Assembly: GCA_031431875.1 (NCBI GenBank)
Contig: JANPEF010000055.1
Coordinates: 1 to 58,018, forward strand
Source: Candidatus Eiseniibacteriota bacterium
GTDB lineage: Bacteria; Eisenbacteria; RBG-16-71-46; DASYSL01
Direction of reading: 5' to 3'
Length of the DNA stretch: 58,018 nucleotides
Shown: positions 1-58,018 of the stretch, one piece after another
Layout of the letters: each line of letters opens with the position of its first letter
Position numbering within the stretch: the stretch's first letter is position 1
Made by a program: the position numbers and the translations under genes
The notes under the pieces: model-generated
Seen by the model: the letters and a program-made list of their open reading frames with translations, nothing else
Told to the model about the DNA's origin: nothing
The model's database searches: none

Positions 1-1
1 G

Positions 2-427
2 TCCACGTGTGACGGCGCTCACGGCGTCGAGCGCGGGGCCGCTGCAGGCGCCCTGCTCGAGCGCGCACAGGTCGAGCGCGGCGCGCGCCCACGACGTGCC
101 CGGCGCGCTACGCAGCAACACGTCGCGCTCGGCGAGGGAGCGCTCGACATCGCCGGCGGCCAGCAACGCCTCGGCGCGCAGGAAGCGCAGGGCGGCATCC
201 GATGCCGCCGCGCCGGACGCGGGAGCAGCGCCTGCGGCGAGCGCCTCGGCAGCGAGCGCGGCGGCGCGATCGGGGCGGCCGACCTCGAACTCGTAGGCGG
301 CGGCACGGCCCAGCGCCTCGCGGCGGCCGACCGCGGCGGACGCACCGACAGCCGCCCCGGCGAGAGTCGCCAGGACGGCCGTCGCGGCCACGAAGCGTGG
401 CCACGCGAAGCGGAGTCGCTGCGTCAG
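2..427 (-). CDS. Secreted TPR-like helical protein, N-terminal part (runs off window)
   Basis: Not in the ORF track. Hand translation gives LTQRLRFAWPRFVAATAVLATLAGAAVGASA (signal-like), then Ala-rich helices such as FLRAEALLAAGDVERSLAE. Open to the window edge. The start is probably CTG overlapping the upstream TGA, or GTG near 390. Confidence 0.55.
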   Translation of the reverse strand, partial: MTQRLRFAWPRFVAATAVLATLAGAAVGASAAVGRREALGRAAAYEFEVGRPDRAAALAAEALAAGAAPASGAAASDAALRFLRAEALLAAGDVERSLAERDVLLRSAPGTSWARAALDLCALEQGACSGPALDAVSAVTRG

Positions 428-1737
428 GGCGTGGTCTCCGCGATCGCTTCGAGCGTCGAGCCCGTGCCCTCGCCACGCGCGATGAGGCGCAGCAGCGACA
501 ACGCCTCGTTGCGCACCGCGCCGGTCCACTCGACGCGTTCGACGCGCCGGTCGGCCGCCTCGATCTCGACCCGCACCGCGCGCGTGCCGGGACGCACGCG
601 GGCGCGCATCACCTCGCTCCAGGTGCCGGCGTCGAGCGACGTCCACTCGGCGGTGCCGTAGGTGCGGCGCGCGACCTCGACGCCGTCGACGAACGCGCGA
701 AGGGTCGCCGGGCGGGCGCGGCGTTCGATCGCCAGGTAGACCGCGAGCTCGGTCGGCCGTTCGATCGCCAGGTCCTTCTCGGCCGCGGCCAGGCGCGCCT
801 CGCTGCTGGCGAGGAAGCTGTCGGCCTTCGCCTGCTCGAGACGCCATGCGGACAAGCCCGCCAGCGCACGCTCGTAGTCGCGCGCCGCCGGTGCGGTCGT
901 CGCGTGCGACAGCGTATCGAGTGCGGCCTGCGTGGCATGGAGCCGCGACAGCCCGCGCGCCTCGGCAGCGGTCAGGTCCCTGGGCCGCTCGCGGCGCGTG
1001 CGCGGATCGTTGGCCCGCGCCTCGAGCACGGCGAGGAATCCCGCACGATAGGCGACGAGGAACGGCGGCAGGCCGAGCATCGCCGCCGGTGCGTCCGCGC
1101 CCGGCGCGGTTCCGCTGCCGATCTCGGCCCCGCGCGCCGAGATCGTGTTGCCGCGCAGCGCATCGAAGACGCCACCGGCGCCGCGCCCGTCGCCCAGGTA
1201 CCAGGCGGTGCCGCTGCCCAGGCGGGCGGGCAGGAGCCCGCGCGACAGCACGGCCGTGCGAGGTGAACCGATCGCCGCCCGTGCGGAGTTGTCGCTGACG
1301 ATGAACGCGGCGAGGAGCGCGCTCGGCTCGATCCAGCCCGCCTCGATCGGCAGCGAGTCGAACACGAACGGCACCGCGACCGAGGTGAGCCGCCCCGATT
1401 CGGCGAACGTGAACGCGCGCGCTCCCCGATCGGGGGACGAGTAGACGAACGTCCACGCGCGCGCCGACCCGTCGGCGGCCAGCGTGTCGGCGTTCTCGAC
1501 ATAGACCAGGAAGGCATCGCCCGACCACACGTGGGCGGTCGTGTGCGCGCCGGGCAACAGGTCGATGGCACGCAGGAAGCGCACCGGCGGGCGCGTGGCC
1601 GCGCGGGCCGCGATGCTCTCCTCGACTTCGCCGGGACGTGCATGCGCCCGCGACGCGAGACCGCCGAGGAGGCACAACAGGAGAAGACCCGCGAGCACGG
1701 GAACGACGCGTGCGCGGAGCGGGGTACAGGCGAGCAT
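424..1737 (-). CDS. Secreted hypothetical protein with coiled coil and C-terminal beta domain
   Basis: ATG at 1737 follows GGAG. Signal peptide ends ASRAHA. Continuous ORF with coding-like codon bias. Confidence 0.7.
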   Translation of the reverse strand: MLACTPLRARVVPVLAGLLLLCLLGGLASRAHARPGEVEESIAARAATRPPVRFLRAIDLLPGAHTTAHVWSGDAFLVYVENADTLAADGSARAWTFVYSSPDRGARAFTFAESGRLTSVAVPFVFDSLPIEAGWIEPSALLAAFIVSDNSARAAIGSPRTAVLSRGLLPARLGSGTAWYLGDGRGAGGVFDALRGNTISARGAEIGSGTAPGADAPAAMLGLPPFLVAYRAGFLAVLEARANDPRTRRERPRDLTAAEARGLSRLHATQAALDTLSHATTAPAARDYERALAGLSAWRLEQAKADSFLASSEARLAAAEKDLAIERPTELAVYLAIERRARPATLRAFVDGVEVARRTYGTAEWTSLDAGTWSEVMRARVRPGTRAVRVEIEAADRRVERVEWTGAVRNEALSLLRLIARGEGTGSTLEAIAETTP

Positions 1738-1881
1738 GGCGGACTCCGTTCCGAGAGGTGCCAAGGAAGAGCGGGGCCGGCGCGGCCACCGGGGGAATTA
1801 TCGGCGGCTGGCGGGCGGGCCTGAAGCCCAGTCTACAGGAGCAAGTGCAAGTGGGAGCGGGTTTTGTGGCATGATCCGCCG

Positions 1882-4398
1882 ATGCGCCGCCTGCTCGGGT
1901 TCCTGGCCGTTCTCGCCGCCCTCGTCCTCCTTGCCGGGGGCTTCCTCGCCTGGACGATCCAGCGCTCGGTCCCGCCGGCCCGTGAGATGCACGCCGTCCT
2001 GCCCGCCGGGCTCGCGATCACCGCCGACGCAGGGGTGACCATCGACTTCGATGCCCTGGGCACCCCCACGATCCGCGGGGGATCCGAGGCGGCCGTCGCC
2101 TTCGGCCAGGGCTACGCACACGCCCGCGACCGCCGCTTCCAGATGGAACTCCTGCGCCGCACCGCGGCCGGCCGCCTGTCCGAATTGGTGGGCCGCGCCG
2201 CGCTGTCTTCGGACCGCTTCTTCCGCACCCTCGGATTCGCCGTCGTCGCCGATGTGGGCACGGCCCGGCTCGGTCCGCATCGGCGGGCGCTGTTCGAGGC
2301 CTACAGCGCCGGCGTGAACGCGTGGGACGCCACGCACCCGCCGCCGCCCGAGTTCCTGCTGCTCGGTGCGCCGGTCGAGCCGTGGACGCCGCGCGACATC
2401 GGGCTCGCCTCGCTGCTCATGCAACAGGACCAGTGCTGGGAAGCGGCGGGCGACGAGCGCGATCGCGAGATCATGGAATCCGCGTTGTCGCCCGCGCTGG
2501 TCGAGTTCCTCACGCCGGTCGTCACCGCGTGGGACACGCCGCTGCTCGCCGGTGCGGCGCCGGCCGAGGCACCGCTGCCCACGCCCGCGGACGTCGACTT
2601 GCGCACGGCGCGTGCGTGGGCGCCATCACACGCGCCAGTGTCGGTCGCCCTCGCGTTCGGTCCGCGGATGGAACGCGACGGCGCGCAGGGCAGCAACGGC
2701 TGGGCGGTCGCAGGCGCGCGCACGCGCTCCGGCCGCCCGCTGCTGGCCAACGATCCGCACATGACATTGCGTGTGCCGACTCTGTGGCATCGCCAGCGAC
2801 TCGAGTTCGCCGACGACGCGCGCGATGCGGCCGGGGCGCCGCTCGCGCGGGCGATCACCGGCGCGACCTTGCCGGGCGTACCGGGTATCGTTTTCGGCTC
2901 GAATGGCGCGGTCGCATGGGGCGGGACGAATGTGCAGGGCGACTTCGTGGACCTGGTGCGCTGCATGCCAGCCGATGCCGAGACGCTTGCGTATGTAGGG
3001 CCCACCGGGCCCGAACGCTTCGGAGTTCGCCTCGAGGTGATCGCGGTCAAGGGCACTTCGCCTGAGAGCCTCCGCGTGCGCACGACGCGCTTCGGTCCCA
3101 TTGTCGGGCCCTCGCGCGCGAAGGGCGGCGGGCTGCTCGCCGCCCAGTGGTCGGCGCTCGATCCGGCGACGCTCGACACCGACCTGTTGCCGATCGACCG
3201 CGCGACGTCGCTCGACGGGTTTCTCGCCGCGCTCGCGACGTACCGCGGGCCGCAGCTCTCGGTCGTCGTCGCCGACTCGGCGGGGCGGGTGGGCTGGAAG
3301 GTGGGTGGCCTCATGCCGCGCCGTGGCCCGGGCGCTTTCGATCGCGTGCGCGACGCGACCGACCGCGACGCGGCATGGACCGGCTACGTGGCGTGGGACT
3401 CGGTGCCGGCGCTCGTCGACCCGAAGGACGGAGTGATCTTCAGCGCCAACCAGCGCATGGTCGGCGGCCGCGAGTGGGCATTGCTCGGCGGCTCGATCGG
3501 CGCGCCGTGGCGCGCGCGGCGGATCGCCGCGGTGCTGGGCGCCCGCACCGACTTCACGGCGGCCGACATGGGCGTGCTTCAGAACGACCTCGACGCGGCG
3601 TACCTCGAGCCGACAGCCGAGGCGATCGAACGGGCGCTCGCCGCACTGCCCGCGGCCGAGCTTGCCGCCGACGACACGCTGACGCGCGTCGCCGCGATCC
3701 TCGCCGGGCGTGAGCGCCGCGCCGACTCGACGTCGGTCGCGCACGCCTACCTGGTGCAGGCGCGCACCGCGATCCGCCAGGCGCTGGTCGATCCCCTCGT
3801 CGCGCCGTGCGCGGCGGTCGACTCGGAGTTCGTCTACACGTGGCCGCTGGTCGACGAGGTCGTGCGGCGCCTGCTCGCCGCGCGCGCCCCGCACCTGCTG
3901 GACAGCAAGCACGGAGACTACGATGCGGCGCTGTGCTTCGCCGCCCGCCGCGCCGCCGCCACGCTCGGCGCGCGCGTGCCGGGCACGCCGTTCGATCGCA
4001 TCACGTGGGGGCAGGTGAACCGCGGCGACCTGGCGCATCCGCTCGGCGGCGTCTCGCCACTGCTGGCCCGCCTGCTCGACCTGCCACGCCCGGCGTTCGC
4101 CGGCGGCGCCCACGTCGTGCGCGTCATGCAGCCCCGCCACGGGGCATCGTTTCGCATGGTCGCCGATCTCGCCGATCCCGCGGCGTCCACGTTCGCGTTG
4201 CCGGGCGGGCAGAGCGGGCACTTCCGCTCGCCGCACTACGGCGACCAGTTCGCGACCTGGTGGGAGGGGCGTGCGACGCCGCTCGAGCCGGGGCCGCCGG
4301 TGGGGAACAGCCGCCTCACTCCGGGCCGGCGCCCGCGTGTTAGGATTCGCCGTCCCGCGCGCCACGCGCGGCCACGCCATGTTCAGGGAGGTTCATGA
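1882..4398 (+). CDS. Penicillin acylase family Ntn-hydrolase (peptidase S45)
   Basis: Motifs HARDRRFQMELLRRTAAGRLSE, catalytic beta-chain start GSNGWAV, ANDPH, SANQR and PGGQSGH..SPHY.DQ. N-terminal membrane anchor. Confidence 0.92.
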   Translation: MRRLLGFLAVLAALVLLAGGFLAWTIQRSVPPAREMHAVLPAGLAITADAGVTIDFDALGTPTIRGGSEAAVAFGQGYAHARDRRFQMELLRRTAAGRLSELVGRAALSSDRFFRTLGFAVVADVGTARLGPHRRALFEAYSAGVNAWDATHPPPPEFLLLGAPVEPWTPRDIGLASLLMQQDQCWEAAGDERDREIMESALSPALVEFLTPVVTAWDTPLLAGAAPAEAPLPTPADVDLRTARAWAPSHAPVSVALAFGPRMERDGAQGSNGWAVAGARTRSGRPLLANDPHMTLRVPTLWHRQRLEFADDARDAAGAPLARAITGATLPGVPGIVFGSNGAVAWGGTNVQGDFVDLVRCMPADAETLAYVGPTGPERFGVRLEVIAVKGTSPESLRVRTTRFGPIVGPSRAKGGGLLAAQWSALDPATLDTDLLPIDRATSLDGFLAALATYRGPQLSVVVADSAGRVGWKVGGLMPRRGPGAFDRVRDATDRDAAWTGYVAWDSVPALVDPKDGVIFSANQRMVGGREWALLGGSIGAPWRARRIAAVLGARTDFTAADMGVLQNDLDAAYLEPTAEAIERALAALPAAELAADDTLTRVAAILAGRERRADSTSVAHAYLVQARTAIRQALVDPLVAPCAAVDSEFVYTWPLVDEVVRRLLAARAPHLLDSKHGDYDAALCFAARRAAATLGARVPGTPFDRITWGQVNRGDLAHPLGGVSPLLARLLDLPRPAFAGGAHVVRVMQPRHGASFRMVADLADPAASTFALPGGQSGHFRSPHYGDQFATWWEGRATPLEPGPPVGNSRLTPGRRPRVRIRRPARHARPRHVQGGS

Positions 4399-5825
4399 AG
4401 CGCCAGACGAAGATCGTCGCCACACTCGGGCCCGCCACCGCCTCGTACGAGAAGATCCGCGCCCTCGTCGACGCCGGGATGGACGTCGCCCGCCTCAACC
4501 TGTCGCACGGCAGCCAGGACGAGCATCGCGAGATCTATCATCACATCCGTCGCGCCTCCGACGAGTCGGGGCGCGCCGTCGGCGTGCTGCTCGACCTGCA
4601 GGGCCCGAAGATCCGCCTCGGCGAGTTCACCGGGGGTCGCGCCGAGCTGGTCGACGGCGCCACGTTCACCATCACCACCGAGCCCGGCGAGGCCCCGCAC
4701 GGGAATGCGCGGCTGGCCTCGACGACCTACGCCGAGCTGGCGCGCGACGTGAAACCCGGCGACGCGCTGCTGATCGACGACGGGCTCATTCGGCTGGAGG
4801 TCGTCGAGTCCGACGGCGTGCGCGTCACGACGAAGGTGATCGAGGGCGGCCCGGTCAAGGATCACAAGGGCATCAACCTGCCCGGCGTCATCGTGAGTGC
4901 GCCCGCGATGTCCGACAAGGACAAGGCCGACCTCGAGTTCGGCCTGTCCCTGCGCGTCGACATGGTCGCCCTGTCGTTCGTGCGCCGCCCCGAGGACGTG
5001 CGCCAGGCGCGCGAGTTCATGCTCGCCCGCGGCGCCGAGCTGCCGATCATCGCCAAGATCGAGAAGCCCGAGGCCGTGACGCGGCTCAAGGAGATCGTCG
5101 AGGCCGCCGACGCGATCATGGTCGCGCGCGGCGACCTGGGCGTCGAGCTGCCGCTCGAGCGCGTGCCGGTGGTGCAGAAGCAGGCGATCCAGATGGCGCG
5201 TCGCTTCGGCCGCCCGGCCATCGTCGCGACGCAGATGCTCGAGTCGATGATCGAGCACTCGCGCCCGACGCGCGCCGAGGCATCGGACGTGGCGAACGCG
5301 ATCCTCGACGGCGCCGACGCCGTGATGCTCTCGGGAGAGACGAGCGTGGGCCTGTACCCGGTCGAGGCCGTGCAGGTGATGGACCGCATCATTCGCGAGG
5401 CCGAGTCGGCGAAGTTCGACGGTCCCCGCGACCGCCGCTTGCCGGTCGCGACGACCAAGCAGGAGGCGATCGCCGAGGCCGCCGTGCGCGCCGCCTCCGA
5501 GCTGGGCGCCGCCGCGATCGCCGTCTTCACCCAGACCGGCATGGCCGTCAAGTACGTGGCGAAGTATCGCCCGACGGTGCCCCTGCTGGCATTCACCACC
5601 GAGCAGGTCGTGCGCAGCCAGTTGAGCCTGGTGTGGGGCGCCGAGACCTTCATCGTCCCGACCGTCGATCACACCGACGGGATGGTGCAGCAGGTCGAGC
5701 GCGCGATGATCGACCTCGGACGCGGTCGCGAGGGCGACATCGTGATCATCGTCGCCGGCACGCCCCCGGGTCGGCGCGGCACGACGAACATGCTGAAGAT
5801 CCACCGCCTGGGCGATCCGGGCTAG
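4395..5825 (+). CDS. pyk: Pyruvate kinase
   Basis: TKIVATLGP, RLNLSHG, IAKIEK, MVARGDLGVE, ATQMLESM, DAVMLSGET. Confidence 0.97.
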   Translation: MKRQTKIVATLGPATASYEKIRALVDAGMDVARLNLSHGSQDEHREIYHHIRRASDESGRAVGVLLDLQGPKIRLGEFTGGRAELVDGATFTITTEPGEAPHGNARLASTTYAELARDVKPGDALLIDDGLIRLEVVESDGVRVTTKVIEGGPVKDHKGINLPGVIVSAPAMSDKDKADLEFGLSLRVDMVALSFVRRPEDVRQAREFMLARGAELPIIAKIEKPEAVTRLKEIVEAADAIMVARGDLGVELPLERVPVVQKQAIQMARRFGRPAIVATQMLESMIEHSRPTRAEASDVANAILDGADAVMLSGETSVGLYPVEAVQVMDRIIREAESAKFDGPRDRRLPVATTKQEAIAEAAVRAASELGAAAIAVFTQTGMAVKYVAKYRPTVPLLAFTTEQVVRSQLSLVWGAETFIVPTVDHTDGMVQQVERAMIDLGRGREGDIVIIVAGTPPGRRGTTNMLKIHRLGDPG

Positions 5826-5863
5826 AGATCGCGCGCGCCGCGCGCAAAGCGGAAGGAGGGCGC

Positions 5864-6619
5864 ATGTCGAAGGAGCCGTTGGTTCCCGCCGGACCCGACG
5901 AGGTCCGGGTCACGCTCGATCGTCGTGAGCCCGTGGCCGAGGGCACATGGGCGTTCCACCTGGGCCTCGGCGGCACGCACCTGCCGTACGCGCCCGGGCA
6001 GGCCGTCGACCTGCGCTTTCCCGGTGCCACGCGGCCCGACCCGCGCGGCCACGTCCGTCCGTTCTCGCTCGCCGCCGCACCCGGAGCGCCGCGCCTGACC
6101 ATCGCCACCCGCATTCGCGAGAGTCCCTTCAAGCAGGACCTGCTCGAGGCCCCTCTGGGCACGGAGCTGTTCGTGTCGAAGCCGTGGGGCGACTTCGTCG
6201 TCCCGGCCGAGGAGATGGACGTGGTGTTGATCGCCGGCGGCATCGGCGTCACGCCGTTCCGCTCGATGCTGCAGGAGGCGATCGCCACGTCGGCCCGCGC
6301 CGACCTGTCGCTCCTGCACTCGGGCCGCACGCCCGAGGAGACGCCGTTCCTCGACGAGTGTCGCCGCTGGGCCGCGACCCACCCGCACTTCACCTACCTG
6401 CCCACGATGACGAAGGCCGAGCGCTCGCCGCACCCCTGGCTGGGCGAGCGTCGCCGGATCGATGCGCGCTTCCTGCGCGAAGTGCTCGACGACGATGCGC
6501 ACACGGCGCTCTACATGGTCGCGGGGCCCCCGGCGTTCGTCGAGGACGTGGCCTTCGCGCTCGAGAAGATCGGCGTGCCCGACGCGCGCGTGATGCGCGA
6601 CGCGTTCGACGGCTATTGA
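5864..6619 (+). CDS. FAD/NAD(P)-binding oxidoreductase (ferredoxin reductase-like)
   Basis: RBS GGAGG. FAD motif RPFSLA, NAD motif IAGGIGVTPF, MVAGPPAFV, C-terminal FDGY. Confidence 0.88.
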   Translation: MSKEPLVPAGPDEVRVTLDRREPVAEGTWAFHLGLGGTHLPYAPGQAVDLRFPGATRPDPRGHVRPFSLAAAPGAPRLTIATRIRESPFKQDLLEAPLGTELFVSKPWGDFVVPAEEMDVVLIAGGIGVTPFRSMLQEAIATSARADLSLLHSGRTPEETPFLDECRRWAATHPHFTYLPTMTKAERSPHPWLGERRRIDARFLREVLDDDAHTALYMVAGPPAFVEDVAFALEKIGVPDARVMRDAFDGY

Positions 6620-6765
6620 GCGAAGAGCTGCGCGATACGCTCGTCGCCGTTGGCAGCGGCATCGCGATGATGGCCGGCTTCGCGTCGGTCATCGGGATCG
6701 TGATCGGTGGCGCATGGGGCGTGGCGTGGCTCGCCGCGTGGCGGCGGCGGCGGGGCGCAACTTGA
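6616..6765 (+). CDS. Small membrane protein (49 aa)
   Basis: TTG start overlaps the upstream TGA. MSEELRDTLVAVGSGIAMMAGFASVIGIVIGGAWGVAWLAAWRRRRGAT is a hydrophobic stretch with a basic tail. Confidence 0.55.
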   Translation: MSEELRDTLVAVGSGIAMMAGFASVIGIVIGGAWGVAWLAAWRRRRGAT

Positions 6766-6789
6766 GCCGTTGTGGGCGATATCAGGTTT
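6765..6789. repeat. Left copy of 25-bp imperfect direct repeat (islet boundary)
   Basis: AGCCGTTGTGGGCGATATCAGGTTT, 22/25 identical to 11455-11479. Confidence 0.7.
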
Positions 6790-6825
6790 CGAGACCGCCC
6801 GATTCAGCCGCTCGGGCACCTCTCC
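6787..6825 (-). pseudogene. 5' half of tRNA-Ser(CGA), truncated at the anticodon loop
   Basis: Minus strand reads GGAGAGGTGCCCGAGCGGCTGAATCGGGCGGTCTCGAAA: acceptor 5' strand, Ser-type D arm and anticodon loop CTCGAAA. No variable arm, T arm or 3' acceptor strand follows. Confidence 0.8.
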
Positions 6826-6991
6826 GAGGCGGTTCCAACGTTATACGCGACAACACGCAAACGGGATCAGTCGGCATCATCGAGCTTTGCGGGGCGGTCC
6901 AGCAGAGCGTCCCGCTCTCTCAATTCTCAGGGAATTCCGTGATTCCCGGGACCACGAGCGTTCGTCATTCGGGCGTCCGCAGCGCAGCCAC

Positions 6992-7351
6992 TCAACTCGG
7001 GCTCGTCGAATCTGGGAACTCCGCGTGCAGGATCGCAGACACTTGACGGCGGAGTATCGGGACAAGATCCGTCGCCGTGTTCCAAACGATCGGCCAGTCC
7101 AGACCGAAGTACTCGTGAACAACGAAGTTGCGGAAGGCAACGATCTTCGCCCAAGGGACTTCTCGATGGCGGATCCGGAAGTCCTCGGTGAGCCGGGAGG
7201 CTCCCTCACCGATCACGGTCAACTCGTGAAGCACCGCCGCACGGATCGTCACATCTCCCAGGAAGCTTTCGCGATCCTGCCCGGCGATGTGTATGACGAC
7301 GTTGTCTGCCGCCTCGATGATATCGAGGAGGTAGAGGCGCTCAGGCCGCAT
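6992..7351 (-). CDS. HepT-like (DUF86) HEPN ribonuclease toxin
   Basis: RX4HXY motif RNFVVHEY. Overlaps the upstream nucleotidyltransferase gene. Confidence 0.9.
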   Translation of the reverse strand: MRPERLYLLDIIEAADNVVIHIAGQDRESFLGDVTIRAAVLHELTVIGEGASRLTEDFRIRHREVPWAKIVAFRNFVVHEYFGLDWPIVWNTATDLVPILRRQVSAILHAEFPDSTSPS

Positions 7352-7646
7352 AGAGCACTTGCGCCTCGGCGAGCACTTCCCCGCGCAGCGCCGGCTTCAA
7401 TCCGTTCTTCGGCACGAGGTCGACCGGCCGTCTGAAGAGCACCGAGAGCTCCGCCTGGAGTTCGATCAGCGTAAAGAGCGTCACACGCGCGCTCTCCTCG
7501 AAAAGCACGAGAAGGTCTACGTCACTGTCCGCTCCGGTCTCTCCGCGTGCCGCGGAGCCGAAGACCGCCAACTCGCGGACTTGGTAACGAGCACACAGGG
7601 CCGCCAGCGCCTCCTCCGACACGCTCATCTTTTCTGCCGGACTCAT
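7341..7646 (-). CDS. Minimal nucleotidyltransferase antitoxin (MntA-like)
   Basis: GSX10DXD motif FGSAARGETGADSDVD. RBS GGAGGG before ATG 7646. Confidence 0.9.
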   Translation of the reverse strand: MSPAEKMSVSEEALAALCARYQVRELAVFGSAARGETGADSDVDLLVLFEESARVTLFTLIELQAELSVLFRRPVDLVPKNGLKPALRGEVLAEAQVLYAA

Positions 7647-7796
7647 GCTTCCCTCCGTCGTGCTGGGGTCCATTTGGCCGCCGCCATCGAGGTCTTCACG
7701 TGCAATGGGACTGGGCCTAGTTTCGCACACATCACCCTCGGGCCGGGCACTGGGCCGTGGCCCTCGGGAGATGCCCACGTCAGTGAGAATTGCGGA

Positions 7797-7877
7797 GTGC
7801 ACCTCGCCCACCCCGCCCGCACCGAGCGGCGCGACGATCTGGTACGGGCCGAGCTTGGTGCTGGCGGCGAAGGCCAC
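7797..7877 (-). pseudogene. N-terminal remnant of a Ser/Thr protein kinase
   Basis: MAFAASTKLGPYQIVAPLGAGGVGEVH is a Gly-rich loop, after which the sequence becomes unrelated. Confidence 0.75.
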
Positions 7878-8051
7878 CCGCGGAATCTACGTCAGACTGT
7901 GACTTCCGCCGACCGGAGGTGCCGCGCCCGGCCGAAAGACCGCGGGATGTCTTCGCAGTGGCTGCTGGAGGGCCTCCAAACGGTCGCCCTGCCGTAGAGC
8001 GGGGCCAGGTTCTGCTACACTCCGCCCTGCTTCGTGCCCAGAGGAGTCTCC

Positions 8052-10825
8052 GTGTCCCTCGCTCCCGGTCGCGACCTGTCGCACTACCGCCTCGTCGAGC
8101 AGATCGGCGAGGGCGGGATGGGCGTCGTCTGGCGCGCCACCGATACGACCCTCGGCCGCGACGTCGCGATCAAGGTGCTGCCCGAGGCGTTCGCGCACGA
8201 CCCCGAGCGCATGGCGCGCTTCGAGCGCGAGGCATGAGTGCTCGCCTCGCTCAACCACCCCCACATCGCGTCCATCTATGGTGTGGGCTCAGCGGACGGC
8301 GTGCGCTTCCTGGCCATGGAGCTGGTCGAGGGCGAGGACCTCGCGGTCCGCATCGCGCAAGGGCCGGTGCCGGTGGTCGAGGCGCTGGAGACGGCGCGAC
8401 AGATCGCCGAGGCGCTGGAGGCGGCGCACGAAAAGGGTGTCATCCACCGGGATCTCAAGCCCGCGAACGTGAGGGTGACGCCCGACGGCCAGGTCAAGGT
8501 GCTGGACTTTGGGCTGGCCAAGGCCCTCGAGGGCGAGGCGTCCGGCGCCGCGGGCTCTTCGCCAATGTCGCACTCGCCGACCATCACCAGCCCGATGACC
8601 GCGGCTAACGTGATCCTCGGCACCGCCGCCTACATGAGCCCCGAGCAGGCTCGCGGCAAGAGCGTGGACCGGCGCGCCGACATCTGGGCGTTCGGGTGCG
8701 TACTGTTCGAGTGCCTCACCGGGCACCGCACCTTCGCGGGCGAGACGGTGTCGGACACGCTGGCCAAGATCCTGGAGCGCGACCCGGATCTCAAGGCGTT
8801 GCCTGGATCGACCCCGCCGCGGGTGCGCGAGCTGCTTCAGCGCTGCCTCGACAAGGACCCGAAGCACCGCCTGCGCGACATCGGCGACGCGCGCATCGTG
8901 CTCGAGGAGGTGCTGGCCGCGCGCTCGCCCTCGGGACGGCTGCTGGTCACGGAGGTGGCGGTCGAAGGCACGGCGCGGCGGCGCGTCTCGCTGCTCGCGC
9001 CCGCCATCGCCTGCGTGGTCGGCCTGGGCGTCGGCGCTGGGCTGTGGAGCGTGTTCGGACCGCGCGGCAGCGGCGGCGCTGGCACGGAGCCGACCTGCGT
9101 CTCCGTGGCGATGCCGCCGAACGTCACCGTCCAGGGCGTGGCGCTCACGCCTGACGGGCGCACGTTGGTCGTCATCGGGCGCCCGAAGAACCCGGAAGGG
9201 TCGGAGCCGGAGCTGGCCCGCGTGTACACGCGACGCATGGACCGCTACGAGTTCAAGGAGCTTCCGGGGACTGAAGGCGTGCTTGGCTTGATGCTGTCCC
9301 GCGACAGCCGCGAGTTGAGATTCCTCGCCCCGGTCTCGCCCGGAGCGGCCCAGAAGCGGATGGCCCGCATGCCCATCGACGGCAGCGCGCCCGCGACCAC
9401 CTGGGTGGATTGGAAGGATTCCTGGGAAGATGCCGCGGAGCTGGAGAACGGCGATCTGCTGATCCGGGAGGGCGAGGCGTCCTTCCTCCGACTTCCGAAA
9501 GCCGGCGGCGGGGCGTCGGCCCCGGTCAAGAGCGACGCGGGCCGGCCGGGGGTGAGCTACTACGAGTTTACCGGAGCGACGTTGCCCGGCGACCGACGTG
9601 TGTTCGTCAACGTGGTTTCCTACGACGCCCGCGGCTGGAACCACAGTGTTGGCGTGATGGACGTGAAGACCGGCAAGGTCAAGGTCATCGAGGAGGACGG
9701 TGGCCGCGCCCGCTACTCCCCGACCGGACACCTTCTCTTCTCCCGCGGTGGCACCGTGCTCGCGGCGCGCTTCGATCCCGGACGCCTGGAAGTGCACGGG
9801 GCGCCGGTCGCCGTCTGGAGTGGGATCAGCACGCCCTTCACGGTCTCGCCGGGGGCATTCGATCTCACCGGCGAAGGCGCCTTGTTCTACCGGCCCGGCC
9901 AGTGGGGGGCGATCGTGCGCTGGCGTTCCTCGACGCCGCCGGCAGGCTCGAGCCCTGGTCATCGGAGCGGCGGGCGGTGACCAGTTCCCCGGTGCCATCG
10001 CCCGACGGGCACCGCTTCGCGTGCCAGATCATCAACGCGCGCGGAATCGACGAGATCTGGGTGTCGGACGTGGCCCGCCCAGGGTTCCGGAGGCTCGGGG
10101 CCGATCCCAACGCCGACTCCTATGGACCGCTCTGGTCGCCGGATGGCAAGCGCATCGCCTACACCCGGCACGGGAAGGACGGCCGGGACGGGATCTACGT
10201 CCAGGACGCGGACGGGGGCGAGGCGAAACGGATCTTGAAGCCCGAGGCGGAGGACGTCGTCTACTTCTCGGGCTCTTGGCTGCCCGACGGTTCCGCGCTG
10301 CTGTTGACGCGTACGGAGCCCGGTCACGCCAGCTTGGCGATGTTGCCGCTCACGGGTGTCGAGACGGACTCGAGCCGGGTGCGGCCGCTGCTGCCGAGCA
10401 CGGCCAACCAGTTCAGTCCCACGCTCTCACGCGACGGGCGCCTGCTCGCCTTCGGAAGCGACGAGTCCGGAAAGGGAGTGACCTACGTCGCCGAGTTCCA
10501 TCCCGACGGAACCACGGGGAGGCCGGTCGAGGTCAAGACCTCGGGGGCCGACTACCGGTGGTCCGCGGACGGCAAGACGCTGTTCGTCGTCGACGACCGC
10601 CGCCGGCTCATGAAGGTCGCGGTCATCACCGCGCCCGAACTCTCGCTCTCGGCGCCGACCGAGGTCCATGACTTCGAGAAGCTCAAGATCGCGATGTGGA
10701 CGGTGTTTCCCGACGGCCGCTTCTTCGTCGGCTTGAAGAACGAGAACGAGGACGACATCACCCGCTACGACCTCGTACTGAACTGGACCGCGGAGCTGAA
10801 GCGGAAGATGCGCGCCGCGCGCTAG
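8052..10825 (+). pseudogene. Hanks-type Ser/Thr kinase with TM segment and TolB/PD40 beta-propeller, disrupted
   Basis: IGEGGMGVV, VAIK, HRDLKPAN, DFG, GTAAYMSPE and WSPDG repeats. In-frame TGA at 8235-8237 and a frameshift at the G6 tract 9904-9909. Confidence 0.88.
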
Positions 10826-11053
10826 AAACCACCCACCTTCTGCGACGCACCTCGATCCCGACCGGGCCGCCGCCTCGTCGGCCAGCGGGGGGATGAGCTC
10901 TGCCGCGCCCTCGACTGATTCCTCCGACGCGAGGGGACCGTCAAGAGCTCCCGCGAACCAGCCGGTCAGCTGTGAAGAGGTCCCCCGGCGTCCCCCTCGT
11001 GGCCACCGCGCACTGTGACTGCGACCGTCATCCCCAACAATAGGGCGGGCCCG

Positions 11054-11410
11054 ATGAAGGCGTTTCGTTCCGTCTTGTCCATCGTCGGCCTGCTGGCCGC
11101 CCTGCCCGCCTCCGCAGCACCCAAGCACATCATCATCAGCGACAGCCTGCTCGCCCATGCCGACCGGTGGGACGTAAAGCGTGGCGACCGCTGGATGGGG
11201 ATGAACAAATGGCGTTTTGGTGACTATGCCGTCGTGGCCAGCAAGGTGGGATGGACGACCTCGGGCACGCACACGAACCTCTTCAAGACCAGGACGGAAA
11301 GCAGCTCCGGCAACAAGTTCTCATTCGTACGGAGCAACATGACGACGGATTCCGCATTCGTGAGCGCCGAGCATCAACTCATGGCACGATCGAACCCGGG
11401 ATTGAATCGG
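11054..11410 (+). pseudogene. Truncated secreted protein
   Basis: Signal peptide MKAFRSVLSIVGLLAALPASA and lower-GC coding sequence to about 11410. It then has no stop of its own, and the frame reads on antisense through fbp. Confidence 0.55.
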
Positions 11411-11454
11411 AGATCCGTTGGCGGACGCGGGGTTCGGCTCGCAGGCTCGATCCC

Positions 11455-11479
11455 AGCCGCTGTGGGCGAAATCAGTTTT
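11455..11479. repeat. Right copy of 25-bp imperfect direct repeat
   Basis: AGCCGCTGTGGGCGAAATCAGTTTT, 22/25 identical to 6765-6789. Confidence 0.7.
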
Positions 11480-11530
11480 TCAGTGAGTGCCGACGCTCGA
11501 TGCCCGCAATCTTCCTCGCGCGCTGCCAAT

Positions 11531-12547
11531 TCATCCGCCGCCCGCCTTTATGGCAAGCTCCCGCTCCACCGCCCCGACCTGGTCCGGGCTGCCGATGAAC
11601 AGCGGCGTGCGCTCGTGCAGGCGCTGCGGCACCTTGTCGAGGATGCGCCTCGTGCCGTCGGTGGCGCGGCCGCCGGCGCGCTCGACCACGTACGCCAGCG
11701 GTGCGGCCTCGTAGAGCAGGCGCAGTTTGCCGTGCGGCTTTTTCACCTCGCCCGGGTACAGGTAGAGCCCGCCCTTGAGCAGGGTGCGGTGCACGTCGGC
11801 GACCAGGGAGCCGACGTAGCGCGCGGTGTTCGGCGCCTCGGGGCCTGCACCAGCGCGCAGCCCGGCCACGAGCGATTGCACCGGCGGCGTCCACCTGGGC
11901 GAGTTCGCCTCATTCACGCTATAGACGCTGCCGCCCGAGGGGATCTTGATGTCGGGGTGGGTGAGGAAGAACGCGCCGATCGAGCGCTCGAGCGTGAACG
12001 CGTCGACCGAGATGTCGTCGGCGTAGACGAACATGGTCGACGGCCCGTAGACGACGTAGCCCGCGGCGATGATGTCCGTGCCGGGGCGGTGGAACTGTGC
12101 GGGGTCGTCGGGGGCGACTCCGGGCAGGGTGCGCAGGAGCGAGAAGATCGAGCCGATCGTGACGTCGACGTCGATGTTCGACGAACCGTCGACGGGGTCG
12201 AAGCACATGACGTAGGGCCCGTCGGGCGCGTCGGTGAAGACGTACGGGTCTTCCATCTCCTCGGAGGCGACCGCGGCGACGAGCCCGGTGTTCGCCAGCG
12301 CGTCGAGGAACACCTGGTTGCCGATCTGGTCGAGCTTCTGCACGTCCTCGCCCTGCACGTTGGTCGCGCCGGCGGCGCCCAGCACGCCGGCGAGCCCGGC
12401 GCGGTTCACCTCGCGGGCGATGATGCGCGCGGCCAGGTCGAGCCGGGCGAACAGGCGCGAGAACCGCCCGGTGGCGCTGCCCTTCATCGCCTGGCGGCGG
12501 AACAGGTGCCCCGACAGGGTGAGTGGATAGCGCGAGGGCGTCGTCAC
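11531..12547 (-). CDS. fbp: Fructose-1,6-bisphosphatase class 1
   Basis: NVQGEDVQKLD, SEE, FDPVDGSSN, RYVGSLVADVHRTL, GKLRLLYE. Confidence 0.96.
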   Translation of the reverse strand: MTTPSRYPLTLSGHLFRRQAMKGSATGRFSRLFARLDLAARIIAREVNRAGLAGVLGAAGATNVQGEDVQKLDQIGNQVFLDALANTGLVAAVASEEMEDPYVFTDAPDGPYVMCFDPVDGSSNIDVDVTIGSIFSLLRTLPGVAPDDPAQFHRPGTDIIAAGYVVYGPSTMFVYADDISVDAFTLERSIGAFFLTHPDIKIPSGGSVYSVNEANSPRWTPPVQSLVAGLRAGAGPEAPNTARYVGSLVADVHRTLLKGGLYLYPGEVKKPHGKLRLLYEAAPLAYVVERAGGRATDGTRRILDKVPQRLHERTPLFIGSPDQVGAVERELAIKAGGG

Positions 12548-12551
12548 CGGC

Positions 12552-13448
12552 TCAGGCCTTCGTCACCGCGTGGCCGCCGAACTCGTTGCGCAGCGCGGCC
12601 AGCACCTTGCCCGAGAACGTGTCCTCCTGGCGTGAGCGGAAGCGCACTTGTAGCGCTGCGGCGAGCACCGGCATGGGCACGGCGCGGTCGATCGACTCGA
12701 TGAGCGTCCAGCGGCCCTCGCCCGAGTCGGCGACGACGCCCTTGAGCCCGGTGAGGTCGCCATCCTTCGCGAAGGCGCGCCCGGCCAGCTCCAACAGCCA
12801 TGAGCGCACGACGCTGCCGCGCATCCAGAGTTGCGACAACTCGGCGAGGTCGTAGTCGTAGTCGCTGGCGTGCAGCAGCTCGAAGCCTTCGGCGTAGGCC
12901 TGCATCATTCCGTACTCGATCGCGTTGTGGACCATCTTCGCGTAATGGCCGGCGCCCGCGGGACCCAGGTGGCGGACGCCGTCGGGCGGCGCGAGCGTGT
13001 CCATCGCGGGGCGCGCCTGGGCGAACGCCTCGGCCGGGCCGCCGACCATGAGGCAGTAACCCTCGGTCAGTCCCCACACTCCACCCGAGGTCCCGCAGTC
13101 GAGGAAACGCAGGCCCTTGCCCGCGAGCATCGTCGCGCGATCGATCGAGTCCTTGAAGAACGAGTTGCCGCCGTCGACCAGCACGTCGCCTGGCGCGCAC
13201 AGCGCGGCGAGATCGGCGAGCACCTGCGTGGTCGCCTCGCCCGCGGGCACCATGACCCAGATCGTGCGCGGAGCCGGCAGTGCGGCGACGAGGGCCGCGA
13301 GACTTGCGGCGGCAGAGCCGCCGGCCTTTTCCAGTGCCGCACCGGCTTGCGGACTCGGCGCATAGCCGATCACCCCGTGCCCGCCGCGCAGCAGGCGCAC
13401 GGCCATGTTGCCGCCCATCTTGCCCAGACCGACCATGCCGACGTGCAT
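12552..13448 (-). CDS. gnd: 6-phosphogluconate dehydrogenase, decarboxylating (short form)
   Basis: GLGKMG, DGGNS, DCGTSGG, KMVHNAIEYG, DSGEGRWT, LRNEFGGH. Confidence 0.95.
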   Translation of the reverse strand: MHVGMVGLGKMGGNMAVRLLRGGHGVIGYAPSPQAGAALEKAGGSAAASLAALVAALPAPRTIWVMVPAGEATTQVLADLAALCAPGDVLVDGGNSFFKDSIDRATMLAGKGLRFLDCGTSGGVWGLTEGYCLMVGGPAEAFAQARPAMDTLAPPDGVRHLGPAGAGHYAKMVHNAIEYGMMQAYAEGFELLHASDYDYDLAELSQLWMRGSVVRSWLLELAGRAFAKDGDLTGLKGVVADSGEGRWTLIESIDRAVPMPVLAAALQVRFRSRQEDTFSGKVLAALRNEFGGHAVTKA

Positions 13449-13614
13449 CGTGGAACTCCACCGGGTGGGAGGGAACTCGGGGCGCACGGCGACGCGAAAC
13501 GGCGCGTGCGGTGCGCGGAAGCACGCCGGACGATAGCACAAGAGCCGGCCCGACGGTCCCCGGCTCGGGTATGCTGCGGGCCGCTCCCGATCCGCTCCCC
13601 GGAGGTTTCCCGCA

Positions 13615-14619
13615 ATGATGCGTTTCCTCGGCTCCACCGGCCTCAAGGTCTCGCCCCTGTGCCTGGGCACGATGACGTTCGGCACGCAGTGGGGGCACAT
13701 CAACGTGTCCGACCAGACGACCGTCGACGCGGTGGTCGCGATGGCGATCGATCACGGCGTGAACTTCTTCGATACCGCGAACGTCTACTCCGGCGGCGAG
13801 AGCGAGGAGCAATTGGGCCGCGCGCTCAAGGGTCGACCTCGCGATTCCGTGATCGTCGCCACCAAGGTGCGCGGCCGCATGGGCCCCGGGCCGAACGACG
13901 TGGGCCTGTCGCGCCACCACATCCTGCAGCAGGTCGATGCGAGCCTGCGCCGCCTCGGCACGGACTACATCGACCTGTACCAGTCGCACGCGTGGGACGC
14001 GGCCACGCCCGTCGAGGAGACTCTGGCGGCGTTCGACACCGCGGTGCAGGCGGGCAAGGTCCGCTACCTCGGCGCCTCGAACCATGCCGGCTGGCAACTG
14101 ATGAAGGCGCTCGCCACGAGCGATGCGCGCGACGTCGCTCGCTACGTCACGCTGCAGGCGCTGTACAACCCGCTGCAGCGCGACCTCGAGCGCGAGCTCG
14201 TGCCGCTGTGCCTCGACCAGGGCCTCGGGATCCTGCCGTGGAGTCCGCTCGCGGGTGGGTTCCTCACCGGGCGCTATCGCCGCGGCATGCCGCGCCCCGC
14301 GGCCGCACGGCGCACGGATCCGGACAAGGCCTACCTCAAGTTCGACGAGGAGACGGGCTTCGACGTGGTCGACGCGCTCGACGCAGTGGCGAAAGCGCAC
14401 GGCGGGACCGTGATCCAGGCCGTGCACAACTGGCTGCTGGCGAAGCCGGGCGTGACCTCGGTGATCGTCGGCGCGCGCGACACGACGCAGCTCGAGGAGA
14501 ATCTCGGGGCGCTGGCGTGGTCGATGACGCCCGCCGAGGTCGCCACGATCGACGCGATCGCGCCACCCGCGCCGGCGTACCCGTACTGGATGCTCGAACA
14601 GTTCCACTCCAATCGCTGA
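13615..14619 (+). CDS. Aldo/keto reductase
   Basis: LCLGTMTFG, FDTANVY, ATK, DYIDLYQ.H, WSPLAGG. Confidence 0.94.
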   Translation: MMRFLGSTGLKVSPLCLGTMTFGTQWGHINVSDQTTVDAVVAMAIDHGVNFFDTANVYSGGESEEQLGRALKGRPRDSVIVATKVRGRMGPGPNDVGLSRHHILQQVDASLRRLGTDYIDLYQSHAWDAATPVEETLAAFDTAVQAGKVRYLGASNHAGWQLMKALATSDARDVARYVTLQALYNPLQRDLERELVPLCLDQGLGILPWSPLAGGFLTGRYRRGMPRPAAARRTDPDKAYLKFDEETGFDVVDALDAVAKAHGGTVIQAVHNWLLAKPGVTSVIVGARDTTQLEENLGALAWSMTPAEVATIDAIAPPAPAYPYWMLEQFHSNR

Positions 14620-14638
14620 CCGCCGGAGCGCCGCCCGC

Positions 14639-15478
14639 ATGTTCGTCGACGAAACCCTCGCCCGCCGGCTCGAGATGCTCGATGCCACGTTCGCCGCGCT
14701 CATCGCCACGCAGTTCGCGGCCGACGACGCCGCGGCCGGGCGCGCTTCCGTCGCGGGGTCGCTCACCGTGGCCGGCGCCGTCGCGGCGTGGGTTGCGCCG
14801 CACTCGGTGCTGTCGAAGGTGCACGGGCTCGGCCTCCTCGCGGCACCCGAGGATGCCGACCTCGACGTGATCGAGGCGTTCTTCCGCGAGCGCGGCGATC
14901 GCTCGGTGAAGATCGAGCTGTCGCCGTTCGCCGGTCCCACGCTCGCGGCGCGGCTTGAGGAGCGCGGCTACCGCACGAGCGGCGTCGAGCAGGTTCTCGT
15001 GCGCCGGCTCGGCCCGGCCGATCGGGATGCTCCCGCCGCGCTCGCCCCGGGTTTGACCGTCGAGGCGGTCGATCCAGCCGACGCGGAGACGCGCACGGCC
15101 TGGGCGGACGTCTCGGGGCAGGGCTTCTTCGCGCCGTCGGTGCCGCCGCCCGACCTGGTCCGCTACTCCGACCTGTGCTTCGACGTGGCCGACACGACCG
15201 CGTGGCTCGCCCGCGTCGACGGACTGCCGGCGGCGACCGGGGCGCATTCGCTGGGCGACGGCGTGTGCGCGCTGTTCGGCGGGGCGACGCTGCCCGCAGC
15301 GCGCCGGCGCGGTGCGCACAGCGCGCTGATCGCGGCTCGCCTCGCCGCAGGAGCGCGTGCCGGCGCCACGGTCGCGACGGTCGGGGCCGCCCCCGGTGGC
15401 GCCTCGCACCGGAACCTCGAGGCGGCCGGGTTCACGGTCGCCTACACCCGCCCGCAGCTCGTGCGGGCGTGGGCCTGA
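14639..15478 (+). CDS. GNAT family N-acetyltransferase
   Basis: C-terminal ATLPAARRRGAHSALI and ASHRNLEAAGF. Confidence 0.8.
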   Translation: MFVDETLARRLEMLDATFAALIATQFAADDAAAGRASVAGSLTVAGAVAAWVAPHSVLSKVHGLGLLAAPEDADLDVIEAFFRERGDRSVKIELSPFAGPTLAARLEERGYRTSGVEQVLVRRLGPADRDAPAALAPGLTVEAVDPADAETRTAWADVSGQGFFAPSVPPPDLVRYSDLCFDVADTTAWLARVDGLPAATGAHSLGDGVCALFGGATLPAARRRGAHSALIAARLAAGARAGATVATVGAAPGGASHRNLEAAGFTVAYTRPQLVRAWA

Positions 15479-15555
15479 CCCCGGAATGACTGCGGAGTGA
15501 CTCGGGCGGCGGCCTGTGCTTTGATGGGTGAGACGATTCCCCGGTCGGAGACCCC

Positions 15556-18027
15556 ATGAGCCCCGACACACCCGAGACGCCCGAGCCCATCGATCCCGCG
15601 GCGCCCGACGCGACGCCGCGTCGCGGTCGCGGCCGTCCGCGTCGGGACCCCGCCACGCCCCTGCGCGACCCCGGCGTGATCGGCGGGCGCGAGGCGGAAA
15701 CGTTCTCGCGGGCCATCCTCAACTCCCTGTCCGCCCACATCGCCGTGATCGAGCGGGACGGCCGCATCATTGCCGTGAACAAGGCGTGGGATCGTTTCCT
15801 GCAGGAGGTCGAGGCCGACCTGCCGAAGGCGCCCCGCCTGGGCGATAATTATCTCGATGCCCTGCATGACGGATTCTCGTTCCCGGGTCCGGCGGCTGCC
15901 GAGGCGTTGGCTGGCATCCAGGACGTCATCGACCGCCGCCGGGCCCGCTTCGAACACGAGTACTTGCTGGTCGTGGCCGGGGAGACCCGATGGTTCGAAC
16001 TCTCCGCCACCCCGCTGCTCGGGGCGGCCGGCGGGGCCGTGGTCGCCCACAGTGAGATCACCGCCCTGCGGGTCGCCGAGGCGAGCGAAGCGGAGAAACA
16101 CCGCCTGCTCGAGGCTGTGCTCGAGAGCAGCGCCGACGGAATCGTCGTCGCGGATGCCACAGGAGCCTTCACGCTCTTCAACCGGGCGGCGCGCGAGATC
16201 GCCGGCGTCGGCGTCGTCGACAGCGATCCGGCGAGCTGGACCGAGCGATATGGAATCTTCAAGCCGGATCGCGTCACGCCGTTCACCCTCGAGGAACTGC
16301 CGCTGTTTCGGGCCATGCTCGGCGAATCGTCCGATCGCGTCCTCATGTACCTGCGGAACGAGGTGATTCCCGACGGCCGCTTCCTCCGCATTTCGGGCCG
16401 GCCGTGGGTCCTCGCCGAAGGGGAGCGCCGGGGCGGCGTCGTCGTGTTCAGCGACATCACCGCCGATGTCCTCGCCGCCGAGGACTCCCGCCTGCAGATC
16501 CAGGTGCTCGACGCGGTGCCGCTGGCCATCCTCGCACTCGATGCCGAAGGCATGATCGTCTACTGGAACCAGGCCGCGGAGCGCCTCATGGGCTGGAGCG
16601 CCGCCGAACTGGTGGGCCGGCGCAGCCGCGACGTGCTGCTCGACGAGGCCGACCGCGAGCAGGTCGACGGCATCCGCGCCTACCTGCTCGCCGGGAAGCC
16701 GTTTCGTGGCGAGTTCCGCGTCCGCCGGCCCGATGGCTCGCACGCGCGCATCCTCGCCTCGGCCTCGGCCCGCCACAACACCGACGGGGTGCTCGACGGC
16801 TTCGTCGTCGTCGGCTACGACGTGAGCGAGTCGGTGCGGGCGCAGGACGCGATGGGGGACCGCCAGAGCGAGGTCCAGCAGTTCCAGAAGATGGAGGCGA
16901 TTGGCCGGCTGGCCGGCGGGCTCGCGCACGACTTCAACAACCTCATCACCGTGATCCGCGGCAACGCCGACCTCCTGCTGGCCCGCATCCCGGCGGGCGA
17001 TCCGCTGCGCCGCGACGTCGAGCAGGTCACCCGCGCCGTCGATCGCGCGAGCCAACTCACGGCCCAGCTCCTGGCATTCGGCAAGCAGCGGCCCATGGAG
17101 CCGGTCCTGCTGTCACTCAACGGCGTGGTGTCCGACTTCATGCCGCTGATCCGCCGCACGCTCGACGAGGACGTGCGCATTCACGTCGCGCTCGATCCCG
17201 ACACCGGCCGCATGCGCGCCGATGCGTCGCAACTGGGCCAGGTGCTGCTCAACCTGGTGATCAACGCGCGCGACGCGATGCCCGAGGGCGGCAACCTGTC
17301 GATCACCACACGCAACACCGAGATCGACACGACTTTCCCCGGGTCGCCCGGGCCGCTGGCACCGGGTCCATACGTGCAACTCTCGGTCGCCGACACGGGC
17401 ATCGGCATGGACGAGCGAGTCCGGGCGCGCGTGTTCGAGCCGTTCTTCAGCACGAAGGCGCCGGGGCGCGGCACCGGGCTCGGCCTGTCGACGGCGTACG
17501 GCATCGTGCGCCAGCTCGGCGGGCATATCTGGGTCTACAGCGAGCCCGGTCGTGGCACCACGTTCAAGATCTACCTGCCGCGCGAGTTCGAGACCGCCTC
17601 GCCGCCGGTCGCCCCGCCGCCGGTCGCGACCCCGCCGCCGGCGGCCGCGGCCACGATCCTGCTCGTCGAGGACGATGACGCGGTGCGGTCGATCGAATGC
17701 CGCCTGCTCGAGATCGCCGGCCACGTCGTGCTCGAGGCGCCGCACGGCGAGGCGGCTGTCGCCATCCTCCGCGACCATCCCGGGCGCATCGACCTGGTGA
17801 TCACGGATGTCCTCATGCCCGGGATGACCGGCCGCGAGGTCGTCGAGGCGACGCGCCGCATGCGGCCCAACACCGCCGTGCTCTACGTCTCGGGGCACTC
17901 GGGCGACGTGCTCGCCCGGGTGGGCGGCGAGGCCGACGCCCCGTTCCTGCAGAAGCCGTTCTCCGCAAACGAGTTGCACGCTGCCGTTCGCAGCGCACTC
18001 GAAGCCATGGGCGAGTCCCGTTCCTGA
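15556..18027 (+). CDS. Hybrid multi-PAS sensor histidine kinase with receiver domain
   Basis: Three PAS-like domains, H-box AHDFNNL, NLVINARDAM, DTGIGM, GTGLGL, receiver LVEDD..TDVLMP..QKPF. No TM segment. Confidence 0.95.
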   Translation: MSPDTPETPEPIDPAAPDATPRRGRGRPRRDPATPLRDPGVIGGREAETFSRAILNSLSAHIAVIERDGRIIAVNKAWDRFLQEVEADLPKAPRLGDNYLDALHDGFSFPGPAAAEALAGIQDVIDRRRARFEHEYLLVVAGETRWFELSATPLLGAAGGAVVAHSEITALRVAEASEAEKHRLLEAVLESSADGIVVADATGAFTLFNRAAREIAGVGVVDSDPASWTERYGIFKPDRVTPFTLEELPLFRAMLGESSDRVLMYLRNEVIPDGRFLRISGRPWVLAEGERRGGVVVFSDITADVLAAEDSRLQIQVLDAVPLAILALDAEGMIVYWNQAAERLMGWSAAELVGRRSRDVLLDEADREQVDGIRAYLLAGKPFRGEFRVRRPDGSHARILASASARHNTDGVLDGFVVVGYDVSESVRAQDAMGDRQSEVQQFQKMEAIGRLAGGLAHDFNNLITVIRGNADLLLARIPAGDPLRRDVEQVTRAVDRASQLTAQLLAFGKQRPMEPVLLSLNGVVSDFMPLIRRTLDEDVRIHVALDPDTGRMRADASQLGQVLLNLVINARDAMPEGGNLSITTRNTEIDTTFPGSPGPLAPGPYVQLSVADTGIGMDERVRARVFEPFFSTKAPGRGTGLGLSTAYGIVRQLGGHIWVYSEPGRGTTFKIYLPREFETASPPVAPPPVATPPPAAAATILLVEDDDAVRSIECRLLEIAGHVVLEAPHGEAAVAILRDHPGRIDLVITDVLMPGMTGREVVEATRRMRPNTAVLYVSGHSGDVLARVGGEADAPFLQKPFSANELHAAVRSALEAMGESRS

Positions 18028-18046
18028 TCGATTCACCGGAGGAGCC

Positions 18047-19444
18047 ATGCATTTTCCCGCCGAACCGTTTCGCATCAAGGTGGTCGAGCCGCTCAAGTAC
18101 ACGACGCGCGAGGAGCGGGTGCGCCTGCTCGAGGAGGCGGGGAACAACCTGTTCAAGGTCCCGGCCGACTCGATCTACGTCGACCTGCTCACCGACAGCG
18201 GCACCTCGGCGATGAGCGACCGCCAGTGGGCGGCGATCATGATGGGCGACGAATCGTACGCGGGGAGCCGCAACTTCTACCACTTCGAGGCCGCCGTGCG
18301 CGACCTCACGGGCTATCGCCATGTGATCCCCACCCACCAGGGTCGCATGGCCGAGAACCTGCTGTTCCACACCGTGGTCAAGCCGGGCGACGCGATCCCG
18401 AACAACATTCACTTCGACACCACGCGCGCCAACGCCGAGCAGGCCGGTGCCGTGCCGCTCGACCTGGTCGTGCCCGAGGGTCTCGACCCGGCGCATCGTG
18501 GCCCGTTCAAGGGCAACATGGACACCGAGCGGCTCGATCGCGTGCTCACCGAGCGCAAGGGTCACGTGCCGCTGGTCATGCTCACGATCACCAACAATTC
18601 GGGTGGCGGCCAGCCCGTGTCGATGGCAAACGCGCGGGCGACCGCCGAGGTGTGCCGGCGCCACGGCGTGCCGCTGTTCTTCGACGCCTGCCGCTTCGCC
18701 GAGAACGCGTGGTTCATCCAGCAGCGCGAGGCGGAGTTCGCCAGCACGAGCGTGGGCGACATCGCGCGCGCGATGTTCGCGCTCGGCGACGGCTGCACCA
18801 TGTCGGCGAAGAAGGACGGTCTGGTCAACATCGGCGGCTTTCTCGCGCTCAACGACGAGGCGTGGTCCGACCAGGTGAAGCACCGGCTCATCCTGGTCGA
18901 GGGGTTTCCGACGTACGGCGGGCTCGCCGGGCGCGACCTCGAGGCGATGGCGCAGGGCCTGCGCGAGGTCCTCGACGAGAGCTACCTCGCCTTCCGCATC
19001 GGCCAGGTGCGCGAACTCGGCGAGGCGGTGAGCGACGCGGGGGTGCCGATCGTCCAGCCGCCGGGCGGCCACGCCGTGTACCTCGATGCGAAGGCGATCG
19101 CGCCGCAGATCCCGCCGCACGAGTTCCCGGGGCAGGCGATCGTCGTCGCGCTGTATCGCGACTACGGGATCCGCGGCGTCGAGATCGGCAGCTTCATGTT
19201 CGGCACCGAGGACCCGGCGACCGGCCAGCCCGTCGCGCCGCCGCTCGAGCTCGTTCGCCTGGCGATCCCGCGGCGTGTTTACACCAAGGCTCAACTCGCC
19301 TACGTGGCCCAGAGCGTGATCGAGGTGTACCGCCGTCGCGACTCGCTGCGCGGCTACCGGATCACGCAGGGCGCGCCGTTCCTGCGCCACTTCACGGCCC
19401 GGCTCGAGGAAGTGCCGGCCGCCGTGCCCGCCGGGCGGGGGTAG
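18047..19444 (+). CDS. tnaA: Tryptophanase
   Basis: DLLTDSGT, PLP lysine in MSAKKD. HFDTT and LRHFTARL favour tryptophanase over tyrosine phenol-lyase. Confidence 0.88.
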   Translation: MHFPAEPFRIKVVEPLKYTTREERVRLLEEAGNNLFKVPADSIYVDLLTDSGTSAMSDRQWAAIMMGDESYAGSRNFYHFEAAVRDLTGYRHVIPTHQGRMAENLLFHTVVKPGDAIPNNIHFDTTRANAEQAGAVPLDLVVPEGLDPAHRGPFKGNMDTERLDRVLTERKGHVPLVMLTITNNSGGGQPVSMANARATAEVCRRHGVPLFFDACRFAENAWFIQQREAEFASTSVGDIARAMFALGDGCTMSAKKDGLVNIGGFLALNDEAWSDQVKHRLILVEGFPTYGGLAGRDLEAMAQGLREVLDESYLAFRIGQVRELGEAVSDAGVPIVQPPGGHAVYLDAKAIAPQIPPHEFPGQAIVVALYRDYGIRGVEIGSFMFGTEDPATGQPVAPPLELVRLAIPRRVYTKAQLAYVAQSVIEVYRRRDSLRGYRITQGAPFLRHFTARLEEVPAAVPAGRG

Positions 19445-19579
19445 CCTCCGTCCGTCCGCAGGCTCCGTCCGGCTCCGTCCGGCTGGCGGGGGGCGCAGGG
19501 CTCCTGTACGCTTGTGGGGTCCTGCGCGTCCGCGGCGATCGGCCCGGCGCTGGGAAGCGCGCCCTTGATCGGAGACCCC

Positions 19580-20554
19580 ATGAACTCGCATCCGCGCCCC
19601 GTCTTGCAGCAATTCCGCGCCGCGTTCGTCTCCCTTGCGGCGGGCGCGCTTGCGCTGGCCGTGCTCCCCTCGTGCAGCCCCGACGTTTTTCGGATCGCGG
19701 TCGACAGCGGAGGCGTCGCCTTCGATGCGAAGTTCCAGGCGCGCCCCGGCGACCTCGATGCACCGGGCGCGGCGTCGCATGCGCGTGTCGGTCATCCCTG
19801 GTTTCCGCTGACGCCCGGCCGCTACACGGACTTCCGGATCTCGCGCTACCCGTCCCCTGAGCCGACGTACGTGCGCGCCACCATCGGCGAGCCCGAGGAG
19901 TTCTTCGGTCGCATGGCCACGCCGTGGGTCTACGGCCCGGTGCCCGGCCTCCCGGTCGACGAGTCGCTCGCGGGCCTGCGCCAGTACTACTCGGTCGACG
20001 CCGCGGGAGCACTGCGCATGCACGGCGCGCAGAACGACGGGATCATGTCGTACATGGAGCCGCCCATCCGCCACCTGCCGCCCGCGCCCACTCCGCAGGC
20101 GACGTGGATCGACACGACGTTCTTCCGCTCGTTCTTCCCGGGCATGGAGCCGATCTTCGCCGGGGCGCAGACCTACACCTCGACGTTGTCCGAACGCGCC
20201 TTCCTCGACCTGCCCGGCAAGCCCGCGCACGCGCTACGGCGCTCGCAGGTGATCGACGAATTCGACGGGCCGGTTCCCGGCGCCGGGTTCGCGCTCGCCG
20301 GGCTCGATGGCACATCGCTCGCCGCCGCCCTGCTCGACGGAGAGTCGCCGGAGCTGGCACTCGCCGCGGCCCGCGGCGACCCGCGCGATCGCCCGACGCT
20401 CGACCCCGAGAAGGGGATCTGGTTCGCGCGCGGGCAGGGCTTCGTCGCCCGCGACTACCCGCACGGCCCCGGTTCGAGCATCATCAACATCACGACGTAT
20501 GAACGGATCGGCAACGGCTTCGGCCCGGTGCCGCCCCCGCAGCCGGCGCCATGA
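19580..20554 (+). CDS. Hypothetical lipoprotein
   Basis: RBS GGAG. Signal peptide with lipobox-like LAVLPSC. Confidence 0.7.
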   Translation: MNSHPRPVLQQFRAAFVSLAAGALALAVLPSCSPDVFRIAVDSGGVAFDAKFQARPGDLDAPGAASHARVGHPWFPLTPGRYTDFRISRYPSPEPTYVRATIGEPEEFFGRMATPWVYGPVPGLPVDESLAGLRQYYSVDAAGALRMHGAQNDGIMSYMEPPIRHLPPAPTPQATWIDTTFFRSFFPGMEPIFAGAQTYTSTLSERAFLDLPGKPAHALRRSQVIDEFDGPVPGAGFALAGLDGTSLAAALLDGESPELALAAARGDPRDRPTLDPEKGIWFARGQGFVARDYPHGPGSSIINITTYERIGNGFGPVPPPQPAP

Positions 20555-21411
20555 TCAGGCGAGTCGCCCGACTCGCGGTCACCCTCGCCCTCCTGCCCCT
20601 TCTCCCGTGCCCCTCCCTGGCGGGCGGCGGCTGGATCCCCGAGCGGGGACACTCCTACCTCGAAGCGTCGCTCCTGCACGCCGCCACCGAAGAGACCTAC
20701 GACGCCGACGGCACTCTGGTGCCCTATCGTCGGCTGGCCGGGGTCGACCGCGCGACCACGTACGGGGATGACGCGCTGGCGCTCTTCGCGGAGTTCGGAC
20801 TCGGCAGCGGGTTGGTCGGGGAAGGGGATGTGCTCCTTCGTCGCGCGCGCGTCGTGGAGCCCGCCACCCGCTTCACGACCTGGGGTCCGGCCGACGTGCG
20901 CCTGCTGCTCAAACGCGGGTTTCGCGCCGGTGCGCTGGCGTGGGCCCTCTCGCTCGAGACGCGCCTTCCCCTGTTCTATGACGAGACGGACAACCCGGCC
21001 CTCGGGTCCGGTTTCGTCGACGGCGCACTCCAGTTCCACGCCGGGGTCGGCTCGGCCCGTGGCTGGGCCCAGGCCGAGATGGGTCTGCGCGCGCGCGGCG
21101 GTCCCGCGGTGACCGAATGGCCGTATGCCTTGCAGTGCGGGGCGAACCTCGGCCGGCGCTGGTCGCTGATCGCCGATCTTCGGGGCAATGGGCTGCTGCG
21201 GCGGGGAGGGGATGTGGACGTCGGTGCGGTGGGGGGCGAGGGAAGCTTCGATCCCGCGCGGGCCAGTTCGAGCATCCTGCAGGTTGGCCCGGGGGTCGCC
21301 TACTTCCCCCGATCCGACCTGCGTCTCGCGATCCAGGGCTGGCGTTCGCTCGAGGGGCGCAACATGCCCGCGGGCTGGAAGTGGAAACTCGGCGTGGCGA
21401 GGTTGCGATGA
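20551..21411 (+). CDS. Putative outer-membrane beta-barrel protein
   Basis: Signal peptide, alternating amphipathic beta strands, ATGA coupling at both ends. Confidence 0.7.
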   Translation: MIRRVARLAVTLALLPLLPCPSLAGGGWIPERGHSYLEASLLHAATEETYDADGTLVPYRRLAGVDRATTYGDDALALFAEFGLGSGLVGEGDVLLRRARVVEPATRFTTWGPADVRLLLKRGFRAGALAWALSLETRLPLFYDETDNPALGSGFVDGALQFHAGVGSARGWAQAEMGLRARGGPAVTEWPYALQCGANLGRRWSLIADLRGNGLLRRGGDVDVGAVGGEGSFDPARASSSILQVGPGVAYFPRSDLRLAIQGWRSLEGRNMPAGWKWKLGVARLR

Positions 21412-22085
21412 TCCGGCTGCGGCGCGGCCTCCCGATCGGGCTCCTCGGCCTCGCATGCTTCGGTTGCGGCCACTCGGCGTCGCCCGTCGCGCCGTTCGAT
21501 TCCACGGCCGCGGTGCCCACCCCGCGCAATCTGCAGGTGCACAGTGACCCGATCGGGCGCCTGGTCCTTCGCTGGAGCGCCACGCCGCAGGATCGCGCCG
21601 TGGTGGATGGCTGGTTCGTCGAGCGCCGGGTCACCACGTCGAGCGCATTCACGCGGCTCGAGGTCGAGGCCCGCATGGACACGACCTACTTCGACGACGA
21701 CATCGCCGAGGGTGTGCGCTACGTCTACCGTGTGCTTGCCGTCACCGGGGCGGGCGTCACCAGCCTGCCGATCGAGGCGGGGCCCGTGCGCGGAGATCGC
21801 ACCGCCCCGGCGACCCCGGGCGCGGTCGTGGCCGTCACTGCGAGCGGGGGCATCCAGCTCAGCTTCGTCGATGCCGGCGAGCCGGATCTCGCGTTCTTCG
21901 AGGTGCGCCTGACCCAGCCGCAATCCAGCGATCCACCGGAGTTCCGCCAGGTGTCGGGCAGCCCGGCGCTGATCGGCGGACTGGCGGTGGGAAGCCCGTA
22001 TGCTTTCGAAATCGCGGCGGTCGACAGCGCCGGTCGCATTTCGGCATTCAGCGAGCCGCCGGTGGGCGCCATTGCGGGGCCGTAG
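21408..22085 (+). CDS. Fibronectin type III repeat lipoprotein
   Basis: Lipobox CFGC. Two FN3 repeats (PRNL..LRW..Y.YRVLAV; PATP..YAFEIAAVD.AG). Confidence 0.8.
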   Translation: MIRLRRGLPIGLLGLACFGCGHSASPVAPFDSTAAVPTPRNLQVHSDPIGRLVLRWSATPQDRAVVDGWFVERRVTTSSAFTRLEVEARMDTTYFDDDIAEGVRYVYRVLAVTGAGVTSLPIEAGPVRGDRTAPATPGAVVAVTASGGIQLSFVDAGEPDLAFFEVRLTQPQSSDPPEFRQVSGSPALIGGLAVGSPYAFEIAAVDSAGRISAFSEPPVGAIAGP

Positions 22086-22112
22086 CCCCGGTGTCGTGCT
22101 AGGTTGAGCGAC

Positions 22113-23702
22113 GTGATGCCGGCCCCGGGAAGCGCCGCCCACCTCGACTGGCCGTGGACGCTCGCGATCGCCTCGTTCATCCTCGCCCAGGTCCTGCTCT
22201 CCGTCTTTTCCCTGCATCGCCTGGTCACGCTCCTGCGTTGCCGCCGCGCACGCGGCATCGCACCCACGAACGATTGCGCCTCCATCGATTGGCCGCGTGT
22301 CACGGTGCAGCTCCCGTTCTACAACGAGCGCGCAGTTGCAGTGCGGGCGATCGACACCGCAGCCCGCCTCGAGTACCCCGGGGATCGGTTGCAGATCCAG
22401 GTGCTCGATGACTCGACCGACGACACCCGATCACGCGTCAGCGAACGGGTCCGCGCCTGGCAGGCGAGCGGCGTCGACATCACGCTGCTCGCCCGCTCCA
22501 CCCGCGACGGCTACAAGGCCGGCGCGCTGGCCGCCGGGCTGGCGCGGGCGACGGGCGACCTGATCGCCGTCTTCGATGCCGACTTCGTGCCCGCGCCGGA
22601 CTTCCTGTCGCGTATCGTGCCGCACTTCACAGCGCCGCGCATCGGCATGGTCCAGGCGCGCTGGAGCCACCTCAATCGGGATCGCTCGCCGCTGACGGCC
22701 GGGCAGGCGGTCATGCTCGACGCCCACTTCGGGCTCGAGCACGAGGCGCGCATGGCCGCCGGGTTGTTCTTCAACTTCAATGGAACCGCCGGCGTGTGGC
22801 GGCGCGAGTGCATCGTCGATGCCGGTGGCTGGATGCACGACACGCTGACCGAGGATCTCGACCTGAGTTACCGGGCGCAGCTGCGTGGCTGGAGGTTCCG
22901 CTGCGTGTCGGCGCTCGATGTCCCGGCGGAACTGCCCGCCGACGTGCTCGCCTTCAAGGCGCAGCAGCGACGATGGGCACAGGGTTCCATCCAGACGGCG
23001 CGCAAGATCCTGCCGCGACTGCTGCGGGCGCGACTGTCGCCACAGGTCAAGCTCGAGGCAGTCCTGCACCTGACGGCCAACTGCGCCTATCCGCTGCTCC
23101 TGCTCTCGGGCTTGCTGCTGGCAGCCGTCATCGCCGCGCCGCCTGTGCTGTCGCCAGGGCTCGCGCTGGCGCTCGATCTCGTGGCAATCGCCGTCGGCGT
23201 GCTGCCTATCCTGCTCTTCCTCTCCGTCGGGCAACTCGTGCGCGGCTCCCGCGGCGTGCGGACGATTGGCGATGTGTGCGCCGCGCTGTGGGTCGGTGCG
23301 GGGCTGGTGGTGAACAACACGGGCGCGGTGATCGCCGGACTCTGCGGCGACGCAGGAACATGGGAGCGGACGGCGAAGACCGGCGAGCGCGAGGGCGGGG
23401 CGGATCGTCGCAGCTACGACTCGCCGTTCGATCGCGGGGTGGGGTTCGAGATCGCGTTCGCCGTGGGATTCGCCCTGCTCGCCGGGCTGGCGTGGAGCAA
23501 GGGTCACGTCCGGCCGGTGCCGTTTCTGCTTCTACTGTCGACGGGACAGGGTTTCGTCGCGGCACTCTCGCTACTCGAGCATCGGCGCGCCCGCAGACCT
23601 GACTCCGGGCGGGACCCGGCGGGCTATGCCGCCGCGTCGAGCGGGCCGGCGTCGCAGATCGCCGAGGGGTCTTCCGGCAGGGCGAGGATGCGTTCGGGGT
23701 GA
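22113..23702 (+). CDS. Processive GT2 glycosyltransferase (cellulose synthase-like/CslA type)
   Basis: QLPFYNE, LDDSTD, KAGAL, FDADF, TEDLD, QQRRW and TM helices. Start is GTG 22113 or TTG 22104. The 3' end overlaps the convergent gene. Confidence 0.92.
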   Translation: MMPAPGSAAHLDWPWTLAIASFILAQVLLSVFSLHRLVTLLRCRRARGIAPTNDCASIDWPRVTVQLPFYNERAVAVRAIDTAARLEYPGDRLQIQVLDDSTDDTRSRVSERVRAWQASGVDITLLARSTRDGYKAGALAAGLARATGDLIAVFDADFVPAPDFLSRIVPHFTAPRIGMVQARWSHLNRDRSPLTAGQAVMLDAHFGLEHEARMAAGLFFNFNGTAGVWRRECIVDAGGWMHDTLTEDLDLSYRAQLRGWRFRCVSALDVPAELPADVLAFKAQQRRWAQGSIQTARKILPRLLRARLSPQVKLEAVLHLTANCAYPLLLLSGLLLAAVIAAPPVLSPGLALALDLVAIAVGVLPILLFLSVGQLVRGSRGVRTIGDVCAALWVGAGLVVNNTGAVIAGLCGDAGTWERTAKTGEREGGADRRSYDSPFDRGVGFEIAFAVGFALLAGLAWSKGHVRPVPFLLLLSTGQGFVAALSLLEHRRARRPDSGRDPAGYAAASSGPASQIAEGSSGRARMRSG

Positions 23703-25039
23703 CGTGCGAAGTCCTGGCCGAGGCGCGCCTCGTCGGGCAGCCACAGCGATTCGTAGTGGCCGCGCTCGCCGACCAGCGTGACGAACAGTGCGCCGAGCAG
23801 GAGCGCGCGGGCGCGACCGTTCTGTGCGGCACGGGCGAGGAGCGCGCGCAGGTCGGCGGTCGGCTCGCACGCCACGACGAGGCTGCGCGCTGCCGCGTGC
23901 GCCACGGCCGCCGGCGAGACGCCCCGCACCAGGTCGATCACGACCACCGAGGCGCCCTCGTGAAGCGCGCGGCGCAGGTCGGTCTCGAGCGTCGCGGGGC
24001 TCGTGCCCCGCACGCTGAGCGCGCCGCCGCCGGCGCCGCGCACCCCCTCACCCAGCAGCACGGTGTAGCGACCGCGCGCCGCCACTTCCTCGGCCAGCGC
24101 GCGGGCCGTGCGCGAGCGCCCCGCTGCCGGCGGTGCGCCCAGCCAGACAAGTCCGCGGTTCACGCCGGCGATCTCGTCGAGCCAGTCGGTGGGCAGCCCG
24201 GCGCCGCTCCAGTCGAGCACGTCGCTCTGCCCCTGCAGGAACAGCGCATCGCCCTCGACCTCGCGCAACAGGGAAACGACGAAGCCGCCGTCGCCGACAG
24301 TGCGCCGCTCGCCGCCCTCGCTCGCGCCGAGTGCGGCGATCGCCATGGTGACGGTGTCGTCCGGAACGAGATCGGGCAATGGATGGGTCTGCCCACCCGA
24401 GAGTCCGAGCGCCGGCTCGCCGGGGCGCAGCAGAACCGCGTCGTAGCCGTTGCGCCGCGCGTGCTCCCAGGCCCGGGCGAGGGGATCGTCGCCGCCGGCG
24501 GCACCGCCGCCCTCGACGCGCAGCGTCTCGAAGAGCTGGCGCAGTTCGTCGCCGGCCTCGGACCGCTTGCGCACACCCTCCTCATGGGACCACTGCTCGG
24601 GACGCTCGTCGTCGAGCGCCTCGCCGCGCTGCGCCCGCTCCTCGCGCCGCTCGTCCATGAAGCGCGCAATGTCGAGGATCAGCGACTCGGTGCCCTCGTG
24701 GATGGTGCGCAGCGGCGGGGGAGGCTGCAAGTGGAACGTGAACGTGCCGTGCATCCACGAGAACACGCGGTAGGCGGCGGCCTGGCCGTCGGCCAGCGCA
24801 TCGTCGAGCGCGTTGACGATCTGGCCGTGGTCGAAGTAGAGCGCGCCGCGCTTGCCGTCGCAGTCGACTTCGAGAACGCCCGTCTTCGTCCCCATGAGCA
24901 GGAACTGGCAGATCTCGAACAGGTCGGTCTGGTCGAGGCGGCCCTGGAGCAGGACTCCGGCGGCCGGACGCCCCACCGTCGGGCCCGCGGTGTCGTCGAG
25001 CAAGCCCGCGCGCCCGCGCCCGCCATCATTGCGGCTCAC
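23624..25039 (-). CDS. DUF4388 (PatA-N-like) domain fused to a degenerate PilT-like ATPase fold
   Basis: GTG overlaps the pilT stop. DUF4388-like LQGRLDQTDLFEICQFL..KTGVL..GALYFDHGQIVNA..W..GTF. The C-terminal part is collinear with PilT (NRGLVWLGAPPAAGRS, LRRALHEGASVVVID). Confidence 0.78.
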   Translation of the reverse strand: MSRNDGGRGRAGLLDDTAGPTVGRPAAGVLLQGRLDQTDLFEICQFLLMGTKTGVLEVDCDGKRGALYFDHGQIVNALDDALADGQAAAYRVFSWMHGTFTFHLQPPPPLRTIHEGTESLILDIARFMDERREERAQRGEALDDERPEQWSHEEGVRKRSEAGDELRQLFETLRVEGGGAAGGDDPLARAWEHARRNGYDAVLLRPGEPALGLSGGQTHPLPDLVPDDTVTMAIAALGASEGGERRTVGDGGFVVSLLREVEGDALFLQGQSDVLDWSGAGLPTDWLDEIAGVNRGLVWLGAPPAAGRSRTARALAEEVAARGRYTVLLGEGVRGAGGGALSVRGTSPATLETDLRRALHEGASVVVIDLVRGVSPAAVAHAAARSLVVACEPTADLRALLARAAQNGRARALLLGALFVTLVGERGHYESLWLPDEARLGQDFARHPERILALPEDPSAICDAGPLDAAA

Positions 25040-26286
25040 TGGGGGCCGACCCGTGCAGCCAGCGAGCCTGGTCGCGGTTCGTCCCCCACACCGAGGAGGG
25101 TGTGCAGGCCGCCGAGCAGCCCGGGGCTGCCGCCGGTTTCGCCATCGGCACCGTTCGAACCGTCGGGGCTGTTCGCACCCTTCGGGCTTGCCGCAGCGCC
25201 GGAGCCCGTCGCCGGGGCGACACCGCGCGCGTCGCGCATCGCCCGCTCGATTGCGTCGGTGTCGAGGCCGTAGCCCGCAGCCTCCTCGGCCAGCACGGTG
25301 CCGGCCCGAACCAGCCCGAGGAGCGAGTCCTCGAAGGTCTGCATCCCGTCGCGCTTGCCGGTCTGCATGACGCTCGAGAGCTGAAACGTCTTCTTCTCGC
25401 GAATCAGGTTCGATACGGCATGCGTGGCGAAGAGAAGCTCGACCGCCGCAGAACGCCCGCGGCCGTCGGCGCGCTTGACCAGCTTCTGCGCCACGATGCC
25501 CTTGAGCGATTCGGAGAGCTGGGCGCGCACCTGGTTCTGCTGATCCGCGGGGAACGCATCGAGGATGCGGTCGACCGTGGCGGTGGCGCTCTGAGTGTGC
25601 AAGGAGCCAAGCACGAGCTGGCCCGTTTCGGCCGCCGAAATGGCGAGAGCAAGCGATTCGCGGTCGCGCATCTCGCCGATGAGGATGACGTCCGGGTCCT
25701 CCCGCAGGGCCGCCCGCAGGGCGTCGGTGAACGAACGCGTATTGCGCCCGATCTCGCGCTGGTTCATCAGGCAGCTCTGGTTCTGGTGCACGTACTCGAT
25801 CGGGTCCTCGAGCGTGATCACGTGCTTGCGCCGCGTCCGGTTGATGTGATCGACGATTGCCGCCAACGTCGTCGACTTGCCGCTGCCCGGGGGGCCGGTG
25901 ACCACGACGAGGCCGCGGTTGAGCTCGGCGAAACGCAGGACTGACGGCGGCAAGCCGAGTTGCTCGACGGTGAGGATGCGCGTGGGCAGGAGGCGAAACG
26001 CTGCCGCCATGCCGTGGGTCTGCTGGTACACGTTGCAGCGCAGCCGGACGACCCCGGGCACTTCGAAGGCGAAGTCGACCTCCTCGAGCGCCTGATATCG
26101 GGTCATCTGGTCCTCGGTCATGATCTCGGCCAGCAGGCCGACGATGACGTCCGAGGTCAGGGGGGCGTACTCGATGGGATGGAGGTCCCCGTGCAACCTC
26201 AGCATCGGCGGGGAGCCCGACACGAGATGAAGGTCCGAGGCCCCCTGGGCCTGGACCAGTTGCAGGATCGAATCGATGCGTGGCAA
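25036..26286 (-). CDS. pilT: Type IV pilus retraction ATPase PilT
   Basis: TTG start with RBS GAGGTG. ASDLHL, GPPGSGKST, EDPIE, REDPDVILIGEMRD, LHT, AVSNLIRE, GMQT. Confidence 0.95.
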   Translation of the reverse strand: MPRIDSILQLVQAQGASDLHLVSGSPPMLRLHGDLHPIEYAPLTSDVIVGLLAEIMTEDQMTRYQALEEVDFAFEVPGVVRLRCNVYQQTHGMAAAFRLLPTRILTVEQLGLPPSVLRFAELNRGLVVVTGPPGSGKSTTLAAIVDHINRTRRKHVITLEDPIEYVHQNQSCLMNQREIGRNTRSFTDALRAALREDPDVILIGEMRDRESLALAISAAETGQLVLGSLHTQSATATVDRILDAFPADQQNQVRAQLSESLKGIVAQKLVKRADGRGRSAAVELLFATHAVSNLIREKKTFQLSSVMQTGKRDGMQTFEDSLLGLVRAGTVLAEEAAGYGLDTDAIERAMRDARGVAPATGSGAAASPKGANSPDGSNGADGETGGSPGLLGGLHTLLGVGDEPRPGSLAARVGPQ

Positions 26287-26331
26287 GGGACACCTCGTGG
26301 TGGTCGGCGAGTCCAACCCGAAGTCATGGCT

Positions 26332-26347
26332 TGCAAGAGGGGTGCCA
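26332..26347 (-). promoter_or_regulatory. sigma54 promoter for pilT
   Basis: Minus strand TGGCACCCCTCTTGCA matches TGGCAC-N5-TTGCA, 45 nt upstream of the start. Confidence 0.75.
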
Positions 26348-26560
26348 CGGAACCGATGCGGACCGCCCGACGCAAGTGGCGTTCGGCACGGCGATTCCAC
26401 GCGGGATTCGGCCCCCGCGGGCCGCGCGAGGCGCGGCGGCGTGCGCGTTGCCGACCCTGCATTGCACGGCGCACGGAAACGAATCGTCCGCGCCCCGCGG
26501 CGCCGGCGAGAAACCGGCCGTTGGCGCGGCTTCGGTGCGACCGGTCGGCCGCCGGCCGGC

Positions 26561-26576
26561 TGGCACGCCGGGTGCA
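26561..26576 (+). promoter_or_regulatory. sigma54 promoter for the divergent gene
   Basis: TGGCACGCCGGGTGCA with GG-N10-GC spacing. Confidence 0.6.
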
Positions 26577-26640
26577 TCGTTCCGGAACGAACCGCCGGAC
26601 GGCGCACGACGCGTCGTCACGCAGCCAGGGAGAGTGCACC

Positions 26641-27222
26641 GTGTTCCGCGTACCGAAGCTCCAGATGCCGGTGAAGTTCTGTGGGCTCGACGGGTCGGTG
26701 ACCCGCGGCGCCCTGTTCGTCGATCCGGTCAGTCCCCGACACGGCGGTCCGCAGACGATCCTCGAGCGCCTCAACGGGCCCGAGGCGTTCGTCGTGCTCG
26801 AGGTCGGTGATGGCGGCCAGATCGAGATCTTCCAGAAACGGCACCTGCTGCGGGTCACGCCGCTCGCCGACGCGCCGATGGATCATGTCTTCGTGCCCGA
26901 CGGACTCGTCACCCGGCAGGAGGATCTGACCATCACGCTGATCAACGGCAGCACGATGCACGGACGCATCTGGATGGGGCTGCCCCACGATCGCTCGCGC
27001 CTGTCCGACTTCCTGAACGCGGGGGAGGAGTTCTTCGCGCTGCTGATCCCGGGCGGGATCCATCTCGTGCGCACCGACGCGGTGGTCAAGGCCGTGCCGC
27101 TGACTTCGGCGCCGACGGGCGAAGAGGTGACGAAGGAGGACTGGGTCGCGCTCCACGGCGCACTGCGCGAATCGTTCGAGCACGCCGGCGGCATCGTGCG
27201 CCCGGGGCTGCCCCGGAACTAG
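26641..27222 (+). CDS. Hypothetical protein with two tandem small beta domains (DUF6812-like)
   Basis: GTG after GGGGAG. Internal duplication: G....G.LF..TILERLN....F versus G....G.IW..RLSDFLN....F. Confidence 0.75.
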   Translation: MFRVPKLQMPVKFCGLDGSVTRGALFVDPVSPRHGGPQTILERLNGPEAFVVLEVGDGGQIEIFQKRHLLRVTPLADAPMDHVFVPDGLVTRQEDLTITLINGSTMHGRIWMGLPHDRSRLSDFLNAGEEFFALLIPGGIHLVRTDAVVKAVPLTSAPTGEEVTKEDWVALHGALRESFEHAGGIVRPGLPRN

Positions 27223-27226
27223 GGTT

Positions 27227-27808
27227 TCAGGCGCCGGGGATCGACGCCGCGATCGCCGCGCGGAGGCGCTCAACCGCCTCCGCCGGGGTGGCAACCACCT
27301 CGACGAATTGCAGCATCTCCGGTACGACCAGCCCCGGACGGGCGAGGTCGCGCACGAACTCGGCCCAGGGTGTGCCGAGGCACAGCAGCGGCGCGGCCGG
27401 GCGACCCTCCACCGCGAGCAGGTTCCACGTCAGGAACAGTTCGGCCAGCGTGCCGATCGAACCCTCGAGCACGATGAACCCCGATGCGACATGCACCAGG
27501 TAGTCGAGGCGCTCGAGCAGCGTTGCGGTGTCCTCGCGGTGCGTCAGGTGCGGATTCGCCGGGCGATGGTTGAACAGTGCGGTGGTCACCCCGATCACCT
27601 CGCCACCGGCGCGGCGGGCGCCCTCGCTCACCGCCTCCATCGATCCCTGGTAGCCGCCATTCATCACCGCGAAGCCCGCGCCGGCCAGGCGCGCGCCGAC
27701 CTCGTCGGCGATCGCCCACGCGGGTTCGTCGCGTCGCGTGATGCTCGAGCCGAAAACGGCCACGATCGGGTTCGTCGTGGGAACCGCGAAGCGCGGCGGG
27801 ACGATCAC
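27227..27808 (-). CDS. LOG family protein (Rossmann fold)
   Basis: VAVFGSS, NGGY.G.MEAVSEGA, GSIGTLAE. Confidence 0.88.
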   Translation of the reverse strand: MIVPPRFAVPTTNPIVAVFGSSITRRDEPAWAIADEVGARLAGAGFAVMNGGYQGSMEAVSEGARRAGGEVIGVTTALFNHRPANPHLTHREDTATLLERLDYLVHVASGFIVLEGSIGTLAELFLTWNLLAVEGRPAAPLLCLGTPWAEFVRDLARPGLVVPEMLQFVEVVATPAEAVERLRAAIAASIPGA

Positions 27809-27812
27809 GCGC

Positions 27813-28160
27813 TCAGACCGAGAACGATTCGCCGCACGAGCATGAGCGTTTCGCGTTCGGGTTGAGGAACTTGAACCCGGTGTCCATGAGCGACTCGACG
27901 AAGTCGAGGGTGGTGCCGGCGAGGAACAGCTGGCTCTTGATGTCCAGGTAGACGCGCACGTCGTCGAACTCGACGACCTGGTCGCCCTTCTTCGCCTCGT
28001 TCTCGAAGTCGAGGAAGTAGGTCAGCCCGGAGCAGCCGCCGCCGCGCACGCCGACGCGGAAGCCGTGGCCTTCCTTGCCGTGCTTGGCCAGCAGCGCCCT
28101 CGCCCTGGCGTACGCCTTCGGCGTGATCTCGAGCAGCGGTCGCGGGTTGGTCTCGGACAT
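27813..28160 (-). CDS. iscA: A-type Fe-S carrier (HesB/IscA)
   Basis: GGGCSG and NPNAKRSCSCGESF. Confidence 0.92.
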   Translation of the reverse strand: MSETNPRPLLEITPKAYARARALLAKHGKEGHGFRVGVRGGGCSGLTYFLDFENEAKKGDQVVEFDDVRVYLDIKSQLFLAGTTLDFVESLMDTGFKFLNPNAKRSCSCGESFSV

Positions 28161-28181
28161 CGCAGGGTCTCCGTTCGTGGT

Positions 28182-29387
28182 TCAGCGGTCGCGGACGCGG
28201 GCCACGGTGGCCGGTCGCTCCGCATCGTACACCGCCGCGGACTCGCGCAGTCGCTGGACGGTTGCGATCACCCGGTCGGCGGCGAACTCGATCTCCTCGT
28301 CGGTGTTGAAGCGGCCGATCCCGAAGCGCACCGAGGCGTGGGCCCGCTCCGGCGACAGGCCGATGGCGCGCAGCACGTGCGACGGCTCGATCGACGCCGA
28401 GCTGCAGGCCGAGCCCGACGACACCGCGACGTCGCGCAGCGCCAGCAGCAGCGCCTCGCCCTCGATCCCGTCGAACGACAGGTTGAGGTTGCCGGCGAGC
28501 CGGTGCTCCAGACCGCCGTTGACGTGCACGCCGGAGACGTCGGCGACGATGCGCTCGCGCAGGCGATCCCGCAGTGCGGCAAGGCGGACGCTCTCGGCCG
28601 GGCCCTCGGCGCTGGCGAGCCCCGCCGCGGCGCCCATGCCGACGATCCCCGGGACGTTCAGCGTGCCCGAGCGCAGGCCCTTCTCGTGGCCGCCGCCGTC
28701 GATCAGCGGCGTCAGTCGCACGCGGGGTCGGCGCCTCACGAACAGCGTGCCGACGCCCTTCGGACCGTACATCTTGTGCGCCGACAGCGCGAGCAGGTCG
28801 ATCTGTGCCGCCTCGACGTCGATCTCGACGCGACCGGCGGCCTGCGCGGCATCGACTGCGAACAACACGCCGCGCTCGCGCGCGATCCGCCCCAACTCGG
28901 CGATGGGCTGGATCGTGCCGATCTCGTTGTTCGCCCACATCACGCTGGCGACGGTCGTGCCGGGGATGAGCGCGGCCGCGAACACGGCGGGATCGAGCCG
29001 GCCGTCGGCGCCGGGGGACAGGTAAGTGACGCGGAAGCCATCCTTCTCGAGCGCCAGGCAGCTGTCGAGCACCGCCTTGTGCTCGGTCGCCATGGTGACG
29101 AGATGGTCGCCTTCGGAGCGTCGGTAACGCGCGGCGCCCTTGAGCATGAGGTTGTCGCTCTCGGTTGCTCCCGAGGTGAACACGATCTCGGCCGGTGTTG
29201 CACCGATCAGCGCCGCGACCTGCGCCCGCGCGGACTCCACCGCCTCCTCGGCCTGCCAGCCGAAGACATGGTTGCGGCTCGCCGCGTTCCCGAACAGCGT
29301 GGTGAACGTCGGCAACATGGCCGCCACGACGCGCGGGTCGCATGGGGTCGTGGCGTGGTTGTCGAGGTAGACCGGGGGCGTGATCAT
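28182..29387 (-). CDS. iscS: Cysteine desulfurase, class I
   Basis: [35 protein letters not shown]. Confidence 0.95.
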
Positions 29388-29510
29388 GGGCTCTCCTGCC
29401 TCCATCATAGCTTGCTTTGGCTGGGCCCGTGGCGGCGGGCTTGCATGTTCTTGTCCGGATCGCGGACTCCGTCCGTTGCTTTCGCCGACGGACGCCCGTA
29501 GGGTCCGGCC

Positions 29511-30362
29511 ATGCCCCGCCTTAGCTCACTTGCGGCCCTTGCGGCCGCGAGTGTTCTTGCCGCCGTTCCCGGTCCCGTCGCCGCCCGTCCCCCGGGGACG
29601 GTGGGCGAGATCCTGCTGTCTGAGCGTGCGGCCTCGGCCCTGGGTGCCGCCGCCGGCGACACGATCGAGGCGGCTGCCGGTGCGACCTTCGCCGTGCCCG
29701 AACGCTACCGCGTCCTGAGCGTCTACCGCCCCTCGGCCGATCCGGTCGAGGTGGGGCGCGACACGCGCTTCGTGCGCTTCCATGCCGACGACCTCGAACG
29801 CCTCGCCGCGCAGCCCGACCAGGTGCAGCGCTTCGTGATCCGCCTGCGCGACCCCGCGCGGGCTGACGAGGTGCGCGAACGCCTCAACGCCGACGGCGTC
29901 GGCTTCGACGCGTACACCAGCCGCGAGCTCGCGGCGCGGACCTCGGGCACGTTCGTCGTCATCGCGCGATTCCAGCGGGCGATCGCGTGGCTCACGCTCG
30001 TGGCGGGGGCGGTGTTCCTGGTCACGCTCATGGTGCTCAAGGTCGAGGAGCGGCGGCGCGACCTGGCGGCGCTGTCGCTGCTGGGCATCTCACGGCGGAC
30101 GATCGTCGGCGGGCTCGTCGTCGAGGCGGTGCTGGTGGCGCTCGTGGGCGGGATCGCCGGGGTGGGCCTGGGGCTCGTGGCCTCGTCCGGCATCAACGCC
30201 TACTTCCGCGCGTACTACCGCACGGACCTCGTTTTCTCGGCGGTGAGCGCGGCGACGGCGGGCACGGCTGTCGCGCTCGCGCTGCCGCTGGGCGTGGCTG
30301 CGGCGGCACTCGCCGCGTGGCGCCTGCTCGGGCGACGCGAGCTGACGCGGGGTGCGCGATGA
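29511..30362 (+). CDS. FtsX/MacB-type ABC permease (short, lacks canonical TM1 region)
   Basis: Signal-like N-terminus, periplasmic segment, [16 protein letters not shown]-terminal TM helices. Confidence 0.8.
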
Positions 30363-31537
30363 TCGGATTCCTGGCGCGGCGCAACCTGCTGCGTCAGCGC
30401 TCGCGCACCATCCTCACCGTTCTGGGTCTGGCCGTCTCGACCGCGCTCCTCTACGACATGGCGCTGCTGTCGCGCGGGCTGCGGGCGAGCCTCGACACGG
30501 TGCTCGGCGAGATCGGCTACGAGCTGCGCATTCTCCCCTCGGGCAGCCTGCCGTTCTCGAGCGAGGCGGCGCTCACCAGCGGGCGCTCGCTCGCCGCGGT
30601 GCTCGATTCGCTGCCGGGTGTCGCCCACGTCGAGCCGCTGTGGGCGACGACGCTGTACCTGGTGCGCGCCGGCGGGGACGCCCCGGTGTCGGCGTTCGCG
30701 CTCGGCATCGACCCCGCGCGCCAGACGCTGTACCGGCTCGAGCGCGGAACCGCCGAGGGGCTGGTGATCAACGCCCGGGTCGCCGACTCGCTGCGGGTCG
30801 ACGTGGGCGACACGCTCGTCGTCGCCGCCGGGCTCGATGCGATCGGCGGCGGCGTCGCCCGCGGCGCGCGTCAGGCGGTCACCGGCGTGGCACGGGTGCG
30901 CTTCGACCTGGCGGACCAGCGCACGGTGATCCTGCCGCTGAGCGGGCTTCAGGCGCTGGCTGGGCGCTCTGCGGAGGATCCGGCATCGTTTCTGCTGGGC
31001 AAGCTCGAACCCGGGGTCGCCGCCGAACCGATCCTGCGCGCGTTCCGGGATCGCCATCCGGAAACCGACGCGTATTCGGTCGCCGACCTGCTGTCGCAGG
31101 TGCGCGGGCAGCTGTCGTACTTCCAGCAGTTCTCGCTGATTCTCGGCACGGTCAGCCTGCTCGTCACCTTCCTGATGATCCTCACGCTGCTCACCCTGTC
31201 GGTGAACGAGCGGCAGGGTGAGTTCGCGATCCTGCGCGCGCTCGGGCTGCCGGCGCACCGGGTTGTGCAGCTCGTGCTGGTCGAAGGTCTCGCGCTGACG
31301 CTGCTCGCGATCGGCCCCGGCATCGCGATCGGCACACTCGCCTCGCACGCGCTCGATGCGATCCTGCGCAGTTCGCCCGGATTGCCGCCCGACCTCTCCT
31401 TCTTCGTGTTCACCCCGGAGGCGTTGTTCTCGACGTTCGGGCTCGTCGTCGTCACCGGGGCGCTGGCCGGCGCCTACCCCGCGCTGTTGGCCGCTCGCAC
31501 CGACGTCGTTCGCACGCTGCACCAGGAGGTGACGTGA
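30359..31537 (+). CDS. FtsX/MacB-type ABC permease
   Basis: RNLLRQRSRTILT, SVNERQGEFAILRALG, YPALLAAR. Confidence 0.9.
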   Translation: MIGFLARRNLLRQRSRTILTVLGLAVSTALLYDMALLSRGLRASLDTVLGEIGYELRILPSGSLPFSSEAALTSGRSLAAVLDSLPGVAHVEPLWATTLYLVRAGGDAPVSAFALGIDPARQTLYRLERGTAEGLVINARVADSLRVDVGDTLVVAAGLDAIGGGVARGARQAVTGVARVRFDLADQRTVILPLSGLQALAGRSAEDPASFLLGKLEPGVAAEPILRAFRDRHPETDAYSVADLLSQVRGQLSYFQQFSLILGTVSLLVTFLMILTLLTLSVNERQGEFAILRALGLPAHRVVQLVLVEGLALTLLAIGPGIAIGTLASHALDAILRSSPGLPPDLSFFVFTPEALFSTFGLVVVTGALAGAYPALLAARTDVVRTLHQEVT

Positions 31538-32250
31538 TTCCTGTCCCCGCGCCGGCCGCGGCGCGCCCCGACGTGGTGGTCGCCGCGTGCGAGGCGACGA
31601 AACTCTACCCGATGGCCGCCGGCGACGTGCACGCGCTGCGCGGAGTGAACCTCGAGGTGCCGAGCGGTGACTACCTGACGCTCATGGGCCCCAGCGGCTG
31701 CGGCAAGAGCACGCTCCTGAACCTGTTCGGCGCGGTCGACCTGCCCAGCGCCGGCACGATCGAGCTCGAAGGCGTCGACACCCGCGCCCTCGACGACGGC
31801 GCGCGCACGAAGCTGCGGCTGACGCGTGTGGGGTTCATCTTCCAACGTTTCTTCCTGCTGCCCATGCTCACTGCGTACGAGAACGTCCTCCTGCCCATGC
31901 TCGAGGCCCGCGTCCCCAAGGCCGAACGCGAGGCCCGCGCCCGCGAGCTGCTCGACTACGTGGGCCTCGACGCGCGCCGCGATCACCGGCCATCCCAGCT
32001 GTCGGGCGGCGAGATGCAGCGCGTCGCGATCGCCCGCGCACTCTCGAACCGGCCACGCCTGCTGCTCGCCGACGAACCCACGGGCGAGCTCGACGAGGCC
32101 ACCGGCGACGCGATCGCCCGCCTGTTCCGCCGCCTGCACGGCGACGGGCTCACACTCGTGCTGGTGACGCACAATCCCGACCTGGCGGCCCAGGGACGCC
32201 GCACGCTCCACCTGCGCGATGGGCGCATCGTCGAGGAGACGTTTCACTGA
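31534..32250 (+). CDS. ABC ATP-binding protein (LolD/MacB-like)
   Basis: GPSGCGKST, LSGGEMQRVAIARAL, ADEPTG, VTH. Confidence 0.95.
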   Translation: MIPVPAPAAARPDVVVAACEATKLYPMAAGDVHALRGVNLEVPSGDYLTLMGPSGCGKSTLLNLFGAVDLPSAGTIELEGVDTRALDDGARTKLRLTRVGFIFQRFFLLPMLTAYENVLLPMLEARVPKAEREARARELLDYVGLDARRDHRPSQLSGGEMQRVAIARALSNRPRLLLADEPTGELDEATGDAIARLFRRLHGDGLTLVLVTHNPDLAAQGRRTLHLRDGRIVEETFH

Positions 32251-33788
32251 TGTGGCTCCTGGCGCGGCGCAATCTCGAAGTGCGGCCTGGGCGGACGCTC
32301 CTGTTCCTCGGCGGCTTCGCGCTGGCGGTCGGCGTGATGATCGCGCTGCTGTCGGTGGGCGAGGCGATCGTCGAGCAGGCGCGCGACGCGGACCTGGTCG
32401 GCGGGGGGGACCTCGTGCTCGTGCCCGCGGGCACGGACGTCGAGGTGCTCAAGCTCGGCGGTGTCACCGCGATGTTCGCCACGATCCCGAACGCGCGCTT
32501 CATCCAGCGCCAGCTGCTCGGCGGCCCGCGTTACGCCGACGTGATCGCCGCCGCCGCGCCCTCCTGGTCGGGTCGTCCGGTGTTCCTGCGCACCGCTTCC
32601 GGCGGGCCGATCGTGCAGGGGATCGCCAGCGCGACCGTACCATCGCTCGAGCGCGCGGTCGGGGCCTCGAGCCTGCCGCCGGAGTGGACGGACTCGCCCG
32701 GCGAGGCGTTGCTCGCCACGATGGCCGGTCCGGCGCTGTACGACGAGATGGACCGCTGGCACCGACCGGACCCGGCGCATCCGGATCGCGCGCGCTGGGC
32801 CGAGTGGCAGTACTTCAACGTGCTCGATCCGGCCAGCGGGCGGTATGCGTACCTGTCGTTCCTCGTCGCCGGCGATGTGCATGCCGGTCGCGGCGTGGGC
32901 GGCCTCTCGATCCAGCTCGGTGGGCCCGGCGTGCCGGCCGCGCGCCACGCGTTCGCCGTGCCGATCGACCCGTCGGCGACCGACTCGACCGGCGTGGGCT
33001 TCACGGTCGGCGGCGCGTCGGTGCGGCTCGAGAACGGCGTGTACCGGCTGCGCGCGGGCTTCGCCGACCAGGCGACCGGTCGCCCCGTCGGGCTCGACCT
33101 CACGGTCACGCCGACGCCGCGCGCGTACTTCCCGCCGGTGATCCTGCGCGGCGCCGACGGTTTCGAGTCGGGATATGCCGTCCCGGCGTTGCTGGCTCGC
33201 GCCACGGGGACGGTCGATGTCGCTGGACGCGTTACGCGCTTCGAGGACGCGCTCTCGTACCACGACCACAACTGGGGCACGTGGCGCAACGTGGCGTGGG
33301 ACTGGGGACAGGTGCAGAGCCCCGACGCGCGATTTGCGATCGTGTACGCGGTCGTCCACGCGCCGGAACTGGAGCGTGCGGGGCAGGGTGGGCGGCACTT
33401 CGCGATCATCAGCTCGGACGAGGGCTTCCTGGGCGTGTTGCGCCCTGAGCGGATCACGTACGCGGGCTGGCACGAAGGTCCCATCGTCGCGGGCCGACGC
33501 GTGCGAGTCCCGGGCGTCGTTCACTTCGCGGCCGCGTCGGCAGGCGACTCGCTTGACGTGCGCCTGGCGGTCGAGGACGTGACCGCGTCGCTTCCGGCGG
33601 GGGACCCACGCGACGACGGTGCCGGCATCGGGCTCGGCGGTGGACGGGTGTTCCTGCAGATGCGGGGACAGTGGACGGTGCGCGGGCGGGTGGCGGGTCG
33701 CGCACTCGACTTCGACGCGCCCGGGGCGGCCGAGACCTTCGTGGAGCGCCCGATCGCCGGTGCTGCGGCGCGTCCCTCGGCGAACTGA
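32250..33788 (+). CDS. Fusion of permease N-terminus (TM1 plus partial periplasmic domain) and AttH/CrtC-like lipocalin domain
   Basis: MWLLARRNL..RPGRTLL permease start, then WAEWQYF, YHDHNWG and WDWG motifs. Confidence 0.75.
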   Translation: MWLLARRNLEVRPGRTLLFLGGFALAVGVMIALLSVGEAIVEQARDADLVGGGDLVLVPAGTDVEVLKLGGVTAMFATIPNARFIQRQLLGGPRYADVIAAAAPSWSGRPVFLRTASGGPIVQGIASATVPSLERAVGASSLPPEWTDSPGEALLATMAGPALYDEMDRWHRPDPAHPDRARWAEWQYFNVLDPASGRYAYLSFLVAGDVHAGRGVGGLSIQLGGPGVPAARHAFAVPIDPSATDSTGVGFTVGGASVRLENGVYRLRAGFADQATGRPVGLDLTVTPTPRAYFPPVILRGADGFESGYAVPALLARATGTVDVAGRVTRFEDALSYHDHNWGTWRNVAWDWGQVQSPDARFAIVYAVVHAPELERAGQGGRHFAIISSDEGFLGVLRPERITYAGWHEGPIVAGRRVRVPGVVHFAAASAGDSLDVRLAVEDVTASLPAGDPRDDGAGIGLGGGRVFLQMRGQWTVRGRVAGRALDFDAPGAAETFVERPIAGAAARPSAN

Positions 33789-33797
33789 AAAACCTGT

Positions 33798-33826
33798 TTG
33801 ACGTCCGGTCCGGGCTGGGGCAATCT
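33798..33826 (+). promoter_or_regulatory. sigma70-type promoter
   Basis: TTGACG-N17-CAATCT. Confidence 0.55.
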
Positions 33827-33835
33827 GGGGTCTGT

Positions 33836-33854
33836 ATTGAGACTGAGTCTCAAT
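33836..33854. promoter_or_regulatory. Perfect 9-1-9 operator, Fur-box-like
   Basis: ATTGAGACT-G-AGTCTCAAT, lying just downstream of the predicted transcription start. Confidence 0.75.
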
Positions 33855-33883
33855 TGCAGATCGTCTATTTCCCGGAGGTCCGG

Positions 33884-36193
33884 ATGTCGTCCCCTCGCCG
33901 TCGCTTCGCCCGTCGCCTGTTCCCGTGCATCGCCCTGCTCCTCGGCCTTCTCCCCTTGCCCGCCTCGGCGGTGACGAGCCTCACGCTCGAGCGCGAGCGC
34001 GTCCTCATGGGGACCCGCTGTGCGCTCGTTCTGCACGGCGAGGATCGCGAGGCGCTGGACGCCGCCGCGACCGCCGCTTTCGATGCGATCGCGCGTTGCG
34101 AGGACGAGGCGAGCAACTGGCGCAACGACTCCGAGCTGGCTCGCGTCAACGCGGCGGCCGGAAGGGTCACGCCGGTCTCGCCCGGCCTGTTCGCGATCCT
34201 TGCATCCGCCCGAAAGTGGGCCGAGCGGACCGCCGGAGCATTCGACGCGACGGTCGAGCCACTGACGCGCGCGTACGACCTGCGCGCAGCAGGACGGTTG
34301 CCTGACGCGGTGACGCTCGCCGCCGCGCGCGCCCTGGTCGCGGGGCGCACGGTGGAACTCGATGCCGTTGCCCGGACGGTGCTCCTTCCCCGTGCCGGGA
34401 TGGCGTTTGACCTGGGTGGAATCGCCAAGGGTGAGGCGCTCGACCGCGCGGTCGATGTGCTGCGTGCCCGCGGGGTGAAGAGCGCGCTGCTCAACTTCGG
34501 AGGCCAGGTGAGCGCGCTCGGCGCCCCGGCCGGCGCCGAGGCGTGGACGGTCACACTGGCCGACCCGCGCGATCGTGCGCGAGGCGTGACGACGATCGCG
34601 CTCAAGGACGCGTCGGTGTCGACGTCGGCGGCCAGCGAACATGCGCTGCCGGTCGGCGACACGATGCTCAACCACATCCTCGATCCGCGCACCGGCCTGC
34701 CGGCCGCGGACTGGGGTGCGGCGGCGGTGATCGCGACCCGCGGCGTCGATGCCGATGCGGCGTCGACCGCGCTCTACGTGATGGGCCCCGCTGCGGCGCG
34801 GGCGTTCGTGCGGGACGCCGGTGACCTCGAAGCGGTGCTCCTCGTCGACGATGCCACGGTCGCCGGCGGCGTGCGGGTCGAGCGGGTCGGTCCGGCCATC
34901 GCGATGCTGGCCGCGGTGGGAGCGGCAGATCCGGCGAAGCCGTCGTCGCTGGCTGCGCCCTCGAACGACGAACTGGCGCGGCGGATCGAGGTGCTCTCGG
35001 GTGAACTCGACGACCTGAAGCTGGGCGAGGTGGCCGCCCCCGCGAGCACGTCGCGCTACGGCCTGGGGCCCGCGGCGTCGAAGGTCTACGGCGTGAAGCA
35101 GGGCGTCTCGCTCGGCGGCTACGGCGAGATGCTGTACGAGAACTTCGCGGCCGAGCGCGAGGATGGCGTGACCCAGTTCACGCCCGACCAGATCGACTTC
35201 CTGCGGGCGATCGTCTACGTCGGCTACAAGTTCTCGGACAAGATCGTCTTCAACTCGGAACTCGAGTTCGAGCACGCGACGACTGGCAAGCGCGGTTCGG
35301 TCTCGGTCGAGTTCGCTTGCCTCGACTATCTCGCCAGGCCGGCGATCAACCTGCGCGCCGGCATGGTGCTGCCGCCGATGGGCTTCGTGAACGAGTTGCA
35401 CGAGCCGCCGACCTTCCTCGGCGCACGGCGTCCCGAGGTCGAGCAGCGCATCATCCCGTCGACCTGGCGCGCGAACGGTCTCGGCGTCTTCGGGGAGACC
35501 GCATCGGGCCTCTCCTATCGCGCCTACGTCGTCGAGAGCTTCCGCGGCGTCGCCAACGCGGGGCAGTCGATCCGCGGTTTCACCGCCGCCGACGGCGTGC
35601 GCGAGGCGCGGCAGAGCGGCTCGTTCGCCCGGGTCGAACAGTGGGGGCTGACCGGACTGGTCGAGTACCGTCGCGGTGGCGTCCGCGCCGGGATCTCGGG
35701 CTTCACCGGTGGAGCGGCGCAGGGGGACACCACCGCCGCGGGCGAATCGTTCACCGGGCAGACGCAGATCTGGGAGGCGCACGGCGAGTACAAGGGCCGC
35801 GGCCTGTCGCTGCGCGCGCTCTACGCGTACGGATCGATCGACGAGCCCGAGCGCTTCAACGAACGGAACGCGGTCGCGCCCGGGAGCAATGCCTCGGTCG
35901 GTTCGCGCCAGTTCGGCTGGTACGCCGAGGCTGGCTACGACGTGCTGCGCCTGTTCGCCCCGGGATCGGAGTGGACCGTCACCCCGTACGTGCGTTACGA
36001 GCGGTACGATACCCAGGACGAGGTTCCCGTCGGGTACGCGGCGAATCCGGCGAACGACCGCACGCTCGTGACCGCCGGTGCGGCCCTGTACCCGCATCCG
36101 CAGGTCGTCCTCAAGGCGGACCAGCAGTGGCGCATGAACGAGGCCGAGACCGGGCAGAATCAGTTCAACGTCGCGCTCGGGTACCTGTTCTGA
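33884..36193 (+). CDS. apbE: ApbE flavin transferase fused to an outer-membrane porin-like beta-barrel
   Basis: Signal peptide. ApbE motifs MGT, SELARVN, GAFDATV, DLGGIAKG, STS, HILDPRTG, ADAASTA. Then a coiled coil and a barrel (GGYGE, FNSELEFEH, terminal GYLF). No stop between the domains. Confidence 0.88.
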   Translation: MSSPRRRFARRLFPCIALLLGLLPLPASAVTSLTLERERVLMGTRCALVLHGEDREALDAAATAAFDAIARCEDEASNWRNDSELARVNAAAGRVTPVSPGLFAILASARKWAERTAGAFDATVEPLTRAYDLRAAGRLPDAVTLAAARALVAGRTVELDAVARTVLLPRAGMAFDLGGIAKGEALDRAVDVLRARGVKSALLNFGGQVSALGAPAGAEAWTVTLADPRDRARGVTTIALKDASVSTSAASEHALPVGDTMLNHILDPRTGLPAADWGAAAVIATRGVDADAASTALYVMGPAAARAFVRDAGDLEAVLLVDDATVAGGVRVERVGPAIAMLAAVGAADPAKPSSLAAPSNDELARRIEVLSGELDDLKLGEVAAPASTSRYGLGPAASKVYGVKQGVSLGGYGEMLYENFAAEREDGVTQFTPDQIDFLRAIVYVGYKFSDKIVFNSELEFEHATTGKRGSVSVEFACLDYLARPAINLRAGMVLPPMGFVNELHEPPTFLGARRPEVEQRIIPSTWRANGLGVFGETASGLSYRAYVVESFRGVANAGQSIRGFTAADGVREARQSGSFARVEQWGLTGLVEYRRGGVRAGISGFTGGAAQGDTTAAGESFTGQTQIWEAHGEYKGRGLSLRALYAYGSIDEPERFNERNAVAPGSNASVGSRQFGWYAEAGYDVLRLFAPGSEWTVTPYVRYERYDTQDEVPVGYAANPANDRTLVTAGAALYPHPQVVLKADQQWRMNEAETGQNQFNVALGYLF

Positions 36194-36771
36194 GTTCGCA
36201 CTCGCGTCGCCACGCCCGGCTCGCCATCATGCTCCTCGGCGTGATGGTGGGCAGCGGCGTCGCCGAGGCAAAGACCTATCTGTCGCGGGAGCGCGCGCTG
36301 GCCCAGGCATTCGGCGCCGACGCAACGATCGAGTCGCACGCCGTGTTCCTCACCGCCGAAGCCGCGAAGCGGGCCGAGACGGCGGCTGGCGCGAAGCTCG
36401 CGACGCCGCGGGTGACGGCCTGGGTCGGCCGGAGGGGGGATCGCATGCTCGGCACGGCCTACCTCGACACGCACCTGGTGCGCTCGATGAAGGAGACTGT
36501 GTTGGTCGTCGTCTCGCCGGCGCGCCGGGTCATGGCCGTCGAGGTGCTCGCCTTCAACGAGCCCGAGGACTACCTGCCGCCACGCCGCTGGCTCGATACG
36601 TTTGCGGATCGTGCACTCTCGCGCGATCTCAAGCCCGGTGCGGCGGTGCCGCACCTGGGCGGTGCGACGCTGACGGCACGCGCGGTGGCGACGGCCGTCC
36701 GGAGGACGCTCGCACTGCACGTCGAGGTCGAGGCCGCGCTGGCCACCGGCGCAGCGACGGGGGGGCGATGA
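36190..36771 (+). CDS. Extracytoplasmic FMN-binding domain protein (ApbE substrate)
   Basis: Signal peptide, EPEDY, flavinylation-like motif LGGATLT. Start is CTG 36190 or ATG 36229. Confidence 0.82.
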   Translation: MSSHSRRHARLAIMLLGVMVGSGVAEAKTYLSRERALAQAFGADATIESHAVFLTAEAAKRAETAAGAKLATPRVTAWVGRRGDRMLGTAYLDTHLVRSMKETVLVVVSPARRVMAVEVLAFNEPEDYLPPRRWLDTFADRALSRDLKPGAAVPHLGGATLTARAVATAVRRTLALHVEVEAALATGAATGGR

Positions 36772-37304
36772 AGTACATGCAGAACGGCGGCTTCCGCAAT
36801 CACCCGCTGATGCGGCTCACGCTGGGCGGGGCGCTCGTCCTGCTCGCCGGGTTCTGGATCACGACGGCGCTCATGTACTTCCGCGCCATGACGCTCGATC
36901 CCGCCTCGGTCGTCGCCTATTACCGGGGGGACGAGGCGCGCTTCCTCGAGCCGCGGACCTACGGGTCGATGCTCGAGGTGACCCACACGCACCTGCCGAT
37001 GATGGCGCTGGTGATGCTGCTCCTCACCCACCTGGCGATCTTCATCCCGTGGTCGCAGGGCCGGCGGGCGGCGTTGATCGTCGCCGCGTTCGGGTTCGCC
37101 CTGGGCGGCGAGGCCGCCGGATGGCTGGTCCGCTTCGTGTCCCCGGGCTGGGCCCCGCTCAAGGTGTTCTGCTTCCTGGGGCTCGAGGCGACCCTGGCCT
37201 TCCTGCTCACTGGACTGGCCCTGTACCTGTTTGCGAGCGACCGGCCGGGGGCCCGCTCGAACGTCCGGGCGGAGACCATGCAGGGCGAGGAGTACGGGGA
37301 GTAA
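36768..37304 (+). CDS. Four-TM membrane protein with intramembrane histidines
   Basis: ATGA coupling. Hydrophobic helices including THTHLPMMALVMLLLTHL. Confidence 0.8.
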   Translation: MKYMQNGGFRNHPLMRLTLGGALVLLAGFWITTALMYFRAMTLDPASVVAYYRGDEARFLEPRTYGSMLEVTHTHLPMMALVMLLLTHLAIFIPWSQGRRAALIVAAFGFALGGEAAGWLVRFVSPGWAPLKVFCFLGLEATLAFLLTGLALYLFASDRPGARSNVRAETMQGEEYGE

Positions 37305-37447
37305 GTCGCTGTCGCACAGTGATTCGGGTGTTTTGTTTCGTGCAGGTTGCGAGATATCGGGGCGCGCCCGCCGCAGGATGAAACCAGGGCTCTTCGCCCG
37401 GCCGGGTGGGAGTCACCCGGAAAATCTACGCCGTCGCGGGATCGGTC

Positions 37448-37476
37448 TTGACCCGCTTCGGGGCCGGGTCCAGACT
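37448..37476 (+). promoter_or_regulatory. sigma70-type promoter of candidate sRNA
   Basis: TTGACC-N17-CAGACT. Confidence 0.55.
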
Positions 37477-37480
37477 CTAG

Positions 37481-37654
37481 GCGCTTGGTAGAAAACGCTG
37501 TTCTGGATCGAGCCGAGGAGCGACTTGTTGTACGCGGTCTGACTTGGGACCTCCGGCCGCAAGCTCTCGTCCTCCTCGGCCGCTTTCTCTGCGCGATGCG
37601 CGGGAACGCGGGAAAGGTGACCTCGACGGTCGCCTCTCCCGCGTTTCTTTTTTT
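37481..37654 (+). ncRNA. Candidate structured small RNA (~170 nt)
   Basis: Own promoter, rod-like stem (37512-37520 pairs with 37572-37580), intrinsic terminator, no credible ORF. Confidence 0.5.
37605..37654 (+). terminator. Intrinsic terminator
   Basis: Stems AACGCGGGA/TCCCGCGTT and AGGTGACC/GGTCGCCT, followed by TCTTTTTTT. Confidence 0.8.
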
Positions 37655-37663
37655 GGGCTCGCG

Positions 37664-38353
37664 CTACGCGGGGTCGAGGCCGGCAGGGGAGAACAGCGCC
37701 GGTCGTCGCCCGATGACCTGACGCATCGCCCGCTGGAAGTTCGCGTACTGTCCCGAGCCCGGATGCGGAATACGCTCGAGCTCGAGGCGCGGGCCGAGCC
37801 CGGCGCGGACGAGGATCGGCTCCAGCCGGTCGTGCACCGTCACCTTGATCATCACGAGGTACTCGGGTTCGAGCCCGCGCAGCTCACGCGTGAGCCACGT
37901 CTCGGCGCAGCGCGTGACCGCCGCGCCGCGCGCTCCCTCGTCGCGCACTCCGTTGACCGCGCACTTGGCCGCATCGACCAGGTACATCCCGCGGCGCTGG
38001 AACTCGGCGAGCAGGCGCGGCTTCCACGCGGGGCGATCGCGCTTCGCCTCGGCCAGCGTGGCGCCGCACGATTCGGCCAGCGCGAGCACGTCGGCCATCG
38101 CCCAGAACAACATCGAGGGATCCTCGCCGGGCGGGCGCTCGGCGGGCAGGTAGAAGTGCGACCAGCGGCCGCGGCGGTTCTTCTGCGGCGGCGACTCGGC
38201 GACGAACAGCACCCGGACCCGCGCCGGGCGGTACGCCTCGGCCAGGCGCGAGAACGTCGCGCGGCGATCGTCCGGTGGCACGCCGAGGTCCGCGCAGCGC
38301 GTGCAGGCGGCGGACTCGGCGGCGAGTGTGGCGAGCGTGGCGGGTTCGGTCAT
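37664..38353 (-). CDS. Uracil-DNA glycosylase superfamily protein, probably Fe-S containing
   Basis: CTRC, VLFVAESPP, AAKC..RC..WL..EL, HPGS. Confidence 0.8.
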   Translation of the reverse strand: MTEPATLATLAAESAACTRCADLGVPPDDRRATFSRLAEAYRPARVRVLFVAESPPQKNRRGRWSHFYLPAERPPGEDPSMLFWAMADVLALAESCGATLAEAKRDRPAWKPRLLAEFQRRGMYLVDAAKCAVNGVRDEGARGAAVTRCAETWLTRELRGLEPEYLVMIKVTVHDRLEPILVRAGLGPRLELERIPHPGSGQYANFQRAMRQVIGRRPALFSPAGLDPA

Positions 38354-38474
38354 CTTGCCGCGCGGCGGAGACGAAGCGCTCGGAACTTCATTGGGCCCTC
38401 CCTGTTCGTGAACTCGACCCGCGACGACGGCACGCACGCTAGGGCGCGCCACGCGCCACGGCAAGCGCGAACGC

Positions 38475-38503
38475 TTGACGGGTGCACATTTGTGCAGTAG
38501 GGT
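38475..38503 (+). promoter_or_regulatory. Promoter with LexA-type SOS box
   Basis: TTGACG-N17-TAGGGT, with the palindrome TGCACATTTGTGCA (38483-38496) in the spacer. Confidence 0.8.
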
Positions 38504-38538
38504 TGTCGCATTCCCCTCCCGGTCGCCGGAGCGACCCC

Positions 38539-38793
38539 ATGCGTGTCGAACGACTCGATGAACCCGTCCGCGTGCGCGCGGACTTCGCGGGCGGCCGGGC
38601 CACGCCCGTCGTCTTCCAGCGCGGGACCCAATCGCAGCGCATCACCCGGGTCAACTCGCGCTGGGAGGACCGCGTCGGCCGCCAGCCGCTCTATTACTTC
38701 GCCTGCTCGGTCGAGTCGGGCGACGTGTACGAGCTGTGCCTGAACGCGCACGAACTCACCTGGCGCCTCACCTCGGTGATGCTCGATGGCTGA
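38539..38793 (+). CDS. Small beta protein of the mutagenesis cassette (DUF6504-like)
   Basis: RBS GGAG. P..F....RITRV..RW...YYF.....G.VYEL.......W.L pattern. Overlaps dinB. Confidence 0.75.
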   Translation: MRVERLDEPVRVRADFAGGRATPVVFQRGTQSQRITRVNSRWEDRVGRQPLYYFACSVESGDVYELCLNAHELTWRLTSVMLDG

Positions 38794-40045
38794 GCCCCTC
38801 GCGACGATTGCAACGCCGCGCGTGCAGCCCACGGCGGCCGACCTGCCCGTGCTCCACCTCGACATCGACGCGTTCTTCGCCTCGGTCGAGCAGGCGCGCG
38901 ATCCACGCCTGCGCGGGCGACCCGTGCTCGTGGGCAACGGCGTGATCGCGTCGTGCTCGTACGAGGCGCGCCGCTTCGGCCTGAAGGCGGGGACGCCGCT
39001 GAGCGAGGCGCGCCGCATCTGCCCCGACGCCGTGATCCTCGACGGCCATGCCCCGACGTACCGCGCGTTCGGCGAGCGCATCTTCGCGCTCGCGGCGCAG
39101 CTCACGCCGCACCTCGACACGTACCTCGACGAGGCGTACGGCGACCTCGCCGGTACCGAGCGCCTGCACGGCGATCCGCTGGCGCGCTGTGCGGCGTTGC
39201 GCGCCGCGATCGCCGAGGCCACCGGCGGCGTCACCGTGACCATCGGCCTGGGGCCCAATCGCATGCTGGCCAAGCTCGTGGGGAAGACCGCGAAGCCCGA
39301 CGGCCTGGCGTGGATCACCGCCGCCGAGGCCGACGGGTTCCTCGCCGGGCGCCCCGCGTCGGACATTGCCGGCGTGGGCCCGGCGATCGCCCAGCGCCTG
39401 GCGGGCATGAACGTGCACACGGTCACCGACCTCAGGCGGCTCGACGTCGCGACGCTGGCGGGCTTGTTCGGCGCCGTCGGCCCCATGCTGTACGAGCGGG
39501 CGCGCGGCCGCGACACGCGCGCGGTGTGCACCCGCGAGGTGCCGCAGACGATCTCGCGCGAGACCGCGTTTCACCGCGCCAGCGCCGACCCGGCCGAGAT
39601 CGAGGGCATGCTCCACTACCTGGCCGAGCGCGCCTGCCGCGCGACGCGCGCGCTCGGCCTCACCGCGCGCACGATCGGCCTGCGCCTGCGCTACGCCGAC
39701 GGCGTGAGCGAGGAGGGAAGGCACACGCCGGCCGTGCCCAGCGCGCTCGACCCCGACGTGCATGCCGTGGTGCGCGCGCTGCTTTCGAAGCTGTGGACGC
39801 GACGGGTGCAGCTGTCGCACGTCGGTGTCGTGCTGTCGAACTTCGCCGCACTCGATGGCGCGCCGCTCGACCTGTTCGATGGAGCCGGGCAGGACCGCGC
39901 GCACCGCCTGGTCGAAGGGCTCGACGCGGTGCGCGATCGCTACGGGCACGCGGTCGTCGTCTCGGGGCGCTCGCTCTCGCTGCTCGGCACGCTGCCGCAG
40001 GATCGCTACGGGTTCGTGCTGCGCACGCCGTCGCTGACCAAGTGA
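38786..40045 (+). CDS. dinB: Y-family DNA polymerase IV
   Basis: HLDIDAFFASVEQ, SYEARRFG, LDEAY, AKPDG. Clamp-like motif PLDLF. Confidence 0.92.
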   Translation: MAEPLATIATPRVQPTAADLPVLHLDIDAFFASVEQARDPRLRGRPVLVGNGVIASCSYEARRFGLKAGTPLSEARRICPDAVILDGHAPTYRAFGERIFALAAQLTPHLDTYLDEAYGDLAGTERLHGDPLARCAALRAAIAEATGGVTVTIGLGPNRMLAKLVGKTAKPDGLAWITAAEADGFLAGRPASDIAGVGPAIAQRLAGMNVHTVTDLRRLDVATLAGLFGAVGPMLYERARGRDTRAVCTREVPQTISRETAFHRASADPAEIEGMLHYLAERACRATRALGLTARTIGLRLRYADGVSEEGRHTPAVPSALDPDVHAVVRALLSKLWTRRVQLSHVGVVLSNFAALDGAPLDLFDGAGQDRAHRLVEGLDAVRDRYGHAVVVSGRSLSLLGTLPQDRYGFVLRTPSLTK

Positions 40046-43000
40046 GCCCGGGGGCGGGGGGCGGCGCGGCGCCGCTCGCGGTGCGCTCGGACGGCTCGCT
40101 GTTGCGCGGGCGGGTCGCGGTCGGCGACCTGGTCGCGCGGGCGGCGACCCTCGGCTACGGCGCGCTCGGTCTGGCCGACCGCGACGGGCTGTACGCCAGC
40201 GTGCGCTTCGTCGAGGCGTGCCGCGCGCACGGGTTGCGCCCGGTCGTCGGCGTCGAGTTGCCGGCGGGGCCGGTGGGCAAGGCCGCCGCGGCGCAGCGCC
40301 TCGACGGGCCGCCGGTGGTACGCGTGTTCGCGCGCGATCGCGCCGGCTGGTCGGCGCTGTGCCGGCTCGTCACCGCGCGGCATCTCGCTTCCGACACGCC
40401 GTGGGACGAGGCGTGCGCCGAGGCTCTGGCGGGCGGCTCGGTGCACGCGGTCGCGCGCACGATCGACGCGGCGATCGCGCTGCTGGCGGCGTGCCGCGCG
40501 CGCGGCGTCGACCCGGCACGGCGGCTGTGGCTCGGCGCCGAGACGCCGGGCGCCGACGGCGCGCGCGCCCGTGCGGCCGATCAAGCGGCGACGCGGCTCG
40601 GACTGGCCGCGGTGGCGACCGGGCGCGTGACCGGGATCGCACCGGGCGACGGGCGGCTCGAGCGCACACTCGCGGCGGTGCGGCGCAACGAACTGGTGGC
40701 GCGCGTGGCGCCGGCCGATGCGCTCGACGGCGCCGATCCGCGCACCGCCGTGCTCGAGCCGGCGGCAGCGTGGCGCGCGCGCTGGGAGGCCGTGGGGCGC
40801 GAGGGCGCGCGGCTCGTCGCCGCGAACGCGGAGCTGATCGCCGACTGCAGGCTCGACCTCACGCTGGGCGTGCCGCGCTTTCCGGTCGCGCCGGTGCCTG
40901 CGGGGATCGCACCGTACGAGTGGCTGCGCTCGCGCTGCGAGGAGGGGATCGCGCGGCGCTACCCCTCGCCGCCGGCGGCGCGTGCGGCGCGGCGGCGGCT
41001 GGCACTCGAGCTGGAGACGATCGACCGCCTGGGCTTCACGCCGTACTTCACGCTGGTCGCGGACATCGTGGGCTTCGCCGTCGCCGCGGGCATCCCGAGC
41101 GTGGGCCGCGGCTCGGGCGCGGCGTCGATCGTCAGCTACGTGCTCGGCATCACGAACGTCGACCCGCTGCGCTACCGCCTTGCGTTCGAGCGCTTCCTCC
41201 ACGCCGAGCGGCGCGACTGCCCCGACCTCGACATCGACCTGTGCTGGATCCGTCGCGACGAGGTGATCGCACACGTCTACCGCACGTACGGGGCCGAGCG
41301 CGTGGCGACGATCTCGACCCAGTGCACGCTCGGCCCGCGCGGAGCGTTTCGCGAGGCGGCGAAAGCGCACGCCGTCGCGCCGCCGGTGGTCGATCGCCTC
41401 GCGCGCTTCGTCCCGCGCGACGAGACCGGGCTCGGCCCCGACGCGCCCGCGGGAGCGCTCGCGGCGCTGCTGGCCGCGCCGGCGGCGCGCCACGGGATCG
41501 ACCTCGCCGAGCCGGCGCTCGCGGCGGCGCTGGCCGACACGCCGGCGATGGTCGGCGTGATCGACCACCTGGGCATGCACCCGTGCGGGCTCGTCATCGC
41601 CGACACGGCGCTCACCGACTACACCGCGCTCGAGGAGGCGACCAAGGGCTTTGTGGTCACGCAGCACGAGATGCGGCAGATCGAGGCGCTGGGCCTGGTC
41701 AAGATGGACCTGCTGGGCAACCGCGCGCTGACCGAGATCGGCGACACGATCGCGCGCGTGAGCGCCGTCACCGGCGGGCGCGTCGTGCCGCGCGTCGACC
41801 CGCCGCCCGACGGCGACCCGACGACGGCGGCGATGCTGGCCGCGGGCGACGCGCTGGGCGTCTTCCAGTTGGAGTCGCCCGGGATGCGCAACCTGCTGCG
41901 CATGCTCGATGCACGCGACCTCGACGACACGATCGCCGCCGTCGCGCTGATCCGCCCCGGGCCGGCGGGCACCGGCATGAAGGACCTGTACGTGCGCCGC
42001 AAGCGCGGGCTCGAGCCGGTCACCTACGGGCACCCGCGGCTCGAGCCGGTGCTCGCGCCGCAGCGCGGCGTGCTGCTCTATGAAGAGGACGTGATGGCCG
42101 TCGTCGCGGCGTTGTGCGACGTGACGCTGGCGCAGGGCGACCTGTTCCGTCGCGCGCTGGGCGGCACGCGGAGCGAGGACGATCGCGCGGCGCTCAGGCG
42201 CTGGTTCGCGCACCGTGCGCGCGCCGCGGGCCTCACGCCGGACGAGGCGCGGCGCGCCTGGGGGGAGGTGTCGCGCTTCGGCGCGTACGCGTTCTGCCGT
42301 GCGCATGCCGCGGGCTACGGCGTGCTCGCCTGGCAGGCCGCGTACCTGCGCGCCCACTGGCCGGCCGCGTTCGCCTCGGCGCTGGCCGACCATCACGCGG
42401 GGATGTACGCGCTGTGGGCGCACGTCGCCGACGCCCAGCGCCACGGCGTGCGCTTTGTACTGCCGTGCGTGAACGCCTCGGCGGCGGGCTTCACGCTCGA
42501 GGGCGACCCGGTCGAAGGGCCGGTGCGCGTGGGGCTGTCGCGCGTCGGTGGGCTGTCGCAGAAGACGATCGCGCGCACGCTGGCGGCGCGGGTCGAAGGC
42601 GGTGCGGCGGGCGGTGCGTTCGGCTCGCTCGCCGACTGGCTGGGTCGTGTGCAGCCGGCGGCCGGTGAGGCGGAGACGCTGGTGCGGGCGGGTGGATTCG
42701 ACTTCACGGGCCGAGGGCGGGCGTCGCTTCTCGTCGAACTTGGAGCGACCGGCGCCGCTTATCGCGGCGCCGAACAGGAAGGCGCGTTCCGCGTGCGCGC
42801 CTCGCCGCTGCCGCCGCCCGAGGTGCCCGAGTTCGCGCCGTGGGCGCGGCTCATGCACGAGTGGAACGCGATCGAGCTGGGCGTGACCGCGCATCCGCTC
42901 GCCGCGTTCGCGCCCGCGCTGTGGCCGGCCGATCGCCCGTCACGCGCGCGGGCGGCCGACGCGCCGCGCGGCTTCGACGCGGCGTGCGCGCTGGAGGAGA

Positions 43001-43335
43001 GGAAGGGCAAGCGCGTGCGCGTGACCGGGCTCATGGCCGCCGCCCGCCGCGTGCCGACGAAGGACGGGAAGCGCATGTACTTCCTCACGCTCGACGACGG
43101 CACGGGGCTGGTCGAATGCACGCTGTTCCCGGACGTGTACGGCCGCTGCGCGGGGGAGCTGTCAGGAAGCGGGCCCTACGTCGTCGAGGGCACGGTCGAG
43201 TCGCAGTACGGCGAGATCACGGTGACGGCCACGTCGTGCCGGCAGATGAACGCGACAGAGGCGGGGCGGGACTCGGCGGGGTCCCGGCGCGCGGAGCGGG
43301 CGCAGGAGCCGGCGAGCCGGTACGGGACGGGGTAA
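40042..43335 (+). CDS. dnaE2: Error-prone DNA polymerase III alpha-like (DnaE2 type)
   Basis: GTGA coupling. Degenerate PHP domain, GRGSGAAS, PDLDIDL, KMDLLG, VFQLES and a C-terminal OB fold. Confidence 0.85.
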   Translation: MSPGAGGGAAPLAVRSDGSLLRGRVAVGDLVARAATLGYGALGLADRDGLYASVRFVEACRAHGLRPVVGVELPAGPVGKAAAAQRLDGPPVVRVFARDRAGWSALCRLVTARHLASDTPWDEACAEALAGGSVHAVARTIDAAIALLAACRARGVDPARRLWLGAETPGADGARARAADQAATRLGLAAVATGRVTGIAPGDGRLERTLAAVRRNELVARVAPADALDGADPRTAVLEPAAAWRARWEAVGREGARLVAANAELIADCRLDLTLGVPRFPVAPVPAGIAPYEWLRSRCEEGIARRYPSPPAARAARRRLALELETIDRLGFTPYFTLVADIVGFAVAAGIPSVGRGSGAASIVSYVLGITNVDPLRYRLAFERFLHAERRDCPDLDIDLCWIRRDEVIAHVYRTYGAERVATISTQCTLGPRGAFREAAKAHAVAPPVVDRLARFVPRDETGLGPDAPAGALAALLAAPAARHGIDLAEPALAAALADTPAMVGVIDHLGMHPCGLVIADTALTDYTALEEATKGFVVTQHEMRQIEALGLVKMDLLGNRALTEIGDTIARVSAVTGGRVVPRVDPPPDGDPTTAAMLAAGDALGVFQLESPGMRNLLRMLDARDLDDTIAAVALIRPGPAGTGMKDLYVRRKRGLEPVTYGHPRLEPVLAPQRGVLLYEEDVMAVVAALCDVTLAQGDLFRRALGGTRSEDDRAALRRWFAHRARAAGLTPDEARRAWGEVSRFGAYAFCRAHAAGYGVLAWQAAYLRAHWPAAFASALADHHAGMYALWAHVADAQRHGVRFVLPCVNASAAGFTLEGDPVEGPVRVGLSRVGGLSQKTIARTLAARVEGGAAGGAFGSLADWLGRVQPAAGEAETLVRAGGFDFTGRGRASLLVELGATGAAYRGAEQEGAFRVRASPLPPPEVPEFAPWARLMHEWNAIELGVTAHPLAAFAPALWPADRPSRARAADAPRGFDAACALEERKGKRVRVTGLMAAARRVPTKDGKRMYFLTLDDGTGLVECTLFPDVYGRCAGELSGSGPYVVEGTVESQYGEITVTATSCRQMNATEAGRDSAGSRRAERAQEPASRYGTG

Positions 43336-43343
43336 AGAAGGGG

Positions 43344-43372
43344 TGGACACAATGTCAGTACTGACATATGAT
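43344..43372 (+). promoter_or_regulatory. TA promoter with perfect 16-bp operator
   Basis: TGGACA-N17-TATGAT, with the palindrome ATGTCAGTACTGACAT at 43352-43367. Confidence 0.8.
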
Positions 43373-43380
43373 GGTGGAAC

Positions 43381-43713
43381 GTGAGTCCGACGGACAAGCC
43401 GTTGGTCTGGCTGCATGGGGCGGTCCAATCGCCGCCCTTCGGGAGGGATGCGCGAATCGAGGCGGGGCACCTGCTTCGAAGGCTGCAGGCAGGGCGCAGC
43501 CTCGGGATGCCAGACTCGCGAACGCTGCCGTCGATTGGCCGGCGATGTCAGGAGTTGCGCATCGTCGACCGCGAGGCCACGTGGCGGATCGTGTACCGCA
43601 TCGATCGGGATGCAATCGTGATTCTCGAAGTGTTTGCCAAGAAGACCCCGCAGACACCGCGGACGGTCATCGAGGCATGCCGCGAAAGACTGAAGGAGTA
43701 CGACGATGCATGA
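43381..43713 (+). CDS. RelE/HigB-type toxin (Gp49-like)
   Basis: ELRI...TWRIVYRI...IVIL.VF.KKT.QTP. Toxin-first gene order. Confidence 0.88.
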   Translation: MSPTDKPLVWLHGAVQSPPFGRDARIEAGHLLRRLQAGRSLGMPDSRTLPSIGRRCQELRIVDREATWRIVYRIDRDAIVILEVFAKKTPQTPRTVIEACRERLKEYDDA

Positions 43714-44035
43714 CGCGAAGAAACGGCGGCTCATCGCGAAGGGATGGCGGGTCGGAGGTGCTGCGGAGTTCCTCGGGCTCTCCCCCGAGGAGAGCGCGTA
43801 CATCGAGCTGAGAGTTCGCCTCGCGGAGGGCCTGCGGCGACGCAGACTCGATGGGGGAATGACTCAACTCGAGCTCGCGAAGGCCGTCGGGTCGAGTCAG
43901 TCCCGGGTTGCGAAGATGGAAGCTGGAGACCCGACCGTCGCGCTCGATCTGCTGATTCGCTCCCTGATCGTACTTGGCGTTACGCCCGGGGGCCTGGCGA
44001 GGATCATCGAGTCGCGCAGGCGCCGCGCGGCGTGA
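43706..44035 (+). CDS. XRE HTH antitoxin (HigA-like)
   Basis: MTQLELAKAVGSSQSRVAKMEAGDP. Confidence 0.88.
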   Translation: MHDAKKRRLIAKGWRVGGAAEFLGLSPEESAYIELRVRLAEGLRRRRLDGGMTQLELAKAVGSSQSRVAKMEAGDPTVALDLLIRSLIVLGVTPGGLARIIESRRRRAA

Positions 44036-44042
44036 GTTGTGG

Positions 44043-44744
44043 CTAGCGCCGGGGAGCCCTGCGCATCAGCCGTTCGCGAGCCTCGTGAACCCGATCATCC
44101 CGCACCGGGATCAACACTTCGGAACTCGGAATGTCGCTGCCCGCGGGGAAGGACACGACGCGGTAGTAGCGAATATCACCCAGTGCCGAATCAGGACGTG
44201 CGAGCGTGAAGTCCGCACCGAGAAGCCGGGGTGCCGCGGGTTCGGCCGTGGGCAGAAAGCGCGCAGCGATGGACGCCATCGGGACGAGCACTTCGCGGAG
44301 CTGTCCGACCTCGACGAAGAGCCCGTTCAAATCGAGTTGAACGAGCAACGAGTCGGCGTCCGAGAACGGCGCACGGAGCGAATGCAAGCGCGTGTAGGCC
44401 GCGAGGTCGACGGGCGGCAGGTCGAGTTCCTTGCTCGTGAGCACGAAAGTCTGCATGTCGCTCTCGATGTCGACGGTCCGGATCGGAACGGTCTCGAGAA
44501 CGCGTCCAGATCGCTTGTCGATACGCGCGATCGACCAGGACTCACGGGACTTGTAGTAGCTCCCCTCATTGACCATCTGGGTGATCAGGACGACATACTC
44601 TTTCGCGTTTTCGCCGAAGAGCGCCTCGCGACGCCAGGTCGCGGCCCCGGGTGTCGCGGGCACCTGCGAGACGAGGCCCATGACGAGACCCGCTGCGATC
44701 GCGCCCCGAAGACCCCAACGACCGCCGACGCCTCGATGTCTCAC
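44043..44744 (-). CDS. Hypothetical secreted protein
   Basis: GTG overlaps the GNAT stop. Signal-like N-terminus and lower GC. Confidence 0.6.
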   Translation of the reverse strand: MRHRGVGGRWGLRGAIAAGLVMGLVSQVPATPGAATWRREALFGENAKEYVVLITQMVNEGSYYKSRESWSIARIDKRSGRVLETVPIRTVDIESDMQTFVLTSKELDLPPVDLAAYTRLHSLRAPFSDADSLLVQLDLNGLFVEVGQLREVLVPMASIAARFLPTAEPAAPRLLGADFTLARPDSALGDIRYYRVVSFPAGSDIPSSEVLIPVRDDRVHEARERLMRRAPRR

Positions 44745-45202
44745 CCCCGTGCCGCCGATTGCGCCTGCACGAGGACGAGCCGCACTTCGTCGCCTTCCTC
44801 GTTCTCGAAGCGGAAGCCGCACTTCTCGAGCACGCGGCGCGAGGCGACGTTGTGCGGCGCGAGGACGGCGTGCAGCGGGCGGACCGTGATGAGGTCGAGG
44901 AACTGCATGAGCGCGCGGGTGGCGATGCCGCGGCCCCAGAACTCGCGGCCGATCCAGTAGCCGACCTCGCGGGCGCCGACCTGCTCGAAGCTCACGAGGT
45001 TTCCGGCGACGTGGCCCTCGACGAGGATGGTGCGCAGGACGATCGATGTGTCGGCGCGGATCTTCGCCCAGTGCGCGTCGAACGCGGCCTGGTCGCGCGC
45101 GGGGAACGAGGCCATGCGATTCGACTCGGGGTCGCTCTGGTGGAGAAAGAAGATCGGCAGGTCCTCGTCCTGCACCTCGCGCAGCGTGACCGCACCGCTC
45201 AT
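44741..45202 (-). CDS. GNAT acetyltransferase (RimJ/RimL)
   Basis: EVGYWIGREFWGRGIAT and NVASRRVLEKCGF. Confidence 0.9.
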   Translation of the reverse strand: MSGAVTLREVQDEDLPIFFLHQSDPESNRMASFPARDQAAFDAHWAKIRADTSIVLRTILVEGHVAGNLVSFEQVGAREVGYWIGREFWGRGIATRALMQFLDLITVRPLHAVLAPHNVASRRVLEKCGFRFENEEGDEVRLVLVQAQSAARG

Positions 45203-45771
45203 CGCGTCCTCCGTCCTTGCGCGTCCGGGGTCAGCAGGGCCCGGAGCTTCTCCATCGTGGCGGCGTTGCGAGCCGTGACACGGTCGCCGAGCGTGCGGTC
45301 GACGACCGTCGCCAGACGGCCCGCGAGGGTCCCGGCCGGACAATGAAGATACGCCGCCCGGGGGCCGAGGGCGAGTGTCTCGGGAGACCAGTCCTCCCGG
45401 GCCTGGGATTTCAGGAGGGCCAGGTCGGCCGGGTCGCGCGGGATGGCGAACAGGAAGCGCGACGGTTCGGCGGCGGCGGCGGCCCGCAGCGGATTGTCCG
45501 CGAGGATCGAGCCGAACTCGGCGGCGGTGAGCACGGTGACCCGGGAAGCCACGCCCAGCTCCGCGAGCAGGGTCGTTTCGATCCGCAACGCGAGTTCGCC
45601 TTGAGGCATGGCCTTTCGGGCCGGAGTGAAGACCACGTTGCCACTGTTGAGCAGGGTGCGGACCTCGGCGTAGCCCATCGCCTCGAGCAAGGCGCGCAGG
45701 TCGGCCATGGCGATGCGCTTCGCCTTGCCGACGTTGATGCCGCGCAGCAGGGCCACGTGGGTGGCGGTCAT
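45199..45771 (-). CDS. DUF1697 family protein
   Basis: ALLRGINVG, VRTLLNSGNVVF, TARN..T..KL. Confidence 0.88.
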   Translation of the reverse strand: MTATHVALLRGINVGKAKRIAMADLRALLEAMGYAEVRTLLNSGNVVFTPARKAMPQGELALRIETTLLAELGVASRVTVLTAAEFGSILADNPLRAAAAAEPSRFLFAIPRDPADLALLKSQAREDWSPETLALGPRAAYLHCPAGTLAGRLATVVDRTLGDRVTARNAATMEKLRALLTPDAQGRRTR

Positions 45772-45793
45772 CGGGTTTCCTCGCCGTGGTAGA

Positions 45794-46918
45794 GTGCGCC
45801 CGAAATGCACGGGGGAGTCGCCCTCGCGCCCGCGCCGCAGGGAGAACCATTCCATCCGATCCCAGGAACATCATTGGATTGCCGGTCCGGGCCTGGCCCT
45901 GGTCGCGGCCCTTGCTCTCGGGTTCGCCGGTTGTGGCGCGCCTGGGGGTGGCGGCGACGCGGACTCGACGGCGACCAGGGCGAGCGTCGCGCCCGATCGC
46001 CTGCGCGGCGTCGAGCCGCCGAACCCGGAGCCCAAGCCGGCGTTCACTCTGACCGACCTCGACGGCCGCCGCTACGACTTCCTCGCCGAGACGGCCGGGC
46101 GGCTGACCTTCCTGTTCTTCGGCTACACGCATTGCCCCGACATCTGTCCCGTGCACCTGGCGAACCTCGCTGCCGCGCTGGCGCGCCTGCCGCGCGCCGA
46201 CGCCGACCGCGTGCGCGTGGTCTTCGTCACGACCGATCCGCAGCGCGACACGCCCGAGCGGATGAAGCGCTGGCTCGGCGCGTTCGATCCGGCGTTCGTG
46301 GGGCTCACCGGGTCCCGCGCCGAGCTCGAGGCCGCGCAACGCGCGGCGGGGGTGGCACCGACGGTCGCCCAGCCGGCGCCGGGGGACACGGGCTACGCGG
46401 TCGGACACGCCGCGCAGGTGATCGCCTACGGGCCCGACGGGAACATGCGCGCGCAGTATCCGTTCGGGACTCGACAGAAGGACTGGGCGCACGATCTACC
46501 GATCCTGCTCGGCCTGGCGCGCGCGCCGGACGCAGCGGGGGACGTGCGGGTCAGCGGCGGCTATGCGCGCATCATGCCGACGCGCGACGTGGGCGCGGGA
46601 TACTTCACGATCGTCAACCGGGGGACGTCGACCGACACGCTGCGCGGCGTCGCCGTCGCGCACGCCGTGAACGCCGAGCTGCACACCATGCGTGAGACCG
46701 GCGGGCTCGTGCGCATGGTGCCGCTTGGGCCGTACGCAATCGCTTCGGGCGACTCCCTGCGTCTGCGCGAGGGCGGCGATCATCTCATGTTCGACCTGCC
46801 GGCCGGCTCGCCGGCCGCAGCGGCCGAGACGCTCGACGTGACGCTGCGCTTCGCTCGCCGGGGCGACGTTCTCCTACGCCTGCCCGTGCGCGCGTACGGG
46901 GACGAGGGCGCGCGATGA
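45794..46918 (+). CDS. SCO1/SenC-PCuAC copper chaperone fusion lipoprotein
   Basis: Lipobox FAGC, SCO motif FFGYTHCPDICP..H, PCuAC motif ELHTM..RM..GGDHLM. Start codon uncertain. Confidence 0.85.
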   Translation: MRPKCTGESPSRPRRRENHSIRSQEHHWIAGPGLALVAALALGFAGCGAPGGGGDADSTATRASVAPDRLRGVEPPNPEPKPAFTLTDLDGRRYDFLAETAGRLTFLFFGYTHCPDICPVHLANLAAALARLPRADADRVRVVFVTTDPQRDTPERMKRWLGAFDPAFVGLTGSRAELEAAQRAAGVAPTVAQPAPGDTGYAVGHAAQVIAYGPDGNMRAQYPFGTRQKDWAHDLPILLGLARAPDAAGDVRVSGGYARIMPTRDVGAGYFTIVNRGTSTDTLRGVAVAHAVNAELHTMRETGGLVRMVPLGPYAIASGDSLRLREGGDHLMFDLPAGSPAAAAETLDVTLRFARRGDVLLRLPVRAYGDEGAR

Positions 46919-47700
46919 CCTGGTGGTGTGCGGCGACAAACGAGCCCTGGAGTTGGGCGTGGCGGGCCTATCCGGGCGTGTGGCTGTTCATGGTCGCGCT
47001 CGCGGTCGCCGGCGCGGGCATGCTGCGGCGCAACCTCTCGCGCGAAGCGGGCGGGAACGTGCGGCATGCCGGTCGCATCTTCGCATTCAGTGCAGGCACG
47101 CTGTTCACCTGGGCGGCGCTCGACTGGCCGATCGGCACACTCGGCGGCGGCTACCTGCTGGCGGCGCACACTGTGCAGTACGTGCTGCTGACGTTCATCG
47201 CCGCGCCGTTGCTGCTGATCGGATTGCGCCGCGCGCCGGGCGACGGGGCCGGGCTGCCGGGCGTGCACGCGCTGGGATCGCTCGCGCTGTACAGTGCCAT
47301 CGTCGCGGCAACGCACGTGCCGGCGCTGACCGATGCGCTGATGCGCACGCAGTGGGGGGCGGCGGTGATCGACCTGGCGTGGCTCCTCGGTGGGATCGTG
47401 CTGTGGTGGCCGGCGCTCCATCCGGATCCGGCGCGCCGGCTCGCGCCGCCCTTGCGGATGGGCTACCTGTTCGCCTCGACGCTGCTGCCGACCCTGCCGG
47501 CCGCGCTGTTGATGTTCAGCGACTACCCGTACTACGGCGTGTACGAGCTGGCGCCGCGCGCGTTCGGCCTCTCGGCGCACCAGGACCAGCAGCTCGCGGG
47601 CCTCATCATGAAGGTGATCGGCGATCCCATCGTGTGGCTGTCGACCGCGTTCATCTTCTTCCGCTGGCAGGCGGACAGCGAGCGCGAGAGCGAGGACTAA
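46915..47700 (+). CDS. ctaG: Cytochrome c oxidase assembly factor (caa3 CtaG family)
   Basis: Multi-TM. AH.VQ..LL..APLLL.G and [11 protein letters not shown]. Confidence 0.82.
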
Positions 47701-48107
47701 GCCTCAGGTGTTCCGGTGTCCTCGGTCCCGCCGAGGGTCCCGGCGCGGGCCGCAGATGCCAGTTTCGCGTAGCGCCGGCGGAAGGCCTCGAGTTGCTCCT
47801 CTTCCAACTCCTCCAGGTCGAGCAGCGCATTGTGCGCGCCCTGCGTCGCGCGGATGAGCTCGTCGAGCTTGATCTGGATCGCCTCGGTGTCGCGGTTCTG
47901 CGTGTTCTGGATGAGGAACACCATGAGAAAAGTGACGATCGTGGTCGCTGTGTTGATCACCAGCTGCCACGTGTCGCTGTAGTGGAACAGCGGGCCGGTG
48001 AGGATCCAGGCGAGGATGGTGAGGGCGGAGAGAGTGAACACGACGGGCCGACCGCAGAAGCGGGCAGCGGCCTTGGCGAACTGGGAGTACCAGGCGACGT
48101 TCTTCAT
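47697..48107 (-). CDS. Low-affinity iron permease (Fet4-like) family protein
   Basis: [39 protein letters not shown]. Confidence 0.9.
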
Positions 48108-48173
48108 GGGCGGCCTCGCGCGTTTGAGGGTCGGGGGGCGCGTGCAATCGTCCCCGGGTCCGTCGCGGACAGT

Positions 48174-48908
48174 CTAACCGAGCAGGCGGCCCAGATCCTG
48201 GAACGGTGTCGAGCACGGCCGCCCGGCCGCGTGCTGGTACCGCGTCGCGCCCGTAGACCACTCGATCTGCACGAGAGACGACGACACGGTCCCGTGCGGA
48301 TCGGCATGCAGGCACACCGCGCGCGCGCCTTCGTGTGCGGAGAGCGTCGCGACGAGGTCCTCGGGTCGCTTGGGCGGGGCGAGGCGAAGAATCGTGTGCA
48401 CCGCCTCGGCGCGCGGGTCGAACGGATCGTCGACGTCGCCGTGGGTGAGCACGTGCCAGCCGGAAAACAGCTCCTCGACGCGGATGCGGCCGTCCCAGTA
48501 GGCGGCGAAGGCGCCGCGCGCGTCGGCGACGAACAGGGTGAACGGCGCGTAGCGGCAGGTGAGGACCTCGTCCTTCACCCAGTCGACGACTTGGGCGGCC
48601 GAGTCCAGGCGCAGCGCGTCGAGGCACAGGAGCCCGCGCGAGCGATCGGGCTCGCCTCCCGCGGCCCAGCGCTGGGCCTCGGGCCCGACGGTCGGCGTGT
48701 TCCGGTTGAGGATTGCCGCCACGAGCCGCCCGGGCTGCAGGCCGAGCCAGGTGCCGCCGGCGACCGAGTCGCGGCCCGCCACGACGTGCGGCGCGCGCAC
48801 CAGGACGTGGGGCGAGACGGTGGGGCGGGCGAGCGCCTCGTCACGGTTCGCGCCGAGCAGGAGCTGCCCGGCGCGCGGTCGATCGATGCCGACGAGCAGG
48901 GTGCACAT
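48174..48908 (-). CDS. NRDE/TANGO2 family protein
   Basis: MC start, ANRDE, RD..AGGTWLG, SRG, HGTVSS. Confidence 0.9.
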   Translation of the reverse strand: MCTLLVGIDRPRAGQLLLGANRDEALARPTVSPHVLVRAPHVVAGRDSVAGGTWLGLQPGRLVAAILNRNTPTVGPEAQRWAAGGEPDRSRGLLCLDALRLDSAAQVVDWVKDEVLTCRYAPFTLFVADARGAFAAYWDGRIRVEELFSGWHVLTHGDVDDPFDPRAEAVHTILRLAPPKRPEDLVATLSAHEGARAVCLHADPHGTVSSSLVQIEWSTGATRYQHAAGRPCSTPFQDLGRLLG

Positions 48909-49007
48909 GGATCGCAAGGTGCAGGGCCGCGCCCGCGTGGTCAAGCGGCAAGACGAAATAGCGTACGAAGGTTGCGAAAGTGAACGTGCAAGGACTACAG
49001 TGCATGC

Positions 49008-49841
49008 ATGGCACCGAACGAACCGCTCGATCCCGACGATGATGAAGTCGAGGCACTGCTGACCGCAGCCGAGGAAGCGCTCGACGCCGGCGACGTCGAC
49101 AAGGCTCTCGACCTGCTGGAGGAACCCGCGCAGGCCGACGATGCCGATCCCGACGTGCGCGCGATGTTCGGACTCGCGCTCTACTACGCCGGCGAATACG
49201 AGGACGCGTTCGAGTGGCTGGAGGAAGCCGTCGCCACCGATCCCGATGACGTCGAGTCGCGCGGTGCACTCGGCGTGTGCCACTTCTTCCGACTCGAGTC
49301 GCTCCCTGCCGAGAAGGAACTGCGCCGCGCGCTGCTCACCGAGCCCGACTGGGCCGAGGCGCATCACTGGCTCGGCCGCGTGCTCGAATGGCGCGGGCGT
49401 TATCCCGAGGCGATGATCGAGTTCCAGAAGGCGTGGCAGCACGACAAGGAGCACTACCCGGTTCCCGAGCGCCTCGACGAGGACGAACTCGACGGCGTGG
49501 TCCATGACGCGATCGAGCCGTTGCCGCCGCGCATCAAGCGCGCTCTCGACGACGTCGCGATCCTGGTCGAGGAGTATCCGTCCGAGGAGTTGCTGAAGGA
49601 GAGCGATCCGCCGCTGCCGCCCGACCTGCTCGGGCTCTTCACCGGGGCCTCGTTCGCCGAGCGCACCAGCATGTCGTCGGGCGTGGAACCAGGGACGATC
49701 CATGTCTTCCGGCGCAACATCGAGCACTTCGGCGGGGCCCGCGCCGAGGTCGTCGACGAACTGCGCGTCACGCTGCTGCACGAGATCGGACACGCCCTCG
49801 GCATGGACGAGGATGAGCTGCACGCGCTGGGGCTCGAATAG
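49008..49841 (+). CDS. TPR plus zincin-like metallopeptidase
   Basis: TPR repeats, LLGLF.G, TLLHEIGH.LG..EDEL...GL. Confidence 0.88.
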   Translation: MAPNEPLDPDDDEVEALLTAAEEALDAGDVDKALDLLEEPAQADDADPDVRAMFGLALYYAGEYEDAFEWLEEAVATDPDDVESRGALGVCHFFRLESLPAEKELRRALLTEPDWAEAHHWLGRVLEWRGRYPEAMIEFQKAWQHDKEHYPVPERLDEDELDGVVHDAIEPLPPRIKRALDDVAILVEEYPSEELLKESDPPLPPDLLGLFTGASFAERTSMSSGVEPGTIHVFRRNIEHFGGARAEVVDELRVTLLHEIGHALGMDEDELHALGLE

Positions 49842-49870
49842 CGCTCGAATCGCACCGGAATAGCGTGCCC

Positions 49871-50641
49871 TCAGCGCGTGATCAGCTCCAGCAGTCGGGC
49901 ATGCAGCGCCGGGTGCGCCGCCATACCCGTTCTCGTCGGCCAGCCCGCCGCACCCTTCCAGTCGGTGAACGTCGCGCCCGCTTCCTCGAACAGCACGGGG
50001 AAAGGCGCGATGTCCCACGCCGCCACGTCATGCTCGAACCACGCGTCGACCACTCCCGAGAGCACCAGCGCCGGGCCCCACGCATCGCCGTAGCCGCGCG
50101 CCAGCGCGACCGTATCCACCAGCCGTTCGAATGCGATGGGGCCCAGGCCGCGCACCGCGTTATCGAGCTGGCCCAGCGTGATGAACGCATCGGCCGGCGT
50201 CGCGGCTTCCGTGCGCACCGCGAGGCGCACGCCATCCTTCCACGTCCCGAGCCCGCGCGCGGCGCCGTAGAGCTCGCCGAGCGCGGGCAGGTGCATGACG
50301 CCGACGACGATGCGACCGTCGGCCTCGAGTGCGATCAGGTTCGACCAGTGGGGGAGGCCACGCAGGAACGGGCGCGTGCCGTCGATCGGGTCGACGATCC
50401 AGCGCCGCCCGCTGGGGCCGGTGGTCTCGCCGGATTCCTCGGTGAGGATCGCGTCGTCGGGAAACGCGGCGCGCAGTGCGGCGACGATGACCGCGTCGGC
50501 GGCGTGGTCGGCTTCGCTCACTGGCGAGCGGTCGGGCTTGATCGTCACCTGCGGATCGCGGCGATAGAAGGAGAGCGCGACCTCGCCGGCACGGCGCGCT
50601 GCGGCGAGCGCGACGTCGAGTTCAGGTTGCCAGGCGGGCAT
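49871..50641 (-). CDS. Inositol monophosphatase family (HisN-like)
   Basis: SPVSEAD, TEE, WIVDPIDGT, WDIAP....EEAG. Confidence 0.88.
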   Translation of the reverse strand: MPAWQPELDVALAAARRAGEVALSFYRRDPQVTIKPDRSPVSEADHAADAVIVAALRAAFPDDAILTEESGETTGPSGRRWIVDPIDGTRPFLRGLPHWSNLIALEADGRIVVGVMHLPALGELYGAARGLGTWKDGVRLAVRTEAATPADAFITLGQLDNAVRGLGPIAFERLVDTVALARGYGDAWGPALVLSGVVDAWFEHDVAAWDIAPFPVLFEEAGATFTDWKGAAGWPTRTGMAAHPALHARLLELITR

Positions 50642-50731
50642 GGCGGCTCCGGGTTGCAAGCCTAGCGAGGCGCTAGGGCTTGGATCGTCGCGCGGAGCGC
50701 GGCGCTCAGCCCGCACAGTAGGGGAAAAGTG

Positions 50732-50787
50732 TTGACGGTGTCCGCTGCCGTCGCTACTGTGCCGCAGGCTTGAGAAATAATTCACGA
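50732..50787 (+). promoter_or_regulatory. act operon promoter with Rex-like operator
   Basis: TTGACG-N17-TACTGT, then TTGAGAAATAATTCACGA (50770-50787) against the Rex consensus TTGTGAA-N4-TTCACAA. Confidence 0.7.
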
Positions 50788-50860
50788 CCCCCGCGGAGTA
50801 CCCTCATCGCCGCGGCCGCGTGACGGATCCCTCCGTTCCCCGAGGAATCATCGCCGCCCG

Positions 50861-51448
50861 ATGACACGCACTCGATTCGTCCTGCTGCTTGGGTTCGCCC
50901 TGACGGTCGGCGGACTCTTTTTCGCCGCGAGTTCGCTGCAGGCGGCGAAGCCCACGGACACGCTCAATCCCGGGATCCCGACGAAGCCGACGGGTCCTGC
51001 GATCGAGCAACCCATCGCCTACAGCCACGAGTTGCACGCCGGCAAGCTCGGCATGGACTGCGGCTACTGCCACACCAACGTGGCCAAGTCGGGCATCGCC
51101 AACATCCCGAACGTGTCGACCTGCATGGGCTGCCACACCTACGTGAAGAAGGCGTCGGGGCAGAAGGAGCCAAGCGCCGAGATCGCGAAGCTCACCAAGT
51201 ACTACGAAGACGGCGTGTCGATTCCGTGGGTGAACATCCACCAACTGCCGGACCACGCGAACTTCAATCACAAGCGCCACGTCAAGGCGGGCGTCGCCTG
51301 CCAGACCTGCCACGGTCCGGTCGAGACCATGCCGGTCGTCTACCCGGTGGTGAAGCTGCAGATGGGCTTCTGTGTCGATTGTCACAAGGCCAACCGCGAG
51401 AACGTCAAGGCACCGGCGAGTCTCGACTGCGTCGTCTGTCACAAGTAG
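50861..51448 (+). CDS. actA: Alternative complex III pentaheme cytochrome c
   Basis: Five CXXCH motifs and an N-terminal anchor. Confidence 0.92.
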   Translation: MTRTRFVLLLGFALTVGGLFFAASSLQAAKPTDTLNPGIPTKPTGPAIEQPIAYSHELHAGKLGMDCGYCHTNVAKSGIANIPNVSTCMGCHTYVKKASGQKEPSAEIAKLTKYYEDGVSIPWVNIHQLPDHANFNHKRHVKAGVACQTCHGPVETMPVVYPVVKLQMGFCVDCHKANRENVKAPASLDCVVCHK

Positions 51449-51461
51449 GACCGGAACCTTC

Positions 51462-54400
51462 ATGAGCGACGATATCCACGAGCAGCCGCTGCCCCTCAAG
51501 CGGCGTGAGTTCCTCAAGCTGGTCGGCGTGGCCACCGCGGCCACCGCCGGTGCCGGCTGCCTGGAGTTCCCGCCGCCCAACGAGCTGATCCAGCCGTACG
51601 TCACCGCGCCCGAGAACATCATCCCGGGCGTGGCCACGTACTACGCCTCGACCTGTCGCGAGTGCCCGGCCGCCTGCGGCCTGCACGTCAAGACGCGCGA
51701 AGGACGGGCGATCAAGCTCGAGGGGAACCCGTCGCATCCGGTCAACCTGGGTTCGCTGTGCGCGCGCGGCCAGTCGGCTCTGCAGGGCCTGTACAACCCC
51801 GATCGTCACGCCCATCCCAAGCAGCGCCAGGCCGACGGCTCCTTCAAGGAGATCACCTGGGAGGAGGCCGAGGCGCTTCTCGTCGAGAAGCTCGCCGCTC
51901 CCGCCGGTGCGGTCCAGTTCTGGACCGGGCAGGAGACGGGCACGCGCGCCGCGCTGTACGACGCGTTCATCGGCGCGCTGGGCTCGGCCGACCGCATCGT
52001 GCACGAGCCGTTCGCCTGGGAGGCGCTACGTGAGGGCAATCGCCTCGCGTTCGGGCGCGCCGAAATCCCGACCTACGACTTCGCGGCGGCCGGCAGCGTG
52101 TTCACGCTCGGCGCCGACTTCCTCGAGACCTGGCTGTCGCCCGTCGAGTACGCGCGCACGTTCGCGACGCGCCATGGCGGGAGCACGACCGACGCGGGCC
52201 GTCTCGTCGCCTTCGAATCGCGCCTGTCGCTGACCGGCTCGAACGCCGACGAGTGGGTCGCGATCAAGCCCGGCACCGAGGCGCTGGCCGCACTCGCCAT
52301 GGCGCAGGTCATCGTCGCCGAGGGCCTGGCCAAGGGCTCGACCGGCGGGCTCGACCTCACGCCGTACGCGCCCGCAAACGTGGCCGAGCAGGTGGGCGTT
52401 CCCGCCGAGGTGCTCGTTCGCCTGGCGAGGGAGTTCGCCGCCAACGGGCCCGGCCTGGCGATCGCCGGCGGCGTGCAGGCGCAGAGCGCCCGCGCGACGC
52501 ACGCGGTCGTCGCCGCCAACGTCCTCACGTCGGTCGGCGGGGGGCTCGGCAGCGCACTCCACTTCGGCCGCACGCTCGACCTCGGCCGCACGCACGCGCC
52601 GCGCGATCTCGCGCCGGCGATCGAGCGCATGAACGGCGGCGGCGTCGGCGTGCTGCTGGTGCACGGCACGAATCCGGCGTACTCGCTGCCGGGCGCGCTC
52701 GGCTTTGCGGCCGCGGCGGGCAAGGTGCCTTTCAAGGTGTCGTTCTCGATCGATCCCGACGAGACAGCGCAGCTGTGCGACCTGATCCTGCCCGATCATC
52801 ACCCGCTCGAGTCGTGGGGGGACGCGCAGGCGTGGACCGGGGTGCGCTCGCTCCTGCAGCCGGCCATGCGCCCCGTGTTCAAGACGAAGAGCACGCCCGA
52901 CGTGCTGCTCGCCGCGGCGAAGACCCTGGGCAGGACGCCGGGCCTCCTCGCCGCCGCGACGTGGCGTGACGTGCTGACCGCGGCGTGGGGTGGACCGGGC
53001 GCGGCGTGGGACGCGGCGCTCGCGGCCGGCGGTTCCTTCGCCGTGGCATCCGCCGCACCGGCGCTCGCGCTCTCGGGTGGCCTGGCGGGCGTGGGCTTCA
53101 GCGTGGCCGAACTCGGCGGCGATGCCGCGGGCACGCCGCTGGTGGTCTACGCGTCGCCGAACATGTACGACGGTCGCGGCGCCAACAAGCCGTGGCTGCA
53201 GGAGCTGCCCGACCCGGTGACCAAGGTCGTGTGGGACCACTGGGTCGAGATCCATCCCGACACGATGACGAAGCTCGGTCTCAAGCGCGGCGATCACGTT
53301 GCGCTCAAGACGCCCGCGGGCACGCTCGAGACCGCCGCGTACGACTACATCGGCATCCGGCCCGACGTCTTCGCCGTGGCCACGGGTCAGGGTCATACCG
53401 CCGACGGCGGTCGCTACTGGAAGCGCGGCGGCAACGTCGCCGGCTTCCTACCGGCCACCTACGACGACGCGTCGGGTGGGCTCGCCTACGTCGCGGTCAA
53501 GACGACGCTGGCGAAGACCGGCAAGAAGTACAAGCTCGCCTACCTCGGCGGCGATCCCTACACCGGCGGCCAGTCGCGGCAGATGGGGCGTGGCATCGCG
53601 CAGGCCATCCCGCTGACCGTGGTCACCGGCAAAGCCGACGCCCACGGCGCGGCCGCGCACGGCGAAGGCGGCCACGGCGACCCGGCGATGCACAAGCCCG
53701 GCTTCGTCGGCTCGCCGGTGCCCGCCGACCCGATCGCCAGTGCCGCGAAGGAAGCGCCGAACTCGGCGTATGCGCTGCACGCCAAGCACAAGTGGGGCAT
53801 GGTCGTCGACCTCAACTCGTGTAACGGCTGCCAGGCCTGTGTCATCGCCTGCAGCGCCGAGAACAACGTCGCGTTCGTCGGCAAGGAGCAGGTCGACAAG
53901 GGCCGCGAGATGATGTGGCTGCGCATCGAGCGCTTCTACGAGGAGCATGACGGAAAGCTCGAGGTCCGCCACGTGCCGGTCATGTGCCAGCACTGCGGCG
54001 CGGCTCCGTGCGAGAGCGTGTGCCCGGTGTACGCGACCTATCACAACCCCGAAGGCCTCAACGCGATGATCTACAACCGTTGCGTGGGGACCCGCTACTG
54101 CAGCAACAACTGCCCGTACAAGGTCCGCGCCTTCAACTGGTTCCACTACGATTTCCCGGCGCCGCTGAACTGGCAGCTCAACCCCGACGTCACGGTCCGC
54201 GACAAGGGTGTCATGGAGAAGTGCACGTTCTGCGTGCAGCGCATCCGTGACGCCAAGGACCACGCGAAGGACGAGGCCCGCAACGTCCGCGATGGCGAGA
54301 TGGTCACCGCGTGCCAGCAGACCTGTCCGGCGCAGGCGATCGTGTTCGGCGACCTGATGGACTCGGAGAGCCGGGTGAGACAGCTGGTCGACCACGATCG

Positions 54401-54482
54401 CGGCTACAAGATCTTCGAGGAGATCAACACCTACCCCGCGGTCACCTACCTGAAGAAGGTGACCCGCGACGTGCCGGTCTGA
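51462..54482 (+). CDS. actB: Alternative complex III molybdopterin-oxidoreductase-like/Fe-S subunit
   Basis: Tat signal KRREFLK followed by Cys. [12 protein letters not shown]. Four C-terminal Fe-S motifs including CVGTRYC.NNCP. Confidence 0.92.
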
Positions 54483-54492
54483 GAGGGCGATC

Positions 54493-55815
54493 GTGTCGAC
54501 TTTGACTTACAAGAAGGTCAACGAGGACTTCCTCTCGCTCCTCCGCAACCCCACGAAGGCGTGGTACATCCTGTTCGCGCTGGACCTGCTGGTCCTCGCC
54601 TTCGGGGCGGCCTGCTGGATCTACCAGATCCAGACGGGCATGGGCGCCGCCGGCAAGATGCGGCCGGTGATGTGGGCGCTCTACATCACGGACTTCGTGT
54701 TCTGGGTCGGCATCGGCCACGCCGGGACGCTCATCTCGGCCGTGCTCTTCCTGTTCCGCTCGCGATTCCGCAACGCGATCTACCGCACCGCCGAAGGCAT
54801 GACCGTGTTCGCCGTCATGACCGCCGGGCTGTTCCCGCTCATCCACCTGGGCCGTGTGTGGTTCTTCTACTGGCTCCTGCCATACCCGAACCAGCGCGGG
54901 CTGTGGCCCAACTTCCGCTCGCCGCTCGAGTGGGACGTGTTTGCCGTCTCGACCTACCTGACGATCTCGTCGGTATTCTTCTTCGTCGGCCTGATCCCCG
55001 ACCTGGCTGTGGCGCGCGAGAACGCGGTTGGCCTGCGCAAGAAGATCTACACGCTGGCCTCGCTGGGCTGGCGCGGCACCGACCGCCAGTGGAAGCACTA
55101 CAACAGCGCCTACATCTACTTCGCCGCCCTCGCGACGCCGCTGGTGTTCTCGGTCCACTCGGTCGTGTCGTGGGACTTCGCGATGTCGGTCAACCCGGGC
55201 TGGCACGGCACGATCTTCGCGCCGTACTTCGTGGCCGGCGCCATCTTCTCGGGGATCGGCATGGTGATCACGCTCATGGTTCCCATGCGCAAGATCTTCG
55301 GGCTCGAGAAGTACCTGACCGACTGGCACTTCGACTCGATGGGCAAGATCCTGCTCTTCACGTCGCTGATCGTGACCTACGCCTACGCGACCGAGATGTT
55401 CATGGCGTGGTACTCGGGAAACATCTTCGAGAAGAGCGTGTTCTGGGATCGCGCCTTCGGCCCGGTCGGCTGGGCGTACTGGATCATGGTCCTGTGCAAC
55501 TGCCTGATCCCGTTGCTCTGCATCAAGAAGTCGATGCGCACGAATGTGTGGGGGATGTTCATCATCTCGATCTTCGTCAACATCGGGATGTGGTTCGAGC
55601 GCTTCGTCATCATCGTGCAGTCGCTGTCGCACAACTTCGACCCGTGGGTGTGGCGCATGTACCAGCCCACCCTGGTGGACGTGGGGGTCTCGATCGGGTC
55701 GTTCGCCTGGTTCGGGATGTTCTTCCTGTTGTTCATCAAGTTCCTGCCGGCCATGGCGATCGTGGAGATGAAGGAAATCCTCCCGGCGCCGCGCAAGAAT
55801 GCGAGTGCGGCATGA
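54493..55815 (+). CDS. actC: Alternative complex III quinol-oxidising membrane subunit (NrfD/PsrC)
   Basis: FVFWVGIGHAGTLISA, IHLGR.W, SPL.WD, GMWFERF. Confidence 0.94.
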   Translation: MSTLTYKKVNEDFLSLLRNPTKAWYILFALDLLVLAFGAACWIYQIQTGMGAAGKMRPVMWALYITDFVFWVGIGHAGTLISAVLFLFRSRFRNAIYRTAEGMTVFAVMTAGLFPLIHLGRVWFFYWLLPYPNQRGLWPNFRSPLEWDVFAVSTYLTISSVFFFVGLIPDLAVARENAVGLRKKIYTLASLGWRGTDRQWKHYNSAYIYFAALATPLVFSVHSVVSWDFAMSVNPGWHGTIFAPYFVAGAIFSGIGMVITLMVPMRKIFGLEKYLTDWHFDSMGKILLFTSLIVTYAYATEMFMAWYSGNIFEKSVFWDRAFGPVGWAYWIMVLCNCLIPLLCIKKSMRTNVWGMFIISIFVNIGMWFERFVIIVQSLSHNFDPWVWRMYQPTLVDVGVSIGSFAWFGMFFLLFIKFLPAMAIVEMKEILPAPRKNASAA

Positions 55816-56324
55816 GCAAGAAATTGTCCGGAGTCCTGGCGGTGTTCGAGCACGTCGACACGACGATCGACGCGATCCGTGCGCTCAAGAAGGACAAGCG
55901 CAAGCTGACCGTGATGACGCCGGTGCCCAACCACGAGATCGCCGAGGAGATCGACGACACGCAGTCGCCGGTGCGCCTGTGCACCTTCGTCGGCGGCCTG
56001 GTCGGCGGCATTCTCGGCTTCGCGCTGTGCGCCTTCACGTCGCTCGACTGGCCGCTGATCACCAACGGCAAGGAGATCCTCTCGATCCCGCCATTCATGA
56101 TCATCACCTTCGAGTGCACCATTCTGTTCGGCGGCCTGACCAACCTGGTTGCCATGCTGTTCTTCTCGGGCCTGCCCAGCCTCGACGTGTCGGAGGGCTT
56201 CGATCCGCGCTTCACCGAGGATCGCTTCGGCATCTGGGTGCCCTGCGGCAAGGACGAGGCCGAGCAGGTGGCCGGCGTGCTCCGGGCGAACGGGGCGGAG
56301 GAGGTTCGTGTTGACGCAGCGTAG
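55812..56324 (+). CDS. actD: Alternative complex III subunit (DUF3341)
   Basis: Two TM helices, DWPL...GK, ITFE.TIL, DPRFTEDRF. Confidence 0.9.
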   Translation: MSKKLSGVLAVFEHVDTTIDAIRALKKDKRKLTVMTPVPNHEIAEEIDDTQSPVRLCTFVGGLVGGILGFALCAFTSLDWPLITNGKEILSIPPFMIITFECTILFGGLTNLVAMLFFSGLPSLDVSEGFDPRFTEDRFGIWVPCGKDEAEQVAGVLRANGAEEVRVDAA

Positions 56325-56817
56325 GATCCTCTCCGTCACGGCGGTCGCGGTGGGCGTGCTCTCGCTCGGCTGGGCGACCGGGCTGCTGTCCCTGCCGTGG
56401 ACGCACGATCTCGACCGGCAGCCGTCGATCAAGCCGCAGGAAATGCCCCTGCTGCCGCCCGAGGGCGTCGTGCCGGTCTCCGGCCACGTCGACGACGGTG
56501 CGCGCGAGAACGTCGACAAACTGGTGAACCCGGTCGTGGCCGACACGACGTCGCTGCGCAAGGGCGAGCTCGCCTACTCCACCTTCTGCACGCCCTGTCA
56601 CGGCCCGAAGGGTATCGGCAACGGCGCGGTCGCGAAGAGCCTGCCGATCCCGCCCGTCGATCTCACGCGCGCCGACCTCCAGGCCGGTCGCTCCGACGGC
56701 TCCATCTATTTCACGATCCGCCACGGCAACGTGATCATGCCGGGCTACGCTCATGCGTTGACTCCCGAGGAGGCCTGGCAGGTGGTCCACTACGTGCGGA
56801 CGTTGCGAGCGCAATGA
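56311..56817 (+). CDS. actE: Alternative complex III monoheme cytochrome c
   Basis: CTPCHG, MPGY, W.VVHYVR. TTG start after GGAGGAGG. Confidence 0.88.
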   Translation: MTQRRILSVTAVAVGVLSLGWATGLLSLPWTHDLDRQPSIKPQEMPLLPPEGVVPVSGHVDDGARENVDKLVNPVVADTTSLRKGELAYSTFCTPCHGPKGIGNGAVAKSLPIPPVDLTRADLQAGRSDGSIYFTIRHGNVIMPGYAHALTPEEAWQVVHYVRTLRAQ

Positions 56818-58018
56818 GCCATCCGACGACTCACGCCGCCTTCGAACAGTCCGTCGCCCGGGTCGGTCAGGTCGACTTCAAGCGCGGCCGCCTGATCAGT
56901 TCCGCCCTCGTCCTCGTGGGGCTCGCCGGCTTCGCGTTCATGCTCGTCAACGGGCAGGTGAAGCAGGCCTGGCAGTCATACCTGGTGAATCTCGTGTTCT
57001 TCCTCGGGATCGCCCAGGCCGGAATCGTGTGGGTCGCGATCGCGCGCACGACGCGCGCCACGAAATGGGCGTCGAGCCTGGTCCGCTACGGCGAGGCGCT
57101 GTCGGCCTTCCTCCCGATCGGCTACGCCCTGGTGCTGGTCTTCCTGTTCGCCGGGGGAGCGACGCTCTATCCGTGGGTGAAGGAGCCGGTGGCCGTCAAG
57201 GCGGCGTGGCTCAACTGGCCGTTCTTCGTCGCCCGCAACGCGATCCTGATGGGCGCGCTCGTGCTGATGTCGCGCCATCTGATGGGCAAGTCGCTGCGGC
57301 CCGACCTGGGCGTGGCGAAGAACCTGGTGACCGGCAAGTGGAAGGACCTGTACGCCAAGCGCACGAACGGCTGGAAGGGCGACGCCGTCGAGGCGGCCAC
57401 CGCACAGAAGCAGCTGCTCGACCTGTCGCCGTGGTTCATCGTGCTCTACTGCCTGGTCTACACGGTCTGGGCGTTCGATGTGCTCATGTCGCTCGATCCG
57501 CACTGGGTGAGCACGCTGTTCGGCGCGTTCATCTTCATGAGCACGCTCTACACCGGACTGGCCGCGATGAGCCTGGCTGCGGTGTGGACGCGCGGCCCGC
57601 TGGGCCTCGACAAGGTCGTCTCGACCGAGCAGTTCCACACGCTCGGCAAGCTGCTGTTCTCGTTCGCGCTGTTCTGGGTCTACTCGTACTGGTCGCAGTT
57701 CCTGCCCATCTGGTACGCGAACCTGAGTGAGGAGACGCCGTACGTCGTGCTGCGCCTCAAGCCGCCGTTCGTGTCGTGGGCGTGGATCGTCTTCGCCTTC
57801 ACGTTCGCCATCCCGTTCCTCGGGCTCATGAACTGGACGACGAAGCGCAATCCGCTCCTGCACCAGGCCTTCGCGCTGATCGCCCTGATCGGCGTATGGC
57901 TCGAGCGGAACCTGATCGTCCTGCCGAGCGTGAATCCGACCGTGTTCGACCTGACGCTGCCGCAGCTTGGCGTGATGCTCGGCTTTCTCGGCGCGTTCCT
58001 GATCCCGTTCCTCAACTT
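56814..58018 (+). CDS. actF: Alternative complex III membrane subunit F (3' truncated by window)
   Basis: ATGA coupling. MSLDPHW.STLFG, GKLLF.F..FW.Y..WSQFLPIWY.NL.EE. Confidence 0.88.
   Translation, partial: MSHPTTHAAFEQSVARVGQVDFKRGRLISSALVLVGLAGFAFMLVNGQVKQAWQSYLVNLVFFLGIAQAGIVWVAIARTTRATKWASSLVRYGEALSAFLPIGYALVLVFLFAGGATLYPWVKEPVAVKAAWLNWPFFVARNAILMGALVLMSRHLMGKSLRPDLGVAKNLVTGKWKDLYAKRTNGWKGDAVEAATAQKQLLDLSPWFIVLYCLVYTVWAFDVLMSLDPHWVSTLFGAFIFMSTLYTGLAAMSLAAVWTRGPLGLDKVVSTEQFHTLGKLLFSFALFWVYSYWSQFLPIWYANLSEETPYVVLRLKPPFVSWAWIVFAFTFAIPFLGLMNWTTKRNPLLHQAFALIALIGVWLERNLIVLPSVNPTVFDLTLPQLGVMLGFLGAFLIPFLN

Follow-up and report, generated by a model that had tools for sequence, protein, structure and literature searches.

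A single stop-free frame at 33884-36193 (+) encodes a 769-aa protein (P0001) in which ApbE, a flavin transferase, is fused to a predicted outer-membrane porin. The gene lies within a window (the whole stretch of DNA analysed) of 58,018 nt and is followed by genes for an FMN_bind-like carrier and a four-helix membrane protein. The ApbE-porin fusion is what is new here. As for function, we lean towards the reading that the operon is a Fur-type-regulated, flavinylation-based redox module of the cell envelope that reduces ferric iron in the periplasm for uptake. The fusion gene has the following features:

33874-33878, + strand: Shine-Dalgarno sequence GGAGG, 5 nt upstream of the ATG
33884-33970, + strand: predicted Sec signal peptide, residues 1-29, ending in A-S-A and without a lipobox (hydropathy, by eye)
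33980-34888, + strand: ApbE (FAD:protein FMN transferase) domain, residues ~33-335 (Pfam, AlphaFold2, Foldseek)
34889-34963, + strand: Ala/Pro-rich linker, residues 336-360, mostly disordered (AlphaFold2, alignment of relatives)
34964-35020, + strand: helix 361-379, likely a coiled-coil stalk, present in unfused porins too (AlphaFold2)
35102-36190, + strand: predicted 16-strand outer-membrane porin barrel with a C-terminal Phe (AlphaFold2, Foldseek)

The frame has a coding-type GC3 of 0.78-0.98 in each 50-codon block. No gap was found across the junction (34860-34960) in contigs from two studies, which are assembled contigs and not raw reads. A Logan contig from run X3, possibly the source of this DNA, spanned the whole stretch with 4 substitutions and no gap; one from run X4 of the same study covered 34631-34983 with zero differences, and one from run X7 (another study, different strain) covered 34861-34999 without gaps. 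Fusion is seen in 61 of the best 120 homologues and in every one of the 7 module-bearing family relatives, so it is a real gene and not an assembly error.

The ApbE domain matched Pfam ApbE (PF02424) over residues 42-318 (profile positions 1-265 of 266; 224 bits, cut-off 25.6), and scored below the cut-off of the NCBIfam ApbE equivalog profile (93 versus 498). With Foldseek, this part of the model retrieved structures of Ftp, FmnB and ApbE (E down to 4e-23; target TM-scores 0.80-0.89). Residues K182, S248, E252, H264, D291 and T295 are present in alignment with Treponema pallidum Ftp. Among 58 fused rows, W79, K182, E252, H264, D267, D291 and T295 are kept in all and position 248 is always S or T; an Asp-Ser-His triad has been described for ApbE (PMC12052999). 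The domain keeps the fold and catalytic residues of the family and is predicted to transfer FMN. The AlphaFold2 model of the whole protein (mean pLDDT 91.8, pTM 0.62) places the end of the ApbE domain at residue 335, followed by a disordered stretch (341-357), helix 361-379 and 16 barrel strands (residues 407-768); the initial description of the frame as a complete ApbE, a coiled coil and a barrel was thus borne out, the helix being a likely coiled coil. A profile search of the genome found no ApbE other than the fusion. None of the 58 fused proteins has a lipobox pattern at its N-terminus, the lipoprotein anchor being usual for ApbE and not obligatory. A Tat signal (RRRF) was considered and dropped, as RRRF is not conserved in relatives.

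The barrel part resembled the general porins PorB, OmpC and OmpU in Foldseek. Invariant residues among relatives include 8 acidic, 5 basic and 3 His; strands 2-4 and loop 3 carry such acidic and His positions. In OprO/OprP, anion selectivity is conferred by a basic ladder. Residues 319-769 gave no Pfam match at E 0.05, and so no match to the Porin_O_P profile (PF07396); a PDB sequence search with the barrel returned nothing. The barrel scored 0.97 (Atlas feature score) against a cluster in which 68% of members carry PF07396, which is a lead only.

The fusion is recurrent, being found in many uncultured bacteria, and fused barrels do not form one clade in a FastTree barrel tree (the 35 rows of a second tree were chosen in view of the first). 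The first-pass annotation had proposed that the porin tethers ApbE at the outer membrane. The fused architecture stands, but the functional need for a tether is weakened, because fusions occur in just 4 of 80 metagenome loci and in none of 24 complete sister-family loci, and because five relatives (P0259, P0260, P0264, P0315 and L086) join ApbE to an inner-membrane protein instead. The tether is dispensable, and fusion is just one among several means of placing ApbE with the module. The same counts favour the explanation that the fusion is a tolerated by-product of gene order, with an anchor that brings no particular benefit; such an explanation bears on the tether alone and leaves a role in iron uptake intact. 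In 24 of 27 sister-family regions the porin gene is immediately preceded by a separate apbE, and in 11 of these the two genes share an ATGA overlap (by eye), so fusions could have arisen by repeated loss of the stop codon and erosion of the second signal peptide. That the two domains have no fixed mutual orientation in the model points the same way, as does a report that the lipid anchor of one ApbE is dispensable (PMC12052999). On the other hand, the fusion is kept in all 7 module-bearing relatives and throughout a 40-row clade of the barrel tree with members down to 47% identity. The hydrophobic core of the linker is eroded in 47 of 58 fused proteins, as export of a single polypeptide would need. 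Moreover, ApbEs of this module, fused and unfused alike, mostly lack a lipobox, so the fusion would supply an otherwise absent anchor. We judge the by-product explanation evenly balanced between true and false. Direct descent of the family's fusion from the sister-family apbE-porin arrangement was dropped, since the two sets of barrels are not sisters in the tree.

Downstream of the fusion lies the gene of the presumed flavin carrier:

36190-36771, + strand: FMN_bind-like protein, exported; CTG 36190, which overlaps the porin TGA, is the likely start, and the first ATG is at 36229
36667-36669, + strand: codon of the candidate flavinylated Thr in GGATL(T) (sequence motif)

The gene likely starts at CTG 36190, which would give a full signal peptide; four close fused relatives likewise have no in-frame ATG ahead of the hydrophobic segment (by eye). 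An FMN-binding protein with GGATLT had been reported here at first reading, and the motif is indeed present, although the PF04205 (FMN_bind) score is below the cut-off (19.2 bits versus 22; E 0.0019). Matches to RsxG/RnfG were weak, and a PDB sequence search returned nothing. From the motif D-x-x-[S/T]-G-A-[S/T] the carrier has G-A-T; the Asp is absent and G replaces the first S/T. Among the FMN proteins of relatives, xGA[T/S]L is present in 56 of 56, with x being S or T in 31. In one study cited in a passage of PMC12052999, the motif Asp had minor effects only. This is the genome's sole FMN protein of the kind. Searches of the genome for other ApbE substrates found no RnfD/NqrB, no DUF3570 (the control was silent as well) and two DUF2271 matches, both below the cut-off; these absences are weak, because the PF04205 search also missed the operon's own FMN protein.

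The third gene overlaps the second:

36768-37304, + strand: four-helix membrane protein (P0002) of the Aq_1264_TM family (PF27139), with an ATGA overlap with the upstream stop
36984, 36990 and 37029, + strand: codons of H73, H75 and H88 (sequence)

The family name is carried by all 120 listed homologues (best, 93% identical; Atlas score 0.97). The Pfam set scanned, which was without PF27139, gave no match at E 0.05, including to MsrQ-like, PepSY-like and DUF4405 profiles. The protein has four long helices and His at 12, 73, 75 and 88. H73, H75 and H88 all lie on helix 65-90, with 13 residues from H75 to H88, in agreement with the initial description of a 4-TM protein having His 13 apart in one helix. 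They are invariant among close relatives, so that their conservation was upheld, and are kept in 88, 94 and 93, respectively, of 110 more distant rows; the HxH motif adjoins a conserved Glu, E70. Pairs of His on two helices within one chain, as in flavinylation-associated cytochromes, are absent, and pairing would need a dimer. A model of the homodimer with two hemes scored 0.15 against a mark of 0.42, which is evidence neither way.

Other members of the family bear on this point. A HMMER search revealed fusions of 417-600 aa, and 12 members are tandem duplicates. In these, repeat 1 keeps H73 only (12/12), and repeat 2 keeps H75 and H88 (12/12), with H73 in 1 of 12. Such a split of the His between repeats is as expected of a site shared by two subunits; the 12 proteins may be one lineage and so are not 12 independent events. 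Among 70 metagenome loci with the FMN gene, 22 encode a membrane protein of the Aq_1264 type, 43 encode one of a four-His type, none encodes both, and the 5 with neither are all near the locus end. In the alternative protein four His are invariant (H51/H69, H118/H132), and it matches cytochrome b561/DUF4405 weakly. No homology between the two families was detected (probability 2%), and PDB sequence searches returned nothing for either.

The membrane protein might instead bind metal directly via H73, H75 and E70, as a relay, sensor or carrier-docking subunit and not a heme quinol oxidase, with electrons coming from elsewhere. Three His in one helix, with HxH beside a conserved Glu, would suit such a site. 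Neither sequence nor fold gave a cytochrome match: fold searches with the model returned generic four-helix bundles only (best Z 9.3). In addition, one member (P0251) is fused to a DtxR-like metal-binding and FeoA region. However, the strict alternation with a four-His, cytochrome-b-like protein in one slot, the fit of the split His to a two-subunit bis-His site and the failure to find an RnfD/NqrB-type donor in the genome all argue against direct metal binding, and we consider it unlikely.

Upstream of the fusion gene are two predicted control elements:

33798-33826, + strand: possible, weak sigma-70-type promoter (TTGACG, 17 nt, CAATCT; by eye)
33836-33854, no strand: perfect 9-1-9 palindrome of 19 bp, ATTGAGACT-G-AGTCTCAAT, likely a Fur-family operator

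Perfect 9-1-9 repeats number 3 in the window and 89 in the genome, where this one is among 3 that are AT-rich. The Fur-like box of the first-pass annotation was retained in altered form. Compared with the E. coli Fur consensus it has 7 mismatches in 19 positions, tied with four other sites in the window, whereas it agrees with the dFUR box WTGAAAATNATTTTCAW, the 17-bp delta-proteobacterial consensus given in a passage of PMC545781, at 12 of 16 defined positions. By this comparison of letters, the palindrome fits the delta-proteobacterial FUR box better than the E. coli one, and it is shared with iron genes.

We scanned the 3.75-Mb genome with an operator matrix trained on 11 sites of relatives, none of them from this genome. 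Two sites exceeded 14 bits (40.9 and 36.1); in three local shuffles of the genome, 2-4 sites exceeded 14 bits and none exceeded 18. One of the two precedes the fusion operon, and the other lies 93 bp ahead of the sole FTR1 gene and also 54 bp ahead of a divergent gene for a holin-like membrane protein. The FTR1 gene is FTR1-FtrD-like, and its operon continues with two ABC permeases and then an ATPase that carries an iron-repressor domain, on a different contig from the flavin module; no P19 or FMN gene was seen in this operon. The two-site pattern (module and FTR1) was repeated in G067, G068, G069, G070 and G072, and in G071 only the site at the module was present. Among more distant genomes, it occurs ahead of fur-feoB-dtxR/feoA-porin operons (G048, G050) or feoAB (G007, G039). 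A reversed-pattern control gave 0 sites in every genome scanned. The genome encodes a Fur that shares 41% identity with the one in the boxed G050 operon. No RNA is listed among the sequencing runs carrying the locus. Because the operator, beyond the module, recurs only at the FTR1 permease, the link to iron suggested at first reading is now stronger than from sequence alone, and the module likely reduces iron in the cell envelope for uptake.

Neighbouring genes also bear on function. FTR1 or FeoB genes adjoin the module in 5 of 21 GTDB, 3 of 38 phylum and 13 of 80 metagenome loci (raw counts), and 62 of the 80 metagenome loci, many on short contigs, have no transporter or regulator alongside. 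FTR1-family permeases often work with oxidases. Electrons could run the other way, from Fe(II) through the flavin carrier, as a sink, back to the quinone pool for an FTR1-type permease, much as has been proposed for the cupredoxin and polyferredoxin partners of FtrABCD. The co-regulated transporter is FTR1-FtrD-like, no FeoB_C match was found in the genome, and a small cupredoxin-like gene lies 3' of the module in many sister-family loci. Yet covalent FMN carriers are low-potential, and the ferrous importer FeoB is the commoner neighbour (11 versus 2 for FTR1 among the 80 metagenome loci). Similar clusters have been interpreted as reductases (PMC8238504). Reverse flow is quite improbable in our view. 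We think it still less probable that the module serves manganese or a merely iron-regulated redox task, such as an iron-sparing flavin electron path. In the sister family, the box is absent and 17 of 24 loci have a DtxR/MntR-type gene at the front of the operon, so that manganese is conceivable, and Fur regulons can contain electron carriers free of iron (PMC545781); but the sole other operator site precedes an iron permease here and in five relatives, and elsewhere the module sits within fur-feoB operons.

Under the favoured reading of iron reduction for uptake, low iron would cause a Fur-family repressor to release both operators, whose sharing is observed. Sec would export the fusion, whose barrel would insert in the outer membrane and leave ApbE in the periplasm, suspended by the flexible linker and helical stalk; the barrel would take the place of the lipid anchor of most ApbEs. 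ApbE would attach FMN to the Thr of GGATL. The membrane protein would take electrons from the quinol pool and deliver them to the FMN carrier; it is likely a homodimer, with a heme or metal that may be held by H73 from one subunit and H75 from its partner. Iron would enter through a presumably acid- and His-lined pore, be reduced by the carrier and be handed to FTR1 here and to FeoB in relatives. A bolder version is possible but doubtful: an envelope-spanning iron-reduction machine, in which a metal-selective porin bears its own flavin transferase at its periplasmic exit, loading and docking an FMN shuttle at the point of iron entry, and Aq_1264_TM is a new small homodimeric membrane cytochrome with heme held between subunits via H73/H75. 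If so, the fusion would serve as a Rosetta stone, pointing to a physical complex of porin, ApbE and carrier in every unfused version as well.

The linker with GTG 34871 had been read as a vestigial signal peptide that might also yield a porin-only isoform. Part of this survives: residues 337-347 are plausibly an eroded remnant of the C-region of an old signal peptide. GTG 34871, however, belongs to the ApbE domain, encoding V330 in strand 330-335 of the model, and it lacks an upstream Shine-Dalgarno sequence. Hydrophobicity is also much lower in the linkers of fused proteins (median 1.5) than in true signal peptides of porins (2.6). Although 5 of 5 close relatives keep the GTG and this linker, at 2.25, is among the more hydrophobic, it is hardly credible, given the fused homologues, the gapless contigs and the position of the GTG, that the fusion is an assembly or sequencing artefact or that the gene mainly yields a porin-only product.

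These findings point to a widespread route of iron acquisition in poorly studied phyla that would use a porin and a covalent-flavin shuttle and not siderophore receptors. They give a testable role to the uncharacterised Aq_1264_TM family and to a porin family predicted in 2004 to be Fur-regulated, and would put an ApbE, usually called an inner-membrane lipoprotein, at the outer membrane, a placement not found in the literature searched. For structural work and assays, the fused version offers a convenient entry in a single gene, and a direct swap test is possible because the membrane protein comes in two interchangeable types.

We found no paper on the module or on an ApbE-porin fusion, with the proviso that the gene-cluster tables of PMC8238504 may list members. 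Flavinylation-associated iron-assimilation clusters have been described with PepSY-like, MsrQ-like, DsbD/DUF3570 and NQR/RNF-like components (Meheust et al. 2021, PMC8238504), and DUF4405 cytochromes occur in flavinylation clusters (Huang et al. 2024, 10.1101/2024.03.13.584918). Like these, the present operon brings together ApbE, a putative flavinylation substrate that is exported and a membrane protein bearing His residues, and is tied to iron transporters and Fur. Unlike them, it has a membrane protein (Aq_1264_TM) outside their classes, and a dedicated porin is a fixed member to which ApbE is fused; the words 'porin', 'barrel' and 'fusion' are absent from the main text of PMC8238504. The co-regulated FTR1-FtrD-like and ABC permease operon of this genome has the layout of the P19-FTR1 iron-uptake clusters of PMC8238504, which include an FMN_bind or thioredoxin gene, whereas the flavin module here is on a separate contig with its own porin and membrane protein.

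Passages of Rodionov et al. 2004 (PMC545781) describe psp as a predicted FUR-regulated porin of Geobacter metallireducens and Desulfuromonas, with weak likeness to PF07396, an Aquifex homologue and a possible function as an iron channel. By description only, our barrel resembles psp in its upstream FUR-type box and its PF07396-type link, and may belong to the same family; ApbE, the FMN protein and the membrane partner are unmentioned in the passages on psp. ApbE forms the N-terminal domain of a larger protein, as it does in fusions already known: the ApbE-fumarate reductase of trypanosomatids (PMC12052999) and ApbE-DUF2271 (PMC8238504). Those proteins join ApbE to its own substrate, whereas here the partner is an outer-membrane barrel in which no flavinylation motif is evident, and a separate gene encodes the putative substrate.

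The module lies on the forward strand of the window (genome G000), and its parts are as follows.

33836-33854: palindrome, candidate operator
33884-36193 (+): apbE-porin fusion gene
36190-36193 (+): CTG in TTCTGA, probable start of the FMN_bind-like gene, overlapping the porin TGA stop
36768-37304 (+): gene for a four-helix membrane protein

Translation of the frame 33884-36193 gave 769 amino acids with zero internal stops, and a Pfam profile scan found a full-length ApbE match at residues 42-318. AlphaFold2, employed with a 105-row alignment, modelled the ApbE domain with confidence, followed in the same chain by a disordered linker (341-357), a helix (361-379) and a 16-strand barrel; a pTM of 0.62 suggests that ApbE and barrel may have no fixed mutual orientation. 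Foldseek matched ApbE/Ftp structures first, then PorB, OmpC, OmpU and related porins. With its stop-free frame, full Pfam match and modelled barrel, the ORF proved to be the uninterrupted ApbE-barrel fusion that the first-pass annotation had described. No break was found at the junction, which was gap-free in Logan contigs, one of which covers the entire stretch and may itself be the source of the window DNA.

The linker had earlier been read as a vestigial signal peptide, with GTG 34871 as a possible start for a porin-only form. GTG 34871 is codon V330, inside a strand (330-335) that the model assigned to ApbE and that resembles the 'VRAW'-type tails of unfused ApbEs; no Shine-Dalgarno sequence was present ahead of it. 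Although the codon is GTG in 5/5 close relatives, its position within an ApbE strand and the missing Shine-Dalgarno sequence argue against a porin-only start. The median 11-residue hydropathy was 1.5 in 58 fused linkers versus 2.6 in the N-termini of 47 unfused porins; the linker could plausibly contain an eroded signal-peptide remnant but hardly a functional second one.

The ApbE domain could be aligned to Ftp of T. pallidum. W79, K182, E252, H264, D267, D291 and T295 were invariant across 58 fused rows, and position 248 was S or T; the catalytic triad of ApbE is described in PMC12052999. A lipobox was absent from every fused N-terminus examined (n=58). The product of the next gene is FMN_bind-like (19.2 bits, below the Pfam cut-off). 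Its xGA[T/S]L motif was kept in 56/56 FMN proteins, and the upstream Asp of the published flavinylation motif was found in 0/56. The genome contains one ApbE and one FMN protein of this type. Several fused relatives showed the same CTG/stop overlap, with no in-frame ATG ahead of the signal peptide. The probable start of the FMN gene overlaps the porin stop, and an ATGA joins the FMN stop to the start of the membrane gene, an arrangement that suggests translational coupling of all three genes.

The membrane protein (178 aa, four helices) belongs to the Aq_1264_TM family (PF27139), which comprises 620 representatives at 50% clustering. H73, H75 and H88 were invariant in 77 close homologues and 59 locus proteins; among 110 distant rows, they were kept in 88, 94 and 93, respectively. 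In 12 tandem-duplicated members, H73 lies in repeat 1 and H75 and H88 in repeat 2, a split that fits a two-subunit site formed from H73 and H75. Against this, no cytochrome match to the protein was found by sequence or fold; heme binding and quinol use are putative. Aq_1264_TM was also seen fused to a DtxR-like metal-binding and FeoA region (protein P0251) and to a PilZ domain (P0245).

The slot of the membrane gene may be filled by another protein. Of the metagenome loci in which the FMN gene was present (n=70), 22 carried the Aq_1264 type, 43 (within L116-L191) an alternative protein, and none both. The alternative is an unnamed, unrelated membrane family of about 150 aa in which four His, spread over two helices, are invariant (alignment A3); weak matches to cytochrome b561 and DUF4405, all below cut-off, were obtained for 5 and 3 of 29 members. 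At locus L142, the four-His protein occurs together with a fused ApbE-porin.

Porin, FMN gene and membrane gene were adjacent in that order at 18/21 GTDB loci from several phyla, the remaining three ending at contig edges; ApbE was present at 14/21. By eye, downstream separate ApbE genes often start with twin-arginine (Tat-like) signals, unlike fused and sister-family ApbEs. A SufT-like gene often comes next (L005, L007, L009, L011, L013, L017, L018, L019, L084, L089).

The ApbE-porin architecture recurs in other genomes: ApbE preceded the barrel in 61, query included, of the best 120 of 1125 homologues (E <=0.001, from 8000 scored), a ranking that favours fused forms. Among their named sources are Eisenbacteria, Acidobacteriota and Gemmatimonadota. 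The membrane gene was present in 44/206 genomes of the phylum, and we compared regions from 40 of the 43 others bearing it. Module-bearing relatives in the own family were fused in 7/7 cases (G066 partial; G070 via locus L002; G072 via L196). In the sister family, all four genes were separate in 24/27 regions, with an apbE/porin ATGA overlap, read by eye, in 11 of those 24, and fused in 0. Four of the best 80 metagenome loci (of 561) were fused. On a FastTree phylogeny of 168 barrels, the fused state changed at least 7 times, 5 of these being forced by well-supported branches, and a single clade of fused barrels was rejected by an AU test (p 4e-53; 35 rows chosen after viewing that tree). ApbE and barrel have repeatedly undergone fusion or fission; what the trees count is changes of state, not origins.

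In five relatives (L086:2080-3678, P0259, P0260, P0264 and P0315), ApbE is at the C-terminus of the membrane protein rather than on the porin; in P0315 the membrane unit is also duplicated. These fusions retain a hydrophobic segment ahead of ApbE, which would be what topology needs. Because most loci are unfused and ApbE in these five relatives is attached to the inner-membrane subunit instead, the outer-membrane tether is perhaps merely tolerated, a reading to which we give roughly an even chance.

The palindrome was conserved ahead of the module in every fused relative for which upstream sequence was available (n=5) and recurred with 1-3 changes at six distant loci; the sister-family module lacked it. 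With a matrix of those 11 sites, we found two sites in this genome, one at the fusion operon and the other 93 bp upstream of the genome's sole FTR1 gene. The FTR1 operon (L192:4904-9843; G000:C91:71904-76843) encodes an FTR1-FtrD-like fusion together with two FtsX-type permeases and an ABC ATPase to which an iron-dependent-repressor C-terminal domain is fused. This operon resembles the P19 cluster, with no evident P19.

We searched 15 genomes for the pattern; the reversed-pattern control was 0 throughout. The module and FTR1 site pair occurred in five of the 15, which are kin rather than independent cases. G071 had a site at the module alone, G048 and G050 ahead of fur-feoB-dtxR/feoA-porin operons, G007 two sites (one at feoAB) and G039 four, including module and feoAB. 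No sites were found in G064 and G065 (both lacking the module), in G066 (upstream part cut) or in G103 and G132 (both of the sister family). The operator 17-mer is identical at 12/16 positions to the delta-proteobacterial dFUR box given in PMC545781. Two Fur-family proteins are encoded in the genome, one 41% identical to Fur of the boxed G050 operon. The Fur-like box of the first-pass annotation is consistent with this conservation and recurrence at iron genes, and a Fur-family protein probably binds it.

Using neighbour profiles built from locus seeds and checked against Pfam, we found FTR1 or FeoB within 5/21 GTDB, 3/38 phylum and 13 of the best 80 metagenome loci, as raw counts. Sister-family operons (L056-L082) begin with a DtxR/MntR-type gene, and their membrane gene is usually followed by a small cupredoxin-like gene. 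At another fused locus (L003:2580-5729, the same DNA as L060), two genes face the module and, by eye, resemble one for a multiheme cytochrome and one for a large barrel partner. Neighbouring genes in the window are listed below.

27813-29408 (-): IscA-like and cysteine-desulfurase-like genes, read by eye, about 4.5 kb upstream
29511-33788: operon on the upstream side that encodes a pair of FtsX-type permeases, an ABC ATPase and a permease-like protein in which one region is weakly tocopherol-cyclase-like; the operon stays next to the module in the genus
37664-43335: uracil-DNA-glycosylase-like gene, small ORF, Y-family polymerase and long ORF resembling the error-prone DNA polymerase III alpha subunit, likely a mutagenesis cassette
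51462-58016: genes resembling alternative complex III or a molybdopterin oxidoreductase membrane complex, read by eye

Around the observed architecture, conservation, gene coupling, shared operator and slot exchange, we slightly favour a reductive iron-uptake system made up of the fusion, the FMN carrier and the membrane protein. The operon would be under Fur-type repression. The porin may be trimeric and bear a coiled-coil stalk, an arrangement found in other porins, and the ApbE domain would be positioned in the periplasm, where it may flavinylate the carrier. The membrane protein would carry a dimeric heme site, electrons would pass from quinol to FMN to iron, and iron would be handed to FTR1 or FeoB.

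The literature searched, mostly without subscription papers, yielded no account of either this module or an ApbE-porin fusion. As far as the accessible parts of PMC8238504 and 10.1101/2024.03.13.584918 go, the module works like the flavinylation-linked iron clusters described there but belongs to none of the classes they list.
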